Source of the DNA: Defluviitaleaceae bacterium
GTDB lineage: Bacteria; Bacillota; Clostridia; Lachnospirales; WRAX01
Assembly: GCA_009780485.1 (NCBI GenBank)
Contig: WQZZ01000003.1
Span: forward strand, 1-44,549
Length of the DNA stretch: 44,549 nucleotides
Direction: 5' to 3'
Part shown: positions 1-44,549 of the stretch, piece after piece
How the letters are laid out: every line of letters starts with the position of its first letter
How positions within the stretch are numbered: position 1 is the first letter of the stretch
Program-made: the position numbers and the translations under genes
Notes under the pieces: model-generated
Seen by the model: the letters and a program-made list of their open reading frames with translations, nothing else
Database searches by the model: none
What the model was told of the DNA's origin: nothing

Positions 1-945
1 GATGCCATGATAATTTTAAGGGCAGCAGAACCAAAGATTGAAGAAGCAAACCCCGAAAACCAGTTTCATTATCATTATAACAAAGGCATTACTTTAATGT
101 TTTTAGAAGATTACAAAGAAGCATTAAAGCACTTTTCTATGGCGTACGAGCTTGACTATGTTGAAGTAAAACCCCATGCACATATGATACATTATAATAT
201 GGGACTTTGTTATTCGAAGCTTGGTGTGTGTATTCGTGCTATAACCCAATTTGAGACAGCATATAATTTGTTGGATAGGGAACAACCTTATTATTTTGCT
301 ATGTTTATAAGCAACAATCTTAGTGTTGAATATATTAGGGCGAAGGATTTGGGGCTTGCAAAAAAGTACATAGGCAAAACCCTGCGTCTAGCAGTTAAAT
401 TAGGTGATGAGAAGCATTATCAGTTAGCCTTGCAAAATGCAGGCTGTGCTAACATAAAAGAAAATAAATTTGAAAAAGCATTGGAATATTTTGAAAAATC
501 ACTTGATTACGCAGAAGAAGGCGAAAACTCATACTTTGATACTCTATTCTATAAAATGTTTTGCCTAATCTCATCAAAACACCCATCTGCAGAATTGGAA
601 CTATCTGTAGCAATGCTAACATCTAAAGATAACAATCACTTCTTAACACTCTTTGTAGCCCTCTCTCATCTCAAAGACCTCAAAAGCGAAGAAGCTGAGG
701 ATTTCATCGAAAACTCAACCATCCCTTGGTTGATGAAAAGAAAGGAATACTACAGAATTCAGTACATATACCAGTTTATGATAAACCATTACACTGAACT
801 CGAATACGAGGATAAGGTACTTGAAGTACAAGCTAAATCCGATGACTTGTACAAAACAATGTTATTAGGAGGTGAAGAATTTGAAGAAGAAGAAGAAATT
901 GACTTGCTTTCTATTGACTTTAATACTAGTAAGCCTAGCGACTAA
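1..945 (+). CDS. TPR regulator of RRNPP-like type, 5'-truncated at the window edge; paralog of 33654-35003
   Basis: Frame open from base 1. TPR repeats (ALKHFSMAYEL, AITQFETAYNL, ALEYFEKSLDY). Long stretches are near-identical to the complete HTH-TPR on the minus strand. Confidence 0.85.
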   Translation, partial: DAMIILRAAEPKIEEANPENQFHYHYNKGITLMFLEDYKEALKHFSMAYELDYVEVKPHAHMIHYNMGLCYSKLGVCIRAITQFETAYNLLDREQPYYFAMFISNNLSVEYIRAKDLGLAKKYIGKTLRLAVKLGDEKHYQLALQNAGCANIKENKFEKALEYFEKSLDYAEEGENSYFDTLFYKMFCLISSKHPSAELELSVAMLTSKDNNHFLTLFVALSHLKDLKSEEAEDFIENSTIPWLMKRKEYYRIQYIYQFMINHYTELEYEDKVLEVQAKSDDLYKTMLLGGEEFEEEEEIDLLSIDFNTSKPSD

Positions 946-1030
946 CATGACCTTAATTGCAGAGGGACAAAGTCCACCTCTACCATACCCACACTCAATC
1001 ACCATCCCTTGTATAAACCTAGAACAATAA
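881..1030 (+). CDS. Secreted propeptide 1 (49 aa) MKKKKKLTCFLLTLILVSLATNMTLIAEGQSPPLPYPHSITIPCINLEQ
   Basis: GGAGGTG RBS at 868-874 and TTG start. Lys-rich N-region plus hydrophobic H-region. Overlaps the regulator 3' end. Four homologs in the window. Confidence 0.8.
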   Translation: MKKKKKLTCFLLTLILVSLATNMTLIAEGQSPPLPYPHSITIPCINLEQ

Positions 1031-1036
1031 CATACG

Positions 1037-1134
1037 GTAGGGGCGGGCATTGCCCGTCCCATTTCTGCTGGCACTAATCTCAATGGTTGTACGGCATTGC
1101 CTGTCGAACTGGGACGGGCAATGCCCGCCCCTAC
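1037..1134. repeat. GTAG-family REP doublet (REPIN-like), 98 bp
   Basis: GTAGGGGCGGGCATTGCCCGTCCCA ... TGGGACGGGCAATGCCCGCCCCTAC: an inverted pair, each unit GTAG plus a hairpin. Confidence 0.85.
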
Positions 1135-1258
1135 CACTCCACGCAACTGTCGATGGGGATAAACCATTACACTGAACTCGAATATGAGGATAAGGTACTT
1201 GAAGTACAAGCCAAATCTGATGATTTGTACAAAACAATGTTACTAGGAGGTGAAGAAT

Positions 1259-1408
1259 TTGAAGAAGAAGAAGAAATTGACTTGCTTTCTATTGACTTTA
1301 ATACTAGTAAGCCTAGCAACTAGCATAACCTTAATTGCAGAGAAACAGGGTCCACCTCTACCATACCCACACTCAATCACCATCCCTTGCATAAACCTAG
1401 AACAATAA
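1259..1408 (+). CDS. Secreted propeptide 2 (49 aa) MKKKKKLTCFLLTLILVSLATSITLIAEKQGPPLPYPHSITIPCINLEQ
   Basis: GGAGGTG RBS and TTG start. Intact frame. C-terminal 18 aa identical to propeptide 1. Confidence 0.78.
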   Translation: MKKKKKLTCFLLTLILVSLATSITLIAEKQGPPLPYPHSITIPCINLEQ

Positions 1409-1415
1409 CATACTG

Positions 1416-1513
1416 GTAGGGGCGGGCATTGCCCGTCCCATTTCTGCTGGCACTAATCTCAATGGTTGTACGGCATTGCCTGTCGAACTGGGACGGGCAA
1501 TGCCCGCCCCTAC
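1416..1513. repeat. GTAG-family REP doublet, 98 bp
   Basis: Identical to 1037-1134. Confidence 0.85.
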
Positions 1514-1607
1514 CATATAATACCATACCATTCCATGTAACTGTCGATGGAGATAAACCATTACACCGAACTCGACGATAAGGGTAAGGTGCTTAAAATA
1601 CAAAATA

Positions 1608-1630
1608 GTAGGGGCGGGCATTACCCGCCC
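1608..1630 (+). repeat. Single REP
   Basis: GTAGGGGCGGGCATTACCCGCCC. Confidence 0.75.
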
Positions 1631-1685
1631 TATTTATGCGGACGACACCATGAAGCATTTAATTCAAAAAAGATTAAAAAAGTCC

Positions 1686-1714
1686 TTGACACGACCGACA
1701 GATTTTGCTATAAT
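1686..1714 (+). promoter_or_regulatory. sigmaA promoter of upp
   Basis: TTGACA-17 bp-TATAAT with TG extended -10. Confidence 0.85.
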
Positions 1715-1745
1715 GCTCGAAGGATTTTTTGAGGAGGGGAAAAGG

Positions 1746-2378
1746 ATGGGAATTAGACAGGTGCAAAATCCACTTATCAACCATTATGTCGGCGTTATCC
1801 GTGATAAAGCCACAGGTAAAAATGATTTTGCAAATGCAATTGAAAGTATTGTTTATTTGATGTCCCATGACATCACGGGCAACATTGGCACCGCAAGGAA
1901 AAAGGTGATGACACCACTTGCTGAAGCTGATGTGGCCTATTTTTTTGATAAGGTGTTGATTGTGCCTATCTTGCGGGCAGGAATGGCTATGTTTGAGCCT
2001 TTGAGAAAGGTGTTGCCCATGGCGACTTTTGGATACATGGGTATTCGTCGTGGTCATAAAGATGGGGAGATTTTTGCGGATATGTATTACAAAAGCTTGC
2101 CCGATGACTTGGCAGACCACAAGGTGATTTTGACGGAAGTGGTTGTTGCCACTGGTAGCACCATTGACTATACCATCGAACATCTGTTGAAAGAAGGGGT
2201 AAAGGAAGAAAGTATCACCCTTGCCACCATCATTTCGTCCAAGCCTGGGCTGGATGGCTTGACGGCGAAGTATCCGAAAGTTAACATTTTAACCTGTGCC
2301 ATTGATGAAATTCTTGATGAAAGGGGCTATATTATCCCTGGACTTGGGGATGCTGGTGACCGTTATAACGGATGCTAA
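1746..2378 (+). CDS. upp: Uracil phosphoribosyltransferase
   Basis: VPILRAG and GYIIPGLGDAGDR motifs. RBS GAGGAGGG before ATG 1746. Adjacent to a uracil permease. Confidence 0.9.
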   Translation: MGIRQVQNPLINHYVGVIRDKATGKNDFANAIESIVYLMSHDITGNIGTARKKVMTPLAEADVAYFFDKVLIVPILRAGMAMFEPLRKVLPMATFGYMGIRRGHKDGEIFADMYYKSLPDDLADHKVILTEVVVATGSTIDYTIEHLLKEGVKEESITLATIISSKPGLDGLTAKYPKVNILTCAIDEILDERGYIIPGLGDAGDRYNGC

Positions 2379-2422
2379 TAAAAGCTAAGTGTGCTAAATA
2401 ACAAAATATCGGAGGAATTAAA

Positions 2423-3772
2423 ATGTCTGGAAGAGAACATCCGAAAATGAACCCAGCAAAAATGGCAATTATGGGCTTGCAACATATGTTTGCCATGTTT
2501 GGGGCAACCATTCTTGTGCCGCTTTTGACGGGTCTTAGTGTCCAAGTTACTTTGATTGCGGTTGGTGTCGGCACGTTGATTTTTCATTTCTTTAGTAAAA
2601 GTCGTGTGCCTGCCTTTCTCGGTTCGTCCTTTGCTTTTATGGTTGGTATTAACTTGATTACAGACCCTAATGGCGGTTTGTTTGCCTATCGTTTTACGGA
2701 GGGTATGGACAGTGCGGCTCATATCCAAGCCATTTTGCCATATGCAACGGGTGGTATTTTGGTGTCGGGTTTGTTGTATCTGGTGTTTGCTTTGTTGGTA
2801 AAAGTGGTTGGTGTTAAGAATTTTATGAAATTTCTGCCCCCTGTGGTTACAGCTCCAACGGTAATACTAATCGGTATCATGCTTGCACCTTTCGCCATCA
2901 ACCAATCTCGAAGTCATATTTTGTTAGCTGTCATAACCCTTGGTATTGTGGTGGTTGCTGCATCTTGGGGTAAAGGCATGGTAAAAATTATCCCGATTTT
3001 GCTTGGTCTGGCGGGAGCTTATGTGATTGCATTGATTATGACTGCATTTGGTGCAGAAATTTACGCTGGTGGTGGCGTGTATGAGCCATTGGTAAACTTT
3101 GCAGGGGCTTCTGAAGCCAGTTTGTTCGGTTTGCCACCCTTTATGATGCCAAGGTTTAACATTTTTGCAATACTGGTGATGATACCGTTTGCACTTGCCA
3201 CCATTGCAGAACACGTGGGTGATATGGTTGCCCTTGGTTCTATCGCTGACGACAATTTTGTGGAAGACCCAGGCTTATCCCGCACTTTAATTGGTGATGG
3301 TGTTGCCTCTATGTTTTCTGGTTTAATCGGTGGTCCTGCCAGCACAACATATGGCGAGAATGTGGGTGTTGTAGCACTTACACGTGTGTTTAATCCACGT
3401 GTTGTACAGCTTGCTGCCATTTACGCTGTAATTCTTGGTTTTTCACCACTTTTCGAGGTGGTAATCCGCTCTATCCCCGACGCAATTATTGGCGGTGCAT
3501 CCTTCATGCTTTACGGTATGATTGCTGCTGTGGGTATACGAAACTTGGTAGAATCCCGCACCGACATGAGTAAAACCAAAAACTTAACAATTGTTGCCGT
3601 GATGATGGTTACAGGTCTTGGTCTACGTTTCGGGCAACCTATATTCTTTGAAATTGCTGGCACAAATGTGCCAATTGATAGGATGGGTGTCGCTATCGCT
3701 GTGATTTTAGGTGTTATCCTAAATGTCATTCTGCCCGATGATAAAAAAGATAAGGCTATAAAAGAGAAGTGA
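2423..3772 (+). CDS. uraA: Uracil/xanthine permease (NCS2, UraA/PyrP-like)
   Basis: GLQHMFAMFGATILVP, FLGSSFAF and TTYGENVGV signatures. Confidence 0.9.
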   Translation: MSGREHPKMNPAKMAIMGLQHMFAMFGATILVPLLTGLSVQVTLIAVGVGTLIFHFFSKSRVPAFLGSSFAFMVGINLITDPNGGLFAYRFTEGMDSAAHIQAILPYATGGILVSGLLYLVFALLVKVVGVKNFMKFLPPVVTAPTVILIGIMLAPFAINQSRSHILLAVITLGIVVVAASWGKGMVKIIPILLGLAGAYVIALIMTAFGAEIYAGGGVYEPLVNFAGASEASLFGLPPFMMPRFNIFAILVMIPFALATIAEHVGDMVALGSIADDNFVEDPGLSRTLIGDGVASMFSGLIGGPASTTYGENVGVVALTRVFNPRVVQLAAIYAVILGFSPLFEVVIRSIPDAIIGGASFMLYGMIAAVGIRNLVESRTDMSKTKNLTIVAVMMVTGLGLRFGQPIFFEIAGTNVPIDRMGVAIAVILGVILNVILPDDKKDKAIKEK

Positions 3773-3782
3773 TAAATTGAGT

Positions 3783-3823
3783 AAAAAACACCATCACATT
3801 CCTTCATTGTGGTGGTGTTTTTT
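3783..3823 (+). terminator. Rho-independent terminator
   Basis: AAAAAACACCATCACA/TGTGGTGGTGTTTTTT stem with T tract. Confidence 0.75.
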
Positions 3824-3896
3824 GTTTGTTGTCCATTCACGTGTACAAGACTTGTGTAATATATTGATGTGTGAGCGTTTTGGTGGGGTGATGTGG

Positions 3897-4649
3897 ATGA
3901 GTGAGAAAAAGTCCGTTGTGGATTTGGTGGATGTTTCTATGAATTACCACTCTAGGGAAGGGGAGACCCAAGCTGTTTCGGGGATTAACCTTTCTGTTGG
4001 GGTGGGGGAGTTTGTCAGTGTTGTTGGACCTTCGGGTTGTGGCAAATCCACTATTTTATCGCTTATTGCTGGTCTTATTGCTCCCACAACTGGTCGGGTG
4101 GAGGTGGCTGGTCGGGTTGGTTATATGTTTCAGCGGGACCAGCTTTTTCCATGGCGTACCATTCTGAACAATGTGTTGTTGGGGTTGGAGATACAAAAAA
4201 ACAAATCCGACGAAGCCATAAAACACGCCCACCAAATGCTGGAAAAGTATGGACTTGGGGACTTCAAAAACCATCGCCCTAAAGAATTGTCGGGGGGGAT
4301 GCGTCAGCGGGCAGCTTTAATCCGTACCCTTGCAGCCCGTCCCAAAATTTTGTTGCTAGATGAGCCGTTTTCGGCTTTGGATTATCAAACACGCTTGTCG
4401 GTTAGTGACGAGGTGGGGGGTATTATCGCCGCAGAGGGTGTCACCGCAATCCTTGTAACCCACGATATTTCCGAGGCAATAGCCCTTAGTGGGCGTGTGG
4501 TGGTGCTTTCCAAACGCCCCGCTAGTGTGATTAACATTCATAAAATTGAATTTGAAAAGGAATTTGACACACCAACGGCTCGCCGTAAGTCGCCTAAATT
4601 CCCAGAGTATTTTGAAAGGATTTGGAAGGAGATGAGAGAGGATGAGTAA
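3897..4649 (+). CDS. NitT/TauT-family ABC transporter ATP-binding protein
   Basis: GPSGCGKS, LSGGMRQR, LLLDEPFSALD. Start set at ATG 3897. Confidence 0.9.
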   Translation: MSEKKSVVDLVDVSMNYHSREGETQAVSGINLSVGVGEFVSVVGPSGCGKSTILSLIAGLIAPTTGRVEVAGRVGYMFQRDQLFPWRTILNNVLLGLEIQKNKSDEAIKHAHQMLEKYGLGDFKNHRPKELSGGMRQRAALIRTLAARPKILLLDEPFSALDYQTRLSVSDEVGGIIAAEGVTAILVTHDISEAIALSGRVVVLSKRPASVINIHKIEFEKEFDTPTARRKSPKFPEYFERIWKEMREDE

Positions 4650-5433
4650 AGCACAAATCGCCTTCCTAAAGGGGCTTCGGCGTCGAAAAAAGTTGGTTGC
4701 CACCTGTCAAATCCTAATTTTGGTGTCATTTTTTGGGCTGTGGGAACTGGCAGCGGGCTTAGGTTGGATAGAGGCTTTTATTTTCAGCTCTCCCAGTAGA
4801 ATGTGGCGTATGCTTTTGTCTATGATAGAGCGGGGGGAATTGTTTAACCATATTTGGGTGACTGGCGGACAGGTGATGGCGGGGTTTGCACTGGGTACAG
4901 TTATGGGTATCGCCGTTGCAACTTGTTTGTGGGCAAATGATTTTACAAGGCGGGTATTAAACCCCTACTTAGTGGTGTTTAACGCCCTACCAAAAACAGC
5001 CCTTGCCCCCATCATTATTGTGTGGATGGGTAACAACCCACGTGCCATAATCGTGACAGCATTGCTGATTTCTGTGGTGGTCACAATCTTAAATGTGTTG
5101 ACGGGTTTTACCCAAGTAGAGGAGGATAAAATTCGTCTTGCCCAAAGCTTTGGTGCAAACAAGATACAAACCCTCATAAAAGTGGTCTTTCCTGCATCTG
5201 TTCCAGACATTATCAATGCCATAAAAATCAACATAGGTTTGTCATTTGTTGGTGTCATTGTTGGCGAATTCTTGGTCGCACAGGCTGGTCTCGGTTTTCT
5301 TATTGTTTATGGCAGTCAAATTTTCCGAATGGATATGGTTATGTTGTCTATTCTTGTGCTATGCTGTCTAGCCGCTGTTTTCTATGCCGTAATTACCATA
5401 ATTGAGAAGCGATTTGCAAACTGGGTTGAATAA
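4642..5433 (+). CDS. NitT/TauT-family ABC permease
   Basis: Multiple TM segments. SSPS, AQSFGA (EAA-like loop) and GVIVGEFLVAQAGLG motifs. Overlaps the ATPase stop. Confidence 0.9.
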   Translation: MSKAQIAFLKGLRRRKKLVATCQILILVSFFGLWELAAGLGWIEAFIFSSPSRMWRMLLSMIERGELFNHIWVTGGQVMAGFALGTVMGIAVATCLWANDFTRRVLNPYLVVFNALPKTALAPIIIVWMGNNPRAIIVTALLISVVVTILNVLTGFTQVEEDKIRLAQSFGANKIQTLIKVVFPASVPDIINAIKINIGLSFVGVIVGEFLVAQAGLGFLIVYGSQIFRMDMVMLSILVLCCLAAVFYAVITIIEKRFANWVE

Positions 5434-5516
5434 CCTTGTGCAAAAATTAGCTATATGATATAATTTAAGAAAAACCGCCAACACCTATTTGTTTTTGGCG
5501 GTTATGATTTTACATA

Positions 5517-6305
5517 GTGAGGGTGAGGATATTGGACAAAATTAGAGAAATTGGCTCAAGCTCTATGTTCTTTGTTGCGGTGGGACTGTATACCCTATCA
5601 GCCATTTTAAGTACAGTGGATGTTTTTCTTGTGTTTATCCCAGCATTTTCCGTTGATGCCTTCATGGCTTTTGGTGGTTTTGTGGGTGGCGTGTTTGGGG
5701 TGATTGTGACTGCCTTACCAGTTATCGCATTATGGTTATTTTTGGATGCCAGCAAAAATACAGAAAGCATCAATGTGGATGGTAAAAAAGTTTTAACTGG
5801 ATTAAAGTTGGCTCGCATTTCTTTAATTATTAATATCTGCCTTATTGGTATATTAGTGGTGTTTGGTTTAATTACCATTTTTTTATCAATGCTACTTGAA
5901 GAGGCGAGCAACCTTTTGTTTGCAAGCGGACTTTTGATTATATTCACCAGTGGTATCGCCATCTTACAGCTAGTCTTGGCTATGGGCTTGGTCAAAGGTT
6001 TGCGGGATGGGCTTTATAGAGGATATTTCAAACCCCTTCCAAGGTCATCGGCTTTTACGGTGGTGGTAACTATCCAAATTTTATTGGCTATTATTATGAT
6101 GTTTTTGTCACCCAATCTGCTTTCAGGCATGGGTGTGGAGCAGGAGTGGATTGATATAATTGGAGCGGAATTCGCCAGCGGTCTAAGCATTGGAACATTT
6201 GCATCTCTGTCAAGTATTTTGGCAATGGGTCTGTTTTTGATATTACTTCGTCAGTTCAATGATGCCGTAAAAGACGACACACAACCGCCTTTTACAAACT
6301 TATAA
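5517..6305 (+). CDS. Hypothetical multi-pass membrane protein
   Basis: About 6 hydrophobic segments. Candidate TTGTGC-17-TATAAT promoter at 5436-5464. Confidence 0.7.
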   Translation: MRVRILDKIREIGSSSMFFVAVGLYTLSAILSTVDVFLVFIPAFSVDAFMAFGGFVGGVFGVIVTALPVIALWLFLDASKNTESINVDGKKVLTGLKLARISLIINICLIGILVVFGLITIFLSMLLEEASNLLFASGLLIIFTSGIAILQLVLAMGLVKGLRDGLYRGYFKPLPRSSAFTVVVTIQILLAIIMMFLSPNLLSGMGVEQEWIDIIGAEFASGLSIGTFASLSSILAMGLFLILLRQFNDAVKDDTQPPFTNL

Positions 6306-6418
6306 AAACCGAAATAATCACCATTGCACATTTGTCGCAATGGTTTTTTATATTTTTTGCAATAAATCTTAATGCGGTACGCCTTTATATATCAAAGGGC
6401 AAAAGAAGGGGGTGCAAA

Positions 6419-6934
6419 ATGGAGGATTTGCGAGAGGAGTTGCTGATATATGTCCGTAAAAAGTTTTACACAAGACCTAATATCATAGAAATGGCTGATG
6501 AAGTTGTTAATCAAGCATTTTTGGATGTGGGTAAGGCGACAAATTTTACGCCAGAGCATTATAACTTTGGTTATATGTCCACCGCCTGTATCCGTGTGGC
6601 TTACAAATTGTTTCATAAGACCGACAAGGAAGCGGAGCGGACTGTGGGTTACGAACAAACAACCCCGCTGGTGGACGAAGGATGTTTTGTTAGAGACATT
6701 GAAAAAGCCGAAGATACATCGTTTATCTTGCAATCCCTGCAAACTTTGAAGGATGTAGAGAAGGTAATTGTAGAACAGCGATATTATGGCGACTTTACTT
6801 TCAAAGAAATTGCGGAGCGGACGGGTATCAACCTTAACACAGTGTTATCCCATCACCGCCGTGCTTTGGAGCGACTGCGACCAGTATTTACAAAATATTT
6901 CAATTATAATGAAGGAGGAAGTTATTATGACTAA
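6419..6934 (+). CDS. ECF-type sigma-70 factor
   Basis: Region 2 ADEVVNQAF and region 4 TFKEIAERTGINLNTVLSHHRRA. Confidence 0.85.
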   Translation: MEDLREELLIYVRKKFYTRPNIIEMADEVVNQAFLDVGKATNFTPEHYNFGYMSTACIRVAYKLFHKTDKEAERTVGYEQTTPLVDEGCFVRDIEKAEDTSFILQSLQTLKDVEKVIVEQRYYGDFTFKEIAERTGINLNTVLSHHRRALERLRPVFTKYFNYNEGGSYYD

Positions 6935-7751
6935 CCAAAAAAAGATTTACTTGTGTGAGCAACAGGCTAATAGGCTGTGGAGTGTAGTAATGGGGCTTGG
7001 ACAGGAAGCGGCAAGGGCTGGCAATTTCGGGCGTGGTTACGCCGTTGTTGCCCACGAAGCTCGCTTTGTGGCAGAAAAGCTTTTCGAGGGAATTGCTAAT
7101 GCGAAATTTGATGATGATGGCGACCAGCTATTTTACCTCGTCAAAGAATTAGCCTTGGAGTTGGGTTATTTAGCAGTTAATGGTGAATTGGAGATTTTAA
7201 GGATTACGGAAACCGACAATACCATGAGCAACAACAAGGCTATGCTTGTGTGTGTGTCGGAATTGCAAGCTGTCGCCTTTGCCTTGGCAGAGATTGTGGA
7301 AGAAGAAATTTGGCACAAATCTAGCATTATCACAGAAGTCAATAACCCAATCAAGTCCTGTCGTGTGTTTATCCATGCTTTTCGCTTTAATGTGGGTGGC
7401 GTGGCACTTGTGGAGCATTGTGCCAATGTTTTAGAGGTCATCCACAGCCCAAAGATGGATGATGCGGGTAAAAATGTGATACTTAGGGGCAAGGAGTTGC
7501 CTATCGTGGACTTGTATCAGCGATTTGGACTTAATGTGTCTGCTGATGTTGGTTCTGTGATGATTATTAAGTCAAAAGGCGGTAATTTGGCTGTGCCAAT
7601 TGATATGGTGGACACAAGTCCATTTTTCTACACACCAATCGGACAAAATGTTGCCCCAGAAGCTGGCAATATCTTCGCTGACTACTCAAGAGGGTGCTGG
7701 GATGCAGTTGGTGGCGGTCAAATGATATTCCTCGACTGGGAAAGACTATAA
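6927..7751 (+). CDS. MCP signalling-tip/CheW-like fusion protein
   Basis: EAARAGNFGRGYAVVAHEAR (MCP hairpin tip) and C-terminal LRGKELPIVDL...LAVPIDMV (CheW-like). RBS AAGGAGG. Confidence 0.7.
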   Translation: MTNQKKIYLCEQQANRLWSVVMGLGQEAARAGNFGRGYAVVAHEARFVAEKLFEGIANAKFDDDGDQLFYLVKELALELGYLAVNGELEILRITETDNTMSNNKAMLVCVSELQAVAFALAEIVEEEIWHKSSIITEVNNPIKSCRVFIHAFRFNVGGVALVEHCANVLEVIHSPKMDDAGKNVILRGKELPIVDLYQRFGLNVSADVGSVMIIKSKGGNLAVPIDMVDTSPFFYTPIGQNVAPEAGNIFADYSRGCWDAVGGGQMIFLDWERL

Positions 7752-7756
7752 CCTTG

Positions 7757-7869
7757 GTAGGGGCGAGCATTGCTCGCCCCATTCCTGTTGGCAATATTCT
7801 TTGGGGCTGGACGGTATCGTCTACATAAGTGGGGCGGGCAATAACGGTTTTGACGGGACCCGCCCCCAC
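7757..7869. repeat. Diverged REP doublet
   Basis: GTAGGGGCGAGCATTGCTCGCCC carries a compensatory change. The right REP has an extended loop. Confidence 0.75.
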
Positions 7870-7925
7870 CAGTGGTTCGTTTGTATAAAATTGTAAATGC
7901 CCGCAACACATATTGTGTAACCATC

Positions 7926-8651
7926 TTAGCCTTTCAAGCCTTTTTTGGCGTAGACCAAGGCGAAGATGATACCCAAAACTATCACATTACCCCACATTAT
8001 AGCGAAAGAATTCCATAGAGGTGCAGTTGAGTTGCCCGCCAAATAATCCGCAACCACATTAAGCTGTTGTGTGTAAAATGGGTGTAATATGCGTGCAACC
8101 GTATCATTAAATTGTGCCATCATAGGTCCAAAGCCCAAAACCATGGCAATAGGCATGGACAATGCGGTAGATGATTGCTGACCTTTGCTCAAAATTCCTA
8201 TGGTTGCACCCAAAACAATAGATGCAGCAACACCAGACATGATGCCCCCAGCAAAAATCCAAAAATCTGCACCCGAAAAGTCACTGATAAAGCCAAATAT
8301 TACCGATGTAACCATGCTGACTACAAGAACAACACCACCGACACCAAGTAGATAAGGTGCTGGTTTCATACCTGCCATACGAAGAAAACGCAGGCTTTTT
8401 TTCTCAATATCTTCAGCTATGATACTGGCAACCATAGGTATCAACGCCATGCCTGCAAAAGCCGTAGCCATCATTGTCACCATATTAGGCATACTTGCCA
8501 ACATTTCTTCGGTGAAATAATATTCGTCAAAGTTTAATATGGCTGTCATAGCAAATGCCACCAGTGGGAAAATCAAAAACTGGATAAGCGATTCTGGGTT
8601 TCTTAAAATACCCTTTGCTTGCTTCTTAAAAATGGCTTTAACATTATTCAT
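7926..8651 (-). CDS. ABC-2 type exporter permease
   Basis: 6 TM pattern, IAEDIEKKSLRFL, downstream of the ATPase. Confidence 0.85.
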   Translation of the reverse strand: MNNVKAIFKKQAKGILRNPESLIQFLIFPLVAFAMTAILNFDEYYFTEEMLASMPNMVTMMATAFAGMALIPMVASIIAEDIEKKSLRFLRMAGMKPAPYLLGVGGVVLVVSMVTSVIFGFISDFSGADFWIFAGGIMSGVAASIVLGATIGILSKGQQSSTALSMPIAMVLGFGPMMAQFNDTVARILHPFYTQQLNVVADYLAGNSTAPLWNSFAIMWGNVIVLGIIFALVYAKKGLKG

Positions 8652-9355
8652 TATTCTAGTCCCCCTCCTGTTAATTGCACAAATACGCTCTCTAGGTCAA
8701 AACTTTCTTTCTTGGCGTTATAACGCTCACAAATTTCTTTCGGGCATCCCTGCTCTACAATTCTGCCTTTATGAAGCATAACCACACGGTCGCAAAGATG
8801 GGTGGCTTCTTCCATGTTGTGGGTGGTTAAAAATATTGTAGAACCACCCTCCCGCAATTCTCTAATAAGTTTGTGGATACCTCGGGCGGTCATTGGGTCA
8901 AGTGCGCTGGTTGGCTCATCCAAAAACAAAATTTTTGGCTTATGTAACACCGCACGTGCCAGCACCAAACGCTGACGCATACCCTTAGAAAGCTGGTTTA
9001 CCACAGTTTTTGCAGCATCCCCAAGCCCAACCTTTTCCAAAGCTTCCAAAGTGCGTGAACGAGGTATTTTGTAAATATCTTCAAACACAATTAGATTATC
9101 AAGGCAGGACAGGCGGTCAAAAAGCCCATCATTTTCCAGCATTAAACCAATTTGATTACTACCAACTTCCACATGACATTCGCCACTGTCTGCACTTTCT
9201 TGTTTGGTTAAAATGTTGATAATTGTGGTTTTGCCAGCCCCAGAAGGCCCTAACATTCCAAAAATCTCTCCGTTGTGGGTTTCAAAGCTTACACCCTGTA
9301 ATACTTGGTTGCTTCCAAATGCTTTGCATACATTTTTCATGCTTACACTAATCAT
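8651..9355 (-). CDS. ABC-2 type exporter ATP-binding protein
   Basis: GPSGAGKT, LSKGMRQR, LFLDEPT. RBS AAGGAGGA before ATG 9355. Confidence 0.9.
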   Translation of the reverse strand: MISVSMKNVCKAFGSNQVLQGVSFETHNGEIFGMLGPSGAGKTTIINILTKQESADSGECHVEVGSNQIGLMLENDGLFDRLSCLDNLIVFEDIYKIPRSRTLEALEKVGLGDAAKTVVNQLSKGMRQRLVLARAVLHKPKILFLDEPTSALDPMTARGIHKLIRELREGGSTIFLTTHNMEEATHLCDRVVMLHKGRIVEQGCPKEICERYNAKKESFDLESVFVQLTGGGLE

Positions 9356-9356
9356 T

Positions 9357-10130
9357 TTACTCCTCCTTAATATTTGATAAATAAATTTCCATTGATTTTT
9401 CCATAAAGCTTGATGTTGCTGTCCAATTCTTATCATTGGCTTTAACGCCGTTCACTTGCTCGCTTAACTGGGTCATTAAATCCATGTCGCCCCCTGTAAG
9501 CTCCAGCATCATATCCCAAATCCTTTTCGCAAGGTTCTGCGACCTATCGTCATTAGGGTCAATATCCGCCTTAAATAATTCCATTGCCTCATCGCTAAGA
9601 CTGTTAAATACCCCCATCATTTCTTGGGCTTTTTCAATGCTTTTCAGGTGGTTGCCAATCTGCACTATAACGTCGTTGTCAATATGTTTAATCATCCAGT
9701 AATGTTTGTTTTTCATTTGCAAGTTTACAAGGATTGAGGAATACTTCTGAAAATCCACCGTATCCATCTGGGAAACTTCTTCCTTTAAGTTTTCTATGGC
9801 ATCTAGGCTTTCTGATAAAACCGCAATTTCGCCACGAATTTCTGCCGCCTGCTCTGTTAATGCGTTGATGACATCCTTCGGGGTGTCAAGCGAAGGTATT
9901 CGTTCTTTTATTTGACTAAGGGAAAAACCTAATTCCTTCAAAGTTAAAATGCGAATTAGTTTTACCATGTCTTTGTCTGTGTAAAGTCGGAAACCACCTT
10001 CGCTTTCCGCAGATGGGGTCAAAAGCCCCTCTTTGTCGTAGTATTGTAAGGTGCGTACTGTCACCCCTGCCGCTTTAGCCATCTCTCCAACTCTCATATA
10101 CCCCTCGGGTATGGCACGAAATTTATCCAT
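9357..10130 (-). CDS. MerR-family transcriptional regulator (TipA/Mta-like)
   Basis: MRVGEMAKAAGVTVRTLQYYDKEGLL...GFRLY HTH. Confidence 0.92.
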   Translation of the reverse strand: MDKFRAIPEGYMRVGEMAKAAGVTVRTLQYYDKEGLLTPSAESEGGFRLYTDKDMVKLIRILTLKELGFSLSQIKERIPSLDTPKDVINALTEQAAEIRGEIAVLSESLDAIENLKEEVSQMDTVDFQKYSSILVNLQMKNKHYWMIKHIDNDVIVQIGNHLKSIEKAQEMMGVFNSLSDEAMELFKADIDPNDDRSQNLAKRIWDMMLELTGGDMDLMTQLSEQVNGVKANDKNWTATSSFMEKSMEIYLSNIKEE

Positions 10131-10159
10131 TTGCCTCCTCCTCATCTCTTACTAAAATC

Positions 10160-10191
10160 ATTATACACCATTACCCTTACGTCACAGTCAA
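10160..10191 (-). promoter_or_regulatory. MerR-type long-spacer promoter
   Basis: TTGACT-20 bp-TATAAT on the minus strand, upstream of the merR-ABC operon. Confidence 0.7.
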
Positions 10192-10254
10192 GACTTTTTT
10201 GAAAAAAATTTTGAAAAAATTAAAACGTGCTTATCTGTGTGTGTAAAAAAGTGC

Positions 10255-10283
10255 TTGACAGACTGGGGTGGGTGTGATAAACT
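10255..10283 (+). promoter_or_regulatory. sigmaA promoter of the riboswitch-led operon
   Basis: TTGACA-17 bp-TAAACT with TG extension. Confidence 0.7.
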
Positions 10284-10299
10284 GTCGGTAAATAGTATA

Positions 10300-10393
10300 T
10301 TTTCTCCGACCCAAAAAACCTAAGGCGATGTGCTACGGTTTAAGGGCGTGGGTGCGTTTGGAAACGGGCGTGCCTTCCATTTCTGAAAAGGGG
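10300..10393 (+). ncRNA. Moco RNA motif riboswitch, P3-less (Tuco-associated) type
   Basis: CTCCGA..ACCTAAG..CTACGGT (P2), GGTGCGTTTG-GAAA-CGGGCGTGCC (P4, G-U rich, GNRA loop), TTCCATTTCTGAAAAGG (P5/P1). mobB lies downstream. Confidence 0.8.
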
Positions 10394-10422
10394 ATAAGCG
10401 TTTGTTTTTGCGTACCCCTTTT
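10386..10422 (+). terminator. Candidate riboswitch expression-platform hairpin
   Basis: AAAAGGGG...CCCCTTTT hairpin overlapping the 3' strand of P1. Confidence 0.45.
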
Positions 10423-10451
10423 GGTGACGCATTTTTTATTGGGGTGATTTT

Positions 10452-11009
10452 GTGATAAAAGCGAGAAAAAGCTTGTTAGCAGGTTTTACCATACTTGACT
10501 TGGTTGTTATCACGGTTCTTTCTGCCCTTGGTGTGGCGATTAGTGGTGTCGTTGGCACCTTGGTGCGTTTGGTGACGGGACCTTTGATGATACCTGGTGG
10601 CTCGGTGGCTGGTGGCATTTACATGTTGTTCCTTGTAATGGCTGTGGTGTTGACGGGTAAAAAGTCGGCGGCAATTTTGGTTGGATTATTACAATCTGTT
10701 ATGGTTCTTATCATGCCTTGGGCGGGTAACCATGGTATCGCAACTTTACTTACATATACTGCACCTGGGGTAGCGATTTTTCTACTTTTGCTGGTGATGC
10801 GACATAAAGGTTGTTGCAAATTCTGTTGTTTTTTCGCCTGTATGGTTGCGAATTTGACGGGTGTTGTCTTGGTTAGTGGTGTGGTAATGCAATTGCCGTT
10901 AGTTCCTATGTTGTTAGGGTTGACTGTAGGTGCGTTATCTGGTGGTTTGGGTGGTCTGCTTACTTGGTCGCTGGCTAAACAACTTAAAAAGTTAGAGGTG
11001 ATAAAATGA
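10452..11009 (+). CDS. ECF transporter S component
   Basis: 185 aa, about 6 TM, FTILDLVVITVLSALG N-terminus. Co-operonic with A, A' and T genes. Confidence 0.8.
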   Translation: MIKARKSLLAGFTILDLVVITVLSALGVAISGVVGTLVRLVTGPLMIPGGSVAGGIYMLFLVMAVVLTGKKSAAILVGLLQSVMVLIMPWAGNHGIATLLTYTAPGVAIFLLLLVMRHKGCCKFCCFFACMVANLTGVVLVSGVVMQLPLVPMLLGLTVGALSGGLGGLLTWSLAKQLKKLEVIK

Positions 11010-12070
11010 TAAAAAGGTTTATTTTACCTGTTGTGGTGCTGGTTGGGCTAGTCTTAGTTGGGTGTGGCGATACGGATAACGGGGAATACGTAGGTAGCCA
11101 GTACATAGGCAGCCGAGATTTTCCGTCCCCAGAGCAGGTGGGTGTTGTCTGGGATGGTGGCTCAACTATTCTTTTCCAATGGGAAGATACAGTTGAAAGT
11201 TACCTAGAGCAAACCTTTGAAGTGGATAATAGAATAGCTGTTTTACTTGCTTCTGGCGAAATTCATTATACAGAAAATTTTGCAGGGGCAAGACTTGTTG
11301 GTTATGAGGGTAACATAGACTTGGTGTTGGTTGACGGCACAACCTTCCTTAATATAGCTGGTGTTATCGCTGACCCGCCTGACATTGTAATAACACAGGC
11401 TTATAACGATGCCTTGGAGCTTTTACAAGAAGGGCATAGGGTAATGATTGTTGTGCTGGACGGATGGGGCTGGCATATGCGTAAATACCACGCTTTTCAT
11501 CAACCCTTTTTATTTCGCCAGCCAGCTCGAAAGGCACATACGGTTTTCCCACCATTTACACCCGTTGCTATGTCTAGTATTTTTACTGGACAAACCCCAG
11601 ATGTACATGGTGTCCATGACAGAGCAACCCGCACCATGTCAGCCCCAGACATTTTCACGGCTGCATACGATTTAGGTTTTTCGTCTACACGTGTGCAAGG
11701 GGGCGTTAATATTGTGCAAACCAGTGTGTTGTCGGCACTCATCCCAAATTTGGGTCATGTGTTTGACACTGACCAAGGAGTGTTTGATGCGGCAATTGCT
11801 CGCATAGACGACAGCGACTTAATGTTTATCCATTTTAATTCTATTGACGACATCTCCCATACCTATGGACCATATAGCCCCCAAGTGGCGGAAGCCTTGG
11901 CGTTCATAGACAGTTTGGTATGGGATTTGGCGGATGCTTGGGACGGCATGATGATAATTACCGCCGACCACGGTCAGCATTATTTGGGGCAAGAAGGGCG
12001 TTTGGGCGACCATTTATGGGTAAGCCATGAAGACATTTTTGTGCCATATCTCATAATTGATGCCAATTGA
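11006..12070 (+). CDS. Alkaline phosphatase superfamily (pyrophosphatase/phosphodiesterase-like) lipoprotein
   Basis: Lipobox LVGC. Metal and nucleophile motifs VVLDG, PPFTPVAMSSIFTG, IDDISH, TADHG, GDH. Confidence 0.8.
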   Translation: MIKRFILPVVVLVGLVLVGCGDTDNGEYVGSQYIGSRDFPSPEQVGVVWDGGSTILFQWEDTVESYLEQTFEVDNRIAVLLASGEIHYTENFAGARLVGYEGNIDLVLVDGTTFLNIAGVIADPPDIVITQAYNDALELLQEGHRVMIVVLDGWGWHMRKYHAFHQPFLFRQPARKAHTVFPPFTPVAMSSIFTGQTPDVHGVHDRATRTMSAPDIFTAAYDLGFSSTRVQGGVNIVQTSVLSALIPNLGHVFDTDQGVFDAAIARIDDSDLMFIHFNSIDDISHTYGPYSPQVAEALAFIDSLVWDLADAWDGMMIITADHGQHYLGQEGRLGDHLWVSHEDIFVPYLIIDAN

Positions 12071-12121
12071 CCTTGAGTGCAGATTTTGCGCCGTCACGTG
12101 ATGACGAATTAGGAGGCTTTT

Positions 12122-12628
12122 ATGTCAAAAAATACTAAAATAATAATCGGGGTTGTTGCCTTGCTTGTGCCTGTGGTTGTAATTCTTGCCGTGCTAAACT
12201 TCCGTGAAATGGAAGAACGTTTAGCGTACCACGTAGAAGGCAGTTTTCGGGTGATAATGGGCGACCAGTCCATGTCGGTTTCCATTGATGATATGATAGA
12301 CATGGGGCTTGTGGTTTTCGATAGTAGCCACCGCAGAGCAGAAGGGTTATTTACAGGGGTTTATCTGCTGGATATATTAGAATTTACTAGTTTGGATTAT
12401 TATAGTGCCAGTTCCCTACAATTTGTGTCCTTTGATGGTTTTCGTTCATCCATAACCATAGCAGAAGCCACCACCCTAGGCAACGCTTTAATTGTTTTTG
12501 GTGAGGATGGTACATCACTCGCAGACCGTGGTGGTGCATGGGAAAACGCCCCGTTTATGCTCGTTTTGCCAAATGATATGTTTCCGCAACGGTGGGCGAG
12601 ATATATAATTGAAATTATTTTGGAGTGA
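12122..12628 (+). CDS. Membrane-anchored protein with a molybdopterin-binding (sulfite oxidase/MsrP-like) domain
   Basis: N-terminal TM. FTGVYLLDIL, FVSFDGF, APFMLV, RWARYIIEI. Confidence 0.7.
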   Translation: MSKNTKIIIGVVALLVPVVVILAVLNFREMEERLAYHVEGSFRVIMGDQSMSVSIDDMIDMGLVVFDSSHRRAEGLFTGVYLLDILEFTSLDYYSASSLQFVSFDGFRSSITIAEATTLGNALIVFGEDGTSLADRGGAWENAPFMLVLPNDMFPQRWARYIIEIILE

Positions 12629-12633
12629 TTAGT

Positions 12634-13362
12634 ATGAAAAAACTTTTAATCTTTATGCTTTTCCTGCTTTTTGTGGTGGGGCTGACAGCTTGTGGTAACA
12701 GTGAAGACGAGCAAGAGGAGGTTGTTGCAACACTGGGCGAAATTGTACCCCATTATCCTCAACACCTAGGTTCTCCAATTGTGCCATTGGAACCAACACC
12801 GCATGAAACTGAACAACCTAGCACACAAGAAACACTTAACATATTAGAAGAACCCGAAAACGTGCAACCAAATATACCAGACAACCAAGAACCACATGAA
12901 GACGAACCCGACGAACCTGCAAATGAACCTGCAATTGTGCCAGAACCAGAACCTGCCGTCTACCATGATGCGGAAGTCGGATTATTTGTAAATGGACAAT
13001 TCTTAGGTAAAAGCAAGCTTGTTGCCATGGAAGTGGTAGAATTTACCGTGACTATACGTCCAGGAACTGACCGAGAGGATATTCGTCAATACCGTGGCGT
13101 TGCCCTTGCTGACATTCTTGCCTACTTTAACATTGACGAAGGCACATCACTAATATTCCACAGTTATGATGGATTTGCAGCGGGCATTACCATGGCAGAA
13201 GCCCTTGACCGCCAACAGGCCTTCATAGCCATCTGGCAAGATGGGCAATATTTTGCACATCGTGGTGATTATTGGGGGGTCGCCCCTTTCCAGCTAGTTA
13301 TGGCACAAGATATTTTCGCCCAGCGGTTTGCCCGTTATATCACGGAGATTGTTGTACAATGA
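12634..13362 (+). CDS. Lipoprotein with Pro/Glu linker and a molybdopterin-binding-like domain
   Basis: Lipobox LTAC. YRGVALADIL, FHSYDGF, APFQLV, RFARYITEI. Confidence 0.72.
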   Translation: MKKLLIFMLFLLFVVGLTACGNSEDEQEEVVATLGEIVPHYPQHLGSPIVPLEPTPHETEQPSTQETLNILEEPENVQPNIPDNQEPHEDEPDEPANEPAIVPEPEPAVYHDAEVGLFVNGQFLGKSKLVAMEVVEFTVTIRPGTDREDIRQYRGVALADILAYFNIDEGTSLIFHSYDGFAAGITMAEALDRQQAFIAIWQDGQYFAHRGDYWGVAPFQLVMAQDIFAQRFARYITEIVVQ

Positions 13363-14003
13363 CGGCGGTAGAGCTTCGCAACATAAGTGTTGATTATGGC
13401 AAATATCCCGTGGTTACGGACTTCTCCCTAACCGTGACGGCAGGGGAAGCTGTTCTAATAAAAGGGCTTTCGGGATGTGGCAAATCCACATTGTTACACG
13501 TGGTTTGCGGGATAATTCCTAGCATAATCGAAGCCAATGTGACAGGAGAAGCCTTGCTTTTTGGTGAAAATGTGACAAGTTTAGATACCGCCACCCGTGC
13601 AAAGAAAATCGGGATTGTATTTCAAAACCCAGAAACCCAGTTGTTTTGCGATAGCGTGGAAGATGAAATTGCCTTTGGGCTGGAAAACCTTTGTGTTCCA
13701 CGTAAAGAAATTGGCGAACGCATAACAGAAATGCTAAATTTAGTGCAGATGAGTGATTTTCGCCATACTTCACCAAAGGAGCTTAGTGGAGGACAAAAGC
13801 AAAGGGTTGTACTTGCGGCAGTGCTGGCATTAGACCCACAAATACTTTTGCTGGATGAAGCCCTGTCACAAATGGATGCAGAAGCTAAGAAGCTACTGTT
13901 GACCCATCTTAAAGCCTTGCGACAGCAGGGCAAAACCATGTTAATGGTTGACCATGATGATGTACTGGCAGAAATTGCCAGTTCCATTATACAACTATCT
14001 TAG
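13359..14003 (+). CDS. ECF transporter ATPase (A)
   Basis: [29 protein letters not shown] overlap with the upstream gene. Confidence 0.9.
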   Translation: MTAVELRNISVDYGKYPVVTDFSLTVTAGEAVLIKGLSGCGKSTLLHVVCGIIPSIIEANVTGEALLFGENVTSLDTATRAKKIGIVFQNPETQLFCDSVEDEIAFGLENLCVPRKEIGERITEMLNLVQMSDFRHTSPKELSGGQKQRVVLAAVLALDPQILLLDEALSQMDAEAKKLLLTHLKALRQQGKTMLMVDHDDVLAEIASSIIQLS

Positions 14004-14019
14004 AGGAGGAAAAAGGAAA

Positions 14020-16506
14020 ATGAAAAAAGTTAGAAATTTTGCAGCTTTACTACTCGCTTTCGTCATTGCAGTGCCAACAATGGTTTTTGGTTTTGAAAAC
14101 CGCACAGAAACGGACATTCGTCTGTTTATTGAAGGGGCAGAGGTGTCCACGGGTGAGCGAGGCAATGAACCTTTTAACGTGGATGGGCGTGTGTTTCTGC
14201 CAATACGTGCATTAACCACGGCTTTTGCACGTGAAGTCCACTGGGAGCCTACAAGCTCTAACCTACATTTTGGCACACGCTACAACGCCCTAAACCACTA
14301 CAATTTGGTGGTAACAATGGGTGGCTATAGCGAATTTACAGACCTTAATTTTATTGAAACCCTTAGCCCGCAAGCCTTTCAAGTGGATGACCGTGGCAAT
14401 ACCAGAAATTTTGAAGGCGTGCCGTTGTCAACTGTTTTAGATATTTTTACATTTGACATGTCCGATGCTTACGGATTTGCCTTTATTGCCGCTGATGGAA
14501 TGTCCACAATCGCAACCACCGAGGACGTAATGGAGCATGGTTGGCTTGTTATCGGTGAGGAGGGTGAACGCTTTACTAGTCGCTATGCTGGTGGACGTGG
14601 ACCATTTATGGTGGTTTTTGCCGAAGATGGTGTGCCTGGTCGCTGGGCTAGAATGCTTGTAGAAATTCAAGTTATTAACCAACCTGGGGAGTATATTTCT
14701 GAAAGACTAATCCAAGTCCTTGCTGACGGGGTGAATGTTGATTTTGCAGACGGTAATGGTAATTATGCAACCCCGTTTATGTTAGACGGTGTAATTTACC
14801 TGCCTGTTCGTGCATTGTCGGTTGCACTTGGCATGACGGTAAATTGGAATGCTAGTGAAAATGCAATTTATGTGGGTGCTACCCCGCAAACTTTCGATGT
14901 TGCTGAAGGCGGCTATTTGGTCGTGAACGCAGGCGGACACCGTATGGTTGTCACCATGGACGATATTCTAGAAATTGGTGTAGTAGACACTTATGCTGTT
15001 ATCCGTGGCGAACGCAGGGATTACAGTGGTGTTCCAATTATTTCAATCGTGGAATTTTTGGGGTTTGACGTGTCTTATGCAACTGGGCAGGTGACATTTG
15101 GCTCACGTGATGGGCATGGCACATCTGCGACCCCAGCGGAAGCTTTCGACCCGACCAACGGCTTTATCGTAATCGCTGAAAATGGTGAGCTTTTGGGGCA
15201 TTGGGAAGCTGGTGGGCGTGGACCTTTCATGGTAATTTTCGCCCAAGACGTTTTCGCCCAGCGTTTTATACGCTATTTGACCGATATTTCTGTCGAGGGT
15301 GTGCCTTCTCCCGCTGGTGGTGGTGTGGATGACCGCTGGAACAACCACCCATTAAGTATCGTAATTGGCGGTTTGTCCCTTAATCTTACCGCTAGCGTCA
15401 TCTATGCAATTGGTGCAAGTGACTTGGAGTGGAACAATCAGAACTTTGTAGCTGTGCCAATGGCTTCGATTATTGAGCATTTTAGTTTGGGTGAAGTTGC
15501 TGGTGGACGCATTGTTGCTGATAATGGTACGGAACATAACATAACTCCTGAAGACATTGAGAATATGTATATTGCAATATACCAAGCTGGACATGAGCCA
15601 GCAACCGACAATCACTTCACCACCGTGTTTGTCGAAGACACCAACAACCAACGCCGTATGCGTGGGCTTGCCACCATATACATTGACGCAGAAGTACAAG
15701 CCGGCTACCCACTAAATATTGAGATTGCAGGACGCACCTATGGCGTTACCGTAGAATTGTTGCAAGAATTAGGTGCAGAAGCCGTCACAGCACGTGACCG
15801 CAACTGGACAGGCACACCCATGACCGCTATAATCGAGCATTTCGACATCAACCTCGACGGCATTGCTGAGGGTGTAGTAATATCTGGTGGAACTGGCTTT
15901 ACCCAACCTTTCACAATTGAAGAACTGCTAGACGAAACCAATTTCTTCCTTGCATTTGAAGAAGACGGCGTGGCTCTTGAGATACAAGAAGGCACAAACA
16001 GCAACATTATGAGCCTTTTCGCCCATGACGAGCGTGCAACCCGTGGCGTGCGTGGCGTTGTAACCGTTCGCTTAATGGCGGAAGATGCTGGTGCTGATGT
16101 GTCAACCACCGTCGAAGGGCTTGAAGATGGTGAGTTTGTAATTCTTCGTGGTGAAGACACTTGGACAATAACCATGGATGACCTTGTAGAGATTGGCTTG
16201 GAAGATTTTGTAACCAACATTCCTACAGGTGGCGGTTCCACCAGATATTTCACTGGCGTGCGTTTATCCGCCATCCTTGAGAGTCAAAACATCAGACTTG
16301 ATGGGGCAACTAATTTCATAACCACATCTTGGGAAAGCACATTTTCTGCTGGATGGAACATCGCTACTGACCTTGATTATATTTTCATAGCGGTTGCAGA
16401 GGACGGCGAGGTGCTAAGTCCCCACAACGGTCCATTCTTTGGCGTGGTGCAACACCGTGGCTCAAACTTTAACCCAAGAAATTTACAAAGTATCAGAATT
16501 AACTAG
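14020..16506 (+). CDS. Secreted surface protein: two copper-amine-oxidase-N (stalk)-like domains + five molybdopterin-binding-like repeats
   Basis: Signal peptide. DGRVFLPIRAL and DGVIYLPVRAL. Repeats FEGVPL, YSGVPI, FVAVPM, WTGTPM, FTGVRL; the best-conserved repeats carry GPF and R-x-x-R motifs. Confidence 0.75.
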   Translation: MKKVRNFAALLLAFVIAVPTMVFGFENRTETDIRLFIEGAEVSTGERGNEPFNVDGRVFLPIRALTTAFAREVHWEPTSSNLHFGTRYNALNHYNLVVTMGGYSEFTDLNFIETLSPQAFQVDDRGNTRNFEGVPLSTVLDIFTFDMSDAYGFAFIAADGMSTIATTEDVMEHGWLVIGEEGERFTSRYAGGRGPFMVVFAEDGVPGRWARMLVEIQVINQPGEYISERLIQVLADGVNVDFADGNGNYATPFMLDGVIYLPVRALSVALGMTVNWNASENAIYVGATPQTFDVAEGGYLVVNAGGHRMVVTMDDILEIGVVDTYAVIRGERRDYSGVPIISIVEFLGFDVSYATGQVTFGSRDGHGTSATPAEAFDPTNGFIVIAENGELLGHWEAGGRGPFMVIFAQDVFAQRFIRYLTDISVEGVPSPAGGGVDDRWNNHPLSIVIGGLSLNLTASVIYAIGASDLEWNNQNFVAVPMASIIEHFSLGEVAGGRIVADNGTEHNITPEDIENMYIAIYQAGHEPATDNHFTTVFVEDTNNQRRMRGLATIYIDAEVQAGYPLNIEIAGRTYGVTVELLQELGAEAVTARDRNWTGTPMTAIIEHFDINLDGIAEGVVISGGTGFTQPFTIEELLDETNFFLAFEEDGVALEIQEGTNSNIMSLFAHDERATRGVRGVVTVRLMAEDAGADVSTTVEGLEDGEFVILRGEDTWTITMDDLVEIGLEDFVTNIPTGGGSTRYFTGVRLSAILESQNIRLDGATNFITTSWESTFSAGWNIATDLDYIFIAVAEDGEVLSPHNGPFFGVVQHRGSNFNPRNLQSIRIN

Positions 16507-16516
16507 CCCCCAAATG

Positions 16517-16569
16517 GTAGTGGCGGGCATTGTCCGCCCTAATCCTGTCGGCACTAATCTCAGAGGTTG
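16517..16569 (+). repeat. Truncated, degenerate REP doublet
   Basis: GTAGTGGCGGGCATTGTCCGCCC followed by GGCACTAATCTCA, as in the full element. Confidence 0.7.
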
Positions 16570-16587
16570 GCTACTTAGGAAAGACAT

Positions 16588-17253
16588 ATGAGCGAATTTA
16601 TTGTAACAATCAAAAATTTGAACTTCAAATACAAAGACCGCTACCGACAAAGTAGCTTTGAACTGATTGTTGATGACTTTTTGACATGTGGTTGTACAGC
16701 CATCATGGGCGAAAACGGTAGTGGAAAAACCACCCTCGGAAAGCTGGTTGCAGGCATACTGCGACCAGCTTTTGGGTGCGTTTTTTACAATGACACAGAT
16801 ATTGCCGGCTTATCTCTAGCCCAAATTGGGCAACAAGTTGGCTATTTGTTCCAAGAGCCTAGCAGGCAGATTTTCGCTCCTAAGCCTTTGGAGGAGATTG
16901 CCATGCCACTAGAATTGCGTGGAATTCCCAAAAAGGAAGCCCACGAAAAAGCTATGGAAATGCTAGAAAAATTTGAGCTAAGCCATATTATAGACAGTGT
17001 AACATTTACCCTAAGCCGTGGGGAAAAACAACGACTGGCAATCGCCTCCGCTATGGTGATGCAACCAAAATATTTTGTGCTGGACGAGCCTACCACAGGA
17101 CTTGACAAAACCAGACGACAAATCCTAGCTGACACCTTGAAAAAATTGCAAGAGGACGGCATGGGTATTCTGTTAATAAGTCACGACATGGATTTTGTGG
17201 AAATGATGGGGGCTACCATACGACAGATGAAGGGTGGTCGGTTCGTTGAATAA
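16588..17253 (+). CDS. ECF transporter ATPase (A')
   Basis: GENGSGKT, FQEPSRQ, LSRGEKQR, LDEPT. Confidence 0.88.
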   Translation: MSEFIVTIKNLNFKYKDRYRQSSFELIVDDFLTCGCTAIMGENGSGKTTLGKLVAGILRPAFGCVFYNDTDIAGLSLAQIGQQVGYLFQEPSRQIFAPKPLEEIAMPLELRGIPKKEAHEKAMEMLEKFELSHIIDSVTFTLSRGEKQRLAIASAMVMQPKYFVLDEPTTGLDKTRRQILADTLKKLQEDGMGILLISHDMDFVEMMGATIRQMKGGRFVE

Positions 17254-18022
17254 CAAAAAACCCGACCCAAGGGTAATTTTTCTGTTGGTGCTGACTTTTT
17301 CCACTCTGGGTCTGCTAATTCGTGAAGATGTGGTGGCGATGGCAGGACTTCTCGTCCTAATCTTGATTTTCTCTGCAATGCTAGGCGTACAACTTCGTAG
17401 AATTTTCGGACGCATCAAACGACTTTTGCAAATAATGATACTTGTAACTCTTATGCGAAGCTTCTTCGCCCCTGCTGGCATTACACTTTTTGCTATTGCC
17501 GAAGTGCCAATCCTTACCACGGGGGGTATTGCTACGGGGCTTTTGGTGGCAATGCGTCTAATTTTGTTTATCATTGGGGCGGCGATGCTGACTGTGTACC
17601 CCGCCCGTGCCTTGATACAAGCCATGGTGCAAATGAAAATACCTTATGAAATGGCGTATATGGTTAGTATTGGATTGCGTTTTGTCCCGCAGTTTGCACA
17701 GGAACTACAAGACAGTCTAATTGCTTTACAGCTACGTGGGGTGGAAATTAAAAAACTGAAATTACGTAAAAGGTTGGGGTTGTACAGCTATTTGCTTCTG
17801 CCCACCCTTGTTTCTAGCCTGCAACAAGCCAAAGAATTAGCTATGTCTATGGAAATGCGGGGTTTTCGTGCTTTACCAAAGCGAACAAGTTTTTTCACCC
17901 TGACCATTGAAGCCAAGGATTACGTTATGGTGTTTAGCGTTTTAGCGATGGCAATCGCCATCGGCTTCACGATTTTCAACCACGACTTTTTTGAAGCATT
18001 AATGAATACTATCACTCTTTGA
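17234..18022 (+). CDS. ECF transporter T component
   Basis: DPR N-terminus, LRFVP, ALQLRG and MEMRG coupling motifs. Start uncertain. Confidence 0.88.
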   Translation: MVGSLNNKKPDPRVIFLLVLTFSTLGLLIREDVVAMAGLLVLILIFSAMLGVQLRRIFGRIKRLLQIMILVTLMRSFFAPAGITLFAIAEVPILTTGGIATGLLVAMRLILFIIGAAMLTVYPARALIQAMVQMKIPYEMAYMVSIGLRFVPQFAQELQDSLIALQLRGVEIKKLKLRKRLGLYSYLLLPTLVSSLQQAKELAMSMEMRGFRALPKRTSFFTLTIEAKDYVMVFSVLAMAIAIGFTIFNHDFFEALMNTITL

Positions 18023-18055
18023 CACTCATATTTTTTTGAATGATAAAATGGAGGT

Positions 18056-18664
18056 ATGTTAAAAATGATTGAAAAAAATCTTTTTGATGTAAAGTTGACG
18101 CTTGAACTCCCAAATTACTCCCTTTACGAGTTGGGATATATTTTAGTTGACCTAAACCAACTCTTTGTGTTTTGTGATTTGTTGGAAGAAGGGTATGTTG
18201 GTCTTGCTGTAGATAAATTTCACAATCAATATTTGTCCAGACGCTCAAAGTTGCTACAAGAGAAGGGTTCTAGATATGAAATAACAAGCATATCTAACGG
18301 AAGCATCATTATGCAGATTACAGGCTTAGGTTCTCTTGCTGTTATTGTTTTACGCTTGATTCTGGATTGTGTGAAAGAGTCTAATAAACTAAGAGGGGAA
18401 ATTATTAAATTTAATATTGAAGTTGATGAGGAAAAATACCATGAGTTGAAGCGCATTATTGATGAAGTTAAGGAATACGAAGCTGAGTTCAACATGGAAA
18501 TCCTCATAAGTATTCTTGTGTCGAAGGGCTTTTTGATTAGGGCGTATGACCACGACTTGTACAAAATAGAAGGGATATTCGAAAGATACGCAAAACGCAT
18601 TGAATCTGTAATGCATATTCCTAGGTACAAAAAGCGGTCGCATACCTCACAAAGAAGGGGGTAA
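18056..18664 (+). CDS. Hypothetical protein, AT-rich
   Basis: 202-aa ORF filling the gap between the T gene and mobB. No motif recognised. Confidence 0.6.
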   Translation: MLKMIEKNLFDVKLTLELPNYSLYELGYILVDLNQLFVFCDLLEEGYVGLAVDKFHNQYLSRRSKLLQEKGSRYEITSISNGSIIMQITGLGSLAVIVLRLILDCVKESNKLRGEIIKFNIEVDEEKYHELKRIIDEVKEYEAEFNMEILISILVSKGFLIRAYDHDLYKIEGIFERYAKRIESVMHIPRYKKRSHTSQRRG

Positions 18665-18668
18665 ACGC

Positions 18669-19463
18669 ATGAAAGTTTTAAGTATTTGTGGTATTTCGGG
18701 CAGTGGTAAGACAACAACAATTGAAGTAATTATTGCGGAGTTAGTTCGCCGTGGTTATCGGGTGGGGTCTGTGAAGGATATACATAACGAACAATTTGCC
18801 ATAGACCCAAGAGAGGACAGCAACACCAACCGCCACAAGCGGGCAGGTGCAACATTGGTTACAGCAAGGGGTTTTTACGAAACCGACATCTTATACCCTA
18901 GCCAGTTACCTATGGATAAGGTTCTGGACATTTATGAACGTGAAGGCTATGATTGGGTGGTTTTGGAAGGCGTGGACTGCATCAAAGTGCCAACCATAGT
19001 CACCGCCTATGGAACAACAGATTTGGAGCAAAAATGGTCTGACATGGCTTTTGCTCTGTCGGGTCGTTTGTCGATGGAGATGTCGGAATATAATGGCAAA
19101 CCCGCTATTGATGCAACTACAAACCCCCAGCAATTGGTGGATTTGATAGAGCTGAAAGTTTATGACCGTCTGCCGAATTTTCCAGATGAATGTTGTATGG
19201 TTTGTGGTTACAGTTGCAACGGATTGGCATCAGCCATAATCGCTGGCAAGGCACGTCGTGCGGATTGCGTTGCCGACAAGGGTATTGAACTACTGGTAAA
19301 TGGACGCAAAATTAAAATGGTGCCATTTGTGCAGGAGGTTTTGAGAAATGCTTTGGTTGGGGTGGTAAGTACACTTGATGGCTACGAAAAGGGGTGCGAT
19401 ATTGAAATTAAACTCACAGACCATTTATTTCAACAGCAAAAGAAATCAAGTCCGACTGATTGA
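18669..19463 (+). CDS. mobB: Molybdopterin-guanine dinucleotide biosynthesis protein B with C-terminal Fe-S-like domain
   Basis: GISGSGKTT, GYRVGSVK, VLEG. C-terminal CxxCGYSC...C. Confidence 0.85.
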   Translation: MKVLSICGISGSGKTTTIEVIIAELVRRGYRVGSVKDIHNEQFAIDPREDSNTNRHKRAGATLVTARGFYETDILYPSQLPMDKVLDIYEREGYDWVVLEGVDCIKVPTIVTAYGTTDLEQKWSDMAFALSGRLSMEMSEYNGKPAIDATTNPQQLVDLIELKVYDRLPNFPDECCMVCGYSCNGLASAIIAGKARRADCVADKGIELLVNGRKIKMVPFVQEVLRNALVGVVSTLDGYEKGCDIEIKLTDHLFQQQKKSSPTD

Positions 19464-20013
19464 TGGGCGGGTGGAGAAAGTCCACGCAACATCCGAAAAA
19501 GCTGACTTTGAAGCCAGTAGATTGACCCAGTTGTACAAGGCTGGACTTGATGTGCCAAAGGTAATTGATGTTGTTGAAAATGTGGTTATTATGGAGTATA
19601 TAAACGCCAAACCTTTACCTGATTTGATTGATGAATGGGAGCAAAACCCCGATGTTATTTCCCAGGAAAAGGCAGCGAAGGGCTTGGTTGAATGGCTGGA
19701 AGCCTTTTATAAAGCCGTTGACACAGGCGAAAGTCGAGGGGATATAAACGGCAGAAACTTTCTATTTGATGGGGAGAAAATATGGGGTGTAGACTTTGAG
19801 GAAGTCGCTCATGGCACGCCTTTGGAGGACATAGGGCAACTTCTTGCCTTCATCACCACCTATCACCCCGCCCACACCGACCTGAAAATCCGATTATCTC
19901 GCATAATTGCACAGTGGGCGGCGGAGATTTTCCGCATCGACCCTACCGAAATTAAGCGACAACAGGAATTGGCTGTTGAATTTTTACAAAGCCGTAGAAA
20001 GGGCATAAAATGA
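19402..20013 (+). CDS. Protein-kinase-like (APH/RIO/Kdo-type) phosphotransferase
   Basis: VPKV, MEYI, RGDINGRN, VDFE, EDIG motifs. Start uncertain (TTG after AAAGGGGTG). Confidence 0.7.
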   Translation: MKLNSQTIYFNSKRNQVRLIDGRVEKVHATSEKADFEASRLTQLYKAGLDVPKVIDVVENVVIMEYINAKPLPDLIDEWEQNPDVISQEKAAKGLVEWLEAFYKAVDTGESRGDINGRNFLFDGEKIWGVDFEEVAHGTPLEDIGQLLAFITTYHPAHTDLKIRLSRIIAQWAAEIFRIDPTEIKRQQELAVEFLQSRRKGIK

Positions 20014-20711
20014 AGGTTTTAGTTTTTGATTTGGGTGGCACGTTGATGGAGTATGAAGGTATGCCTAATTCTTGGACGGGTTATTATCAAGTAGGTTTTG
20101 AAGCTATAAACGACGATTTCGGATTAGGCTTGTCACAAGTCGACATACAAAAATCCTGCGAGATTTTGACGAGCAAGAACGCACGTGTGGTATATCGTGA
20201 AATTGAATATACACCCAATGAAATTTTTGCAAAAGTGACCGCTCATTGGCACAAAAAGATGGATTTGGACGACATAATAAATAGCTTTTTCAAAGGGCAT
20301 GAGCTGAAGCCCGTCATTTATAAGGATACCATTGACTATTTGTGCCACTTGAGAAGGAAAGGCATTAAAATTGCCGCACTGACTGACCTGCCCACCGCCA
20401 TGCCTGATGAAATTTTCAAAAAAGACATACCAGAAATTCTGTCTCATCTTGATTTGTATGTGTCGTCTTTAACCTGTGGTTTTCGCAAACCCAACAAAAA
20501 CGGGCTTTTGTATATATCTGAATATTTCGGTGTTGACGTTTGTGACCTTATTTTCATTGGTGATGAGGAAAAGGATATTAAAGCAGCGAAAAATGCCAGT
20601 TGTGTGTCAGTGTTGATTGATAGGAAAAATGACAAAAAAGATTATGGTCAAGATTTTACAGTAACTTCCTTGTCTGAATTAGAACAAATTTTGGAAGCTG
20701 GTGGTGAGTAA
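20010..20711 (+). CDS. HAD-superfamily hydrolase
   Basis: FDLGGTL, RKP, IGDEEKDI motifs. Confidence 0.88.
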   Translation: MKVLVFDLGGTLMEYEGMPNSWTGYYQVGFEAINDDFGLGLSQVDIQKSCEILTSKNARVVYREIEYTPNEIFAKVTAHWHKKMDLDDIINSFFKGHELKPVIYKDTIDYLCHLRRKGIKIAALTDLPTAMPDEIFKKDIPEILSHLDLYVSSLTCGFRKPNKNGLLYISEYFGVDVCDLIFIGDEEKDIKAAKNASCVSVLIDRKNDKKDYGQDFTVTSLSELEQILEAGGE

Positions 20712-21882
20712 AGTGCAATTCCCTGTAATTGTAGTGGGCGGCGGGGCGGCGGGCATGATGGCGGCTGCCACTGCTGGCAAGGGTGCATTGCTGTTGGAGA
20801 AGAATGACAGGCTAGGCATAAAACTTGGAATCACGGGCAATGGACGTTGTAATATAACCAACGACTGTGACGTTGAGCAATTAATTGAAAAAACTTTGCA
20901 CAACCCTTATTTTTTATATAGTGCCTTTTATACTTTACCACCAAGTGAAGTGATTACCCTATTTAATAGGCTTGGTGTTGTAACGAAAGTTGAGGCCGAC
21001 GGGCGGGTTTTCCCTGCTTCTGACAAATCAAGCGAAGTGATTTCTGTGTTGTCTCGCTACATAGAGCAACAAGGGGCGAAAGTTTGCCTTAATTCGGATG
21101 TTGTTGGCATTACAAAAGATGATGGTGTTTTTTGTGTCGAGTTGGCTGGTGGTGAGATTTTAAGGGCAAACAAGGTGATTTTAGCGACAGGCGGGTTAAG
21201 TTATCCTGCAACAGGCTCAACAGGGTCAGGGCTTAAATTTGCCAAGGCATTGGGGCATACAGTTGTTGATACTAGACCCACCCTAGCTCCCCTAGTTTGT
21301 GCTGAACCTTGGGTCTCTGACCTGATGGGCCTTTCTTTGTCCGATGTGGAGATGACAGCAAGTGATTTTTGCGGCACGGGTGACATAATATTCACCCACT
21401 TTGGTATTTCTGGACCACTGGCAATTACCGCAAGTGGATATATCAAAGGTGGCAAAATTACTATAAATATAGCACCTTGGATTAATGACCAAAGCGTTTT
21501 ATTGGAATTTAATAAGGCTCCAAATCGAGACATAAGGAATGTTTTAGGGGGGCTTTTGCCGAAAGCGATTGTTCCTGTTATTTTGCAGTTGGCGGGCATT
21601 TCTGCTGATAAAAAGGTAAATGGAATTACCAAAGAGGAGAGGGGGCGTCTGATTACCCAAATCTCAGGCTTGGCACTTACTGTCACAGGCAACCGTGGTT
21701 ACAAAGAGGCAGTCATAACATCAGGAGGTGTCTGTGTGGATGAAATTGACCCATCCACCATGGAATCCAAGATTGTGCAAGGATTATACTTTGCAGGAGA
21801 AATGATGGATGTCCATGCCGTCACAGGTGGCTACAACCTACAAATCGCCTTTAGCACAGGTTACTTAGCTGGTTTACCTTAA
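20701..21882 (+). CDS. HI0933/YhiN-family flavoprotein
   Basis: GGGAAG, ITGNGRCNITN, ATGG, FTHFGISGP, GGYNLQIAFSTG. Confidence 0.92.
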   Translation: MVSKVQFPVIVVGGGAAGMMAAATAGKGALLLEKNDRLGIKLGITGNGRCNITNDCDVEQLIEKTLHNPYFLYSAFYTLPPSEVITLFNRLGVVTKVEADGRVFPASDKSSEVISVLSRYIEQQGAKVCLNSDVVGITKDDGVFCVELAGGEILRANKVILATGGLSYPATGSTGSGLKFAKALGHTVVDTRPTLAPLVCAEPWVSDLMGLSLSDVEMTASDFCGTGDIIFTHFGISGPLAITASGYIKGGKITINIAPWINDQSVLLEFNKAPNRDIRNVLGGLLPKAIVPVILQLAGISADKKVNGITKEERGRLITQISGLALTVTGNRGYKEAVITSGGVCVDEIDPSTMESKIVQGLYFAGEMMDVHAVTGGYNLQIAFSTGYLAGLP

Positions 21883-22034
21883 AGAAGTGTAAGTTATTAT
21901 TACATCGAGGTCGTGAAGTAAGTTGTTAGTTTAATTTGCTCAGGACTATGCTATGATTATTGGAGTGAGCTTAAAGTCTTAGCTATTACTTTTAATATAA
22001 TCCAAAAGTTTAATTTTGCCATGAGGGAGATTCT

Positions 22035-22681
22035 GTGAAAGTATTGTGCATATCTGCATCAAACAATTTCAAAGAAGGCATAAACGAAACGTCTTCTTTT
22101 ATCATTTGCAAGCGCATAAAAAAAAGAAAACACCGCAGGCTGACTGCCATGTTCTCGAATTAAAGGACTATACACTTAATCCTTGTACCAACTGTGTGAA
22201 ATGTTTGAACAGTAGTCGCTGTGTGATTGATGATATGTTTAACGAAATTTATGAAAAGATACTTGACTGCGACGCTCTTTTTATTGTTTCGCCACACTAT
22301 GCACCAATCCCTGCCAAGCTGTGCATGATTATGGAAAAAATGGAATCCATTTGGTTCCACCCTTGGCTAAAAGACAACTCCTATCGACCAGAGATAGTAG
22401 GTATTCCAACAGGGGTTATTTCACACGGTGGAATAGGTAAAGAGGGTGGATTGAGAGAATATGAAAGAGTTGTCAATTACCCGATTGCAAACTGGCTGTT
22501 TACAATCCCTAAGTCACATGAAGACACACGCCAGCTAAAGTTAATAGAATTTGATGATGACTGGAAATACGGCATTAACGTGCCACCTGTGTTGGATTTT
22601 GAAGAATGGTCAAAGTTGCAAGCTTCTATATTTGGCAGTTATGTTGATAAAGTTATCCAGTCCTGCAATTCAACAATTTAG
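22035..22681 (+). pseudogene. Flavodoxin-like/NADPH-dependent FMN reductase family gene split by a frameshift in an A8 tract
   Basis: RBS + GTG 22035 gives MKVLCISASN... in one frame. The body (PCTNCVKC, SPHYAPIPA) lies in the -1 frame after A8 at 22118-22125. Confidence 0.7.
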
Positions 22682-22697
22682 TGAGTTTTTAATAGAT

Positions 22698-22738
22698 GAA
22701 GCAGATGCCTCCTTAACGAAGTATCTGCTTTCTTTATT
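22698..22738 (+). terminator. Rho-independent terminator
   Basis: GAAGCAGATGC/GTATCTGCTTTC stem with T-rich tail. Confidence 0.6.
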
Positions 22739-22824
22739 ATCCAACAACCGTTGTTGTTTACACCTTTTTTGACACGACCATTATATTGTTTTATAGATTA
22801 GTTGTCTGATAAAAAAGTGTATGA

Positions 22825-22864
22825 AAAAAGCTGAGGGTCTAACTATTTGCTTTATCCTCAGCTT
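22825..22864 (-). terminator. Terminator of the ecf operon
   Basis: AAGCTGAGG/CCTCAGCTT stem with T tract on the minus strand. Confidence 0.6.
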
Positions 22865-22930
22865 CGATTTATAGTATTTCATTTAGTTGCAGGAAAGTCT
22901 ACTATTACGAACTTCGGTTTTCGTCGGACA

Positions 22931-23749
22931 CTACCAAACACCATACAACCCTGCCACAAAATTCAGCACAAAAATCCCGCCTGTTAGTGTGGCCAGGCTG
23001 ACAAACGCACCGAGGTCACGCAACGCCATTTTCGTTTGCTTCATGCGGGTTCTTCCAATGTCACCACGGTAGCAACGAGATTCCATGGCAAGTGCCAATT
23101 CTTCGGCACGTCGAAAAGCGGAAATGAACAGGGGTACAAGTAGAGGTACAAGACTGCGTGCTTTTTTGACAATACCACCCGTGTCAAAATCCGCACCACG
23201 TGCCATTTGTGCCTTCATAATTTTGTCCATCTCCTCAATTAAGGTGGGGATGAAACGGAGGGCTATTGTCATCATCATGGCAATTTCGTGGGCTGGCACA
23301 CCAATTTTTTTCAGCGGCTTTAAGCCAAATTCAATAGCGTCGGTCAGCTGGATTGGGGTGGTTGTCAGCGTCAAAATGGACGAGCCTATGATTAGCATAA
23401 TAAGACGCAAGCCCATGCGACCAGCCGCCAGCAAGCCCTCCTGTGTAACCCTGATAAAACCAAGCTCGAACACCAAGGTTTCCCCTGGTGTGAAAAACAC
23501 GTTGAGGATTGCCGTAAACACAATGATAAACAGGATTGCCCGTAATCCACGGATTAAAAACCGTGGCGGCACTTTGGAAACCTTGATAATGGTTGCTAAA
23601 TACAACGCCGCCAAAGCATATCCTAAAAAGTTGTTGATGAAAAATATCACCACAATAAAAATCATGGTGCAAAGCAATTTCATCCTTGCATCCAGCCTGT
23701 GGATTATGGAATCCGCTGGGTAATATTGACCTATGGTGACTTTTAGCAT
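22931..23749 (-). CDS. ecfT: ECF transporter transmembrane component
   Basis: IGQYYP..SIIHRLDAR, ALRFIPT, AQMARG, AMESRCY. Confidence 0.95.
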   Translation of the reverse strand: MLKVTIGQYYPADSIIHRLDARMKLLCTMIFIVVIFFINNFLGYALAALYLATIIKVSKVPPRFLIRGLRAILFIIVFTAILNVFFTPGETLVFELGFIRVTQEGLLAAGRMGLRLIMLIIGSSILTLTTTPIQLTDAIEFGLKPLKKIGVPAHEIAMMMTIALRFIPTLIEEMDKIMKAQMARGADFDTGGIVKKARSLVPLLVPLFISAFRRAEELALAMESRCYRGDIGRTRMKQTKMALRDLGAFVSLATLTGGIFVLNFVAGLYGVW

Positions 23750-23761
23750 TTTTTCACCTCT

Positions 23762-24478
23762 CTAATGTCTAGAAATCGACAACAATTTTATCAAAAGTAT
23801 GATAAACCCAAAGAAGGCAACAATAGAATTAAACAAAAGCGGTATATTCGCAATAATGTCTAGAGTTAATTCAACTTCAGAATAAATAATCAGACTGATA
23901 ACGGTACTGGAAATCGACGATACTACAAACAACCAAAAAGGTATGTCATTACCTAAGCAAAGCCATGGGTATGCACGCCTATAAGAACTATGGTGTCGAA
24001 ATATCTCATGCTTGTACTTTTTCGGCTTATTTTGAGATACCAAAACCCTTCGCACTAGGTTCAAGTAATGTTTGGAAAACGCTCTTAATTTAGTTGTGAC
24101 ATCTTTTGTCTTTGGGTTGTCCATCTCCAATTTTGACGTCAATTCCATTGTAGCAACTTGCAATTTGCCATCCCCAAGTAATTCTTCTAAAATAGAATCG
24201 CTTGCAACTTTATTTAAGAGCTGATTACATATGCGTTTGATTTCGCTCCATTCTTGTTTCCTAAAATGTAACTCTTGCTTGTTACTATATCCCTTAAAAA
24301 GGTATGGCTCAATAAATCTTTTTAAGGGTGCGTGGATTTCATGGTAAATTTTGTTGGCTTGTTCAGGGGTAAACATCAACCTTTTTTCGGACAAGTTACT
24401 GATTATTTTCCAAAGTAATGCCCATATTGCTGAAATAGTAGCCACAATCACTGAAACCGTTAACCAGAAATCACTCAT
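23762..24478 (-). CDS. Hypothetical membrane protein inserted in the ecf operon
   Basis: N-terminal TM and two C-terminal TMs. AT-rich. Overlaps the ecfA2 stop. Confidence 0.65.
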   Translation of the reverse strand: MSDFWLTVSVIVATISAIWALLWKIISNLSEKRLMFTPEQANKIYHEIHAPLKRFIEPYLFKGYSNKQELHFRKQEWSEIKRICNQLLNKVASDSILEELLGDGKLQVATMELTSKLEMDNPKTKDVTTKLRAFSKHYLNLVRRVLVSQNKPKKYKHEIFRHHSSYRRAYPWLCLGNDIPFWLFVVSSISSTVISLIIYSEVELTLDIIANIPLLFNSIVAFFGFIILLIKLLSISRH

Positions 24479-25323
24479 CTGCAGATGCCCTTCGATATAG
24501 CGGTTACGGCTTCATCAACGGTGAAAATGTTGGGGGGTAAGGTGAAACCTTTAGACTGCAAATCCCGCATGATGTAAGCGGTTTGGGTGCTGGATAGACC
24601 AATGGCTTCCAGCTCATCAAATTTGGAGAAAATTTCAGCAGGTGTGCCTGTCAACACGATTTTACCACCATTTATCACCAAAATACGATTCACAAGGCGG
24701 GCGATGTCCTCCATGCTGTGGGACACCAAAATAACGGTAATACCAAGGGTTTCGTGCATTCGCTTTACTTGCCCCAAAATCTCATCACGCCCACGAGGGT
24801 CAAGTCCTGCAGCGGGTTCGTCCAATACCAAAATTTCGGGACGCATGGCAAGCACCCCCGCAATTGCCACACGGCGTTTTTGTCCGCCAGACAGCTCAAA
24901 GGGTGACTTTTCGTGAAGTTCAGGGGCGATGCCCACCATTTCCAACGAAGACTTAACACGCTCATCGACTTCCTCGTTTGACAGACCTGCGTTTTTCGGA
25001 CCAAAAGCCACGTCTTTGTATACCGTCATGTCAAAAAGCTGATGTTCTGGATATTGAAAAACCAAGCCGACCTTGGTGCGGATGGCTTTAAGTCTTGATT
25101 TATCGGCATTTATGTCCTCGCCGTCAATTATAATATTGCCCGACTGGGGCTTGATAAGGGCGTTAAGGTGCTGAACCAGCGTGGACTTGCCCGAGCCTGT
25201 ATGCCCGATAAGTCCCACAAAATCACCCTTTTCAATGGTCAAATTTATCTCATCCAACGCCTTTTTCTCGAAGGCAGAACCTTTGCCGTAGTAGTGGCAT
25301 AAATTTTTAATTTCTATTGACAT
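24475..25323 (-). CDS. ecfA2: ECF ATPase A2
   Basis: [29 protein letters not shown]. Confidence 0.95.
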
Positions 25324-26173
25324 TCACTAACGCCTCCACCAATTGGTCGCCTGTTACAATACCCCTAGGCAAATCAACCCCACCAAGGCGTAATTTATGG
25401 GCAATTTCCGCCGCCTGTGGCACATCCAGCCCAATTTCTTTTAACTCGTCAATTTTGGTAAAGATTTCATTTGGAATACCTTCCATAACGACTTTCCCGT
25501 CGTTCATTACGATTATCCTGTCAGCCTGTGCCGCTTCATCCATGTAGTGGGTGATTAGGATTATTGTGATACCTTCGGCGTTTAGACGACGTGCAACCGC
25601 CATAACCTCTCGTCGTCCAATGGGGTCAAGCATGGCGGTGGATTCGTCCATAACAATAATATCAGGACGCATCGCCAAAATGCCAGCAATCGCAACCCGC
25701 TGCTTTTGCCCCCCCGACAAATGATGAGGAGGATTGCCCGCAAATGCCGTCATTCCTACGGCTTCCAATGCTTCATCTACCCGCTGGCGAATCTCGGCGG
25801 GCGGAATACCTAAATTCTCGGGTCCGAAAGCCACGTCTTCCTCAACAATTGTGGCTATTATCTGGTTGTCGGGATTTTGAAACACCATGCCCACAGATTG
25901 GCGTATTTCCCAAGTTTTTTCTTCCTCGGTCGTGGAAATGCCTTTCACCCACACCGTACCTTCTTTAGGTAAAAGTAAACCATTGATATGCTTAGCTAAA
26001 GTTGACTTACCAGAGCCGTTATGACCCAAAACCGCCACAAACTCCCCCTTGCTAATGGAGATGGACACGCCATCCAAAGCCACATTAGGGGGAGTTTCGT
26101 CAGTTTTGTCTTCCGTGTCAGATTGCACTGCATATTCAAACACAATTTCATCAGTTTTAACAACAATTTCCAT
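25307..26173 (-). CDS. ecfA1: ECF ATPase A1
   Basis: [32 protein letters not shown]. Confidence 0.95.
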
Positions 26174-26186
26174 AAGAACTCCTATT

Positions 26187-26654
26187 TCATTTGTAGGTGA
26201 CTTCCCATGTGGTTTCCTCACCACTCCACTTGATAAAAACTTCGTTATATTTTCCAGTTTGATGAAATAGTGGCGAGGGAGCATAATGGGGTGAGGAGAA
26301 CTTATCCTTTGGGGCAGACAGCAATTTGTCTACATCCATCCAAAATTGCTCCCCCTCATCAGTTTCGGTGATAAGGTTACCATTAAAGTCCGTGGTTTTG
26401 TACATAAAGCACATATAACGATCGTCATCTTCACGGTTGACCCAGTGGACAATCCCACAAAATTCTAAATTCGCAACGTCTAGCCCAGTTTCTTCCTTAA
26501 CTTCTCGAATAGCACAATCATATATACTTTCGCCATGCTCCACATGACCGCCAGGAAAAGCCCATCCAGGGTATTTACGTTTGCGATTTTGTACCAATAC
26601 TTCTTTGGTTTGTGGGTTTTGTATCATTATGCAAGTTGTTAATTCTACACTCAC
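26187..26654 (-). CDS. NUDIX hydrolase (MutT/MutX-like)
   Basis: [25 protein letters not shown] Nudix box. Confidence 0.9.
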
Positions 26655-26657
26655 TGC

Positions 26658-27338
26658 TTACTCCCTCACCTCGAAATATTCCCTGCGAATTTCACCGCCA
26701 CCAGTAATGGTAATCGGCCAATTGCCTAGCGTTGTGGTTGACCCAATACGCCAAATCCAATAGGCATTACCATACTCGTCCGTCAACACATAACCGAGTC
26801 CTACAGCAGTGCTTGCTCCAGCCAAAAATTCCACACCCAAATGATAGTAGGTGAGGGGGCGACCTATAATTGACAGCGTTGCGTCTGTGCCACGCCCCAC
26901 TGTATAAGGAAAATCGACAACTTGGATGTGGGTGCTGGTGACATGTATTGTGCCATCATTAAAATTAACGTCCATACCCAACGCCTCTGTTACAAAACGC
27001 AAAGGTACAAGGGTTGCATAATTAATAATCATGGCTGGCACGTCCAACAAAACTTCGTTGCCGTTTACCAACGCAACATTGCTGTCAATATGCAAAACAA
27101 GGGCATTGTGCTTATGGATAATATCCACACGGCGGGCATCGCCACACCAATCAACTTCGCCACCCAAAATATCTTGGACAAACACACGAACAGGCACTAA
27201 AGTGCGTCCATCCCGCACCTCCATAGCGACTTGGATGGGTTGATTATCAAGTGTTACATTAAAATTAGCCATGGCGACAGTTGCTGGCACAAAAACCAGC
27301 ATAGCTACCAAAAATATTCCAAGAACCAGCTTTCTCAT
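26658..27338 (-). CDS. Secreted copper amine oxidase N-terminal domain protein
   Basis: Signal peptide. DGRTLVPVR and TLVPLRFVTEALG. Confidence 0.8.
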   Translation of the reverse strand: MRKLVLGIFLVAMLVFVPATVAMANFNVTLDNQPIQVAMEVRDGRTLVPVRVFVQDILGGEVDWCGDARRVDIIHKHNALVLHIDSNVALVNGNEVLLDVPAMIINYATLVPLRFVTEALGMDVNFNDGTIHVTSTHIQVVDFPYTVGRGTDATLSIIGRPLTYYHLGVEFLAGASTAVGLGYVLTDEYGNAYWIWRIGSTTTLGNWPITITGGGEIRREYFEVRE

Positions 27339-28336
27339 TAGTTACCCCAATCAATTTCAATATCACCAAAGTCAAGACCGCCAAATGGGTCTGGTTCATC
27401 GGTTACTGGTGCAAGGCTACGGAAAAGTCTTTCATTGCGACTTACATCTGCCATTTCAACCCAAAGGTCTGCATAGTTTCTAAAGTGTTGCTCACGCAAT
27501 TCAGGTAGCAAACGCTGTTCAATCCAAACTTCTTCTTCTGGTAGGTCATTTTCAAAATATTCCACACGGAAAAAGCCCCAAGTGCCAAATTGGAAAGGCA
27601 AAACCTCTGTAACATGACCGATTGTCATGCCACGTGCAAAATCAAGGTTATCCCATCCGATGTCTGTTAGGCGAGCATCCATTGCAGTGCCATCCTCATT
27701 GGTAAAGCTTTCAAGGACAAGTTCTTCCCAAAGGGCAATGGCTTCTTCTTCTGTATCGGCTTCTACGAAATGGATAAACGGAACAATGTAATTTTCCCAG
27801 TTTTCGTCAATGTACTCGTTAAATCTTTGGGAAGCTTCTTCTACATCCAAAACAAATTGGTCGCTTACATGGGCATGAACAAGTCTATACAGTACGATTT
27901 GTTCATTAAAACGCAAAAATTGGTTGCGACTAAAGCCCCATTGGCGTATTGCATCAACATCATACATTTCTAGATACATATCACGTAATAAATCGGCTTC
28001 TTCACGTGCTTCTTCCAAATCGGCAGCACTTAACGTAATTCCTAATTCTTCTGCTCTGGAAGAAACCACGTACAACTCTGTCAGACTATCAAATGTCATG
28101 TCAAAAAGTTCGTCAGGACTAAAGAACCAAATAATATCCCACATACTTCTCACAAGTTGGTCATGTTGAAAGAGCAACTCTGCACGTGAAATGCGATGAC
28201 CGTTCACTGTACCTGCGTGGTTCATGTGACGGTTATTGATTACGATTGCAGTGGTCAAAACGACCGCTAAAACAACAAAGCCTATGATGGCATTTTTGAT
28301 AAAGTTGTCACGTTTTCTTGGTTTTGGTTTAGACAT
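27338..28336 (-). CDS. Membrane-anchored SurA/PrsA-like foldase domain protein
   Basis: N-terminal TM, GTVNGHRISRAEL, AEELGITLS, degenerate parvulin-like region. Confidence 0.6.
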   Translation of the reverse strand: MSKPKPRKRDNFIKNAIIGFVVLAVVLTTAIVINNRHMNHAGTVNGHRISRAELLFQHDQLVRSMWDIIWFFSPDELFDMTFDSLTELYVVSSRAEELGITLSAADLEEAREEADLLRDMYLEMYDVDAIRQWGFSRNQFLRFNEQIVLYRLVHAHVSDQFVLDVEEASQRFNEYIDENWENYIVPFIHFVEADTEEEAIALWEELVLESFTNEDGTAMDARLTDIGWDNLDFARGMTIGHVTEVLPFQFGTWGFFRVEYFENDLPEEEVWIEQRLLPELREQHFRNYADLWVEMADVSRNERLFRSLAPVTDEPDPFGGLDFGDIEIDWGN

Positions 28337-28470
28337 TTTAATTTCCCTTCCTTTGTGGATATTCAATTACAGCAACCATAGATTAACTGTCCGAAAAATC
28401 GGTTCGCAATAAATCTCCGATTACTACCAAAGGGCAGTATAACATATTTCCCAAAAATGTGCAAGAGTTT

Positions 28471-29037
28471 TTATTGCATTTCTATCAAAAGAATAACAAT
28501 TTCCGTATTTGGCTCAATTGCCAGATAAATATCTATGTTTCTAAGGGTTTGTTGTACCAGAGAAAAGTTTTCCTCTGTAATTTGTATGGTAATGTAAGTT
28601 CCCACATCTGCTTCTGCGATTGTTGCTATACCTTCTGGCAGACTCTCAACTTCAGCAATGGCAGGGGCCAAATCGTCCAGCCAAAGGGTTGTGGTTACAA
28701 AACTTGTGTGAGAATCGTACCACATCTGACCGACGTCTCTTGGGGTAGGCATTGGCATGGGGAGGATTTCTCCATCTGCAAAGGTGGCTGGTGCGACACT
28801 TTCATAGGGAGGTGTCGGGCTTTGGTTCCAAAGGTTAAACCAAAAAACAAAAACAAAAACCGCCGCCGCCGCAGCTCCAACAGGCTTTACCAAACGTAAA
28901 GCGGACTTTTTACGCCTCTGCGCCCTAACACTTTGCATAATTTTGGTGTGCAAACCTTGGGGTAAGTCGTGGTCAGGCAAATCCGCCAGTAATTGCTCTA
29001 TTTTCACTTGCTCATTATTGTTGTTTTCCATCATCAA
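28471..29037 (-). CDS. Putative anti-sigma factor
   Basis: LPQGLHTKIM followed by a single TM. Directly downstream of an ECF sigma. Confidence 0.7.
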   Translation of the reverse strand: MMMENNNNEQVKIEQLLADLPDHDLPQGLHTKIMQSVRAQRRKKSALRLVKPVGAAAAAVFVFVFWFNLWNQSPTPPYESVAPATFADGEILPMPMPTPRDVGQMWYDSHTSFVTTTLWLDDLAPAIAEVESLPEGIATIAEADVGTYITIQITEENFSLVQQTLRNIDIYLAIEPNTEIVILLIEMQ

Positions 29038-29043
29038 TCACCT

Positions 29044-29607
29044 CTAATAATTTTGACGCAAGCCGCCCCCGTTTTGTTCCGATAAAATTGTTTTAAGTTT
29101 TGCACGTCCACGAAATAGGCGTGACTTCACTGTTCCTACGGGCAATTGTAAAATTTCTGCCACTTCCTCATAACTATATCCGTGAATGTCTCTAAGGGCG
29201 ATTAAAGCACGGTATTGGGGTGGTAATTTTGCCAAGGTCACTTCTAAATGTTGACCCAATTCTTTGCGAACCAGCAAATCCTCTGGTCCTTCGGATTGCT
29301 CTACAAGCTCTGCCCCTATTTCTTCCATCACTTCTAGCGAGTCTGTATGTTTGCCCTTGTTGCGACGTAACATATCCATGCAGGTGTTATGGGTAATTCG
29401 TGCAATCCACGCTTTCAAAAGCTCCTCGCCACGACAACTTTTCAGGTTACGGTATATTTTTAGTGCCACTTCCTGCGTAATATCCTCCGCATCTTCGTTG
29501 TTACCCATGGTGCGTCTTGCAAGGTTGTAAATTAACTTTTCATATTTAATCAAAATTTCCTCAAAGGCTGCCATGTTACCACTTTGTGCCTTTTCTAGTA
29601 AATTCAT
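29044..29607 (-). CDS. ECF sigma factor (SigW-like)
   Basis: DAEDITQE, AWIARITHNTCMD, YEEVAEILQLPVGTVKSRLFRGR. Confidence 0.92.
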   Translation of the reverse strand: MNLLEKAQSGNMAAFEEILIKYEKLIYNLARRTMGNNEDAEDITQEVALKIYRNLKSCRGEELLKAWIARITHNTCMDMLRRNKGKHTDSLEVMEEIGAELVEQSEGPEDLLVRKELGQHLEVTLAKLPPQYRALIALRDIHGYSYEEVAEILQLPVGTVKSRLFRGRAKLKTILSEQNGGGLRQNY

Positions 29608-29621
29608 TTGACAGCCCCCCT

Positions 29622-30797
29622 CTATTTTTGCAATGCAACATAAAAAAGTTTTTTAGGAAGTTCGCCTTCCTCAAACTTGATGATTTCTAGTGCTTGGAAG
29701 TCTTTCGATAGTTGGTTAATTTGCTGCGTGCCGAGAAAATGGACGATAAACCCACCGACTTCGTATAGCCCCTCTCTGTGATAAGTCCCTGTACCAAAGT
29801 GGGCATCACTGGTGTTTCTGGTAGTAAAAATGTTGATGCCCTGTGGTTTTAACACCCTCAAAATCTCTTTGTTGATGTTTTCTAGCTGGTTCATGGTAAA
29901 TGCCATACAAAAAAACATATGAGAATAGCAAGCGTCAAAAATACTATCATTAAATGGAAGCTTCTGTCTGGCATCATGCTTGGTTGTGGTTATCAGATGG
30001 GAAAGTCCCAGAGATTGTGACCTTTCCTGTATTGCATCTAAGCCTTTGTCCGAATAGTCCAGAACATGGACATTGAAGCCCTGCTCTGCAAAAAATATTG
30101 CATCACGCCCTTGTCCGCCACCCAACTCCAGAATACTCTTTACGCCATTTGCTTTGAAAAATTCCGCCGCTTTCACGGCAGACCAACTGGGGTTTGTACC
30201 GAATTTATTGCAGTTGTCGGCATATACTTGTTCCCAATGGGCTTTCTGCTCATTTAACGCTTTGTTTTCATCCTCTATAATTAGATTTAACAAAGCGATA
30301 TCCCTTTCCATTACAAGTTTCAACACCGTATTATTGCGTTCGTCTTTGTGGGAATATGTTTTGTTTTCACGCTGATTAATTATGGTGTTCAAAACTTCGC
30401 CCAAACCGTGCCACTCCACTCTTGTTTCGCTGTCGATTTCATATTGCTCCAAAGAAGGTTCACCCTTCTCCCCAACCACCTTAGCCAGAAAGCAAGTGGA
30501 CACACTGTACCAGTCGTGTAACAGGCTATTTTCCTCTACAACACCAAGACAATCAATTATCTCACAATGGCAACCCGTTTCCTCTAAAATTTCCCGTAAA
30601 ACCGCCTGTTCCTCGGTTTCTCCATCTTCCACGCCACCCCCTGGCAATGTGTAAAAGTTAAAAATCCCAACACAAATTGTTGCCACGAGACCATCATCAT
30701 CCAGCAACACTGCCGAAACCCGCTGATGGGGTTTCCTATCACAAAACCCTGATATGCCAAAAATATCGCTGTCTGTGAAGCGTTTTAGCAACTTCAT
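29622..30797 (-). CDS. NUDIX + class I SAM methyltransferase fusion
   Basis: Nudix box PGGGVEDGE...REILEETG. Methyltransferase motif I ILELGGGQGRD and RVLKPQG. Confidence 0.8.
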   Translation of the reverse strand: MKLLKRFTDSDIFGISGFCDRKPHQRVSAVLLDDDGLVATICVGIFNFYTLPGGGVEDGETEEQAVLREILEETGCHCEIIDCLGVVEENSLLHDWYSVSTCFLAKVVGEKGEPSLEQYEIDSETRVEWHGLGEVLNTIINQRENKTYSHKDERNNTVLKLVMERDIALLNLIIEDENKALNEQKAHWEQVYADNCNKFGTNPSWSAVKAAEFFKANGVKSILELGGGQGRDAIFFAEQGFNVHVLDYSDKGLDAIQERSQSLGLSHLITTTKHDARQKLPFNDSIFDACYSHMFFCMAFTMNQLENINKEILRVLKPQGINIFTTRNTSDAHFGTGTYHREGLYEVGGFIVHFLGTQQINQLSKDFQALEIIKFEEGELPKKLFYVALQK

Positions 30798-30813
30798 ATA
30801 ACAACCCCCCAAC

Positions 30814-32649
30814 TTACCCAAAAAATTCCTCATACCAAAGCAAAAACATATAAATCGTCCAAATTTTACGGCTGTTGTCTACTTTACCAAGGCGGTGGGC
30901 ATCCAGCAAAGAAGTCAGTTTATCAACTCGGAAAAACTCCTGTGCCACCGCACTTTCAAAGGTCTTTTTAACACGAGAATAATAAGCATCGTCTTTCAGC
31001 CAAAGGCGTATAGGCACAGGAAACCCAAGCTTCTTTTTCTGCGACCACTTTGGCTGAAGATACTTTGCCGCAACCAACCTAAAGGCGTATTTCGTTACCT
31101 TTTTCGTAACCCTAAATTCTGTAGGCAATTGGGACGCAACAGCAAAAACTTCCTTGTCCATATAAGGCACACGCCCTTCCAGTGAATGTGCCATGGTCAT
31201 CTTATCAGCTTTCAGCAAAATATCTCCCACAAGCCATGTGTGAATGTCCAAAAACTGCATTTTCGTAACATCGTCATAACCTACCGTCTTTGCGTAAATC
31301 GGAGCGGTTACGCTTCGGGTGGTAGGCTCGCCTGTTCCTATACGCAAAATGTTACGTCGCTCTGCTTCACTGAAAATTTTGGCATTACCTATATAACGCT
31401 CCTCCAAATCCATAGAACCACGCAAAAGAAAGTTGCGACCACGAAAAGCTGGCAATTTACCAGCAACCTTGCCGATGCCACGGCGTAAAAACCTAGGCAA
31501 CACAGAAATTGGTCGCACAGATTTTGGCTCTTGGTAAATATTATAACCACCAAACAATTCATCCGCACCTTCGCCACTCAAAACCCCTTTAACGTGTTGA
31601 CTTGCCACTTGGCTGACAAAATATAAAGCAATGGCAGCGGGGTCTGCCAAGGGTTCATCCATATGATATTGTATCTTGCCCAAATTATCCCAATATTCTG
31701 CCGTTGAGATAATTTTGCTATGGTTTACAATCCCCAAATCCTTAGACAATTCCTCGGCATAACCAATCTCATTGTAACCCTCATAATCAAAACCAACTGT
31801 AAATGTCGCATCCCCACCAAACCGTGCGGCAACAAGACTAGAATCCACCCCGCTGGACAAAAACGAGCCAATCGGCACATCAGACACCAAATGAGCCTTT
31901 ATAGACCCCCCCACAACCTCATCAATCTGCTCCACTGCTGAATTTAAGGCACTTTCACGCTCCGACTTGGATACCTTACGGGATGCCGAAAATTCCGCTT
32001 GCCAATACCGCTCAATCTGCACTTCTCCATTCTTAAATCTCATAAAATGGGCAGGCGGAAGCTTATGAACCCCCTTCAACATACATTCATCCAAAACCGA
32101 ATATTGAAAAGACAAATAAGCAGACAAAGCATCAAGGTTAATTTCCTTCACAAAATCTGGATGTTCCACCAAAGATTTAATTTCAGACCCAAACAGCAAT
32201 TCGCCGCCAAAAATGCCGTAATAAAAGGGCTTTATACCAAAATAGTCACGGGCAACAAAAAGCTCACCTATGTCACGGTCGTGGATGACAAAGGCAAACA
32301 TCCCCCGCAGTTTATTCAACATTTCGCTACCATATGTGGCGTAAAGGTTCAGCAAAACCTCGGTATCACTATTAGTCGTAAAGCTGACACCTTGCCCTTG
32401 CAATTCCTCCCGCAAGGTTTCATAATTATAAATCTCGCCATTAAAAACAATTGTATATCGACCATCCGCCGTGGTCATTGGCTGGTTGCCATGCTCCAAA
32501 TCCAAAAACGCCAGACGGCGAAAACCAAAATTTACCCCATCCGCCGTAAAATAACCCTCGCCATCAGGTCCACGGTGGGCAATTTTATCAGTCATAGCCT
32601 TCAAAACGGCGTTGTTTTCACGCCCTGTAAATCCTGTAAATCCGCACAT
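30814..32649 (-). CDS. asnB: Asparagine synthase (glutamine-hydrolysing)
   Basis: MCG N-terminus, HRGPD, FNGEIYN, SSGVDSS, SGEGADELFGGY. Confidence 0.95.
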   Translation of the reverse strand: MCGFTGFTGRENNAVLKAMTDKIAHRGPDGEGYFTADGVNFGFRRLAFLDLEHGNQPMTTADGRYTIVFNGEIYNYETLREELQGQGVSFTTNSDTEVLLNLYATYGSEMLNKLRGMFAFVIHDRDIGELFVARDYFGIKPFYYGIFGGELLFGSEIKSLVEHPDFVKEINLDALSAYLSFQYSVLDECMLKGVHKLPPAHFMRFKNGEVQIERYWQAEFSASRKVSKSERESALNSAVEQIDEVVGGSIKAHLVSDVPIGSFLSSGVDSSLVAARFGGDATFTVGFDYEGYNEIGYAEELSKDLGIVNHSKIISTAEYWDNLGKIQYHMDEPLADPAAIALYFVSQVASQHVKGVLSGEGADELFGGYNIYQEPKSVRPISVLPRFLRRGIGKVAGKLPAFRGRNFLLRGSMDLEERYIGNAKIFSEAERRNILRIGTGEPTTRSVTAPIYAKTVGYDDVTKMQFLDIHTWLVGDILLKADKMTMAHSLEGRVPYMDKEVFAVASQLPTEFRVTKKVTKYAFRLVAAKYLQPKWSQKKKLGFPVPIRLWLKDDAYYSRVKKTFESAVAQEFFRVDKLTSLLDAHRLGKVDNSRKIWTIYMFLLWYEEFFG

Positions 32650-32675
32650 ATCTTTCTCCTTTGTATCGTCCGTGG

Positions 32676-33134
32676 CTACACCAGTCCGTCAAACCCCGTT
32701 TGTCTTAGGGCTTCATATAAGATTATACCCACAGAAACAGACAAATTTAACGACCGCCCATCACTTTTCATAGGAATTGTAATAATTTGGTCGGGGTACT
32801 TATCCAAAACTTGGCGGGGCAACCCCTTGGTTTCCCGCCCAAATATTATAAAGTCATTTAATTGATATTCAACCTCATCATAACGCTTTGTACCGCCAGT
32901 TTCCGCCAAAAACACCCTAGCATTGGGGTTTTGGCTCAAAAAGTCGTCAAAATCCTTGTATTCTGTAATGTCGATTTGTTTCCAATAATCCAGCCCGCTT
33001 CGCTTTAGGCTTTTTTCGTCCATAAAAAAGCCCAGAGGGTGAATTAAATGAAGCTTTGCCCCCGTCAAAAGGCAGGTGCGTCCCACCGCCCCTGTGTTGT
33101 GTGGGATTTCTGGTTCGTGCAAAACAATATTCAC
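32676..33134 (-). CDS. trmL: tRNA (cytidine/uridine-34 2'-O)-methyltransferase
   Basis: PEIPHNTG, RSGLDYW, FGRETKGL, RSLNLS. Confidence 0.95.
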   Translation of the reverse strand: MNIVLHEPEIPHNTGAVGRTCLLTGAKLHLIHPLGFFMDEKSLKRSGLDYWKQIDITEYKDFDDFLSQNPNARVFLAETGGTKRYDEVEYQLNDFIIFGRETKGLPRQVLDKYPDQIITIPMKSDGRSLNLSVSVGIILYEALRQTGFDGLV

Positions 33135-33220
33135 GTTACAGCCCCCGTCAATGGTTTAATCTGCCACTCAGCATAACACAAACGGACAAGGGTTTCAAGT
33201 GGAATTTTATATGCGGGTGT

Positions 33221-33292
33221 TTTGGTGTGGACGGGCAATGCCTGCCCACACCAAAAACAAACCCCTCCATCGACAGTTGCGTGGAGGGGTTT
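33221..33292. repeat. REP-derived hairpin plus companion hairpin
   Basis: TTTGGTGTGGACGGGCA/TGCCTGCCCACACCAAA and AAACCCCTCCA/TGGAGGGGTTT. The core of the second also occurs at 1137-1158 and 1531-1552. Confidence 0.65.
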
Positions 33293-33298
33293 GGTATG

Positions 33299-33396
33299 GT
33301 AGGGGCGGGCATTGCCCGTCCCAGTTCGACAGGCAATGCCGTACAACCATTGAGATTAGTGCCAGCAGAAATGGGACGGGCAATGCCCGCCCCTAC
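33299..33396. repeat. GTAG-family REP doublet, 98 bp
   Basis: Reverse complement of 1037-1134. Confidence 0.85.
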
Positions 33397-33403
33397 CAGC
33401 ATG

Positions 33404-33544
33404 TTATTGTTCTAGGTCTATGCAAGGTATGATAATTGAGGTTGGAATTGGTAAGGGTTCGCTCTCTTCCTGTGCAATCACAGTAATGCTAGTTGCGGTT
33501 ATCACTAGCAGAGTTAACAGGAGACAAGTTAATTTCTTCTTCAT
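33404..33544 (-). CDS. Secreted propeptide 4 (46 aa) MKKKLTCLLLTLLVITATSITVIAQEESEPLPIPTSIIIPCIDLEQ
   Basis: RBS AGGAG, ATG start, signal-peptide pattern, homologous to propeptides 1-3. Confidence 0.82.
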   Translation of the reverse strand: MKKKLTCLLLTLLVITATSITVIAQEESEPLPIPTSIIIPCIDLEQ

Positions 33545-33562
33545 ATTTTTCAACTCCTAATA

Positions 33563-33709
33563 TTATTGTTCTGTGTCTAGGTCTGGGCAAGGTATAATAA
33601 TTGAGGATGGAATTGCTACGGGTTCGTTTTCTTCCTGCGCAATCACAGTAATGCTAGTTGCGGTTATAACTATCAGGGTCAATAGGAGGAAGGCTAGTTT
33701 CTTCTTCAT
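33563..33709 (-). CDS. Secreted propeptide 3 (48 aa) MKKKLAFLLLTLIVITATSITVIAQEENEPVAIPSSIIIPCPDLDTEQ
   Basis: RBS AGGAGGTG, ATG start, overlaps the regulator 3' end, signal-peptide pattern. Confidence 0.82.
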   Translation of the reverse strand: MKKKLAFLLLTLIVITATSITVIAQEENEPVAIPSSIIIPCPDLDTEQ

Positions 33710-35003
33710 AATCTTCACCTCCTAGCAACATTATTTTGTATAAGTCATCTGACTTGATTTGTATTTCAAGTAACCTTTCCTTGTTTCCAAGTTCGGTGTA
33801 ATGTTTTTCCATCAAATTATATATGTATCTAATTCTGTAGTATTCTTTTGTTTGCATTAAGTGAGGAATTGCTATGTTTTCAATAAAGCGTCGTGATTCA
33901 CTTTCTTCAAGCGTTAGGATATGAGAAAGGGATGTAAAAAGCAAGTAAAAATGGCTGTCATCTTGTGACAATAGTTTTGCAACGGCTATTTCATCTTCGG
34001 CAAATGGGTTTTTTAATGAGATAAAGCAAATTATTTTGTGATATAAAATATCAAGGAAAGAACGTTCTTCTTTTGTTACAAATGTAAAGGCTTCTTCAAA
34101 GTATTCCAATGCTTCTTTGAATTTGTTTTCTTCCATGAGGACACTACCCGAATTTTGCAAGGCTCTTCTCTGGCGTATTCCGTCTCCCAACTTCAATGCT
34201 AGACGCATTGCATCATTTATGTACTTTTTAGCAAGCCCCAAATCTCTCGCCCTAATGTAATTAACACTAAGGTTATTGCTTATAAGCATGGCAAAGTAAT
34301 AAGGCTGCTCCCTGTCCAACAAATTATATGCCGTCTCATATTGAGATATAGCACGAATACACATACCAAGTTTTGAATAACAAACCCCCATATTATAATG
34401 TATCATATGTGCGTGGGGTTTCACTTCAACATAATCAAGCTTGTACGCCGTAGAAAAGTGTTTTAGTGCTTCTTTATAATTTTCTTCAAATATCAAGATA
34501 GTGCCTTTATTAAAATGATAATGGTACTGGTTTTCGGCATTTGCTTCCCCAATCTTTGCTTCTGCTTCCTTTAAGACTGGTATAGCCTTGTCAACCCTGT
34601 TTACGTTAATAAAATATTTAACAAGAACCATATTATAAAGCATAGACAAATCCAAACCAACAGGCAAAACATCATACTTTTCTAAATGAAACTTATCATG
34701 GTATGCCCTTGCATCTTTTAATTTTCCATTACTTATACGGGTTCTCCACAAACGCAAAATCTTTTCAACATCACCATCACCAAATCTATCGGCTGGTTCC
34801 ATTTTGTCTACCTTATAAAATTCTAAAATTTTTCTTATTTGTTCTTTTGTATACTTGTCTTTACCTTTTTCAATCACCTCTATGGTTTTTACATCCCAAC
34901 CTAAAATCTTCGCAACCTCTTCTTGGTTGCCACCCATGGTTTTGTAAATATACTGCACAATAGAAGCAGTAGGCATTTTAAGGTCTAATGGCATACTTAT
35001 CAT
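33654..35003 (-). CDS. HTH-TPR transcriptional regulator (RRNPP-like), 449 aa
   Basis: N-terminal XRE-like HTH (NQEEVAKILGWDVKTIEVIEKG) plus a TPR array. RBS GGAAGGGGG. Confidence 0.85.
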   Translation of the reverse strand: MISMPLDLKMPTASIVQYIYKTMGGNQEEVAKILGWDVKTIEVIEKGKDKYTKEQIRKILEFYKVDKMEPADRFGDGDVEKILRLWRTRISNGKLKDARAYHDKFHLEKYDVLPVGLDLSMLYNMVLVKYFINVNRVDKAIPVLKEAEAKIGEANAENQYHYHFNKGTILIFEENYKEALKHFSTAYKLDYVEVKPHAHMIHYNMGVCYSKLGMCIRAISQYETAYNLLDREQPYYFAMLISNNLSVNYIRARDLGLAKKYINDAMRLALKLGDGIRQRRALQNSGSVLMEENKFKEALEYFEEAFTFVTKEERSFLDILYHKIICFISLKNPFAEDEIAVAKLLSQDDSHFYLLFTSLSHILTLEESESRRFIENIAIPHLMQTKEYYRIRYIYNLMEKHYTELGNKERLLEIQIKSDDLYKIMLLGGEDYEEETSLPPIDPDSYNRN

Positions 35004-35064
35004 TATGTAACAACCCCCTTCCAAAAAATTCTGTAAATATAACACTTATTTACTATCTAAGCAC

Positions 35065-35093
35065 AATATACCACACCATCCGACCCATGTCAA
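35065..35093 (-). promoter_or_regulatory. sigmaA promoter of the HTH-TPR gene
   Basis: TTGACA-17-TATATT with TG, conserved at 44199-44227. Confidence 0.75.
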
Positions 35094-35206
35094 GAAAAAT
35101 TTACAATTTTTTTGAATTTTTTTTCGACAATTTTTTTGGCTTAAAATCCTCTTTACAAATTGATGCCTTTGGTGTAACATTAAAGGCGAAAGGGTGGCGA
35201 ACGCCT

Positions 35207-35980
35207 ATGAAAGAAAATGACACCGTAAAGGTTGCCGTTGCCGCTGGGGAAATTATGCTGTCGGCTGGGGCAGAAACCATGCGTGTGGAAGAAACCATGT
35301 ACCGCATGATGGAAGCTAAAGGGCTTACGGAAATAGAGTCCTTTTGCACCACAACGGGCATCTTCGCCTGTGCCACAGGAAGCGATGACGAGGTTGTAAC
35401 CGTTATCAAGCGTGTAAAAGTGCGTGATAATAATTTGGAGAAGATTGCCAAGGTAAACGAGCTGTCACGTTGTTTTGTGGAAGGGCGTTTGGACGAAAAA
35501 ACCGCAATGAAAGAATTGAATAATATTCGTCATTTGCTGCCATATCCCAATTTGTTGCGGATTGTTGCGGCGGCGGTTGCCAGCCTTTGTTTTGCTTATA
35601 TGTTTGGTGGTACGTGGGTAGATGCTGTAAACACCTTAATTACGGCAGCCCTAATGCAAGTTCCTGTGATATTTTTGGAGCGTCGGCGGGTTGTGCCTAC
35701 CCTTGTAACTATTGCGGGGGGTGCTTTTGGTACGTTGTTTGCACTTACTTTACTTAATCTCGGCATTGGCGAGAATGTGGAGTTTATTATAACAGGGGCG
35801 ATTATGCCTCTTGTGCCTGGTGTTGCCCTTACCAATGCCATACGTGACATTTTGGATGGTAATATGCTGGCGGGGTCGGCACGTACTTTGGAAGCACTGT
35901 TAACCGCTGTTGCCATTGCTGCTGGTGTTGGTGTTGTACTTACCTCTTGGATGGCTGTGTTTGGGGGTGTTTTCTGGTGA
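35207..35980 (+). CDS. ThrE-family threonine/serine exporter subunit
   Basis: GAETMRVEET, VNELSR, PLVPGVALTNAIRD. Confidence 0.9.
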   Translation: MKENDTVKVAVAAGEIMLSAGAETMRVEETMYRMMEAKGLTEIESFCTTTGIFACATGSDDEVVTVIKRVKVRDNNLEKIAKVNELSRCFVEGRLDEKTAMKELNNIRHLLPYPNLLRIVAAAVASLCFAYMFGGTWVDAVNTLITAALMQVPVIFLERRRVVPTLVTIAGGAFGTLFALTLLNLGIGENVEFIITGAIMPLVPGVALTNAIRDILDGNMLAGSARTLEALLTAVAIAAGVGVVLTSWMAVFGGVFW

Positions 35981-36411
35981 TTGTTGGTCTTGTTTTGGCG
36001 GCTGTGGCAACGATGGGTTTTTCTGTGATTTTTAATGTGCCACGGCGAGAGCTGGTTTTTTGTGGCGGGGTTGGTGCTGTGGTTTGGCTTGTGTTTGGCA
36101 TCATAACCCACTTTTTGCCAGAAGGGACAGTTGCCGCTACGTTTTTTGGTGCGATGACCGCAACCGCTTTGGGTCGGTTTTTAAGTGCCATTCGCAAAAT
36201 GCCGTCCACTGTGTATATGATACCAGGTATTATACCGCTTGTTCCTGGTGTTGCCATTTACCGTACCATGTTTTATGTGGTTACAGGGGAGCATATGCTG
36301 GCGGTTGCCCAAGGGGTGTATGCCCTGTCTTTGGCGGGGGTTATATCTGTGGGTGTGCTAATTATCCTGTCTTTGCCACGCAAAATATTCTCGATAGGGA
36401 AGGGGACTTAG
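35977..36411 (+). CDS. ThrE_2-family exporter subunit
   Basis: FSVIFNVP and PGIIPLVPG. GTGA overlap with the upstream gene. Confidence 0.88.
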   Translation: MIVGLVLAAVATMGFSVIFNVPRRELVFCGGVGAVVWLVFGIITHFLPEGTVAATFFGAMTATALGRFLSAIRKMPSTVYMIPGIIPLVPGVAIYRTMFYVVTGEHMLAVAQGVYALSLAGVISVGVLIILSLPRKIFSIGKGT

Positions 36412-36461
36412 TTGTTGGAAGTATTGTTGATTTTAGAAATAAAAGTCTAGGAGGAATAGAA

Positions 36462-37688
36462 ATGAAAAACAATGTAATTGTTGGACAGTCAGGTGGACCA
36501 ACCGCCGTGATAAACTGTAGCCTTGCAGGGGTTTTTTCGACCGCAGTGGCAAACCCCAAAATGGGTAAGGTGCTGGGTATGCGTAATGGCGTGCAAGGTC
36601 TTTTAGAGCGCCGTGTAATTGATATGGGGGAGCATCTGCGTCGTGATATTGACGTGGAGGTGCTGAAGCGCACGCCCTCGTCGTTCCTTGGTTCTTGTCG
36701 TTATAAACTGCCAAATCCAGAGCAGAATGAAGATGTTTTCGCCAAATTGTTTGGTATTTTGGATGAGCTTGATGTGGGTTACTTCTTTTATATAGGTGGT
36801 AATGACTCCATGGACACCATTATGAAGCTTTGTGCCTATGGCGAGAAAATTGGTAGTAATATCCGTTTTATTGGTGTTCCGAAAACTATTGATAATGATT
36901 TGGCTGTTACCGACTCCAGCCCTGGATTTGGTTCTGCGGCGAAGTATGTGGCAACAACCACAAAAGAGCTGATTTTGGATGCACAAGTGTATAATAACGG
37001 AGCTGTAACCATCGTTGAAGCCATGGGGAGAAACACTGGTTGGCTTGCTGCCGCTGCGTCCCTTGCTAAAGGGACGGATTCCCCTGGTCCTGACCTAATT
37101 TTCTTGCCAGAAATCGCTTTTAATATGGATGATTTTTTGGATAAAGTGTCGGTTCTTGCCCAGAGCCATAGCCCGACCATCGTTGTGTCAGAAGGTATCA
37201 AACTGGCTGATGGAAGGTATATAAGCGAGCTTGGGCGGGATAATGTTACAAGTGACGCTTTCGGTCATATCCAACTAACAGGGACAGCCGCATATTTGGC
37301 GGCACAAGTTCGCAGTAAGCTTGGGGCAAAAACCCGTGCAATTGAGTTTTCTATTATGCAACGCTGTGCCGCTCACATCCAATCCGCCAGCGATGCGGCA
37401 GGGGCATTTGCTGTGGGGTCTCACGCTGTGAGGGCTGCTGCTGATGGGGAGACCAACCGTGTAATTATCATCAACCGCTTAAACAGCACCCCCTACGCTT
37501 TCGAGACCTGTGCCATGGAAATTGTAAAAATGGCAAATATAGAAAAAACTGTTCCGCTGGACTGGATAACTTCCACCAAAGACTATGTAACTGGGGACTA
37601 TATCGACTACGCCAAACCCCTAATTCAAGGGGAGGTTGCTCCGTTTTATGTGGATGGCACACCACGCCATATCCGCACCGCAAAGTAA
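36462..37688 (+). CDS. pfp: Phosphofructokinase, probably PPi-dependent
   Basis: GQSGGPTAVIN, GGNDS (Asp at the PPi-specificity position), PKTIDND, MGR. Confidence 0.85.
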   Translation: MKNNVIVGQSGGPTAVINCSLAGVFSTAVANPKMGKVLGMRNGVQGLLERRVIDMGEHLRRDIDVEVLKRTPSSFLGSCRYKLPNPEQNEDVFAKLFGILDELDVGYFFYIGGNDSMDTIMKLCAYGEKIGSNIRFIGVPKTIDNDLAVTDSSPGFGSAAKYVATTTKELILDAQVYNNGAVTIVEAMGRNTGWLAAAASLAKGTDSPGPDLIFLPEIAFNMDDFLDKVSVLAQSHSPTIVVSEGIKLADGRYISELGRDNVTSDAFGHIQLTGTAAYLAAQVRSKLGAKTRAIEFSIMQRCAAHIQSASDAAGAFAVGSHAVRAAADGETNRVIIINRLNSTPYAFETCAMEIVKMANIEKTVPLDWITSTKDYVTGDYIDYAKPLIQGEVAPFYVDGTPRHIRTAK

Positions 37689-37740
37689 TTTCAACAAAAA
37701 ACTGCCACCGATTAGCTCGGGGCAGTTTTTTGTTGAAATT
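37687..37740. terminator. Bidirectional terminator
   Basis: AATTTCAACAAAAAACTGCC/GGCAGTTTTTTGTTGAAATT perfect 20-bp stem between convergent genes. Confidence 0.85.
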
Positions 37741-40340
37741 AATGCGTCGTCCGCTTCCTTCTTATAATAATAGCCATCAAAGCTCCTAGTGACAATACCG
37801 CACCAGATGCAAATACAATGAATACGGTGCCATTGAAATTGTCGGAAGTTTGCGGGTTAAAGTTATCTAACCCTGCTTGTTGCGTATCGGCTGGCTGGTT
37901 GCCTACACTACCCCTAACAACTGGGCTTGCATAGTTTATACCCTCATGGTGAGTGCCATTGTAACCCACGATAAACCTATTGTTTAGCACACCTTCTGGA
38001 GCATCGTCGCCAGCCATGAATGTTAAAACAATCTCGTTGCCCACGGCAAAGCCTGCGGGTACATTACCAAAGTAAAATTCGATATTAGTGTACCAAACAT
38101 CACCTGACTGTGGCAACTGGAAGCTATGTGGCATACTCGCATCTAAACCAGAAGCGTAGATATGCCAAACATCACTGCCGTACACCGCATAACGGATGAC
38201 GAATGTAACACCTTCACCATTAGTAAATGCTGGAATTGTGCCAGAAACAAAGTTTAGACCACGCCCAGGCATATCAATTATGGAAAAATTTGTTACAGCA
38301 CCACCAGAACGGCTGTGGAAGTCACGTAAACGCCATTCCACGGCATCGCCAACATTTACATCCAGTCTGTTTGGTTGTTTAACCATGTCACTGTGTTGTG
38401 GCAGATTTGCATGAGAACGTTGTAGCGATGGTGACGTTGCCGCCAATATTGGTTCTTGTGATGCCTGTGGTATTGTTGGCTCTTGTTGTGGTTCGTCTGG
38501 TGTTGTGTCGTAAGGGGTTTCGTCCGTTGGTGGCGTTATCACTGGCGGTGTCACCAATGGAGGTTCTATTTCTGGTGGAGTTGCTACTGGTGGGGTAGTT
38601 ATTGGTGGGTTTGGGTCTGTTGGGTCTGGCTCATACGGGTCTGTTGGGTCGTCAGGTTCGTCGATTGGAAGGTCAGGTGGTGGGTTGTTTGGACCACTTG
38701 TTGCAGGTGTTGCTGGTGAATGTCCAGCTCCCCTCAAACACCACATTTTCCGCCGGCATAACGAATGTTGTGCCAGAAATGTCAATAGTTGGGTGTGTCC
38801 AACCATTAAAAGACCATGTGCCAGCAACGCCACCATGGGCTGTTTCGGTTGTGTTTAATGACTGTGGTGTTGCAACGTTAGCATTGGCTATCCAAGGTAG
38901 TTCGTTGGTTGTTACGTCATCAACGCTGTGGGTTGCAGGCAAATCACCAACTTGCGTATATGATATGGTATACATATGTGGCTCCCACACCCATGTGTCT
39001 GCGTGGATTGCTCCGTTAAAGTTCCTCATTAACTGGAAACCACCAGCGAAATAGTAGTCCCCTTGGGGGTTGTCTATTGTACCTACACCTACATTACGCC
39101 AGCGACCTGCAAATTCTGCGTTGTTTGGTGGAGTTCCTAGGTTTGGTGTATTTCCTAGAATAGGAATGTCAATAAGAGGATTGAAGTTTTTGCCTAATGA
39201 TATTTGGTGCAAGGCAAGTGTACCCCAGAGCATACTATTCATACTATTTACATTACTCACATCCCAATCAGACACGTCTAGATTGGTAAGTGAACTTGCA
39301 TTGTTAAACATACTATTCATACTATTTACATTACTCACATCCCAATCAGACACGTCTAGATTCGTAAGCGAACTTGCACTGCTGAACATATGGCTCATAT
39401 CAATCACACTACTAGTATCAAAGCCTGTTAAATCAAGATTAGTTAGTGAAGGTGTCCAATGGAACATACCGTTCATAATAATAACACTACTAGTATCAAA
39501 GCCCGATAAATCAAGATTAGTGAGTGAAGTCGAACCACTGAACATACCGCTCATATCGTTTGCATTGCTTGTGTCCCAACTAGACAAATCTAGACTTGTC
39601 TAGCTAGTGTTTTGAAATGTTCGTTGGAAAGAGTTGACTTGGCTTACATCAATATAGTGGAGATTGTCTATCGTGTGAAGATTGGGGATACTGGTAAAGA
39701 CCCCAAACATGGTTGTTGCTACGATGGGAGATGTAATCACAATCCTTCGAGTACTGTTTGCCTGAAAGAACAAGGGTTGTGAATGATGAAAATGCTGTCC
39801 TAACCAATTGCCACCAGCATGAACTCCTCCTATTATATACCCTCCGCCCATATGAAACTCACCGTTATCGTACATGGTATACGATATGTTTTGGGCAAGA
39901 CCGTTGTTCAAAATACCAGTGCTAACTACGTTAGCACCAGGTGGCGAAAAACCAGAAGTAGGCACTGCTGTGGCTGTGGTAGCTACAGTTGATGTGCCTT
40001 GGGTTGTTGGGGCTTGTGGTGCGTCATTGCTTGGTTTTGTTTTGCCCTTGTTATATTTCGTATAATCTCCCTCTGGGCATCCCTCATACTCTGGGCATCC
40101 CTCATACTCCGAACACTTGCCATCCTCTGGGTAAGTTGGATATTCAGGATATGTAGGATATTCTGGATAACCTTCCTTCTCATCTTCCGAATACTCATAA
40201 CCCGCACCCTCATAGGTGCTTTCCGTTTCCGTTTCTGCTGTGGCATTGTCTGTCTCATAACCTTGTACAACCCAAATGCTTGCAAAGGTCATAATAGCCA
40301 CCAAAAACAACGCCGTTATTCCGTGTCTCATCTTTTTCAT
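37739..40340 (-). pseudogene. Sortase-anchored DUF285/BspA-like repeat surface protein broken by an in-frame TAG (39600-39602) and a frameshift (~38715)
   Basis: Signal peptide, SLTNLDLSGFDTSSV repeats, Pro/Thr linker, NPQTS + TM + RRKR tail, spread over three ORFs. Confidence 0.8.
39231..39600 (-). repeat. 78-bp coding tandem repeats (DUF285 units)
   Basis: CATACTATTCATACTATTTACATTACTCACATCCCAATCAGACACGTCTAGA recurs at 78-bp spacing. Confidence 0.85.
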
Positions 40341-40555
40341 ATGAAACACTCCTTTCATTTTTTATTTGCAGTCTCTATAGAAGTTGACAACAACTACCCG
40401 TTTTTATTATGTTACCTACTGGCTTAAAGCTCATTGGGTTTGGGTGGCAAACTGCTGTCTTTCTTCTCAGCGACTGCTTCCAAAACGAATGAACTTGGTT
40501 TTTCATTCGTTTTGGAAGAAGCCTCTGGGGTTTGAGGGTGTTGTCTGTGGGTTTG

Positions 40556-40578
40556 GGGCGGGCAATGCCCGCCCCTAC
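40556..40578 (-). repeat. Single REP
   Basis: GGGCGGGCAATGCCCGCCCCTAC. Confidence 0.8.
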
Positions 40579-40682
40579 CAGGGTGGGTGGTTATGGGTCG
40601 GCGTTTGGGTTGATTGTTGGTTGGCATGTGGTGTTGGTTATGGGTGGCGTGATTTGATTGATGGGGGGGTGACTGTGTTTTG

Positions 40683-40721
40683 GTAGGGGCGGGTCACATC
40701 AAAACCGTTATTGCACGTCCC
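40683..40721 (+). repeat. Long-loop REP variant
   Basis: GTAGGGGCGGGTCACATCAAAACCGTTATTGCACGTCCC matches the reverse complement of 7831-7869. Confidence 0.7.
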
Positions 40722-40744
40722 AGTGGGCTGTGTCGTATGTTGGT

Positions 40745-40903
40745 GGCACAAAAGCCACCTTCCGACTAGACTGTACAAACTTTTCCTAATGAAACCCTTC
40801 AACCGTCCTTGGGAGATATGCCCTAGAAGTGCGGTAGGGCTGGACGGGAGGCGAAGAAGGGTGGAGGAAAGGTACAATCCAGTGGGAAGGGGGCTTTTGT
40901 GCC
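40745..40903. other. 159-nt imperfect hairpin (ncRNA or MITE-like)
   Basis: 32-bp arms with 4 mismatches, plus nested inner stems. Confidence 0.6.
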
Positions 40904-40908
40904 TTCTC

Positions 40909-42153
40909 TTATTCCATGAAGCGAAACAAGTCTATTATATTGGTGGGGTGATGTGCGTCTTCAAAATGATGAAAACGCATTCGCCAATTACTGCCATTGT
41001 CGTTGATGGAAATACCTATCAGAATATCACCGCTACCTTCGTTGGTGCTGTAAAAATACGAAACCTCATCGGCAGAACCTCGGATTTGGCTGATAAGCTC
41101 GAAGTTAAATTGGCTAAGAATGTGGTCTAATTCGACGGCATTGCTAACTGAAGCTAATTCTGTCAGTATTTGGTCTGTGCGGTCTATGGGTTCAGGTTCG
41201 GGTTCTATGGATATTTCTGGTTCAGGTTCGTAAGGTTCGGGTTCTATCTCATAGGGTTCATATTCGTATATGACGGGTTCCCATACCACGGGTTCGGGTT
41301 CGTATTGTTCGTAAATTGGGTATTGGGGCTGGTAAATATATTCCGCTTCTTGGTGGTCGTATGTTTGTAGCACGGTTAGATAAAGGGTTGCGGATGCCAC
41401 GCCAGTTGCTACAATACCACCCGTAGCAATTAATGCCTTTGTGTAAGTTGCTGTAGCGGCAACTCCAACTCCTGCACTTGTACCCGCTGTGCTAGCACCC
41501 ACCGCTATACCAGTCGTAACAGTTACTACACCAGTAGATATGTAACTGGTGGCAAAAACTGCTTCTTCTGCCAAAAAGATAGCAGAAAGTGGCACGAGAG
41601 CCACGGCTTTACCTTTGTGCTTTTTAACTTTGCCTTCCAAACAAGCTTTTATGGTGTTTCTGGCGGTTTGTAGGGTCTTGCTTACATTGTTTATGGAGCA
41701 GTCGTAAACTTTAGAGATTTCTGTCATTGTCATTTCGGCGTAATAGTGCATATAGACCATTTCGTGCTGTTTCGGCGGTAAAGAATCCAAAACATCCATC
41801 AGTTTTTTGCGAGCCTCTTTGTTTAACAGATATTCCTCTGGTAGAAAACTTTTGTCAACTTCTGGTAAATCTTCCAAATAATCGTCTGAAATAACTGTCC
41901 ATTCTTTGTGGCGGCTTTCCCGCCTGTATTTTTGAGAGCAGGTGTATGCCGTAATTTTGCGTATATAAGGCAAGAATGTTTCTGGTATCAACTGTTCACG
42001 TTTGTTGAATATGACGGTGTAGACATCTTGTATGATTTCCTCTTTATCCTCTTTGTTTTTGCAAAATTTTGAACACACAAAAGCAACATGACCGCAAGTC
42101 CTTTTGTAAATTTCATCAAATGCAGACTCGTCGCCATTTTTTAGGTTTTCCAC
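40909..42153 (-). CDS. ECF sigma factor with C-terminal membrane anchor and Pro/Glu-rich extension
   Basis: GDESAFDEIY, EEIIQDV, LPPKQHEMVYMHYY..MTMTEIS, then hydrophobic segments and EPEP repeats. The true start may be upstream at 42192. Confidence 0.8.
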   Translation of the reverse strand: MENLKNGDESAFDEIYKRTCGHVAFVCSKFCKNKEDKEEIIQDVYTVIFNKREQLIPETFLPYIRKITAYTCSQKYRRESRHKEWTVISDDYLEDLPEVDKSFLPEEYLLNKEARKKLMDVLDSLPPKQHEMVYMHYYAEMTMTEISKVYDCSINNVSKTLQTARNTIKACLEGKVKKHKGKAVALVPLSAIFLAEEAVFATSYISTGVVTVTTGIAVGASTAGTSAGVGVAATATYTKALIATGGIVATGVASATLYLTVLQTYDHQEAEYIYQPQYPIYEQYEPEPVVWEPVIYEYEPYEIEPEPYEPEPEISIEPEPEPIDRTDQILTELASVSNAVELDHILSQFNFELISQIRGSADEVSYFYSTNEGSGDILIGISINDNGSNWRMRFHHFEDAHHPTNIIDLFRFME

Positions 42154-42220
42154 TAAGGTATAAAGTTGTTCACGTTCGTTATTTAGAGTTATTTTAACGC
42201 ACCGCCTTTACAACTTGATT

Positions 42221-42598
42221 TCATCTTCCATATAGAAGCATTTCGCTGACAGATAGCTGTTCGTCAGCATTATAAGGTAAAATACTTTTGAAAAAGCACA
42301 CCTTTTGGGTAAGTCGCTCCGAATACAGTTGCAACACACTATCAATATGACTGTGAGTTAGTTGGGTTAAATCTGCAATTTCATTAACAGTCATCCCTGC
42401 AAAGTGATGAAAGTGGATAGCTACCTTTTCTTCGTAATCAAACTTATTAATCTGATGATAAAAAAGATATTTAACCCTTGGATGCTCCACAAAAGCCCTA
42501 GGTATATCAACCTGATTTGGTGGTTGCTCCTTTTTTTGGGTTGGAAAAAATTGTGCCAAGAAGCCACCCCCAATCTTTGCTGAGAATATCCTGTACAC
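42221..42598 (-). CDS. Sigma-70 region 4-like HTH protein
   Basis: EEKVAIHFHHFAGMTVNEIADLTQL. Confidence 0.6.
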   Translation of the reverse strand: MYRIFSAKIGGGFLAQFFPTQKKEQPPNQVDIPRAFVEHPRVKYLFYHQINKFDYEEKVAIHFHHFAGMTVNEIADLTQLTHSHIDSVLQLYSERLTQKVCFFKSILPYNADEQLSVSEMLLYGR

Positions 42599-42819
42599 TT
42601 ATATATTGTGTCGAAGGTTGAAGATTTCAACCTGTTGTTGAAAATTTTTTGAATTTTTTATTTAATATTTTGTTAAAGACAAAATGGCTTGAGAGATAAT
42701 CTAGAATAAGTGGCTTTGAAAGTTGAATGAAGCTTCTTAATTATACAACAAAAGCAAGACAAAATCAAGTAAACACGGTTATGTTCTGAATTCCAGATTT
42801 AGGTTTTGTTTACAATAAA

Positions 42820-42854
42820 CCAAAAACTGCCCCCAGATATTAGGAGGCAGCTTT
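42820..42854 (-). terminator. Terminator after the dacF-like gene
   Basis: CTGCCTCC/GGGGGCAG stem with T tract on the minus strand. Confidence 0.65.
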
Positions 42855-42880
42855 AAGTGCAAAGCCATATATAGTTATCC

Positions 42881-44056
42881 TTACTTAAACCAAATAGAGA
42901 AAACACGTCCAGCCATATCTACAAAGCCTGCTTTTTCCACGGCTTCCTCTGCCACAAGGGCTGTTTTGCCGATAAGCTCACCTTCGTAAGTGTAGATGAT
43001 TTCACCAACCACGGTGCCAGCTTCCACAGGAGCTGACACACTGTCAAACAGTATAATTTCAGCTTCCAGCTCGCTGTTATTACCTTTTTCTGTTACATTG
43101 CTAATAAGTTCTGCAACCATAGCGTCCGCAACCCCGTCCTTGCCCTTTGCTACAGGCACTTGTCCCACAACCGTACCCGCAAGCTCTCCACGAACAACCT
43201 TGTAATTGGCAAAACCATAATCAAGCATTTTCATGGCTTCTTGAAAGCGTATTGCGGTGCTGTCCGCACCCATAACCACGGCGATAAGTTCCATATCACC
43301 ACGGATTGCAGTGGCAGATAGGCAGTACTTGGCTTCCCCTGTGCTACCTGTTTTAAGACCTGTTGCACCGTCATACCAACGTACAAGTTTGTTGGTATTG
43401 GTCAGCCCAAATTCGGACTCGCCACGTGCTGTTTTGTGGATAATGGTATCCATCCAAATGGTAGCAACTTCCTTAACCTCTGGAAATTTTGTGATAAGTT
43501 CACGGGACATAATTGCAATGTCTTTTGCCGTGGTAAAATGCCCTTGGGCATCCAGTCCGCAAGCATTACGGAAGCTGGTGTCTGCCATACCAAGTTGCCC
43601 AGCCCGCTTGTTCATCAAATCGACAAAGCTTTCTTCGCTACCACTTACAAATTCTGCAAGTGCCACTGCCGCGTCATTTCCGCTGGAAATAACAACCGCC
43701 TTTAGTAAGTCTCTAACGGTCTGTTTTTCGCCAACTTCCAAATAAATTTGGCTACCACCCATGGAGGCGGCGTGTTCGCTGGTTGTCACCATATCATCCC
43801 AGCTAATGCGGTTTTGTGCAACCGCTTCGTACACCAAAAGCGTAGTCATAACCTTGGTTACAGATGCAGGCGAGCGACGCTCGGTGGCATTTTGCTCAAA
43901 GACAACCTCGCCGCTACTGGCTTCCATTATAACTGCCGCAGGTGCGTCTACGGTTAGGGCCAATGGTCCACGTTTTTCTTCTGCTTTTGCAGTGGTTGGT
44001 GCAAGTATAAGCATTGCAAGAACAAAAGCTGCAATTTTTATTATTCCCTTTTTCAT
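42881..44056 (-). CDS. dacF: Serine-type D-Ala-D-Ala carboxypeptidase (DacF-like)
   Basis: Signal peptide, PASVTK, SGN, KTG, ASMGGSQIYLE. Confidence 0.85.
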   Translation of the reverse strand: MKKGIIKIAAFVLAMLILAPTTAKAEEKRGPLALTVDAPAAVIMEASSGEVVFEQNATERRSPASVTKVMTTLLVYEAVAQNRISWDDMVTTSEHAASMGGSQIYLEVGEKQTVRDLLKAVVISSGNDAAVALAEFVSGSEESFVDLMNKRAGQLGMADTSFRNACGLDAQGHFTTAKDIAIMSRELITKFPEVKEVATIWMDTIIHKTARGESEFGLTNTNKLVRWYDGATGLKTGSTGEAKYCLSATAIRGDMELIAVVMGADSTAIRFQEAMKMLDYGFANYKVVRGELAGTVVGQVPVAKGKDGVADAMVAELISNVTEKGNNSELEAEIILFDSVSAPVEAGTVVGEIIYTYEGELIGKTALVAEEAVEKAGFVDMAGRVFSIWFK

Positions 44057-44198
44057 AAAACAGCCTCCTTATGCTATTAATTTCTTAATAAGACATAGTT
44101 TTTCCACGAAACTGCAAGCAATGCCCGCCAAATTTTGTTATAGAATTTTAAGCCAAAAAATTTGTCGAAAAAAAATTCGAAAAATTTGTAAATTTCCC

Positions 44199-44227
44199 TT
44201 GACAGGGGTCGGATAGTGTGGTATATT
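44199..44227 (+). promoter_or_regulatory. sigmaA promoter of the third HTH-TPR paralog
   Basis: TTGACA-17-TATATT with TG. Confidence 0.75.
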
Positions 44228-44285
44228 GTGTTATGTAGGAAAGAAATGCTATATTTACGGAATATTTTTGGAAAGGGGTAATTAT

Positions 44286-44549
44286 ATGTCGATACATATG
44301 CCTGTAGACCTCAAAATGCCCACCGCTAATATTGTGCAGTATATTTACAGAACCCAGGGCGGCAACATAGAAGAAGTTGCGGAGATTTTAGGCTGTGATG
44401 TAGCAACCATTGAAAAAATTGAAGCGGGCAAAGAACAATACAAAAAACAACAAATAAGTAAGATTTTAGAATTCTATAAAGTAGACAGATTAGAACCACC
44501 CACTAGGTTTAGTGATGGTGAAGTTGAAAGAATTTTAAGTTTGTGGAGA
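44286..44549 (+). CDS. HTH-TPR regulator paralog, 3'-truncated at the window edge (not in the ORF track)
   Basis: MSIHMPVDLKMPTANIVQYIYRTQGGNIEEVAEILGCDVATIEKIEAG...ILSLWR aligns with the N-terminus of 33654-35003. Confidence 0.85.
   Translation, partial: MSIHMPVDLKMPTANIVQYIYRTQGGNIEEVAEILGCDVATIEKIEAGKEQYKKQQISKILEFYKVDRLEPPTRFSDGEVERILSLWR

Follow-up and report, generated by a model that had tools for sequence, protein, structure and literature searches.

A putative NprR-like quorum-sensing cassette with tandemly duplicated, cysteine-bearing propeptide genes in an uncultured Defluviitaleaceae bacterium

The window analysed here, a stretch of 44,549 nt, comes from an uncultured endospore-forming Bacillota bacterium that has been seen in termite-gut samples; its genome contains a Spo0A match at 342.7 bits. 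The contig begins inside a receptor gene (1..945, + strand), of which the 5′ end is missing and 312 aa of TPR domain remain. The last codons of this gene hold the Shine-Dalgarno sequence AGGAGG (866..871, +) of propeptide gene A (881..1030, +), an open reading frame of 49 aa with a TTG start, which begins 64 nt before the receptor stop (943-945) and overlaps it in a different frame. Propeptide gene B (1259..1408, +), also of 49 aa and with a TTG start, is a tandem copy of gene A and has its own AGGAGG (1244-1249, +). In both genes the AGGAGG lies 8 nt upstream of the start (881 and 1259), and the two TTG codons line up with the ATG start of their paralogues at a further receptor locus of the window. 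We refer to the latter as locus 1 and to the present one as locus 2, whose neighbours, read from ORF translations, are a putative upp and a uracil permease-like gene. Peptide A passes from a Lys-rich N-terminus through a hydrophobic core to a likely signal-peptidase site after L-I-A, and the 22-aa pro-region that follows ends in PYPHSITIPCINLEQ. A lipoprotein reading of the N-terminal L-T-C was rejected, as this Cys precedes the hydrophobic stretch and locus-1 peptide 1 has no L-T-C.

Both locus-2 peptides end in HSITIPCINLEQ, and their final 18 aa are identical. The preliminary description had reported the two reading frames, this shared end, changes confined to the part upstream of it and a synonymous TGT/TGC difference at the Cys codon, all of which was confirmed from the sequence. 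The four amino-acid changes (N22S, M23I, G29K and S31G) lie before residue 32 and are accompanied by three synonymous ones. At the nucleotide level, seven differences fall in the first 93 nt and one in the last 57 nt, a skew that is not significant (Fisher p = 0.16). The two genes lie within a tandem duplication with a unit of 378 bp, which comprises the last 55 receptor codons, the peptide gene and a 101-nt hairpin repeat, so their identical ends mostly reflect recent copying. Positions 780-1035 and 1158-1413 differ at 13 of 256 nt. The duplicated receptor codons (1158..1323, +), which have no receptor body upstream, differ from 780-945 at 7 of 166 nt, five of these being upstream of the peptide start and all five synonymous in the receptor frame. 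The likeness of peptides A and B is thus mostly one of recent common descent, and the propeptide pair of the preliminary description is a recent duplication, not an old two-signal design.

The hairpin repeat occurs at 1036..1136 (+; 101 nt, GC-rich, with 38-nt arms) and, 100% identical, at 1415..1515 (+); a further 100% identical copy directly follows propeptide 2 of locus 1 (33297..33397, −), and the element belongs to a dispersed repeat family. Its RNA fold is very stable (−79.9 kcal/mol, z = −9.5), and Rfam offered no family for it, with sub-threshold miRNA-like matches only. Because no T-run follows, it is not a typical intrinsic terminator. A partial third copy of the unit (1523..1640, +) retains the junction and a receptor 3′ fragment of about 50 nt, has no peptide gene and runs directly into a short hairpin (1608-1635). 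The duplication probably arose by unequal recombination at the hairpin repeat. Since the mature part of B is identical to that of A, its likeliest effect would be a higher dose of the peptide, not a second signal.

Locus 1 lies on the opposite strand and has a complete receptor gene (33654..35003, −) encoding 449 aa with HTH_3 and a TPR domain (AlphaFold2 mean pLDDT 89), together with propeptide 1 (33563..33709, −; 48 aa, ending in IIIPCPDLDTEQ) and propeptide 2 (33404..33544, −; 46 aa, ending in IIIPCIDLEQ). The promoter block of the receptor (35004..35135, −) contains TTGACA, a 17-nt spacing and TATATT, with an A-rich stretch upstream, and is near-invariant across the receptor paralogues. 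Neighbouring genes, again read from ORF translations, are putative tRNA methyltransferase-like and ThrE-like genes. The contig end cuts off a further receptor paralogue (44292..44549, +), leaving its N-terminal 86 codons, which share 72% identity with locus 1, and at least eight paralogous receptor loci are present in the 2-Mb genome. I-P-C and the terminal EQ are kept in all four peptides of loci 1 and 2. The longer core proposed earlier, S-I-x-I-P-C-x-[DN]-L-E-Q, is exact in three of them, and the fourth departs from it with D-L-D-T-E-Q.

RRNPP receptors, Rap proteins excepted, carry an N-terminal HTH domain. In the locus-1 receptor HTH_3 scored 23.0 bits, which equals the 23-bit cut-off (E 8.5e-5), a probable difference from the HTH-less Rap proteins; the locus-2 receptor is 5′-truncated. 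TPR_12, TPR_2, TPR_1 and TPR_8 exceeded their cut-offs in both. The locus-2 receptor shares 64% identity with its complete counterpart at locus 1 and 83% with the C35 paralogue, whose locus has a 95%-identical orthologue on the metagenome contig L041. A profile of 26 family members, which also matches small HTH proteins, matched NprR in one stretch over profile positions 74-418 (4gpk, E 9.4e-41; 5dbk, E 1.8e-41) and Rap proteins at E 1e-22 to 1e-18. Identity to NprR is 17-19%, and a single-sequence search finds no NprR. The AlphaFold2 model is all-helical, and its top Foldseek matches are NprR and Rap (target-normalised TM-score 0.68-0.78); ComR is absent among the fold matches listed, ranks 1-49. 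The suggestion of a receptor-plus-propeptide locus of the RRNPP kind is therefore well founded, as the profile match to NprR spans the whole TPR domain and NprR and Rap are the top folds. On the evidence of profile and model, the receptor is a distant NprR/Rap homologue and, judging by its divergence, a sister or distant branch relative to NprR, not an orthologue.

Manual mapping of eight NprR contact residues, as listed in PMC3763537, divides them evenly. Tyr193/Asn194, Asn275 and Asp309 are kept as Y203/N204, N284 and D318, which are invariant in four close paralogues and visible in the locus-2 receptor, whereas Arg126 is shifted by one position, Glu241 is replaced by Arg, and Ser274 and Asn306 differ. 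A complex prediction of locus-1 receptor residues 70-435 with propeptide 2 scored 0.02 against a mark of 0.32 and is evidence neither way.

Of the systems described so far, the best fold match is to NprR-NprX of the Bacillus cereus group (4gpk, 5dbk). Its receptor and those of the present family consist of an N-terminal HTH, borderline by score here, and a nine-TPR-type domain (about 430-450 aa), and they are homologous along all of the TPR domain (E about 1e-41). In both, a small gene for a Sec-type propeptide follows the receptor gene immediately and in the same orientation, and the peptide-anchoring Tyr-Asn, Asn and Asp named in PMC3763537 are kept. NprR-NprX differs in its low identity and in the four contact residues not kept here, and the peptide cores are unrelated, being of the SKPDIVG type in the account of NprX (PMC3763537) and P-x-S-I-x-I-P-C with an acidic tail here. 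Also unlike NprR-NprX, there are several paralogues per genome, some with tandem peptide genes, and no nprA-like target gene adjoins the locus. The Qsr-Qsp systems of Clostridium acetobutylicum, as described by Kotte et al. (2020; PMC7376267), resemble the present family in the number of HTH-TPR paralogues (eight there, at least eight loci here) and in the precursor of 39-50 aa encoded after each receptor, which starts with charged residues and has a hydrophobic leader and a C-terminal active region; the receptors are likened by description. The conserved residues given there for Qsp are Leu, Pro and Trp, and that account reports no Cys. Rap-Phr systems have receptors of the same NprR/Rap clade, two phage Rap structures (8rsv and 8rst) ranking among the top fold matches. 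Duplication of a pheromone-coding unit is known in them too (Felipe-Ruiz et al., 2024; PMC11343458), but there, by that description, it lies inside one propeptide, whereas here whole peptide genes stand in tandem.

The wider family was surveyed at 33 receptor loci, which yielded 25 cassettes and 34 candidate peptides, with no recognised peptide at eight loci (L012, L014, L018, L019, L020, L021, L025 and L034). Left out of the peptide counts were ORFs 530 nt downstream at L020 and 333 nt downstream at L021, as not leader-like, and a 25-aa leader-only ORF at L025. The distance from the receptor stop to the start of the peptide gene lies between −64 and +31 nt in all 25 cassettes, C110 included, and tandem peptide genes in 2-4 copies occur in six. 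Judged from sequence features, all 34 candidates begin rich in Lys/Arg and continue through a hydrophobic stretch to a cut site with small residues; in the 46-49-aa ORFs of the window the start is rich in Lys, and the hydrophobic core is accompanied by an A-x-A-like site. Three SBP_bac_5 binding proteins (Opp/Dpp-type) exceed the family cut-off in the genome, a finding of presence only.

A receptor search of 5.8 billion proteins gave four at E ≤ 1e-10 among 8000 scored, all from the window's genome or L041, and the eight loci from a search of metagenome contigs include only L041 (69% identical) and L042 (30%) as family members. L043-L048 are weak TPR matches only and were not used. Among genome contigs, the alignment of close paralogues produced 107 pattern matches, none of them a relative, and the same kind of search with the G002 receptor gave five weak TPR matches only, from unrelated phyla. 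No peptide homologue was found among the 5.8 billion proteins, where the peptide genes are apparently uncalled, so this result is no measure of rarity. The earlier placement of the mature signal at the C-terminus is plausible, in that all eight changes (A versus B, and C35 versus L041) lie upstream of the last 14 residues. This need not mean the very end, however, as the active heptapeptide of NprX is described as internal to the C-terminal part (PMC3763537).

The Cys had been taken as invariant, as unusual for a linear RRNPP peptide and as a possible site of modification. It is kept in all eight close-clade peptides and in one distant lineage, but invariance does not extend to other relatives. 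Among the 21 peptides that match an ad hoc I-x-[ILV]-P core pattern, the site after the core is C in 10, and the others have P (4), I (3), V, Q, F or T. Conservation in further homologues is thus partial at this site, yet the family as a whole is enriched in Cys: a post-leader Cys is present in 26 of 34 peptides and absent from 8, and pro-regions contain 42 Cys in 913 residues (4.6% versus a background of 1.1% in ORFs of at least 200 aa, about fourfold). By cassette, 19 of 25 carry one where about 26% would be expected (binomial p = 3e-7, although kin are not independent). Judged from these alignments, the Cys is typical of a small family and non-essential across it. The fourfold enrichment leaves room for a thiol-dependent property.

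Agr-type thiolactone peptides have AgrB as their maturation protease, with the Cys cyclised to the C-terminus. In the present genome, which is 86% complete so that missing enzymes are not proven absent, there is no match to AgrB (PF04647), to SPASM (PF13186) radical-SAM proteins anywhere, or to Thioredoxin_4 and DSBA (DsbA/BdbD-type), and no modifying gene was found adjoining locus 1 or locus 2. The locus is thereby unlike the Agr systems, which have a histidine kinase as receptor where a cytoplasmic HTH-TPR protein is found here, and unlike the radical-SAM thioether RiPPs (sactipeptides, ranthipeptides), with no SPASM gene among the neighbours of either locus. The proposed Cys modification has no candidate enzyme and, at the level of gene content, is unsupported. 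Nor is a Cys without precedent in a linear RRNPP pheromone, as the unmodified ComS17-24 of Streptococcus thermophilus, LPYFAGCL, has one near its C-terminus (PMC5131891). ComR-ComS (XIP) resembles the present system in this and in its RRNPP-type cytoplasmic sensor; it differs in its Rgg-like receptor branch and, as characterised in that source, in a leaderless type of peptide of unrelated sequence.

We consider it probable that window positions 1-1640 are the 3′ part of an NprR-like RRNPP quorum-sensing cassette, in which gene B is a recent duplicate that raises dose and the Cys is an ordinary, unmodified ligand residue. From what was directly seen, namely receptor homology and fold, gene arrangement, leader features and Opp-like binding proteins, we infer export, processing, re-import and binding. 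A cytoplasmic HTH-TPR receptor gene would be followed by the gene for a 49-aa pre-propeptide, which would be exported by Sec and cut by signal peptidase after L-I-A to give the 22-aa pro-peptide. Trimming by extracellular proteases may then leave a short linear peptide around the conserved P-x-S-I-x-I-P-C core, perhaps including some of the acidic tail. After re-import by an Opp-type permease, this peptide would occupy the TPR groove of the receptor and alter transcription. As for the Cys, it would most likely have been inherited in the lineage as a plain ligand residue and be tolerated because the habitat is anoxic.

Alternatively, copy B might be a silent, strain-specific by-product that was left by recombination at the hairpin repeat and may not be transcribed, or might not lie on the same molecule, leaving effectively one peptide. 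Consistent with this, copy B has no receptor body upstream and is preceded by the very stable hairpin, and no promoter-like site of at least 9/12 occurs between the hairpin and the start of gene B, the sole promoter-like matches in the duplicated unit falling within the peptide genes (899-927 and 1277-1305). The degenerate third copy has already lost its peptide, and there is a single peptide gene both in the orthologous locus on L041 and in the C35 paralogue. We nevertheless regard this alternative as unlikely, since ORF, Shine-Dalgarno sequence and start codon of copy B are all intact, the hairpin is atypical as a terminator and the family often has its peptide genes in tandem. Contigs built from reads also contain the junction into copy B. 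In run X1, a 166-nt contig bridges hairpin copy 1 into copy B (1108-1273) without mismatches, at a depth of 9.2 versus 7.1-7.4 in the flanks, although X1 may be the sample behind the window's assembly, in which case the contig is not independent support. In run X2 the flanks are covered and no contig covers 1163-1315; absence cannot be shown by contigs, and a pair of identical copies would collapse.

Two further alternatives concern the nature of the peptides. The Cys could be chemically functional, either because a free thiol is needed or because the peptide is switched by disulfide dimerization, metal binding with the acidic flanks or thiol modification, and the peptide would then report redox state along with cell density. 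The reading of the Cys as an ordinary residue leaves its fourfold enrichment unexplained, and other patterns point the same way. Near the C-terminus the Cys adjoins acidic residues in many lineages (CPEIEE, DGECE, DSDC, DDEC and ELCE tails), it stands exactly five residues from the end in nine peptides of the locus-1-type and G007 L026 lineages, and the I-I-P-C-P-[DE] form is common to two genera whose receptors are only 24% identical (locus 1 and G007 L026). CxxC-type multi-Cys tails also occur in G009 and G013, with 4-6 Cys in long tails, unlike a short linear pheromone. We still hold a functional Cys to be decidedly unlikely, given the other residues at the homologous site in 11 of 21 peptides, the eight peptides with no post-leader Cys, the failure to find AgrB, SPASM, DsbA or BdbD-type genes in the 86%-complete genome or a modifying gene beside either locus, and the unmodified Cys-bearing LPYFAGCL. 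The small ORFs might instead encode secreted effectors (e.g. antimicrobial or adhesive) under receptor control. Some relatives do have Cys-rich or Asp-rich tails of 39-48 residues (G009_L023, G013_L015 and L022), unlike classical pheromones of 5-10 aa, and the tandem copies in six cassettes would suit effector dosage. Against this stand the strict receptor-then-peptide order in 25 of 33 receptor loci, peptide divergence that tracks the receptor paralogues, and the lack of exporter, immunity or maturation genes beside the window's loci. The 22-aa pro-regions also fit the RRNPP propeptide size range (39-50-aa Qsp precursors; PMC7376267), and we judge an effector role highly improbable.

On present evidence, the locus leaves the current view of how RRNPP systems work unchanged. 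RRNPP catalogues have so far been drawn mainly from complete genomes of cultured Firmicutes. One such survey covers complete genomes only and names metagenome-assembled genomes as still to be mined (PMC10075063). To these the locus would add a branch of the NprR/Rap clade that is rare and restricted in lineage, found here in an uncultured bacterium of the gut and marked by no fewer than eight paralogous loci within 2 Mb of genome, tandem peptide amplification and unusually Cys-rich propeptides. A more far-reaching idea, which we consider very unlikely, is a thiol-gated RRNPP signal that is active only as the free thiol and is silenced or altered by oxidation at the micro-oxic gut wall or by metal capture through the Cys and acidic tail, with tandem gene amplification setting the dose; if true, a single peptide would report both density and redox state. 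The site after the core, variously C, P, V, Q or F, also provides a natural variant series for probing the role of a thiol in a pheromone.

The locus at the start of the window (locus 2) is an NprR-like RRNPP cassette, that is, a cytoplasmic TPR receptor with small, probably secreted peptides, in which the peptide gene has recently been duplicated together with the receptor tail and a hairpin repeat. The assembly comprises 2.04 Mb in 169 contigs (86% complete, 43% G+C). The receptor frame (1–945, plus strand) codes for 312 residues of a TPR protein, with its 5′ end beyond the contig start. Peptide gene A (881–1030) is a 49-aa ORF in a different frame from the receptor, with a TTG start and AGGAGG 8 nt before it, and peptide gene B (1259–1408) has the same AGGAGG, TTG and 49-aa layout. 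These TTG codons align with the ATG codons of the peptide genes at locus 1, where a complete 449-aa receptor (33654–35003, minus strand; 64% identical to the locus-2 receptor) is followed by its own peptide pair on the same strand (33563–33709 and 33404–33544). Peptides A and B share the C-terminal end HSITIPCINLEQ; their final 18 residues are identical, the four amino-acid changes fall at residues 22, 23, 29 and 31, and the Cys is encoded by TGT in one copy and by TGC in the other. The preliminary description was correct in reporting two loci with peptide pairs, the identical last 18 residues and the TGT/TGC change. Both loci are flanked by housekeeping genes, as read by eye from ORF translations, which we take to encode uracil phosphoribosyltransferase-like, permease, tRNA methyltransferase-like and ThrE-like proteins.

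The NprR-like identity rests on profile and structure comparisons. Both receptors match Pfam TPR families, and the complete paralogue also matches HTH_3, with a score at the cut-off. Searching solved structures with the receptor as a single sequence returned generic TPR proteins only; a 26-member family profile aligned with NprR in one stretch covering the whole TPR domain (5dbk, E 1.8e-41; 4gpk, E 9.4e-41), and with Rap proteins at E 1e-22 to 1e-18. In Foldseek, the AlphaFold2 receptor model (pLDDT 89, pTM 0.85) matched NprR and Rap best. NprR contact residues were mapped by hand with a chain numbering offset of 59, checked on Y223/F225, S274/N275 and N306/D309, which are listed in PMC3763537. 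In this mapping, Tyr193-Asn194, Asn275 and Asp309 of NprR fall on Y203-N204, N284 and D318 in the locus-1 receptor, all invariant in four close paralogues, whereas Arg126, Glu241, Ser274 and Asn306 are not conserved. The genome also encodes Spo0A, above the family cut-off, and three Opp/Dpp-type binding proteins.

The peptide genes of locus 2 had been described as a propeptide pair. Two intact peptide ORFs are indeed present, but the pair is a recent tandem duplication of a 378-bp unit made up of the receptor gene's last 55 codons, the peptide gene and a 101-nt hairpin. Positions 780–1035 and 1158–1413 differ at 13 of 256 nt, 1036–1136 and 1415–1515 are identical, and a degenerate third copy (1523–1640) is reduced to the beginning of the unit plus a short hairpin. 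A contig of sequencing run X1, which may be the source sample, spans the first hairpin into copy B with no mismatch and at the depth of its flanks; the junction is therefore present in reads. Genes A and B differ at seven positions in the first 93 nt and at one in the final 57 nt (Fisher p = 0.16), and because the copies are recent, their identical peptide ends are weak evidence of selection. Five further differences precede the peptide start (807/1185, 834/1212, 840/1218, 846/1224 and 865/1243), all synonymous in the receptor frame, though copy B lacks a receptor body. Two once-functional alleles may be the origin of the receptor 3′ fragments, or some other constraint may act on the stretch.

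The GC-rich 101-nt hairpin (−79.9 kcal/mol, z = −9.5; no Rfam family) is a dispersed repeat with 25 genome copies of at least 80 nt at 81–100% identity. Four copies are 100% identical, each directly after peptide genes of this receptor clade (window 1036–1136, 1415–1515 and 33297–33397; contig C35, 1033–1133); a partial copy lies at 40554–40580. Identical hairpins beside receptors that are merely 64–83% identical suggest gene conversion, or recent insertion preferring that site. A second GC-rich hairpin-like repeat, seen as mirrored small ORFs on both strands at 7690–7910, is unmatched by the 101-nt element in blastn.

At least eight receptor loci occur in the genome; in addition, N-terminal fragments lie at the ends of two contigs (window 44292–44549; C38), and C4 carries a remnant. 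Both window ends lie inside receptor paralogues (1–945 and 44292–44549), which is why the assembly breaks there, and the start of C35 and the end of C38 also break within paralogues. The C3 (window) and C35 fragments are identical over their first 45 residues, so the assembly collapses at them; the full locus-2 receptor is unreadable from any one contig. A promoter block of about 95 nt, with an A-rich stretch, TTGACA, an invariant 17-nt spacer and TATATT, is much better conserved than the receptor coding sequences (window 35004–35135, minus, and 44157–44279, plus; C38:16770–16843; C34:2474–2537; C4:31009–31069), which hints at shared or auto-regulation. The C4 block precedes nothing but a short remnant of a receptor start. 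Three paralogues carry in-frame stops, one a TAA, one a TAG and one a TGA plus a TAG (G000:C25:11813–13051; G000:C49:5765–7063; G002:C6:7057–8313), and are possibly decaying copies.

Receptor matches occurred in 9 of 41 genomes searched, including this one; without it, in 8 of 19 genomes of the same family (represented by only 20 in the collection) and in none of the 21 genomes that represent 21 further families of the order. Relatives at least 58% identical were confined to this genome and one 3.1-kb metagenome contig, L041, whose receptor shares 69% identity with locus 1 and 95% with C35. Sequencing runs that contain the stretch are annotated as termite gut metagenomes.

Among 33 receptor loci, 34 leader-bearing small ORFs were identified in 25 cassettes, leaving aside non-leader-like ORFs at L020 and L021 and a 25-aa leader-only ORF at L025. 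Six cassettes have two to four tandem peptide genes (loci 1 and 2, L011, L026, L032 and L035). The strongest amplification in the family is at L026 (G007:C10, 844–1495, minus), with four propeptide genes behind one receptor at a spacing of 213–219 nt and tails CPEIEE (two copies), CPDMEE and CPDMEG. In eight of the 33 loci the peptide gene is followed on the same strand, after a few hundred nt, by a small AbrB/MazE-type DNA-binding protein that ends in a four-Cys ribbon (L006:2476–2703, L007:2718–3020, L010:3106–3375, L018:2937–3173, L025:3251–3496, L027:109–369, L035:3400–3606, L042:1813–1992; PF04014 in 4/4 tested). It is absent at both window loci and is a possible output gene of more distant cassettes.

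The preliminary description called the peptide Cys invariant and named its non-conservation in further homologues as a refuting test, which was run here. Cys is present in all eight close-clade peptides (four in the window, the others at C35, C34 and L041), although C34 has D-C where its relatives have P-C, and it recurs in the distant L026 lineage (ending IVVPCPEIEE; receptor 24% identical). Beyond the clade, invariance fails. Of the 34 peptides, 21 contain an ad hoc core pattern, P-x-(x)-[IV]-x-x-[PDT], and the residue right after it is C in ten of them, P in four and I in three, with F, V, T and Q occurring once each. In G002, a genome of the same genus, V occupies this position (the peptide ends IVLPVDESED).

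The suggested modification of the Cys is not supported: the 86%-complete genome gave no match to AgrB, SPASM-domain radical-SAM, DsbA or Thioredoxin_4, in searches whose controls matched in known genomes, and the neighbours are housekeeping genes. An unmodified RRNPP-type pheromone with Cys has precedent in LPYFAGCL (PMC5131891). Searches of full texts that combined RRNPP with cysteine or disulfide returned nothing on Cys-rich RRNPP propeptides. A thiol-dependent property is kept as a minority possibility because Cys is enriched family-wide: it is present in 26 of 34 peptides, accounts for 42 of 913 post-leader residues (4.6%, versus 1.1% in the genome's long ORFs), and occurs in 19 of 25 cassettes versus about 26% expected, kin not being independent, so that the p-value overstates the effect.

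The differences between related peptides fit the proposed C-terminal signal. Between the C35 peptide and its L041 orthologue there are four residue differences, none of them within the last 14, and the four between A and B all precede the last 18. The locus-2 and C35 receptors are 83% identical and their peptides share PYPHSITIPC, followed by I-N and T-D, respectively. This pattern is consistent with a mature peptide located in the last 14 residues, which may include the Cys and the residues after it. [quoted passage not shown] The kind of system is already known; this cassette is a new and rare member of it.

Follow-up and report, generated by a model that had tools for sequence, protein, structure and literature searches.

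We propose that an operon in a Defluviitaleaceae genome (positions 10255-20711 of the window, the whole 44,549-nt stretch of DNA that was analysed) probably encodes a Tuco/Moco salvage system that imports metal-loaded molybdopterin (MPT). Its core module, consisting of an ECF S component, exported PruR-like (OM) domains, the ECF components A, A' and T, MobB and a small kinase (Kin), often with an exported AP-superfamily protein (AP), recurs across anaerobic Bacillota. An earlier note on this DNA had suggested that the locus captures Moco/Tuco or molybdopterin and imports it through the ECF transporter, and this idea came through every computational test that was run. Three independent lines of sequence evidence now support it: the PruR-like profile of the exported domains, a phyletic pattern in 13 of 50 module-bearing genomes, and the position of the module beside FdhA-MobA. 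Beyond these patterns, we infer what is carried (most likely metal-loaded MPT), which way it moves, and what AP, Kin and MobB do.

The operon is headed by a Moco/Tuco riboswitch aptamer of the P3-less type, where the earlier note had recognized a Moco-motif RNA. Running the Rfam model returned RF01055 (Moco RNA motif) at 10292-10409 on the plus strand, with 66.1 bits against a gathering score of 36 (E = 7.8e-14), and no other Rfam family reached its gathering score in the window. The alignment spans model positions 1-135, with full coverage and no truncation, while cmscan shows the columns of the P3 hairpin deleted; the P3 stem is also missing in seven of eight aligned Moco RNA examples. P3-less Moco RNAs accompany tungsten-cofactor (Tuco) genes, as described in PMC2408646, and the window RNA, with its P3 stem absent, falls into this Tuco-associated subtype. 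A sigma-70-like promoter (10255-10283, plus strand; TTGACA, 17 nt, TAAACT, extended TG) precedes the aptamer, with 10/12 matches, as a consensus match only. The expression platform (10386-10451, plus strand) has alternative pairings in predicted folds: the 3' strand of P1, AAAAGGGG (10386-10393), is able to pair with CCCCUUUU (10415-10422), which can instead pair with the Shine-Dalgarno sequence GGGGU (10441-10445). These pairings suggest OFF-switch logic, with fold z-scores of -1.3 and -0.6 that are not significant.

The genes that follow, all on the plus strand, encode an ECF set with integral-membrane S and T components and two ABC ATPases. The S component (10452-11009; 185 aa; PF09819, 42.4 bits vs a cut-off of 25.2) has no NCBIfam match and belongs to a clade without an assigned substrate, whose labels in the sources are generic or taken from YkoE/HMP. 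The ATPases A (13359-14003; PF00005, 96.6 bits) and A' (16588-17253; PF00005, 92.2 bits) have ECF_ATPase_1 (180 bits) and ECF_ATPase_2 (154 bits) as their top NCBIfam matches, both below the equivalog cut-off, and the T component (17234-18022) is of the CbiQ family (PF02361, 75.4 bits). Between S and A lies AP (11006-12070), an exported, nucleotide pyrophosphatase/phosphodiesterase-like lipoprotein (PF01663, Phosphodiest, 58.9 bits; lipobox LVGC read by eye). Its residues D152, G153, T194, D281, H285, D321 and H322 are kept in 38-44 of 44 homologs; all but G153 (38-43 of 44) form what we take to be the metal-ligand Asp/His set and the Thr/Ser nucleophile, a pattern consistent with an AP-superfamily (NPP-like) enzyme.

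Downstream of T, a MobB P-loop NTPase is fused to a Cys-rich FeS domain (18669-19463; PF03205, 61.1 bits vs a cut-off of 26.6; NCBIfam 'MobB/FeS domain-containing', 112 bits, below cut-off). C175, C176, C179, C183, C200 and the P-loop are kept in 40-47 of 47 homologs, and the GxxGxGKT residues in 44-47. Kin (19375-20013; PF01163, 40 bits; PF01636, 31 bits) is a small APH/RIO-like kinase whose atlas neighbours are APH/RIO clusters; the stored record begins at residue 10, and the true start is probably near 19402. Its K35, E46, D123, N128 and D140-F-E142 are kept in 45-47 of 47 homologs; AP and Kin both retain their catalytic residues. The same-strand run described earlier (S, A, A', T, AP, three exported proteins, mobB, a kinase and a HAD gene) is present with every element in its place, but two of its genes fall outside the conserved module. 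The HAD hydrolase (20010-20711; PF00702, 53 bits), which adjoins the operon, has no counterpart in 54 related loci, and a functionally unassigned 202-aa ORF (18056-18664) has no Pfam or NCBIfam match and no counterpart in 80.

The three exported proteins together hold at least six SUOX-like/PruR-like domains. The first (12122-12628; 168 aa) carries an N-terminal membrane anchor and one PruR-like domain at 12236-12622 (domain HMM, 107 bits). The second (12625-13362; 245 aa) is a lipoprotein (lipobox LTAC) in which an acidic, proline-rich linker precedes a single domain at 13012-13359 (87.9 bits). The third (14020-16506; 828 aa) is wall-associated and combines two Cu_amine_oxidN1 stalk domains with four confident PruR-like domains at 14305-14673, 14914-15297, 15787-16071 and 16126-16449 (i-E-values 1.5e-23, 2.8e-29, 1.3e-13 and 3.3e-14 with the domain HMM). 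Read from 13948, this protein has 852 aa (13948-16506), and in that form it shows a Sec-type signal. Anchor, lipobox and signal were read by eye, as was the lack of a twin-arginine motif in the exported proteins.

The earlier note had called these three proteins MsrP/sulfite-oxidase-like; all three are present, and the closest relative by profile is the Cys-less PruR. PruR is a periplasmic pterin-binding protein whose binding of pterin has been proven by crystal structures (PDB 7KOS, 7KOU, 7KOM, 7RKB), and the OM-domain profile, searched against PDB sequences, came closest to 7KOM (2.6e-6) and 7KOS (7.2e-6). The pterin-contacting N102 and Y104 of PruR ('alNdY') align with D105 and Y/F107, each kept in 49/49 OM sequences; W160 of PruR lies outside the aligned stretch, and the OM family has W158 in 39/49. 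Matches to Oxidored_molyb (PF00174) span only the C-terminal part of that family, with 47.6 bits in the 852-aa protein, next to Cu_amine_oxidN1, and 16.7 and 20.5 bits, both below cut-off, in the 168-aa and 245-aa proteins. There is no conserved Cys in the OM domains: of the 49 aligned sequences, no more than 21 have a Cys at any one position, which is C-terminal. The exported domains, like PruR, lack the Mo-ligand Cys. Assignment to a SUOX-family molybdoenzyme (sulfite oxidase, MsrP/YedY) was rejected, there being neither a conserved Mo-ligand Cys nor a full-length Moco domain.

A search for relatives of the S component yielded 112 at E <= 0.001, and 448 S loci were confirmed in genome contigs by tblastn. 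Where 8 kb or more of sequence follows S (54 loci), A and T were each found in 51, an OM domain in 49, A' in 48, MobB in 38, Kin in 36 and AP in 31. Of 80 related loci, 45 have a Moco riboswitch ahead of S. A covariance-model search of these 80 gave 54 Moco RNAs; every one has the same orientation as S, so the linkage between riboswitch and S is more than chance. Of the roughly 67 loci whose upstream DNA is long enough, 22 show no riboswitch, and a scan of 17 loci found no other Rfam family ahead of S.

The window lacks moaA, moaC, moeA and any ModA/TupA-type oxyanion-binding protein, in the operon as elsewhere, as had been noted; genome-wide searches place such genes on other contigs (C95, C145 and C76). 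The host has moaA, moaC, two moeA and a TupA-like gene, the last behind a second Moco RNA, and matches to PF13531 and PF12849 in its genome are confined to C95 and C76. Since these genes are present, the host is not an auxotroph, and the pattern that the earlier note had proposed to look for, hosts of the module without moaAC, is not seen in the window's own genome. Like it, 37 of 50 module carriers make the cofactor themselves.

On the other hand, the pattern of pterin-dependent enzymes kept and moaAC missing was found in the remaining 13 of the 50, which lack MoaA, MoaC, MoeA_N and TupA together in assemblies of unreported completeness. All 13 carry AFOR_N and/or PF00384 enzymes, and the module is intact in genomes without MoaA, MoaC and MoeA. 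Among 399 high-quality genomes of the class, S is present in 20 of 52 AFOR-positive vs 3 of 347 AFOR-negative genomes. This sample holds one clean auxotroph among about 20 carriers, G157 (96% complete, 10 contigs), which has no MoaA, MoaC or MoeA; the single Moco RNA of this genome is 1.3 kb ahead of S, and there is an AOR gene at a distance of 8 kb. About 9 of the 37 genomes with the pathway have all its markers on a single contig, and loss of such a contig could look like auxotrophy. Loci L036 and L032 have nearly identical S proteins, and moaA and moaC are present in the genome of L032; the pathway absence at L036 is therefore probably an assembly gap. Three AFOR-positive, pathway-less genomes (G268, G109 and G192) have no module, riboswitch or OM domain, and the module therefore cannot be the sole route.

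Gene neighbourhoods in the 13 pathway-less genomes bear on what is imported. MobA lies within 2 kb of a PF00384 (FDH-type) enzyme in eight of them, and the four that have AOR only have no MobA. Since MobA is kept beside PF00384 enzymes and not in AOR-only genomes, the imported species would enter after MoeA, at or before the substrate of MobA. In G017, G020, G024 and G028, the module is followed on the same strand by NuoE/NuoF-like genes and then by FdhA-MobA-FdhD, with the contig going on past this cassette into other genes, and in G043 FdhA and MobA directly adjoin the module. In the pathway-bearing G010, tupABC-moeA-moeA-moaA-moaC adjoins FdhA-MobA-FdhD; the module beside FdhA-MobA(-FdhD) occupies the place that tupABC-moeA-moaAC has there.

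These genomes also weigh on a first alternative, which we consider unlikely but the most serious of three: import of a related pterin, namely metal-free or dephospho-molybdopterin, cPMP or another cofactor-sparing pterin. Small pterins occupy the PruR-type site, which has been described as a truncated version of a Moco site, and the ligands of PruR are non-Moco pterins (PMC11194511). An ecto-phosphoesterase together with a cytoplasmic kinase would suit uptake of a dephosphorylated precursor, and the 37 carriers with MoeA could insert the metal themselves. The 13 pathway-less genomes, however, have no MoeA_N; TupA is found in 0/13 vs 28/37 of the other module-bearing genomes, and a strong ModA/WtpA match is missing in 12/13, so they would be unable to metallate an imported pterin. 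MoaE was likewise not found in these 13, which speaks against cPMP.

Quite improbable, in our judgement, is export or trafficking by the ECF complex of a pterin (or flavin) cofactor with which Sec-exported PruR-like/FMN_bind redox proteins would be loaded outside the cell, as EetB/FmnA does for FAD. In some relatives, extracytosolic flavin/ApbE/NapH-like genes join the operon, which may include ApbE, FMN_bind-OM fusions and a NapH-like polyferredoxin (ApbE, FMN_bind and NapH-like in 19, 12 and 6 of 80 loci, respectively); the earlier note had missed these genes. ECF exporters exist and colocalize with ApbE systems according to PMC9973259, where EetB is nevertheless PF07456 and not PF09819. By eye, every OM protein bears a Sec or lipoprotein signal and hence could not carry a cofactor out through Tat, which speaks for this reading. 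Yet only a minority of loci have the flavin genes, the window operon has none of them, the OM domains have no metal-ligand Cys, pathway-less genomes would have nothing to export, and the platform resembles an OFF switch, which would turn the operon on when cofactor is scarce.

Least probable is that the ECF machinery takes up tungstate, molybdate or their thio forms, the exported domains serving as metal receptors; phosphatase-fold proteins do bind tungstate and molybdate, and the S component of the window shares a Cys-rich CCxxCC motif with 36 of 80 homologs. Although Tuco/Moco riboswitches often govern oxyanion transporters (PMC2408646), this reading founders on the intact module in genomes that, without MoaA, MoaC and MoeA, have no use for an oxyanion, on exported domains that resemble a pterin binder rather than ModA/TupA or molbindin, on the absence of CCxxCC from 44 of the 80 homologs, and on the TupA-like system that the host already has.

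Under the salvage model that we favour, low cellular cofactor would allow the P3-less riboswitch to permit expression of the operon. Anchored and wall-attached PruR-like domains would catch pterin cofactor shed by other cells, the AP/NPP-like lipoprotein, as an ecto-phosphodiesterase, would trim dinucleotide or phosphorylated forms to the transported form, and the dedicated ECF transporter (S, T, A, A') would take it in. Cytoplasmic MobB-FeS and Kin would then receive the cofactor. Kin may re-phosphorylate it, a step that would be superfluous if the MPT phosphate survives NPP-type cleavage. MobA, if present, would make the guanine dinucleotide form for FDH-type enzymes, and AOR-type enzymes would use the imported cofactor directly. 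The ApbE/FMN_bind/NapH-like genes of some loci have no clear role in this model.

To our knowledge, bacteria are thought unable to import finished W/Mo pterin cofactor, and our literature searches found no published bacterial Moco/Tuco transporter of this kind. The broader proposition, that anaerobic Bacillota have dedicated Tuco/Moco uptake with a 'molybdopterin kinase' and that some species are auxotrophs living on their neighbours' cofactor, strikes us as evenly balanced. If true, no Moco/Tuco transporter would have preceded it in prokaryotes, and it would give the first evidence that W/Mo pterin cofactor is cross-fed within communities; the cytoplasmic kinase would be a previously unknown 'molybdopterin kinase'.

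Like other ECF vitamin and cofactor importers, of which the dedicated modules include the biotin, Ni/Co and cobalamin systems, the window operon encodes S, T, A and A' together behind a riboswitch for their presumed cofactor. ECF importers by definition have no extracytoplasmic substrate-binding protein, whereas this operon encodes three exported candidate ligand-binding proteins; it also adds an ecto-phosphodiesterase, MobB and a kinase, and its S clade has no assigned substrate. In Haemophilus NAD salvage, an ecto-nucleotidase/phosphatase, the PnuC importer and the NadR kinase follow the same trim-import-rephosphorylate logic that we propose; proteins and cofactor are unrelated, and the analogy holds for AP and Kin only.

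PruR, from Agrobacterium tumefaciens and other Proteobacteria, is a small, secreted, Cys-less SUOX-fold protein that the window domains match by profile. It is a signalling partner of the cyclase/phosphodiesterase DcpA and binds monapterin-/neopterin-type pterins, while no DcpA-type GGDEF/EAL partner was found in the window operon or the mapped loci. Unlike PruR, the window-type domains are tethered to the membrane or the wall, and a single protein can have as many as four or five of them. They come from Bacillota and belong to a transport operon headed by a Moco/Tuco riboswitch. The oxyanion transporters TupABC, ModABC and WtpABC also serve W/Mo enzymes, and this riboswitch often controls them; they differ from the module in being type I ABC importers, which use a periplasmic protein to bind the oxyanion and are useless without MoeA. 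In Caenorhabditis elegans, finished cofactor passes between organisms through dietary Moco uptake, an animal system for which the source names no transporter, and literature searches found no bacterial counterpart. The Listeria flavin exporter EetB/FmnA (PMC9973259) also ties ECF machinery to extracytosolic cofactor-dependent proteins and is linked to ApbE/FMN_bind genes, as are relatives of the module; its S family is PF07456 rather than PF09819, and it exports its cofactor where we propose import.

We found that the Moco RNA motif proposed at the head of the operon is a strong Rfam match on the plus strand at 10292-10409 (66.1 bits against a gathering score of 36), with the whole model matched and the P3 hairpin deleted in the Rfam alignment, and that it is the sole Rfam family at or above its gathering score across the window. 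A promoter-like site lies 5' of it (10255-10283, plus strand). The genes 3' of it on the same strand encode, by Pfam, a PF09819 S component, an alkaline-phosphatase-superfamily lipoprotein (AP), three Oxidored_molyb-like proteins, two ABC ATPases (A and A'), a CbiQ-type T component, MobB fused to an FeS domain, a RIO/APH-like kinase (Kin) and a HAD hydrolase; a 202-aa ORF of the operon has no Pfam match. By eye, AP and the 245-aa protein carry lipoboxes, the 852-aa protein a Sec signal and the 168-aa protein an N-terminal anchor, and no twin-arginine motif was seen in any of these four exported proteins. Thus, judged by Rfam, Pfam and these export signals, every item in the earlier note's description of genes and RNA at 10255-20711 was correct.

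Folding of the expression platform gave two mutually exclusive pairings, neither of which is statistically distinctive. When the 3' strand of P1 is free, AAAAGGGG pairs with CCCCUUUU, and when that strand is not available, ACCCC pairs with GGGGU of the Shine-Dalgarno sequence, an alternative from which we infer OFF-switch logic. A terminator hairpin read by eye at ~10410-10437 was returned by neither a scan nor the minimum-energy fold. A probable efflux unit of no relation to the operon diverges from the riboswitch promoter on the minus strand (7926-10145) and comprises a MerR/TipAS-type regulator, an ABC ATPase and an ABC-2 permease. The window also holds a second ECF-type gene set on the minus strand at 22931-28366, with a CbiQ-type T component (22931-23749, 177 bits), two ABC ATPases (24475-26284, Pfam) and a 238-aa ORF without a Pfam match that is possibly its S component; beyond these lie a Cu_amine_oxidN1 protein (26658-27338, minus strand) and a 342-aa ORF without a match, and the Rfam scan of the window gave no riboswitch for this set. 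A NUDIX hydrolase fused to a class I methyltransferase, adjoined by an asparagine synthase, is at 29622-30833 on the minus strand.

Among scored candidates, 112 relatives of the S protein were found at E <= 0.001, their source names being generic or after YkoE/HMP, and a profile from 26 relatives led to 448 places, each confirmed by tblastn, in the genomes of species representatives. We kept the 80 best of these loci; they come from anaerobic Bacillota almost throughout, and cultured carriers of S are Alkaliphilus peptidifermentans DSM 18978 and Sporotomaculum syntrophicum FB. Rfam placed a Moco RNA upstream of S on the same strand in six of nine loci, and a covariance model built from eight examples and run on the 80 loci gave 54 matches, all 54 on the S strand. 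The RNA is upstream of S in 45 of 80 loci, in several as tandem copies, and for 13 of the 35 loci without it the sequence 5' of S is shorter than 2.3 kb. Eight riboswitch-negative loci that we scanned contained no Rfam family whatever, so the possibility raised earlier that S homologs sit mainly under other riboswitches was not borne out.

Gene content was counted by BLAST of ORFs against the window proteins in the 54 loci where 8 kb or more follows S. This revealed A in 51, T in 51, the Oxidored_molyb-like exported domain (OM) in 49, A' in 48, MobB in 38, Kin in 36, AP in 31 and HAD in none. We refer to S, AP, OM, A, A', T, MobB and Kin as the module; HAD, the 202-aa ORF, an HI0933-like flavoprotein (in one locus) and FMN_red were rejected as members, since they are not conserved. 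Loci L043, L033, L049, L065, L080 and L026 carry two or three tandem Moco RNAs upstream of the module. S is also present in records labelled 'Actinomycetes' (L066, with its other subunits on the opposite strand) and 'Bacteroidaceae' (L067), which may reflect transfer beyond Bacillota or mis-binning.

Across 49 aligned anchored single-domain OM homologs (~170 aa), the Asp of an 'xDG[YF]' motif never varies and no Cys is conserved; the domain HMM found one copy in the 168-aa protein, one in the 245-aa protein and, with confidence, four in the 852-aa protein. PDB searches with single OM proteins returned sulfite oxidases at E 0.3-0.9 or no match; the OM profile matched 7KOM best (2.6e-6), then 7KOS and 7KOU (7.2e-6), with SorA behind at 1e-5. 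These three structures are PruR, a small secreted SUOX-fold protein without the Mo-ligand Cys in which, according to the accessible text of its description, Y104 and W160 flank the bound pterin (of neopterin or monapterin type) and N102 hydrogen-bonds to it (PMC11194511). The PruR segment 'alNdY' aligns over 'alDGY' of the OM family, in which D105 and Y/F107 are each kept in 49 of 49. On present evidence, the OM domains would be pterin binders in function. They stand outside the PruR signalling system, as a DcpA-type partner is absent here.

AP keeps the Asp/His/Thr set of its superfamily in 38-44 of 44 homologs, MobB keeps the P-loop and five C-terminal Cys, and Kin, whose neighbours in the Atlas are APH/RIO clusters, keeps K35, E46, D123, N128 and the D-F-E motif in 45-47 of 47; its 'DxxxxN...DFE' pattern would resemble that of small-molecule kinases. 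The CCxxCC motif of S occurs in only 36 of 80 homologs and was rejected as a metal or dithiolene site.

The host genome (2.04 Mb, 169 contigs, 85.7% complete, the window being contig C3) is not a cofactor auxotroph, which is ruled out by moaC, moaA, two moeA genes, mobA and fdhD. Contig C95 (1-4021) has a second P3-less Moco RNA (67.9 bits) 5' of moaC, moaA and two MoCF/MOSC-like ORFs, and behind the same RNA a TupA-like lipoprotein (PF12849, 117 bits) and a TupB-like ORF, while the moeA pair is on contig C145. On contig C107, a PF00384 formate-dehydrogenase-like enzyme (1322-3895) is followed by mobA and fdhD; its one in-frame TGA is read most simply as selenocysteine, which also holds for many related FDH matches. 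A genome search found no AFOR_N. In this genome, synthesis with tungstate uptake and the ECF module each stand behind the same kind of switch. Since the moa/moe and tup-like genes are present, the operon is explained here neither by absent cofactor synthesis nor by absent tungstate uptake.

We surveyed 50 genomes of the 80 loci for the pathway. MoaC was found in 37 and MoaA in the identical 37, and the 13 without them come without completeness figures. MoeA_N was found in 34, being absent from all 13 and from three more (G004, G014 and G029, carrying loci L019, L032 and L055), which have the module, MoaA and MoaC, with TupA also missing from G014 and G029; these three may represent a partial-pathway state, divergence or assembly gaps. 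All 13 pathway-less genomes have pterin-cofactor enzymes (AFOR_N in eight, PF00384 in nine), several of the PF00384 enzymes being ~890-900 aa with an in-frame TGA. A TupA homolog was found in 0/13 compared to 28/37 of the others, and a strong ModA/WtpA-type match in 1/13 compared to 23/37. MoaE was absent from all 13, a weak marker that we gave little weight, as PF02391 matched 10 of 50 genomes at 28-35 bits. MobA is retained in eight of 13, each time within 2 kb of the genome's own PF00384 gene, and is absent in the four that have AOR only. MobA acts on metal-loaded molybdopterin in the E. coli pathway, so the step that pathway-less genomes keep is one after metal insertion, and those with MobA encode no route to its substrate. 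In the 12 pathway-less loci with room, we found OM in 12, MobB in 11, Kin in 11, AP in nine and the riboswitch in eight, compared to 30, 25, 24, 18 and 23 in 34 pathway-bearing loci; completeness of the module is no lower in the pathway-less genomes.

The position of the module beside formate dehydrogenase genes provides the strongest single argument that it would supply the cofactor. On the contigs of L046, L039, L036 and L052 (G024, G020, G017 and G028), the genes run along a single strand as S-(AP)-OM-A-A'-T-MobB-Kin, followed by NuoE/NuoF-like genes, FdhA carrying a dinucleotide-binding domain, MobA and FdhD. In G043, the module adjoins MobA and an FdhA-like gene, with AOR and an FdhD-like ORF on its other side. 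In contrast, pathway-bearing G010 has FdhA-MobA-FdhD, a carbonic anhydrase and then tupA-tupB-tupC-moeA-moeA-moaA-moaC, so that the module occupies the place of tungstate uptake and cofactor synthesis. Adjacency to AOR is not a general rule, being seen in only two of 80 loci, plus G157 and G043.

In about nine of the 37 pathway-bearing genomes, all markers lie on one contig, so one lost contig could mimic auxotrophy, and the S protein of L036 is almost the same as that of L032, a locus from a genome with both moaA and moaC. We argue that most of the absences are nevertheless real. Random locus loss is rare, since MoeA_N is missing from only three of 37 MoaA-positive genomes, and the pathway-less label changes about eight times on the S tree, at least four of these forced by well-supported branches. 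Other genes continue for 3 to 8 kb beyond the FdhA cassette on G024, G017 and G028, with G020 having one more ORF before the contig ends. Finally, G157 (96% complete, 10 contigs) lacks MoaA, MoaC and MoeA_N; its only Moco RNA is 1.3 kb 5' of S, and AOR is encoded 8 kb away.

Our functional readings of the module draw on sequence, context and distribution. The PruR-like domains, the pathway-less carriers and the positional replacement together make capture and import of Moco, Tuco or molybdopterin, as first proposed, appear the best-supported reading, and we consider it reasonably probable that what is imported is metal-loaded molybdopterin (Tuco or Moco). Import of a metal-free or precursor pterin, which the AP/kinase pair would fit, is unlikely, as genomes without MoeA do not fit it. 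Export to load extracytosolic proteins has a precedent in EetB/FmnA, as far as the accessible text of PMC9973259 goes; the S family there is PF07456, unlike PF09819 in the window, and the pathway-less genomes would lack anything to export, which leaves this a slim prospect. An oxyanion importer would suit the riboswitch, but it is highly improbable given the auxotrophs and the OM-domain homology, neither of which it fits. Under import of the finished cofactor, the PruR-like domains would act as capture sites, AP would trim the cofactor, and MobB and Kin would handle it in the cytoplasm; the system would add to the cofactor supply of most carriers and, in some, be its only source.

In a class sample of 399 scored genomes at least 90% complete, S was found in 23 (19 strong, two weak and one partial match, plus the window host), MoaA in 88 and AFOR_N in 52. 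S was present in 20/52 AFOR-positive compared to 3/347 AFOR-negative genomes, so the module accompanies W-type enzymes. The sample limits the import claim as well, MoaA being present in 20 of the 23 carriers. The check proposed earlier, whether hosts have pterin-dependent enzymes but lack moaAC, was borne out for the 13 pathway-less carriers of the 50 surveyed and not for the window host. Five AFOR-positive genomes lacked MoaA, two of them with the module (G157, and G255, which has MoaC), leaving G157 the only clean carrier. The rule that every pathway-less AFOR-positive genome carries the module fails on G268, G109 and G192, which are 100% complete with an AFOR_N match and have no MoaA, MoaC, MoeA_N, Moco RNA, S or PruR-like domain; other cofactor routes, or orphan enzymes, must therefore exist.

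Many relatives have further genes first behind the riboswitch, before the module. These encode ApbE, FMN_bind proteins, fusions of FMN_bind with OM, OM-domain lipoproteins of ~380-400 aa, and a NapH-like polyferredoxin that itself carries FMN_bind. BLAST found FMN_bind in 19 of the 80 loci, NapH-like proteins in 12 and ApbE in six, and no flavin parts near the window operon. The riboswitch with ApbE, FMN_bind, FMN_bind-PruR-like or NapH-like genes is seen at L017:8323-9971, L018:7995-9965, L028:2137-6777 and L049:8739-9818. The flavin genes and pterin-binding domains of these loci are predicted to form an extracytosolic flavin electron chain, and one possibility is that the ApbE, FMN_bind and NapH-like proteins keep captured pterin reduced. 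By term count, the main text of two flavinylation surveys (PMC8238504, Meheust 2021; PMC11334425, mSystems 2024) has no molybdenum, tungsten or ECF terms and does not mention this combination.

Moco is generally regarded as a cofactor that each cell makes itself. Its uptake is not possible in most organisms according to the abstract of PMC9026282, and the literature searched, supplements aside, yielded no bacterial transporter for Moco, molybdopterin or tungsten cofactor and no ECF link. Matches for cofactor uptake were papers on dietary uptake in C. elegans, as far as their accessible text goes, and the accessible text of PMC13328260 does not mention salvage, riboswitch, MobB or ECF. Confirmation would make the pathway a new concept, and import can be tested directly since cultured carriers exist. 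If import is true, predictions from genomes of which organisms in guts, digesters and sediments can use W/Mo enzymes (formate dehydrogenase, aldehyde oxidoreductases) would have to allow for auxotrophs, and the cofactor would be traded as a public good in the way that B12 is. For ECF transporters, a further class of substrate and a mode assisted by receptors would be added, and for PruR-like domains a second biological role, this one outside Proteobacteria; a molybdopterin kinase and a molybdopterin phosphodiesterase would be new to enzymology. The tandem Moco RNAs of L043 and similar loci recall the triple riboswitch of S. wolfei, whose operon contains 'other genes of unknown function' in the accessible text of Regulski 2008 (PMC2408646), and these genes may be the module described here. 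Set against known systems, we rate the module as a candidate ECF importer distinguished by a new class of substrate, by receptor domains that are exported and by processing enzymes of its own.

Follow-up and report, generated by a model that had tools for sequence, protein, structure and literature searches.

A riboswitch-controlled ECF operon encoding Cys-free SUOX/PruR-fold surface domains in a Defluviitaleaceae bacterium: a probable system for scavenging molybdenum/tungsten cofactor

Introduction

ECF importers normally operate without extracytoplasmic binding proteins, and YkoEDC is a dedicated (group I) ECF vitamin importer for HMP/thiamine; the characterised member of the PF09819 family is an HMP/thiamine S component. 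In Gram-positive bacteria, the NEAT-domain (Isd) system relays heme by means of a ligand-binding fold that is repeated at different envelope depths, up to a membrane transporter. For the SUOX-like protein PruR, the available excerpt of its description reports a truncated pocket with room for small pterins only and too short for Moco (PMC11194511). Meanwhile, the available excerpt of PMC2408646 places molybdate/tungstate transporters, genes for MPT synthesis and enzymes that use the cofactor in the Moco/Tuco riboswitch regulon and links the P3-less riboswitch form to the tungsten cofactor; its nearest mention to the present case is two P3-less RNAs before 'putative sulphite oxidase' genes in S. 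wolfei. No description of bacterial uptake of ready-made Mo/W cofactor was found in the literature searched.

Organisation of the operon

The window analysed here comprises 44,549 nucleotides of a Defluviitaleaceae bacterium (assembly GCA_009780485.1, contig WQZZ01000003.1, positions 1 to 44,549). As shown in Table 1, one operon, from about 10255 to 20013, holds TM168, Lipo245 and Sec828 together with an ECF importer behind a riboswitch. An earlier note on this DNA described the domains themselves correctly and missed this operon context; the range it gave, 12122–16506, does contain the ORFs of the domain proteins, but the gene of the EcfA ATPase also lies inside it.

Table 1. Features of the operon, with positions in the window
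Feature	Position	Strand	Evidence
Sigma-70-like promoter, TTGACA-17-TAAACT, TG before -10	10255..10283	+	consensus scan 10/12, pattern match only
Moco/Tuco riboswitch aptamer (RF01055), P3-less variant	10292..10409	+	66.1 bits vs gathering score 36
ECF S component, 185 aa	10452..11009	+	PF09819, 42.4 bits
Alkaline-phosphatase-superfamily lipoprotein (NPP/PhnA-like phosphodiesterase)	11006..12070	+	PF01663, 8.7e-16
TM168: N-terminal TM anchor, one Cys-free SUOX/PruR-fold domain (aa 36-168)	12122..12628	+	
Lipo245: lipoprotein, one domain (aa 119-245)	12625..13362	+	lipobox, Cys count, domain match
EcfA-type ATPase	13359..14003	+	TIGR04520 4.2e-53, PF00005
Sec828: 828 aa, signal peptide, two Cu_amine_oxidN1 and five SUOX/PruR-fold domains	14020..16506	+	
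Sec828 domain 1 (aa 92-219), motifs largely kept	14293..14676	+	whole-genome profile 1.9e-24
Sec828 domain 2 (aa 294-426), motifs kept	14899..15297	+	whole-genome profile 2.0e-32
Sec828 domain 3 (aa 445-560), degenerate	15352..15699	+	hhalign
Sec828 domain 4 (aa 565-690), degenerate	15712..16089	+	whole-genome profile 1.4e-14
Sec828 domain 5 (aa 697-828), partly degenerate	16108..16503	+	whole-genome profile 9.9e-14
EcfA'-type ATPase	16588..17253	+	TIGR04521 4.2e-45
EcfT (CbiQ family) transmembrane component	17234..18022	+	PF02361 6.4e-21
MobB P-loop protein fused to putative Fe-S domain	18669..19463	+	PF03205 1.4e-16, PF04060, NF011064 3.6e-32
RIO/APH-like small kinase	19375..20013	+	PF01163 4.2e-10

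Alignment to RF01055 shows that the P3 hairpin of the riboswitch is deleted, and RF01055 is the only riboswitch family detected in the window. The S component carries a CCxxCCxxxC motif at residues 121–130, and its profile gave no match to solved structures at E<=1; the alkaline-phosphatase-family lipoprotein weakly matches phosphonoacetate hydrolase, including the FT..TG and DHG motifs; and the kinase, which may in fact start downstream of the listed TTG, keeps GDxxxxN and DF in the Rio2 alignment.

Among 80 fetched loci with related gene order, homologues of the S component occur in 75, of TM168 at the same operon position in 75, of EcfT in 71, of the alkaline-phosphatase-family lipoprotein in 70, of MobB-FeS in 66 and of the kinase in 51. 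With our own covariance model, 41 of the 80 show RF01055 ahead of the S component and on the strand of the operon, and 15 of the loci without a match lack 2 kb of upstream sequence. The PF09819 S component is fused to the domain in 2 of the 150 family representatives listed, some domain proteins of other species are fused to FMN_bind (PF04205), and the riboswitch-controlled operons of other loci contain DUF364/DUF4213 ('putative heavy-metal chelation') and FmdE genes.

Seven domains and their fold

ORF analysis and a search with a seed HMM built from the TM168 and Lipo245 domains gave seven homologous domains of ~120–130 aa, one in TM168, one in Lipo245 and five in Sec828, just as the earlier note had proposed. 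Its observation that all seven lack Cys also holds by Cys count, since TM168 and Sec828 have none and Lipo245 has only the lipobox Cys23; 'Cys-less' is not a rule for the whole family, as 54 of 107 relatives have a Cys, located in the family alignment at the column where sulfite dehydrogenase SorA has Val. In Lipo245 the lipobox is LTAC, the linker is Pro/Glu-rich and ~95 aa long, the ATG at 12634 is likely the true start, and the whole-genome profile matches the domain at 13006–13359 (E 2.6e-31).

The two domains of Sec828 previously called stalk-like are Cu_amine_oxidN1 stretches at about aa 27–90 and 225–292 (5.5e-13). The seed HMM matched copy 1 at aa 98–217 (i-E 1.9e-15), copy 2 at aa 301–426 (1.7e-26), copy 4 at aa 593–658 (1.6e-5) and copy 5 at aa 703–807 (2.7e-11), with a weak match to copy 3 at aa 472–528 (0.12). 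An hhalign comparison with the family alignment of 107 sequences confirmed copy 3 over 109 columns (probability 94.4%, E 8.6e-8). The seven-copy alignment agrees with the description of some copies as degenerate: most motif residues are gone in copies 3–5, and only G96 and R126 are invariant across all seven. Against the Pfam PF00174 cut-off of 24 bits, Sec828 scores 47.8, with its best stretch at aa 737–804 within domain 5, while TM168 (16.7) and Lipo245 (20.5) fall below. The AF2 model of Sec828 (pLDDT 76) has the same secondary-structure pattern five times, and its Foldseek matches are mainly SUOX and PruR entries. Inspection by eye revealed no LPXTG or SLH motif in Sec828, which may be attached to the wall.

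The AlphaFold model of TM168 (AF2, pLDDT 94.6) supports the earlier assignment to the SUOX Moco-binding fold, as it matches only PruR pterin-binding proteins and SUOX Moco domains. With VIA, it reaches Z 15.7 to PruR 7KOM (rmsd 2.5, 122 aa), Z 15.7 to chicken sulfite oxidase residues 146–309 and Z 11.4 to YedY, and the next unrelated family only Z 5.3; Foldseek gave 46 matches at E<=1e-3, and among the matches listed all are PruR or SUOX enzymes except 9a64_A. The family profile against the PDB found PruR at 1e-7, and the pterin-contact residues N102 and Y104 of PruR correspond to D105 (106 of 107 sequences) and Y/F107 (105 of 107) of the family. The model spans 132 residues, compared with 164 for sulfite oxidase; the hairpin that in SUOX enzymes carries the Mo-ligand Cys appears shortened, as in PruR, and the domains look truncated in the manner of the PruR pocket. 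The earlier reading of the domains as non-catalytic cofactor-capture modules is partly supported, by the SUOX fold, the missing Cys ligand and the non-catalytic, Cys-less PruR proteins as nearest solved relatives.

Cofactor genes in carrier genomes

In 18 carrier genomes, no MoaA, MoaC or MoeA was found, and 17 of these encode an AOR or FDH-type pterin enzyme. In G166 (100% complete) and G107 (96%), MoaC, MoaE, the MoaA C-terminal domain and MoeA were not found, the only PF00994 match is CinA, and a single RF01055 copy lies upstream of the system. In G166 the system is minimal, with an S component, a domain protein and MobA next to an FdhA-type gene; in G107 it is a full operon next to an AOR gene. 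Among 50 further carriers, 16 are without MoaC, all 16 also without the MoaA C-terminal domain and MoeA_N, and 15 of them have an AOR or PF00384 enzyme; these 16 genomes are without completeness values, and because moaA, moaC and moeA are often clustered, their joint absence does not amount to three independent observations. In a class sample of ~400 genomes, counted by cross-reading of result tables, AOR occurs in 28 of 29 carriers versus 25 of ~370 non-carriers, and MoaC in 27 of 29 good-quality carriers versus 57 of ~370.

The window's genome encodes moaA, moaC, a moaB/mogA-like gene, two moeA copies, a Sec-type formate dehydrogenase and, downstream of its other riboswitch, a TupA/TupB-like tungstate transporter; MoaE was not detected in this 85.7% complete genome, in a class where MoaE detection is weak (22 genomes with a match versus 85 with MoaC). 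Since this genome has Moco genes and MoaC is so frequent in carriers, most hosts can do without the system for survival.

Proposed function and alternatives

The proteins are tied to Mo/W-cofactor acquisition by the ECF importer and MobB, by the riboswitch and by the carrier genomes that lack Moco synthesis genes. This evidence is independent of that used in the earlier note. The best reading, to which we assign a probability of roughly 60%, is that preformed molybdo-/tungstopterin cofactor, or a derivative close to it (for instance a dinucleotide or dephospho form), is captured and imported through the ECF system, and TM168, Lipo245 and Sec828 most likely serve the host in scavenging ready-made Mo/W cofactor. 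They would capture the ligand on the extracytoplasmic side for a dedicated importer of the ECF type, their Cys-free SUOX/PruR-fold domains binding the pterin moiety without chemistry. TM168, Lipo245 and Sec828 domains 1–2 would be the intact capture copies, and Sec828 domains 3–5 with the two Cu_amine_oxidN1 domains mainly spacers or attachment modules. The alkaline-phosphatase-family lipoprotein may remove phosphate or nucleotide, and the ligand, perhaps passed between the three proteins in a NEAT-like manner, would be handed by membrane-proximal TM168 to the PF09819 S component for inward transport powered by EcfA/A'/T. The RIO-like kinase and MobB-FeS may then reactivate or chaperone the imported cofactor for use by enzymes, the Sec-type formate dehydrogenase among them, and when cofactor is replete the riboswitch would turn the operon off.

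Several observations run against cofactor import. Free Moco is highly unstable, Moco synthesis genes are present in the genome of the window and, judged by MoaC, in most good-quality carriers, and the domains share the shortened hairpin of PruR, whose pocket is described in the excerpt cited above as too short for Moco. In addition, three AOR-positive, MoaC-negative genomes (G059, G142, G218) have neither domain nor S component at E<=1e-3.

An importer supplying de novo cofactor synthesis with tungstate or molybdate, also as thio or complexed species, with the surface domains as metal or anion traps, appears unlikely. Moco/Tuco riboswitches often regulate Mo/W transporters according to the available excerpt (PMC2408646), DUF364/DUF4213 and FmdE genes accompany other riboswitch-controlled loci, and most carriers, having MoaC and AOR, could use imported metal; the 18 carriers without MoaA, MoaC and MoeA, nearly all with an AOR or FDH-type enzyme, could not. 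The CCxxCC motif would fit metal, but it occurs in ~25 of 76 S-component orthologues as read from the printed alignment, and most lack it. The domain fold is known for binding pterins rather than oxyanions, metal uptake has no use for the phosphodiesterase and the kinase, and a TupA/TupB-like system is already present. Quite improbable as well is a non-Moco pterin (neopterin/monapterin type, or a folate or queuosine precursor) as the ligand of an importer or PruR-like sensor, the Moco link then being indirect. PruR is described in the available excerpt as binding neopterin-type pterins in its truncated pocket, the hairpin appears shortened in the TM168 model too, and the characterised PF09819 member handles HMP/thiamine; yet RF01055 and MobB-FeS recur across the loci with no other riboswitch family in the window, MobA takes the place of MobB-FeS in the minimal G166 operon, and the link to AOR genomes is near-complete, while neither a DcpA-type GGDEF/EAL partner nor a counterpart of the PruR PW motif was seen nearby or in the alignment, respectively.

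The ECF module might instead send cofactor outward to load surface SUOX-fold proteins acting as extracytoplasmic redox enzymes, which we regard as very improbable. Such export is consistent with the fusions to FMN_bind, an extracytoplasmic electron-transfer domain, with an ECF variant in Listeria that reportedly exports FAD, and with the absence of a twin-arginine signal from TM168, Lipo245 and Sec828, by which loading would have to be extracellular. The seven domains, however, have no Cys and the family no obligatory one, conserved motif residues are lost in three of the five Sec828 domains, and carriers without MoaA, MoaC and MoeA would be unable to make cofactor for export.

Comparison with known systems

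PruR (Agrobacterium, Vibrio, Klebsiella; PDB 7KOU, 7KOS, 7KOM, 7KP2, 7RKB) provides the best structural and sequence matches; like these domains it is small, exported, Cys-less and non-catalytic, and its SUOX fold has a shortened hairpin. Identity is just ~12–17%, however, the present domains have neither the PW motif nor a nearby DcpA-type GGDEF/EAL partner, and they carry a membrane or lipid anchor or are multimerised and are encoded in an ECF importer operon with a Moco/Tuco riboswitch in Bacillota and Actinomycetota. The SUOX family (sulfite oxidase, SorA, YedY/MsrP; PF00174) has the same fold, and YYGTYWVK of SorA aligns with the family's D.F.QRW.K; unlike these enzymes, the seven domains lack the Mo-ligand Cys, are ~30 residues shorter than the aligned sulfite oxidase stretch, have no dimerisation domain, heme domain or Tat signal, and in two of the three proteins fall under the PF00174 cut-off.

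The riboswitch belongs to the same RNA family as that of the Moco/Tuco regulon (Regulski et al. 2008), but here it controls an ECF importer, none of which is named in the available excerpt of PMC2408646. With the NEAT (Isd) relay the locus shares, as far as sequence tells, one repeated fold at several envelope depths and a membrane transporter at the end, whereas fold, ligand and transporter class differ and a sortase signal is absent. As in group I ECF importers, a riboswitch controls the genes and the PF09819 S component has an EcfA, EcfA' and EcfT of its own; in contrast to them, each locus here encodes 1–5 surface binding-fold proteins, and fusions of the S component to the domain occur.

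Domain Architecture of the Three Exported Proteins

Three co-directional genes for exported proteins, referred to here as TM168, Lipo245 and Sec828, fall within the range 12122–16506; Lipo245 and Sec828 are separated by an ABC ATPase gene. A hidden Markov model seeded from the TM168 and Lipo245 domains recovers five copies in Sec828, with i-E values of 1.9e-15, 1.7e-26, 0.12, 1.6e-5 and 2.7e-11; the weak third copy was confirmed by hhalign against the 107-sequence family alignment (probability 94.4%, E 8.6e-8). Only two columns are invariant in the seven-way domain alignment, most motif residues are lost in Sec828 copies 3–5, and the motif set is kept in two of the five Sec828 domains. Against the PF00174 gathering score of 24 bits, Sec828 scores above (47.8), while TM168 (16.7) and Lipo245 (20.5) both score below. 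TM168 and Sec828 contain no Cys, and the only one in Lipo245 is the lipidated Cys23; the conserved Mo-ligating Cys of SUOX (PF00174) is absent from all seven domains. The domain copies, Cys counts and PF00174 matches therefore confirm the observation of the earlier note, namely seven homologous Cys-free domains distributed over a TM-anchored protein, a lipoprotein and a secreted protein, on which HMM, hhalign and Cys counts agree. Its three topologies, read from the sequence, hold as well: a membrane-close TM anchor, a lipid anchor followed by a long flexible linker, and secretion of a multi-domain protein. By eye, Sec828 shows neither an LPXTG nor an SLH motif, and no wall-anchoring motif was identified in it. 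With seven domains in three topologies, the window copy is the most elaborate form among those examined.

Operon, Promoter and Riboswitch

Features of the operon, its surroundings and related loci
Feature	Position (nt)	Strand	Remarks
Sigma-70-like promoter	10255–10283	+	pattern scan
Moco/Tuco riboswitch aptamer RF01055	10292–10409	+	66.1 bits vs gathering score 36
S component (ECF substrate-capture protein)	10452–11009	+	PF09819
Co-directional string, first half	after riboswitch	+	S component PF09819, PF01663 lipoprotein, TM168, Lipo245, EcfA
Co-directional string, second half	after EcfA	+	Sec828, EcfA', EcfT, unmatched ORF, MobB-FeS, RIO/APH-like kinase
TM168	12122–12628	+	one N-terminal TM helix
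Lipo245	12625–13362 (likely start ATG 12634)	+	lipobox LTAC, then Pro/Glu-rich linker of ~95 residues
Sec828	14020–16506	+	signal peptide; two Cu_amine_oxidN1 stretches (Pfam); five domain copies
hyp202	18056–18664		202 aa, between ecfT and mobB
HAD gene	20010–20711		
Second ECF-type module	22931–26284	−	CbiQ-family T, 238-aa ORF without Pfam match, two ABC ATPases
Secreted Cu_amine_oxidN1 protein	26658–27338		adjoins second ECF-type module
Second P3-less riboswitch of the same genome	C95:3903–4021	−	
Synthesis and transport genes behind it	C95:1–3803		locus L086
PF00384 enzyme of the same genome	C107:1742–3208		locus L083/L087; one in-frame TGA, 857-aa frame
FMN_bind/SUOX-like fusion lipoprotein	L004:6573–7961		example; also in L030 and L068
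Group II intron domain RF02001	L073:10753–10876		48.4 bits; just downstream of operon

The aptamer ends 42 nt before the S-component start codon and lacks the P3 stem; the scan returned no terminator upstream of the operon, and in single-sequence folding shuffled versions do as well as the leader itself (z −0.17). The group I ECF set is complete in one co-directional cluster (PF09819, TIGR04520, TIGR04521 and PF02361). Its companions include the PF01663 lipoprotein, a member of the alkaline-phosphatase superfamily with PhnA/NPP-like motifs, a MobB fused to a putative Fe-S domain, and the kinase, which keeps the catalytic GDxxxxN and DF motifs. A SUOX-like N-terminal domain in the phosphodiesterase lipoprotein was considered and rejected, being found in 0 of 68 orthologues at E ≤ 1e-5, with an hhalign probability of 0.4% for the window N-terminus. 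In passages of Regulski et al., the P3-less form is correlated with tungsten-cofactor metabolism, and two P3-less RNAs of Syntrophomonas wolfei precede "putative sulphite oxidase" genes (PMC2408646), which may be members of the window's domain family.

The S-component profile matched nothing at E ≤ 1 among solved structures. Residues 121–130 of the S component form a CCxxCCxxxC motif (RHKGCCKFCCFFAC); by eye in the printed alignment, about 25 of 76 orthologues have the "GCCxxCC" form and the others lack it, and such a Cys motif may be a metal or Fe-S site. The hyp202 product has no Pfam or NCBIfam match; neither it nor the HAD gene has a homologue in the 80 related loci, and they are not counted as parts of the system. 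Further downstream, the second ECF-type module also adjoins a NUDIX gene.

Predicted Fold and Putative Pterin Pocket

The earlier note had proposed the fold of the SUOX Moco domain, and for TM168 the AlphaFold2 model (mean pLDDT 94.6, 107 aligned relatives), Foldseek and VIA agree on this predicted fold. At E ≤ 1e-3, Foldseek returns 46 PDB matches; the best are PruR entries 7KOM, 7KOU and 7KOS (~2e-7), followed by sulfite dehydrogenase SorA, YedY and the chicken and plant sulfite oxidases, with E values of 1e-6 to 1e-4 for SUOX-fold entries. Among the matches listed, 9a64_A alone belongs neither to PruR nor to the SUOX enzymes. In VIA, PruR entries are the top matches (Z 14.2–15.7), 7KOM reaching Z 15.7 with an rmsd of 2.5 over 122 of 134 residues; Z is likewise 15.7 for residues 146–309 of chicken sulfite oxidase and 15.7, 15.6 and 15.2 for 3HBG, 1OGP and 1SOX (rmsd 2.7–2.8, 125–126 aa), while the next unrelated family has Z 5.3. 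The family sequence profile also matches 7KOM (1e-7), 7KOS (6e-7) and SorA (1e-4) in the PDB. The model of the 828-residue Sec828 is middling (pLDDT 76, pTM 0.40), but the same strand/helix pattern appears five times, and its structural matches are again mainly SUOX and PruR entries.

According to the passages on PruR in PMC11194511, this protein has a secreted, Cys-less, degenerate SUOX fold in which the hairpin of the Mo-ligand Cys is truncated and Trp replaces Cys; it binds a small pterin, which Y104 and W160 enclose from both sides and N102 contacts by a hydrogen bond, in a pocket that the authors regard as not long enough for Moco. The HMMER alignment pairs N102 with family D105 (106/107 sequences) and Y104 with Y/F107 (105/107); family W158 may be the equivalent of W160, before which the alignment ends, and no PW motif of PruR was seen in it. 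With a pocket that looks shortened as in PruR, the predicted ligand may be Moco as a whole, only its pterin part or a trimmed version of it. As for catalysis, the absence of a Mo-ligand Cys from the seven domains and the Cys-less PruR proteins as nearest matches support the non-catalytic nature proposed earlier. A family Cys in "QRWCK" was considered as an alternative Mo ligand and rejected: just 54 of the 107 relatives carry it, its position is Ala in the window and it aligns with the Val of SorA "YWVK", and it is therefore not a conserved metal ligand.

Conservation Across Related Loci

The domain profile finds 659 representative proteins or clusters in the protein library at E ≤ 1e-3; among the 150 of these that were listed, most are TM-anchored single-domain proteins of ~170 aa, and two (P0079 and P0130) are PF09819 S components fused to the domain, an arrangement which suggests that the TM-anchored type sits next to the transporter. 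Related operons from Bacillota and Actinomycetota (80 loci) were fetched with a pattern from the closer sub-alignment A3, as alignments A1 and A2 gave no conserved stretch; the pattern contained the family Cys, and the 80 loci are therefore biased toward Cys-bearing relatives. When the window proteins are searched against them by tblastn, the S component is found in 75 loci and EcfT in 71; the corresponding counts are 70 for the phosphodiesterase lipoprotein, 66 for MobB-FeS and 51 for the kinase. The genes mostly keep their order, and many misses fall at contig ends. At least two domain-bearing proteins are encoded on the operon strand in 68 of the 80 loci (25 ORFs have at least two domains, by ORF and HMM count), and several differently anchored surface proteins are thus the rule.

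RF01055 was detected in 6 of 16 loci tested with Rfam and, with a covariance model built from eight copies, in 43 of 80, on the operon strand in every case; in 41 loci the S component follows it at 0.5–7.2 kb, and in 2 the aptamer is downstream of that gene. Of the 37 loci without a match, 15 offer under 2 kb of upstream sequence or do not include an S component in the fetched stretch. Between riboswitch and S component, other species carry further lipoproteins with the same domain, some fused to FMN_bind, and in some loci also DUF364/DUF4213, FmdE and a BtuCDF-like ABC system; these fusions and genes hint at an extracytoplasmic redox step.

Carriers, Synthesis Genes and Cofactor Enzymes

Among ~400 Clostridia genomes at least 90% complete, 29 besides the window's own carry the domain family (profile E ≤ 1e-8). 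When the tables were cross-read by hand, AOR was present in 28/29 carriers against 25/~370 non-carriers, MoaC in 27/29 against 57/~370 and MoaE in 15/29 against 7/~370. The system therefore belongs to pterin-cofactor users, above all users of AOR-type tungstoenzymes, in agreement with the P3-less riboswitch. The absence of MoaE was discarded as evidence because its detection is too weak in Clostridia, with 22 genomes giving a MoaE match against 85 having MoaC; either MoaE is very divergent there or many of these bacteria make MPT another way.

The two MoaC-less carriers are G166 (100% complete, same order as the window's genome) and G107 (96% complete, 10 contigs). Matches to MoaE, to the C-terminal domain of MoaA and to MoeA_N are lacking in both, and CinA accounts for the one PF00994 match of each; each has exactly one RF01055 copy, which precedes the ECF/domain system. 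In G166 the operon comprises the S component, a TM-anchored domain and MobA, with an FdhA-type gene in divergent orientation beside it; G107 has the complete operon adjoining an AOR gene with ferredoxin and a ThiF-like gene. A further 50 carrier genomes were reached through the loci, picked beforehand mainly by locus length with 30 loci left out, and 34 of them have MoaC. In the other 16, the MoaA C-terminal domain and MoeA_N are each found in 0/16, while AOR occurs in 8 and PF00384 in 8 (mostly with one in-frame TGA), so that 15/16 have one or the other; MobA and an FdhA homologue lie inside the ECF locus in five (L053, L071, L079, L081 and L082). Completeness is not reported for these 16 genomes, and related genomes do not count as independent cases. 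The moaA, moaC and moeA markers are often clustered, and their joint absence is therefore not three independent observations.

The window comes from a MAG (2.04 Mb, 85.7% complete) in which the second P3-less riboswitch stands before moaC, moaA, a MOSC gene, and moaB/mogA-like and TupA/TupB-like genes; the same MoaD/E-less, MOSC-containing cluster is described for Dehalobacter in a passage of PMC4751268. The genome has two MoeA copies, and no AOR or MoaE match was obtained in the assembly at this completeness. Its sole PF00384 enzyme has an in-frame TGA, resembles a selenocysteine formate dehydrogenase and is the likely consumer of the cofactor. Host auxotrophy as the reason for salvage is rejected here, since moaA, moaC and moeA are all present.

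Proposed Function and Alternative Explanations

The riboswitch, the ECF importer and the carriers without synthesis genes support the link to the cofactor that the earlier note had drawn from the domains. Enzymes needing both pterin and metal are encoded in genomes unable to make the one or insert the other, which argues for import of the finished cofactor or a close form. An importer of the metal only would leave precisely these genomes, without pterin synthesis or metal insertion, with enzymes in need of both; a role in export or maturation meets the same difficulty, since such carriers could neither make the pterin nor insert the metal, yet encode the enzymes. The system had been expected in all genomes with AOR but no MoaC, yet only one of four has it: G059, G142 and G218 have neither domain nor S component at E ≤ 1e-3, and the ECF/domain system therefore cannot be the sole answer. 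These three are apparent cofactor users without synthesis genes or this ECF importer.

The window's own organism and most carriers can make the cofactor themselves; if cofactor import is the function, the system would supplement synthesis in them, for instance by saving the expense of the pathway or by reclaiming cofactor when neighbouring cells lyse. By the usual logic of vitamin salvage, the phosphodiesterase lipoprotein would trim nucleotide or phosphate outside the cell, the RIO-like kinase would re-phosphorylate inside it, and MobB-FeS would handle the cofactor. Sec828 may be attached to the wall through its Cu_amine_oxidN1 domains; the ligand would pass between surface proteins, and TM168 would contact the S component. 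The complete reading, to which we give a probability of roughly 0.4, is that in at least two phyla the Mo/W pterin cofactor is a shared vitamin, taken up intact and metal-loaded by a riboswitch-controlled ECF importer that is supplied by surface pterin-catching domains in a NEAT-like relay across the cell wall, and that lineages which lost MoaA, MoaC and MoeA run AOR and FDH entirely on their neighbours' cofactor.

Significance and Comparison with Known Systems

The prevailing view is that every Moco/Tuco-using cell makes its own cofactor, and uptake is not known outside nematodes that feed on bacteria. A bacterial importer, if true, would make cofactor cross-feeding in anaerobic communities testable, would explain AOR/FDH genomes without any synthesis genes, and would give a function to a widespread family (659 representative clusters at E ≤ 1e-3) that now goes under the labels "molybdopterin-binding oxidoreductase" or "hypothetical". 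The system appears to be undescribed and is open to testing: in the full-text library searched, which covers subscription papers only in part, literature on the Moco riboswitch or cofactor with ECF, salvage, flavinylation or uptake contains no description of it, and the words Gram-positive, Firmicutes, Bacillota, ECF and riboswitch are all missing from a 2026 review of pterin signalling in bacteria. A regulon survey lists "molybdenum & tungsten transporters" and no category for Moco uptake; its supplementary tables could name the operon's genes (PMC3766115), as could those of Regulski et al. (PMC2408646).

The window's domains and PruR have in common a small, exported, Cys-less SUOX fold. They differ in genetic context: the PruR operon has a DcpA-type GGDEF/EAL regulator, whereas no such domain is found among the window's ORFs. 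An importer of this kind would add a rare case of an ECF transporter using extracytoplasmic binding proteins, and the window's system would resemble the NEAT/Isd relay in placing a putative binding fold at several anchoring depths, read from the sequence as a TM helix, a lipobox with a ~95-aa linker and a secreted protein.

Follow-up and report, generated by a model that had tools for sequence, protein, structure and literature searches.

A probable RRNPP-type receptor-propeptide cassette with a tandemly copied signal-peptide gene in a termite-gut clostridial genome

The window analysed here is the whole 44,549-nt stretch of contig WQZZ01000003.1 from a Defluviitaleaceae bacterium (GCA_009780485.1). 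On its minus strand a gene for an HTH-TPR protein precedes two small open reading frames (ORFs), which raises the question of whether the three genes form a peptide-signalling cassette and what a second peptide gene would mean. We propose, with a probability of about 0.8, that the locus is a quorum-sensing operon of the RRNPP type, located on the chromosome and belonging to the NprR/Rap structural branch, and that it works by the mechanism set out below. The proposal builds on gene anatomy, homology, fold, conserved Asn residues, conservation of the ORFs and recurrence of peptide-gene arrays.

The locus is laid out as an operon-like unit, in which a near-consensus promoter is followed by the receptor gene, the two peptide genes, termed pep1 and pep2, and a GC hairpin (Table 1). 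The initial annotation had described an HTH-TPR gene with two small ORFs behind it, each with a ribosome binding site and an MKKK-hydrophobic start, and all three are indeed found, as a 449-aa ORF, pep1 and pep2. The pep1 gene overlaps the 3' end of the receptor gene by 56 nt in a different frame, and its Shine-Dalgarno (SD) sequence lies in the codons for the receptor's C-terminal (L/F)GGE motif, whose G and E are invariant in six of six aligned receptors. Sequence comparison shows that the promoter block is common to all four clade-A paralogues. Moreover, the dyad next to it, imperfect here, is perfect in the paralogues at the C38 end, at the 3' end of the window and at C34. The block from -135 to -50 is 78-85% identical among the studied cassette, C34 and two near-identical copies (94% between the latter two), compared to 68-78% for the first 255 coding nucleotides of the same paralogue pairs. 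Judged from its sequence, the dyad might serve as an operator. The hairpin, whose 12-mer core is present in 193 copies on 76 contigs of the genome, probably marks the end of the transcript.

Table 1. Features of the cassette and of related loci in the window.
Feature	Position	Strand	Description
Promoter-like site	35065..35093	-	TTGACA, 17 nt, TG-extended TATATT; 11/12 matches, best of the region
Candidate operator	35112..35127	-	A/T-rich imperfect dyad TCGAA-N6-TTCAA just upstream of the -35 hexamer; read from sequence
Receptor gene	33654..35003 (ATG 35003, stop 33654-33656)	-	449 aa, XRE-type HTH then TPR superhelix; Pfam, AF2, NprR/Rap matches by sequence and fold
pep1 Shine-Dalgarno	33716..33723	-	AGGAGGTG, 6 nt before pep1 ATG; within receptor L-G-G-E codons
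pep1, proximal propeptide gene	33563..33709	-	48 aa; putative signal peptide MKKK...VIA, pro-region QEENEPVAIPSSIIIPCPDLDTEQ
pep2 Shine-Dalgarno	33554..33558	-	AGGAG, 9 nt before pep2 ATG; carried within the duplicated unit
pep2, distal propeptide gene	33404..33544	-	46 aa; pro-region QEESEPLPIPTSIIIPCIDLEQ
Tandem direct repeat	33402..33731	.	2 x 165 nt; 82% identity ungapped, 88% gapped
GC-rich hairpin	33373..33393	-	9 pairs (8 GC), 11 nt after pep2 stop; copy of a genome-wide REP-like element
Sister cassette, cut by contig start	1..1413	+	Receptor 3' part 1..945, then two TTG-started propeptide genes, 881..1030 and 1259..1408
Another clade-A receptor paralogue, 5' part, cut by contig end	44286..44549	+	Homology to receptor

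An assembly artefact was rejected as the origin of the duplication, since the identity of its copies is 82-88% and a single unitig (33372-34416) spans both peptide genes. This unitig is without differences in two termite-gut metagenome DNA runs, the only runs in which the stretch was found and both possibly the source of the window; no RNA run with the stretch was found. The cassette, for which no target gene was identified, is flanked by trmL, asnB and a ThrE-like gene, which are not the neighbours of its paralogues. Two congeneric genomes lack the cassette DNA, and their matches to its flanks (74-79%) are on different contigs, which fits both an insertion and a rearrangement. A search of a plasmid collection returned one weak match (Terribacillus, 23% identity), and tblastn with the receptor returned no clostridial match at E<=1e-5 from this collection, whose inclusion of pSOL1 is unconfirmed. 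No match to the receptor was found in a phage collection, and neither collection gave any sign of a mobile-element origin.

The receptor matches TPR_12, TPR_2, TPR_1 and TPR_8 above the Pfam cut-off. Its HTH_3 match is borderline at 22.9 bits (E 8.6e-5), 0.1 bit below the cut-off of 23.0, and its paralogue P0003 carries PF01381. The AF2 model (pLDDT 87.1, pTM 0.82) has four short helices at residues 13-63 and is all-helical at residues 79-428; residues 431-450 are below pLDDT 50, and according to the model the last ~20 residues are disordered read-through. When a profile of six receptors was compared with the PDB, NprR (5dbk/4gpk) was the best natural match (E 6e-23, profile positions 72-399), and RapF, RapJ, RapH and Rap3T were recovered at E 1e-11 to 1e-5. 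Likewise, the top Foldseek matches were NprR in its apo form (E 6.5e-9) and pheromone-bound phi3T Rap (TM (target) 0.77). These matches bear out the earlier suggestion of an RRNPP-type receptor-propeptide cassette.

The likeness to NprR-NprX of the Bacillus cereus group extends to the architecture, an XRE-type HTH with a TPR domain of ~9 repeats in ~420-450 aa, and to the propeptide gene, which is immediately downstream on the same strand. However, identity in structural alignments is 16-18%, NprR E241 aligns with R251 of the receptor, and the peptides carry a Cys and are unrelated to NprX (SKPDIVG). Moreover, the peptide gene overlaps the receptor 3' end and is tandemly duplicated, and the cassette is found in termite-gut Clostridia, not in Bacillus. 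R126 of NprR is essential for activation by NprX; its position is occupied by Glu in the receptor profile, and the activation switch of the receptor is therefore not that of NprR. In contrast, N204 (HYN) and N284 (LQN) are invariant in the six-receptor alignment and correspond in the profile alignment to N194 and N275 of NprR. Both NprR residues are peptide contacts, and N275 is reported to be conserved in all RNPP proteins (PMC3763537). HYN and LQN had been named as candidate peptide-binding Asn motifs together with SNN, which aligns with none of the NprR contacts reported in that source. The locus thus combines a TPR superhelix, an N-terminal HTH (borderline HTH_3), an adjacent gene for a secreted propeptide (signal called by a heuristic) and conserved Asn residues, as expected of RRNPP systems, and lacks the close sequence relationship and the Arg126 switch of NprR proper. 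By sequence and predicted fold, the receptor belongs to the NprR/Rap branch of RRNPP receptors and is not an NprR orthologue. A complex prediction for the TPR domain (72-430) and the last 30 residues of pep1, both supplied as alignments, gave a score of 0.00 in a run without controls, which speaks neither for nor against binding.

Both peptides start with MKKK, continue with ~19 hydrophobic residues up to V-I-A and then read QEE. A hydrophobicity heuristic combined with the -3/-1 rule predicts a Sec signal peptide that would be cleaved after V-I-A in both, in line with the V-I-A/Q site put forward in the initial annotation. The C-terminal end is SIIIPCPDLDTEQ in pep1 and SIIIPCIDLEQ in pep2, and the conserved core reads P-x-P-[ST]-S-I-I-I-P-C. 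A reading of the peptides as lipoproteins was rejected, since they are without a lipobox and their Cys is C-terminal. Between the two genes pS is 0.303 and pN 0.091 (pN/pS 0.30, Fisher p 0.007). The exact pep1 sequence is present in the protein collection as P0166 with NCBI/nr as its source, so some gene caller found it, whereas the exact pep2 sequence is absent from the collection; the two had both been called unannotated, which applies to pep2 and not to pep1. P0170, which comes from another metagenome, agrees with pep2 at 16 of the C-terminal 17 residues and at 31 of 46 over the whole peptides.

Is the pairing of receptor and peptide a general feature of the family? In the 2-Mb metagenome-assembled genome (MAG), each of the eight receptor 3' ends is followed by an ORF with a predicted signal peptide that lies at the stop or overlaps it, including those of receptors with only 27-29% identity. 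A set of 40 receptor genes from three families of the order was examined, and 27 of them have an intact neighbouring peptide ORF. The other 13 do not, so some members work without a peptide of their own or are decaying. A full HMMER scan gave 448 receptor cluster representatives at E<=1e-30, which were taken without genomic context, the peptide counts resting on the 40 genes; a word-index search of the protein collection gave five receptor and three peptide matches. The family was seen here only in uncultured termite-gut Clostridia, which is one of the newer points of this analysis. Others are the recurrent Cys near the peptide C-terminus, present within the last 22 residues in 20 of the 27 peptide-bearing loci and invariant in clade A, where it precedes an acidic C-terminal tail by 2 to 7 residues, and arrays that reach four peptide genes.

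Most peptide-bearing loci have one peptide gene, and arrays of 2-4 are found in 6 of 27 (2, 2, 3 and 4 copies in the relatives). The idea of a family with two non-identical peptides per receptor had to be given up; as read from the sequence, the two-peptide layout is a 165-nt tandem duplication and not a family trait. Besides the SD, the 165-nt repeat takes in ~20 nt from the end of the receptor's structured part; because the peptide SD and start codon lie inside the receptor 3' end, the duplicated unit had to carry the receptor tail along. The unit of the sister array is a different one, of 378 nt, which indicates independent duplication events.

Could the two copies do different things? Opposed roles are known from PrgX, on which cCF10 and iCF10 act. 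Here, one peptide might activate and the other inhibit the same receptor, or one might be a self signal and the other be tuned to a paralogous receptor (cross-talk). The pro-regions differ at five positions and by a two-residue indel, partly beside the invariant Cys, which is followed by P in pep1 and I in pep2 and by DLDTEQ and DLEQ, respectively. The C-terminus of pep2 is of the type common to C34 and P0170, from which pep1 has diverged, and similar peptides accompany three further receptors of clade A (58-72% identical) in the same genome. Moreover, pN/pS is 0.91 in the pro-region alone, compared to 0.13 in the signal peptide, which is compatible with relaxed or diversifying selection in the pro-region, but the higher value comes from eight changes only. 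The hydrophobic core SIIIPC, however, is identical in both copies. In addition, the two copies of the sister array (881-1408) agree in all of their last 20 residues, and two of the four copies in L023 have the last 15 in common, so arrays often encode the same signal. The sister array argues for dosage or early divergence rather than a built-in agonist/antagonist pair, and duplicated Rap pheromones are described as differing in affinity and giving the same response (PMC11343458). Taken together, we regard opposed roles or cross-talk as unlikely.

It is very unlikely that the small ORFs are not ligands at all and instead encode secreted end products controlled by the HTH-TPR regulator, such as a bacteriocin-like peptide, a Cys-modified RiPP or an Agr-like thiolactone. 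What speaks for such products is the Cys before the acidic tail, which we take to be loosely reminiscent of AgrD; in addition, some RRNPP regulators control peptide biosynthetic clusters (PMC10075063). Yet the leader is of the Sec type (MKKK-hydrophobic-AxA) and neither Agr nor double-glycine, and the genome, which is 85.7% complete, has no AgrB homologue above the Pfam cut-off (PF04647 at best 15.5 bits, cut-off 23); an Agr-type cyclic thiolactone was rejected on these two grounds. The neighbours of the studied cassette and of two sister cassettes are of the housekeeping type (in the sisters, uracil salvage and an ABC ATPase), and beside these three there are no modification enzymes, immunity genes or peptidase-bearing exporters. 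Finally, one-to-one pairing at the receptor stop across such divergent paralogues is an RRNPP signature. It is extremely improbable that the ORFs arose by chance and are non-coding stretches of a 3' UTR or repeat. The absence of pep2 from the protein collection would fit this, but ORFs of the same architecture are kept across 27 loci, synonymous changes are in excess between the copies, both copies retain the SD, and P0170 has a near-identical C-terminus in an unrelated metagenome.

Multiple neighbouring propeptide genes and genomes with eight cassettes have already been published, for Rap and for Clostridium acetobutylicum, respectively. For Rap, 71 receptors with two neighbouring propeptide genes, termed 'chatterers', are described; in 58 of these cases the mature peptides differ (Felipe-Ruiz et al., 2022, PMC9765709). 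The present locus resembles these in the presence of multiple propeptide genes next to a single TPR receptor, in its duplication-divergence logic (PMC9765709, PMC11343458) and in fold, with TM (target) up to 0.78. Unlike the receptor studied here, Rap has no HTH and acts on proteins. Moreover, the arrays found here reach three and four separately translated genes, and each repeat unit drags a piece of the receptor 3' end along. The eight Qsr/Qsp cassettes (QssA-H) of C. acetobutylicum, compared here by their description, are HTH-TPR systems each with a mostly unannotated signal-peptide ORF of 39-50 aa (PMC7376267), and the present Clostridia genome has an equal number of HTH-TPR paralogues. 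In contrast, the Qsp are described as sharing Leu, Pro and Trp near the C-terminus, while the peptides here have Pro/Ile, usually a Cys and an acidic tail, and that description contains no tandem peptide genes (PMC7376267). A Cys-containing RNPP pheromone is known from Bacillus cereus, where PlcRa has PapRa7 (CSIPYEY) as its partner and directly activates the AbrB-family gene abrB2 (PMC3519770). AbrB-like genes are likewise found just downstream of five clade-B cassettes, but not beside the clade-A cassette studied here, and PlcRa is a PlcR-type receptor with five TPRs and papRa upstream, according to the same source. We found no published description of the present receptor-peptide family, although the supplementary tables of PMC10075063 and PMC9765709 may list related systems.

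For the quorum-sensing operon that we favour, we infer secretion, processing, import, binding and regulatory output as follows. A strong sigma-70-like promoter would produce a single transcript, on which the gene for a cytoplasmic HTH+TPR receptor is followed by the two propeptide genes, with their translation coupled. For each propeptide, export by Sec and cleavage after V-I-A would leave a pro-peptide of ~22-24 residues, from which extracellular trimming would release part of the conserved core as a short, hydrophobic pheromone rich in Pro and Ile. The pheromone would be re-imported by an Opp-type permease; three OppA-type binding proteins are above the Pfam cut-off in the genome. Inside the cell it would bind in the concave TPR groove, where N204 and N284 would bond its backbone, and switch the oligomeric state and DNA binding of the receptor. 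The second peptide gene would have arisen by the 165-nt duplication, and purifying selection would keep both copies. Most likely, the two copies would raise the amount of a single signal, or give the receptor and its three close paralogues two signals that differ slightly, and this state could represent a 'chatterer' or an intermediate of duplication and divergence. A more far-reaching version, which we consider rather unlikely, is that the mature pheromone includes the near-C-terminal Cys and is redox-gated. In the termite gut, with its steep oxygen gradient, import or binding would then be limited to the reduced thiol, and a signal oxidised to a disulfide dimer or a mixed disulfide would fall silent or change. 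The recurrent arrays and ~8 cassettes per 2-Mb genome would be fast-evolving 'dialects' that diversify by duplicating and then diverging. If this were true, the cassette would report cell density and anoxia together.

The cassette is a real peptide-signalling gene set of a known general kind, with its signal-peptide gene copied in tandem, and not a new principle. Much work on RRNPP quorum sensing has been done in Bacilli and a few clostridia, and very little in uncultured gut anaerobes; a large survey is described as covering complete genomes only, which leaves MAGs to be mined (PMC10075063). Since genes of 46-50 aa are called unevenly, as the presence of pep1 and absence of pep2 in the collection illustrate, signalling capacity in MAG catalogues may be undercounted. 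The locus provides a clean and testable example from the termite gut, in a 2-Mb genome that devotes about eight loci to one receptor-peptide family. Its peptide genes would be translationally coupled to the receptor through an SD that the conserved LGGE tail of the receptor itself encodes, and the repeated, independent duplications of peptide genes offer snapshots of how new pherotypes may arise.

On the minus strand of the window, a receptor gene and two small propeptide genes, the proximal pep1 and the distal pep2, follow one another within positions 33404-35146. The layout proposed in the initial annotation, an HTH-TPR gene followed by two small signal-peptide ORFs with ribosome-binding sites, was accurate, as read from the three genes and their Shine-Dalgarno sequences; overlooked were the overlap of pep1 with the receptor gene and the fact that pep1 and pep2 are a direct repeat. 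Both propeptides share one plan, consisting of MKKK, about 19 hydrophobic residues ending in V-I-A, and an acidic Pro/Ile-rich pro-region (QEENEPVAIPSSIIIPCPDLDTEQ in pep1, QEESEPLPIPTSIIIPCIDLEQ in pep2). The Shine-Dalgarno sequence of pep1 is AGGAGGTG, 6 nt 5' of the ATG, and that of pep2 is AGGAG, 9 nt 5' of the ATG. The G+C content of the cassette is about 31-39%, compared to about 44-50% in the flanks. The cassette displays the testable features of RRNPP systems (cytoplasmic peptide receptors such as NprR, Rap, PlcR and Qsr), and we put the probability that it is a genuine signalling cassette of this type at roughly 80%.

Features of the cassette and of related loci in the window, in other contigs (C) of its genome and in relatives (L, receptor loci)
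Feature	Position	Strand	Remarks
Receptor gene (target)	window 33654..35003 (ATG 35003, stop 33654-33656)	minus	449 aa
pep1	33709..33563	minus	48 aa; starts 56 nt before receptor stop, other frame
pep2	33544..33404	minus	46 aa; 18 nt after pep1 stop
Promoter-like site TTGACA-17-TG-TATATT	35093..35065		upstream of receptor; consensus scan, 11/12 matches
GC hairpin, 9 bp	33393..33373		directly after pep2; consensus scan
Receptor paralogue	C34		58% identical to target
Two near-identical receptor copies	5' parts: C38 end, window 3' end; 3' parts: window 5' start, C35 start		split across contig ends
Four distant receptor copies	C8, C25, C49, C110		27-29% identity
AbrB/SpoVT-like genes	C49:7475-7705, C110:6262-6471, C1:22631-22858; L022, L024, L029		
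Conserved promoter block	window 35065-35138, 44150-44285; upstream of C34 and C38-end receptors		
REP-like elements	window 33148-33402, 1026-1140, 1405-1515, 1597-1639		3' of cassettes

Pfam searches of the receptor returned several TPR families above the cut-off and HTH_3 just at it, and NCBIfam contains no specific family for it. When a profile of six receptors was compared to all PDB sequences, the best match after designed TPR proteins was Bacillus thuringiensis NprR (E 6e-23), aligned continuously from profile position 72 to 399, and Rap phosphatases came next. NprR, in its apo form, was also the top Foldseek match of the AlphaFold2 receptor model (pLDDT 87.1, pTM 0.82), and pheromone-bound Rap proteins matched with TM scores (target) of 0.77-0.78. 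The last 20 residues, which overlap pep1, have a pLDDT below 50 and in this model look like a read-through tail that would have no structural role. According to an excerpt of PMC3763537, NprR contacts its peptide through Y193, N194, E241, S274, N275, N306 and D309, of which the N275 contact is conserved throughout RNPP proteins. NprR also depends on R126 for activation by NprX. We paired these residues with those of the receptor using a HMMER alignment (the PDB chain numbering is that of NprR minus 59). N194 corresponds to the Asn of HYN (N204) and N275 to the Asn of LQN (N284), both invariant in the six receptors. Thus, two of the three Asn motifs previously put forward as peptide-binding candidates stand, whereas SNN aligns with no contact. 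Moreover, D309 pairs with D318, E241 with R251 and N306 with Ser. The receptor is a member of the NprR/Rap branch of RRNPP but, since R126 is not conserved in the alignment with the six-receptor profile, not an NprR orthologue.

In the window's genome a homologous ORF with an MKKK signal follows every one of the eight receptor 3' ends, either at the stop codon or overlapping it, and three of the eight paralogue peptide ORFs start with TTG. An automatic pass over 40 receptor genes whose 3' end was intact flagged a proximal signal-peptide ORF in 28. Curation left out L013, a truncated ORF of 25 aa, and L049, a 25-aa ORF within the receptor that lacks a pro-region, and took in L031, which the automatic filter had overlooked. 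After curation a peptide ORF is present in 27 of the 40 loci, and the remaining 13 have none or only a remnant. In the congeneric genome G013, the L013 peptide ORF (C31) ends right after the signal peptide, its remainder being readable in another frame, and L029 (C6) has a degenerate MRKKIAVL... remnant in place of the peptide ORF; these are cases of peptide-gene decay ('eavesdropper' receptors). Over 44 aligned codons, pep1 and pep2 differ by 10 changes on 33 synonymous sites and 9 on 99 non-synonymous sites (pS 0.303, pN 0.091, ratio 0.30; Fisher p 0.007). Within the signal peptide pN/pS is 0.13, and in the pro-region it is 0.91, on only 8 changes; the third-position excess between the two genes falls short of significance when considered by itself (p 0.15). 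Among 5.8 billion clusters, a search with the peptide profile matched just three sequences: pep1, the peptide of C34, and P0170, the last being a protein-collection sequence from another metagenome. P0170 and pep2 are identical at 31 of 46 positions overall and at 16 of 17 at the C-terminal end, and this conserved C-terminal stretch is therefore probably the active part of the peptide.

The direct repeat formed by pep1 and pep2 measures 2 x 165 nt (82% identity ungapped, 88% gapped). Because the Shine-Dalgarno sequence of pep1 sits within the conserved C-terminal LGGE codons of the receptor, a translatable copy must carry the receptor tail, and the duplicated units do carry the receptor 3' tail. 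The sister cassette at the window start has two peptide copies in repeat units of 378 nt, which are 95-100% identical; the unit takes in roughly 100 nt from the 3' end of the receptor together with a REP-like hairpin, and a partial third unit comes after it. As this unit differs from that of pep1 and pep2, the duplications were separate events. Relatives carry three (L015), four (L023) or two copies (L027, L031). Two non-identical peptides per receptor had been proposed as a family trait, but arrays are present in six of the 27 peptide-bearing loci, and a single peptide gene is the usual state. In the sister array both copies end in the same 20 residues, and two of the four L023 copies have their last 15 in common; divergence is seen between pep1 and pep2 and in the third L015 copy, where Cys is missing. 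This pattern is expected from duplicate-then-diverge evolution of pherotypes; it is compatible with an agonist/antagonist design but does not point to one in particular. It also fits the 'chatterer' idea published for Rap, where 71 receptors have a pair of adjacent propeptide genes (PMC9765709; PMC11343458).

In 20 of the 27 curated loci (20 of 28 as automatically flagged) a Cys is found among the last 22 residues. The genomic Cys content of 0.91% predicts about 18% (binomial p 1e-9, overstated since paralogues are not independent). The near-C-terminal Cys is invariant in clade A, comprising the target, the C34 receptor and the two near-identical copies, and is missing in C25, in C49 and in the C8 tail. 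A thiolactone or a RiPP is unlikely, since the window's genome has no AgrB homologue scoring at or above the Pfam cut-off, the leader is of the Sec type, and no modification genes lie next to the target cassette or next to the two sister cassettes examined. A Cys-bearing RNPP pheromone, PapRa7 (CSIPYEY), is on record in a section of PMC3519770. That Cys renders the peptide signal redox-sensitive is purely speculative.

Eleven receptor matches resolve into eight genes in the window's genome, a MAG that totals 2.04 Mb over 169 contigs and has a completeness of 85.7%. Both window ends fall inside receptor paralogues (1-945 and 44286-44549), with matching breaks at the C38 end and the C35 start. 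The two near-identical copies evidently broke the assembly, so that the true cassette copy number and linkage are uncertain. In the C25 paralogue (11666-13060) an in-frame TAA interrupts the receptor about 147 codons in, while the downstream peptide ORF is intact; either the receptor is decaying and its peptide gene has survived, or the TAA is a sequencing error. Elsewhere in the GTDB family the receptor was found in 8 of 19 other genomes (1-8 matches each), and in the order sample in 20 of 401 genomes, the window's own counted. There, carriers are restricted to three families (8/19, 10/40 and 1/7 genomes), and the receptor is absent among the genomes searched from the other families. When window positions 31000-37500 were compared to the congeners G013 and G014, the genes on either side (asnB with trmL, and ThrE-like with pfk) were conserved at 74-79%, but on different contigs. 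The cassette DNA is missing from both, and the locus is thus variable within the genus.

The promoter block is conserved across the four clade-A paralogues. From -135 to -50, identity between the target, C34 and the two near-identical copies is 78-85%, versus 68-78% for these pairs over the first 255 nt of coding sequence. Within the block are two direct repeats of AAAAATTGT and, 5' of the -35 hexamer, an A/T-rich dyad of the TCGAA-N6-TTCGA type; the block is a candidate site at which the receptor genes may be autoregulated or controlled in common. The genome also has genes for three OppA-type proteins. The REP-like elements are GC-rich palindromes with the core GGGCAATGCCCG / GGGCATTGCCCG; their 12-mer occurs 193 times on 76 of the 169 contigs of this 2-Mb genome, with short matches in congeners. 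They form a dense genome-wide family and may act as terminators and recombination substrates. An AbrB/SpoVT-like protein of 76-90 aa with a C-terminal CxxC...CxxC motif is encoded 200-800 nt downstream of five distant (clade-B) cassettes, and is absent at the target cassette. Given the parallel to B. cereus, where PlcRa activates abrB2 (PMC3519770, in part), this gene is a candidate direct target of the clade-B cassettes.

The only source name seen for a relative is 'helix-turn-helix transcriptional regulator'. By our reading, based on sequence and predicted fold, the cassette works like NprR-NprX or Qsr-Qsp, and its eight copies mirror the eight-cassette expansion of C. acetobutylicum described in an excerpt of PMC7376267. 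What distinguishes it is of degree, not of kind: a lineage of uncultured termite-gut Clostridia, a peptide gene that overlaps its receptor, arrays of up to four peptide genes, and frequent Cys.
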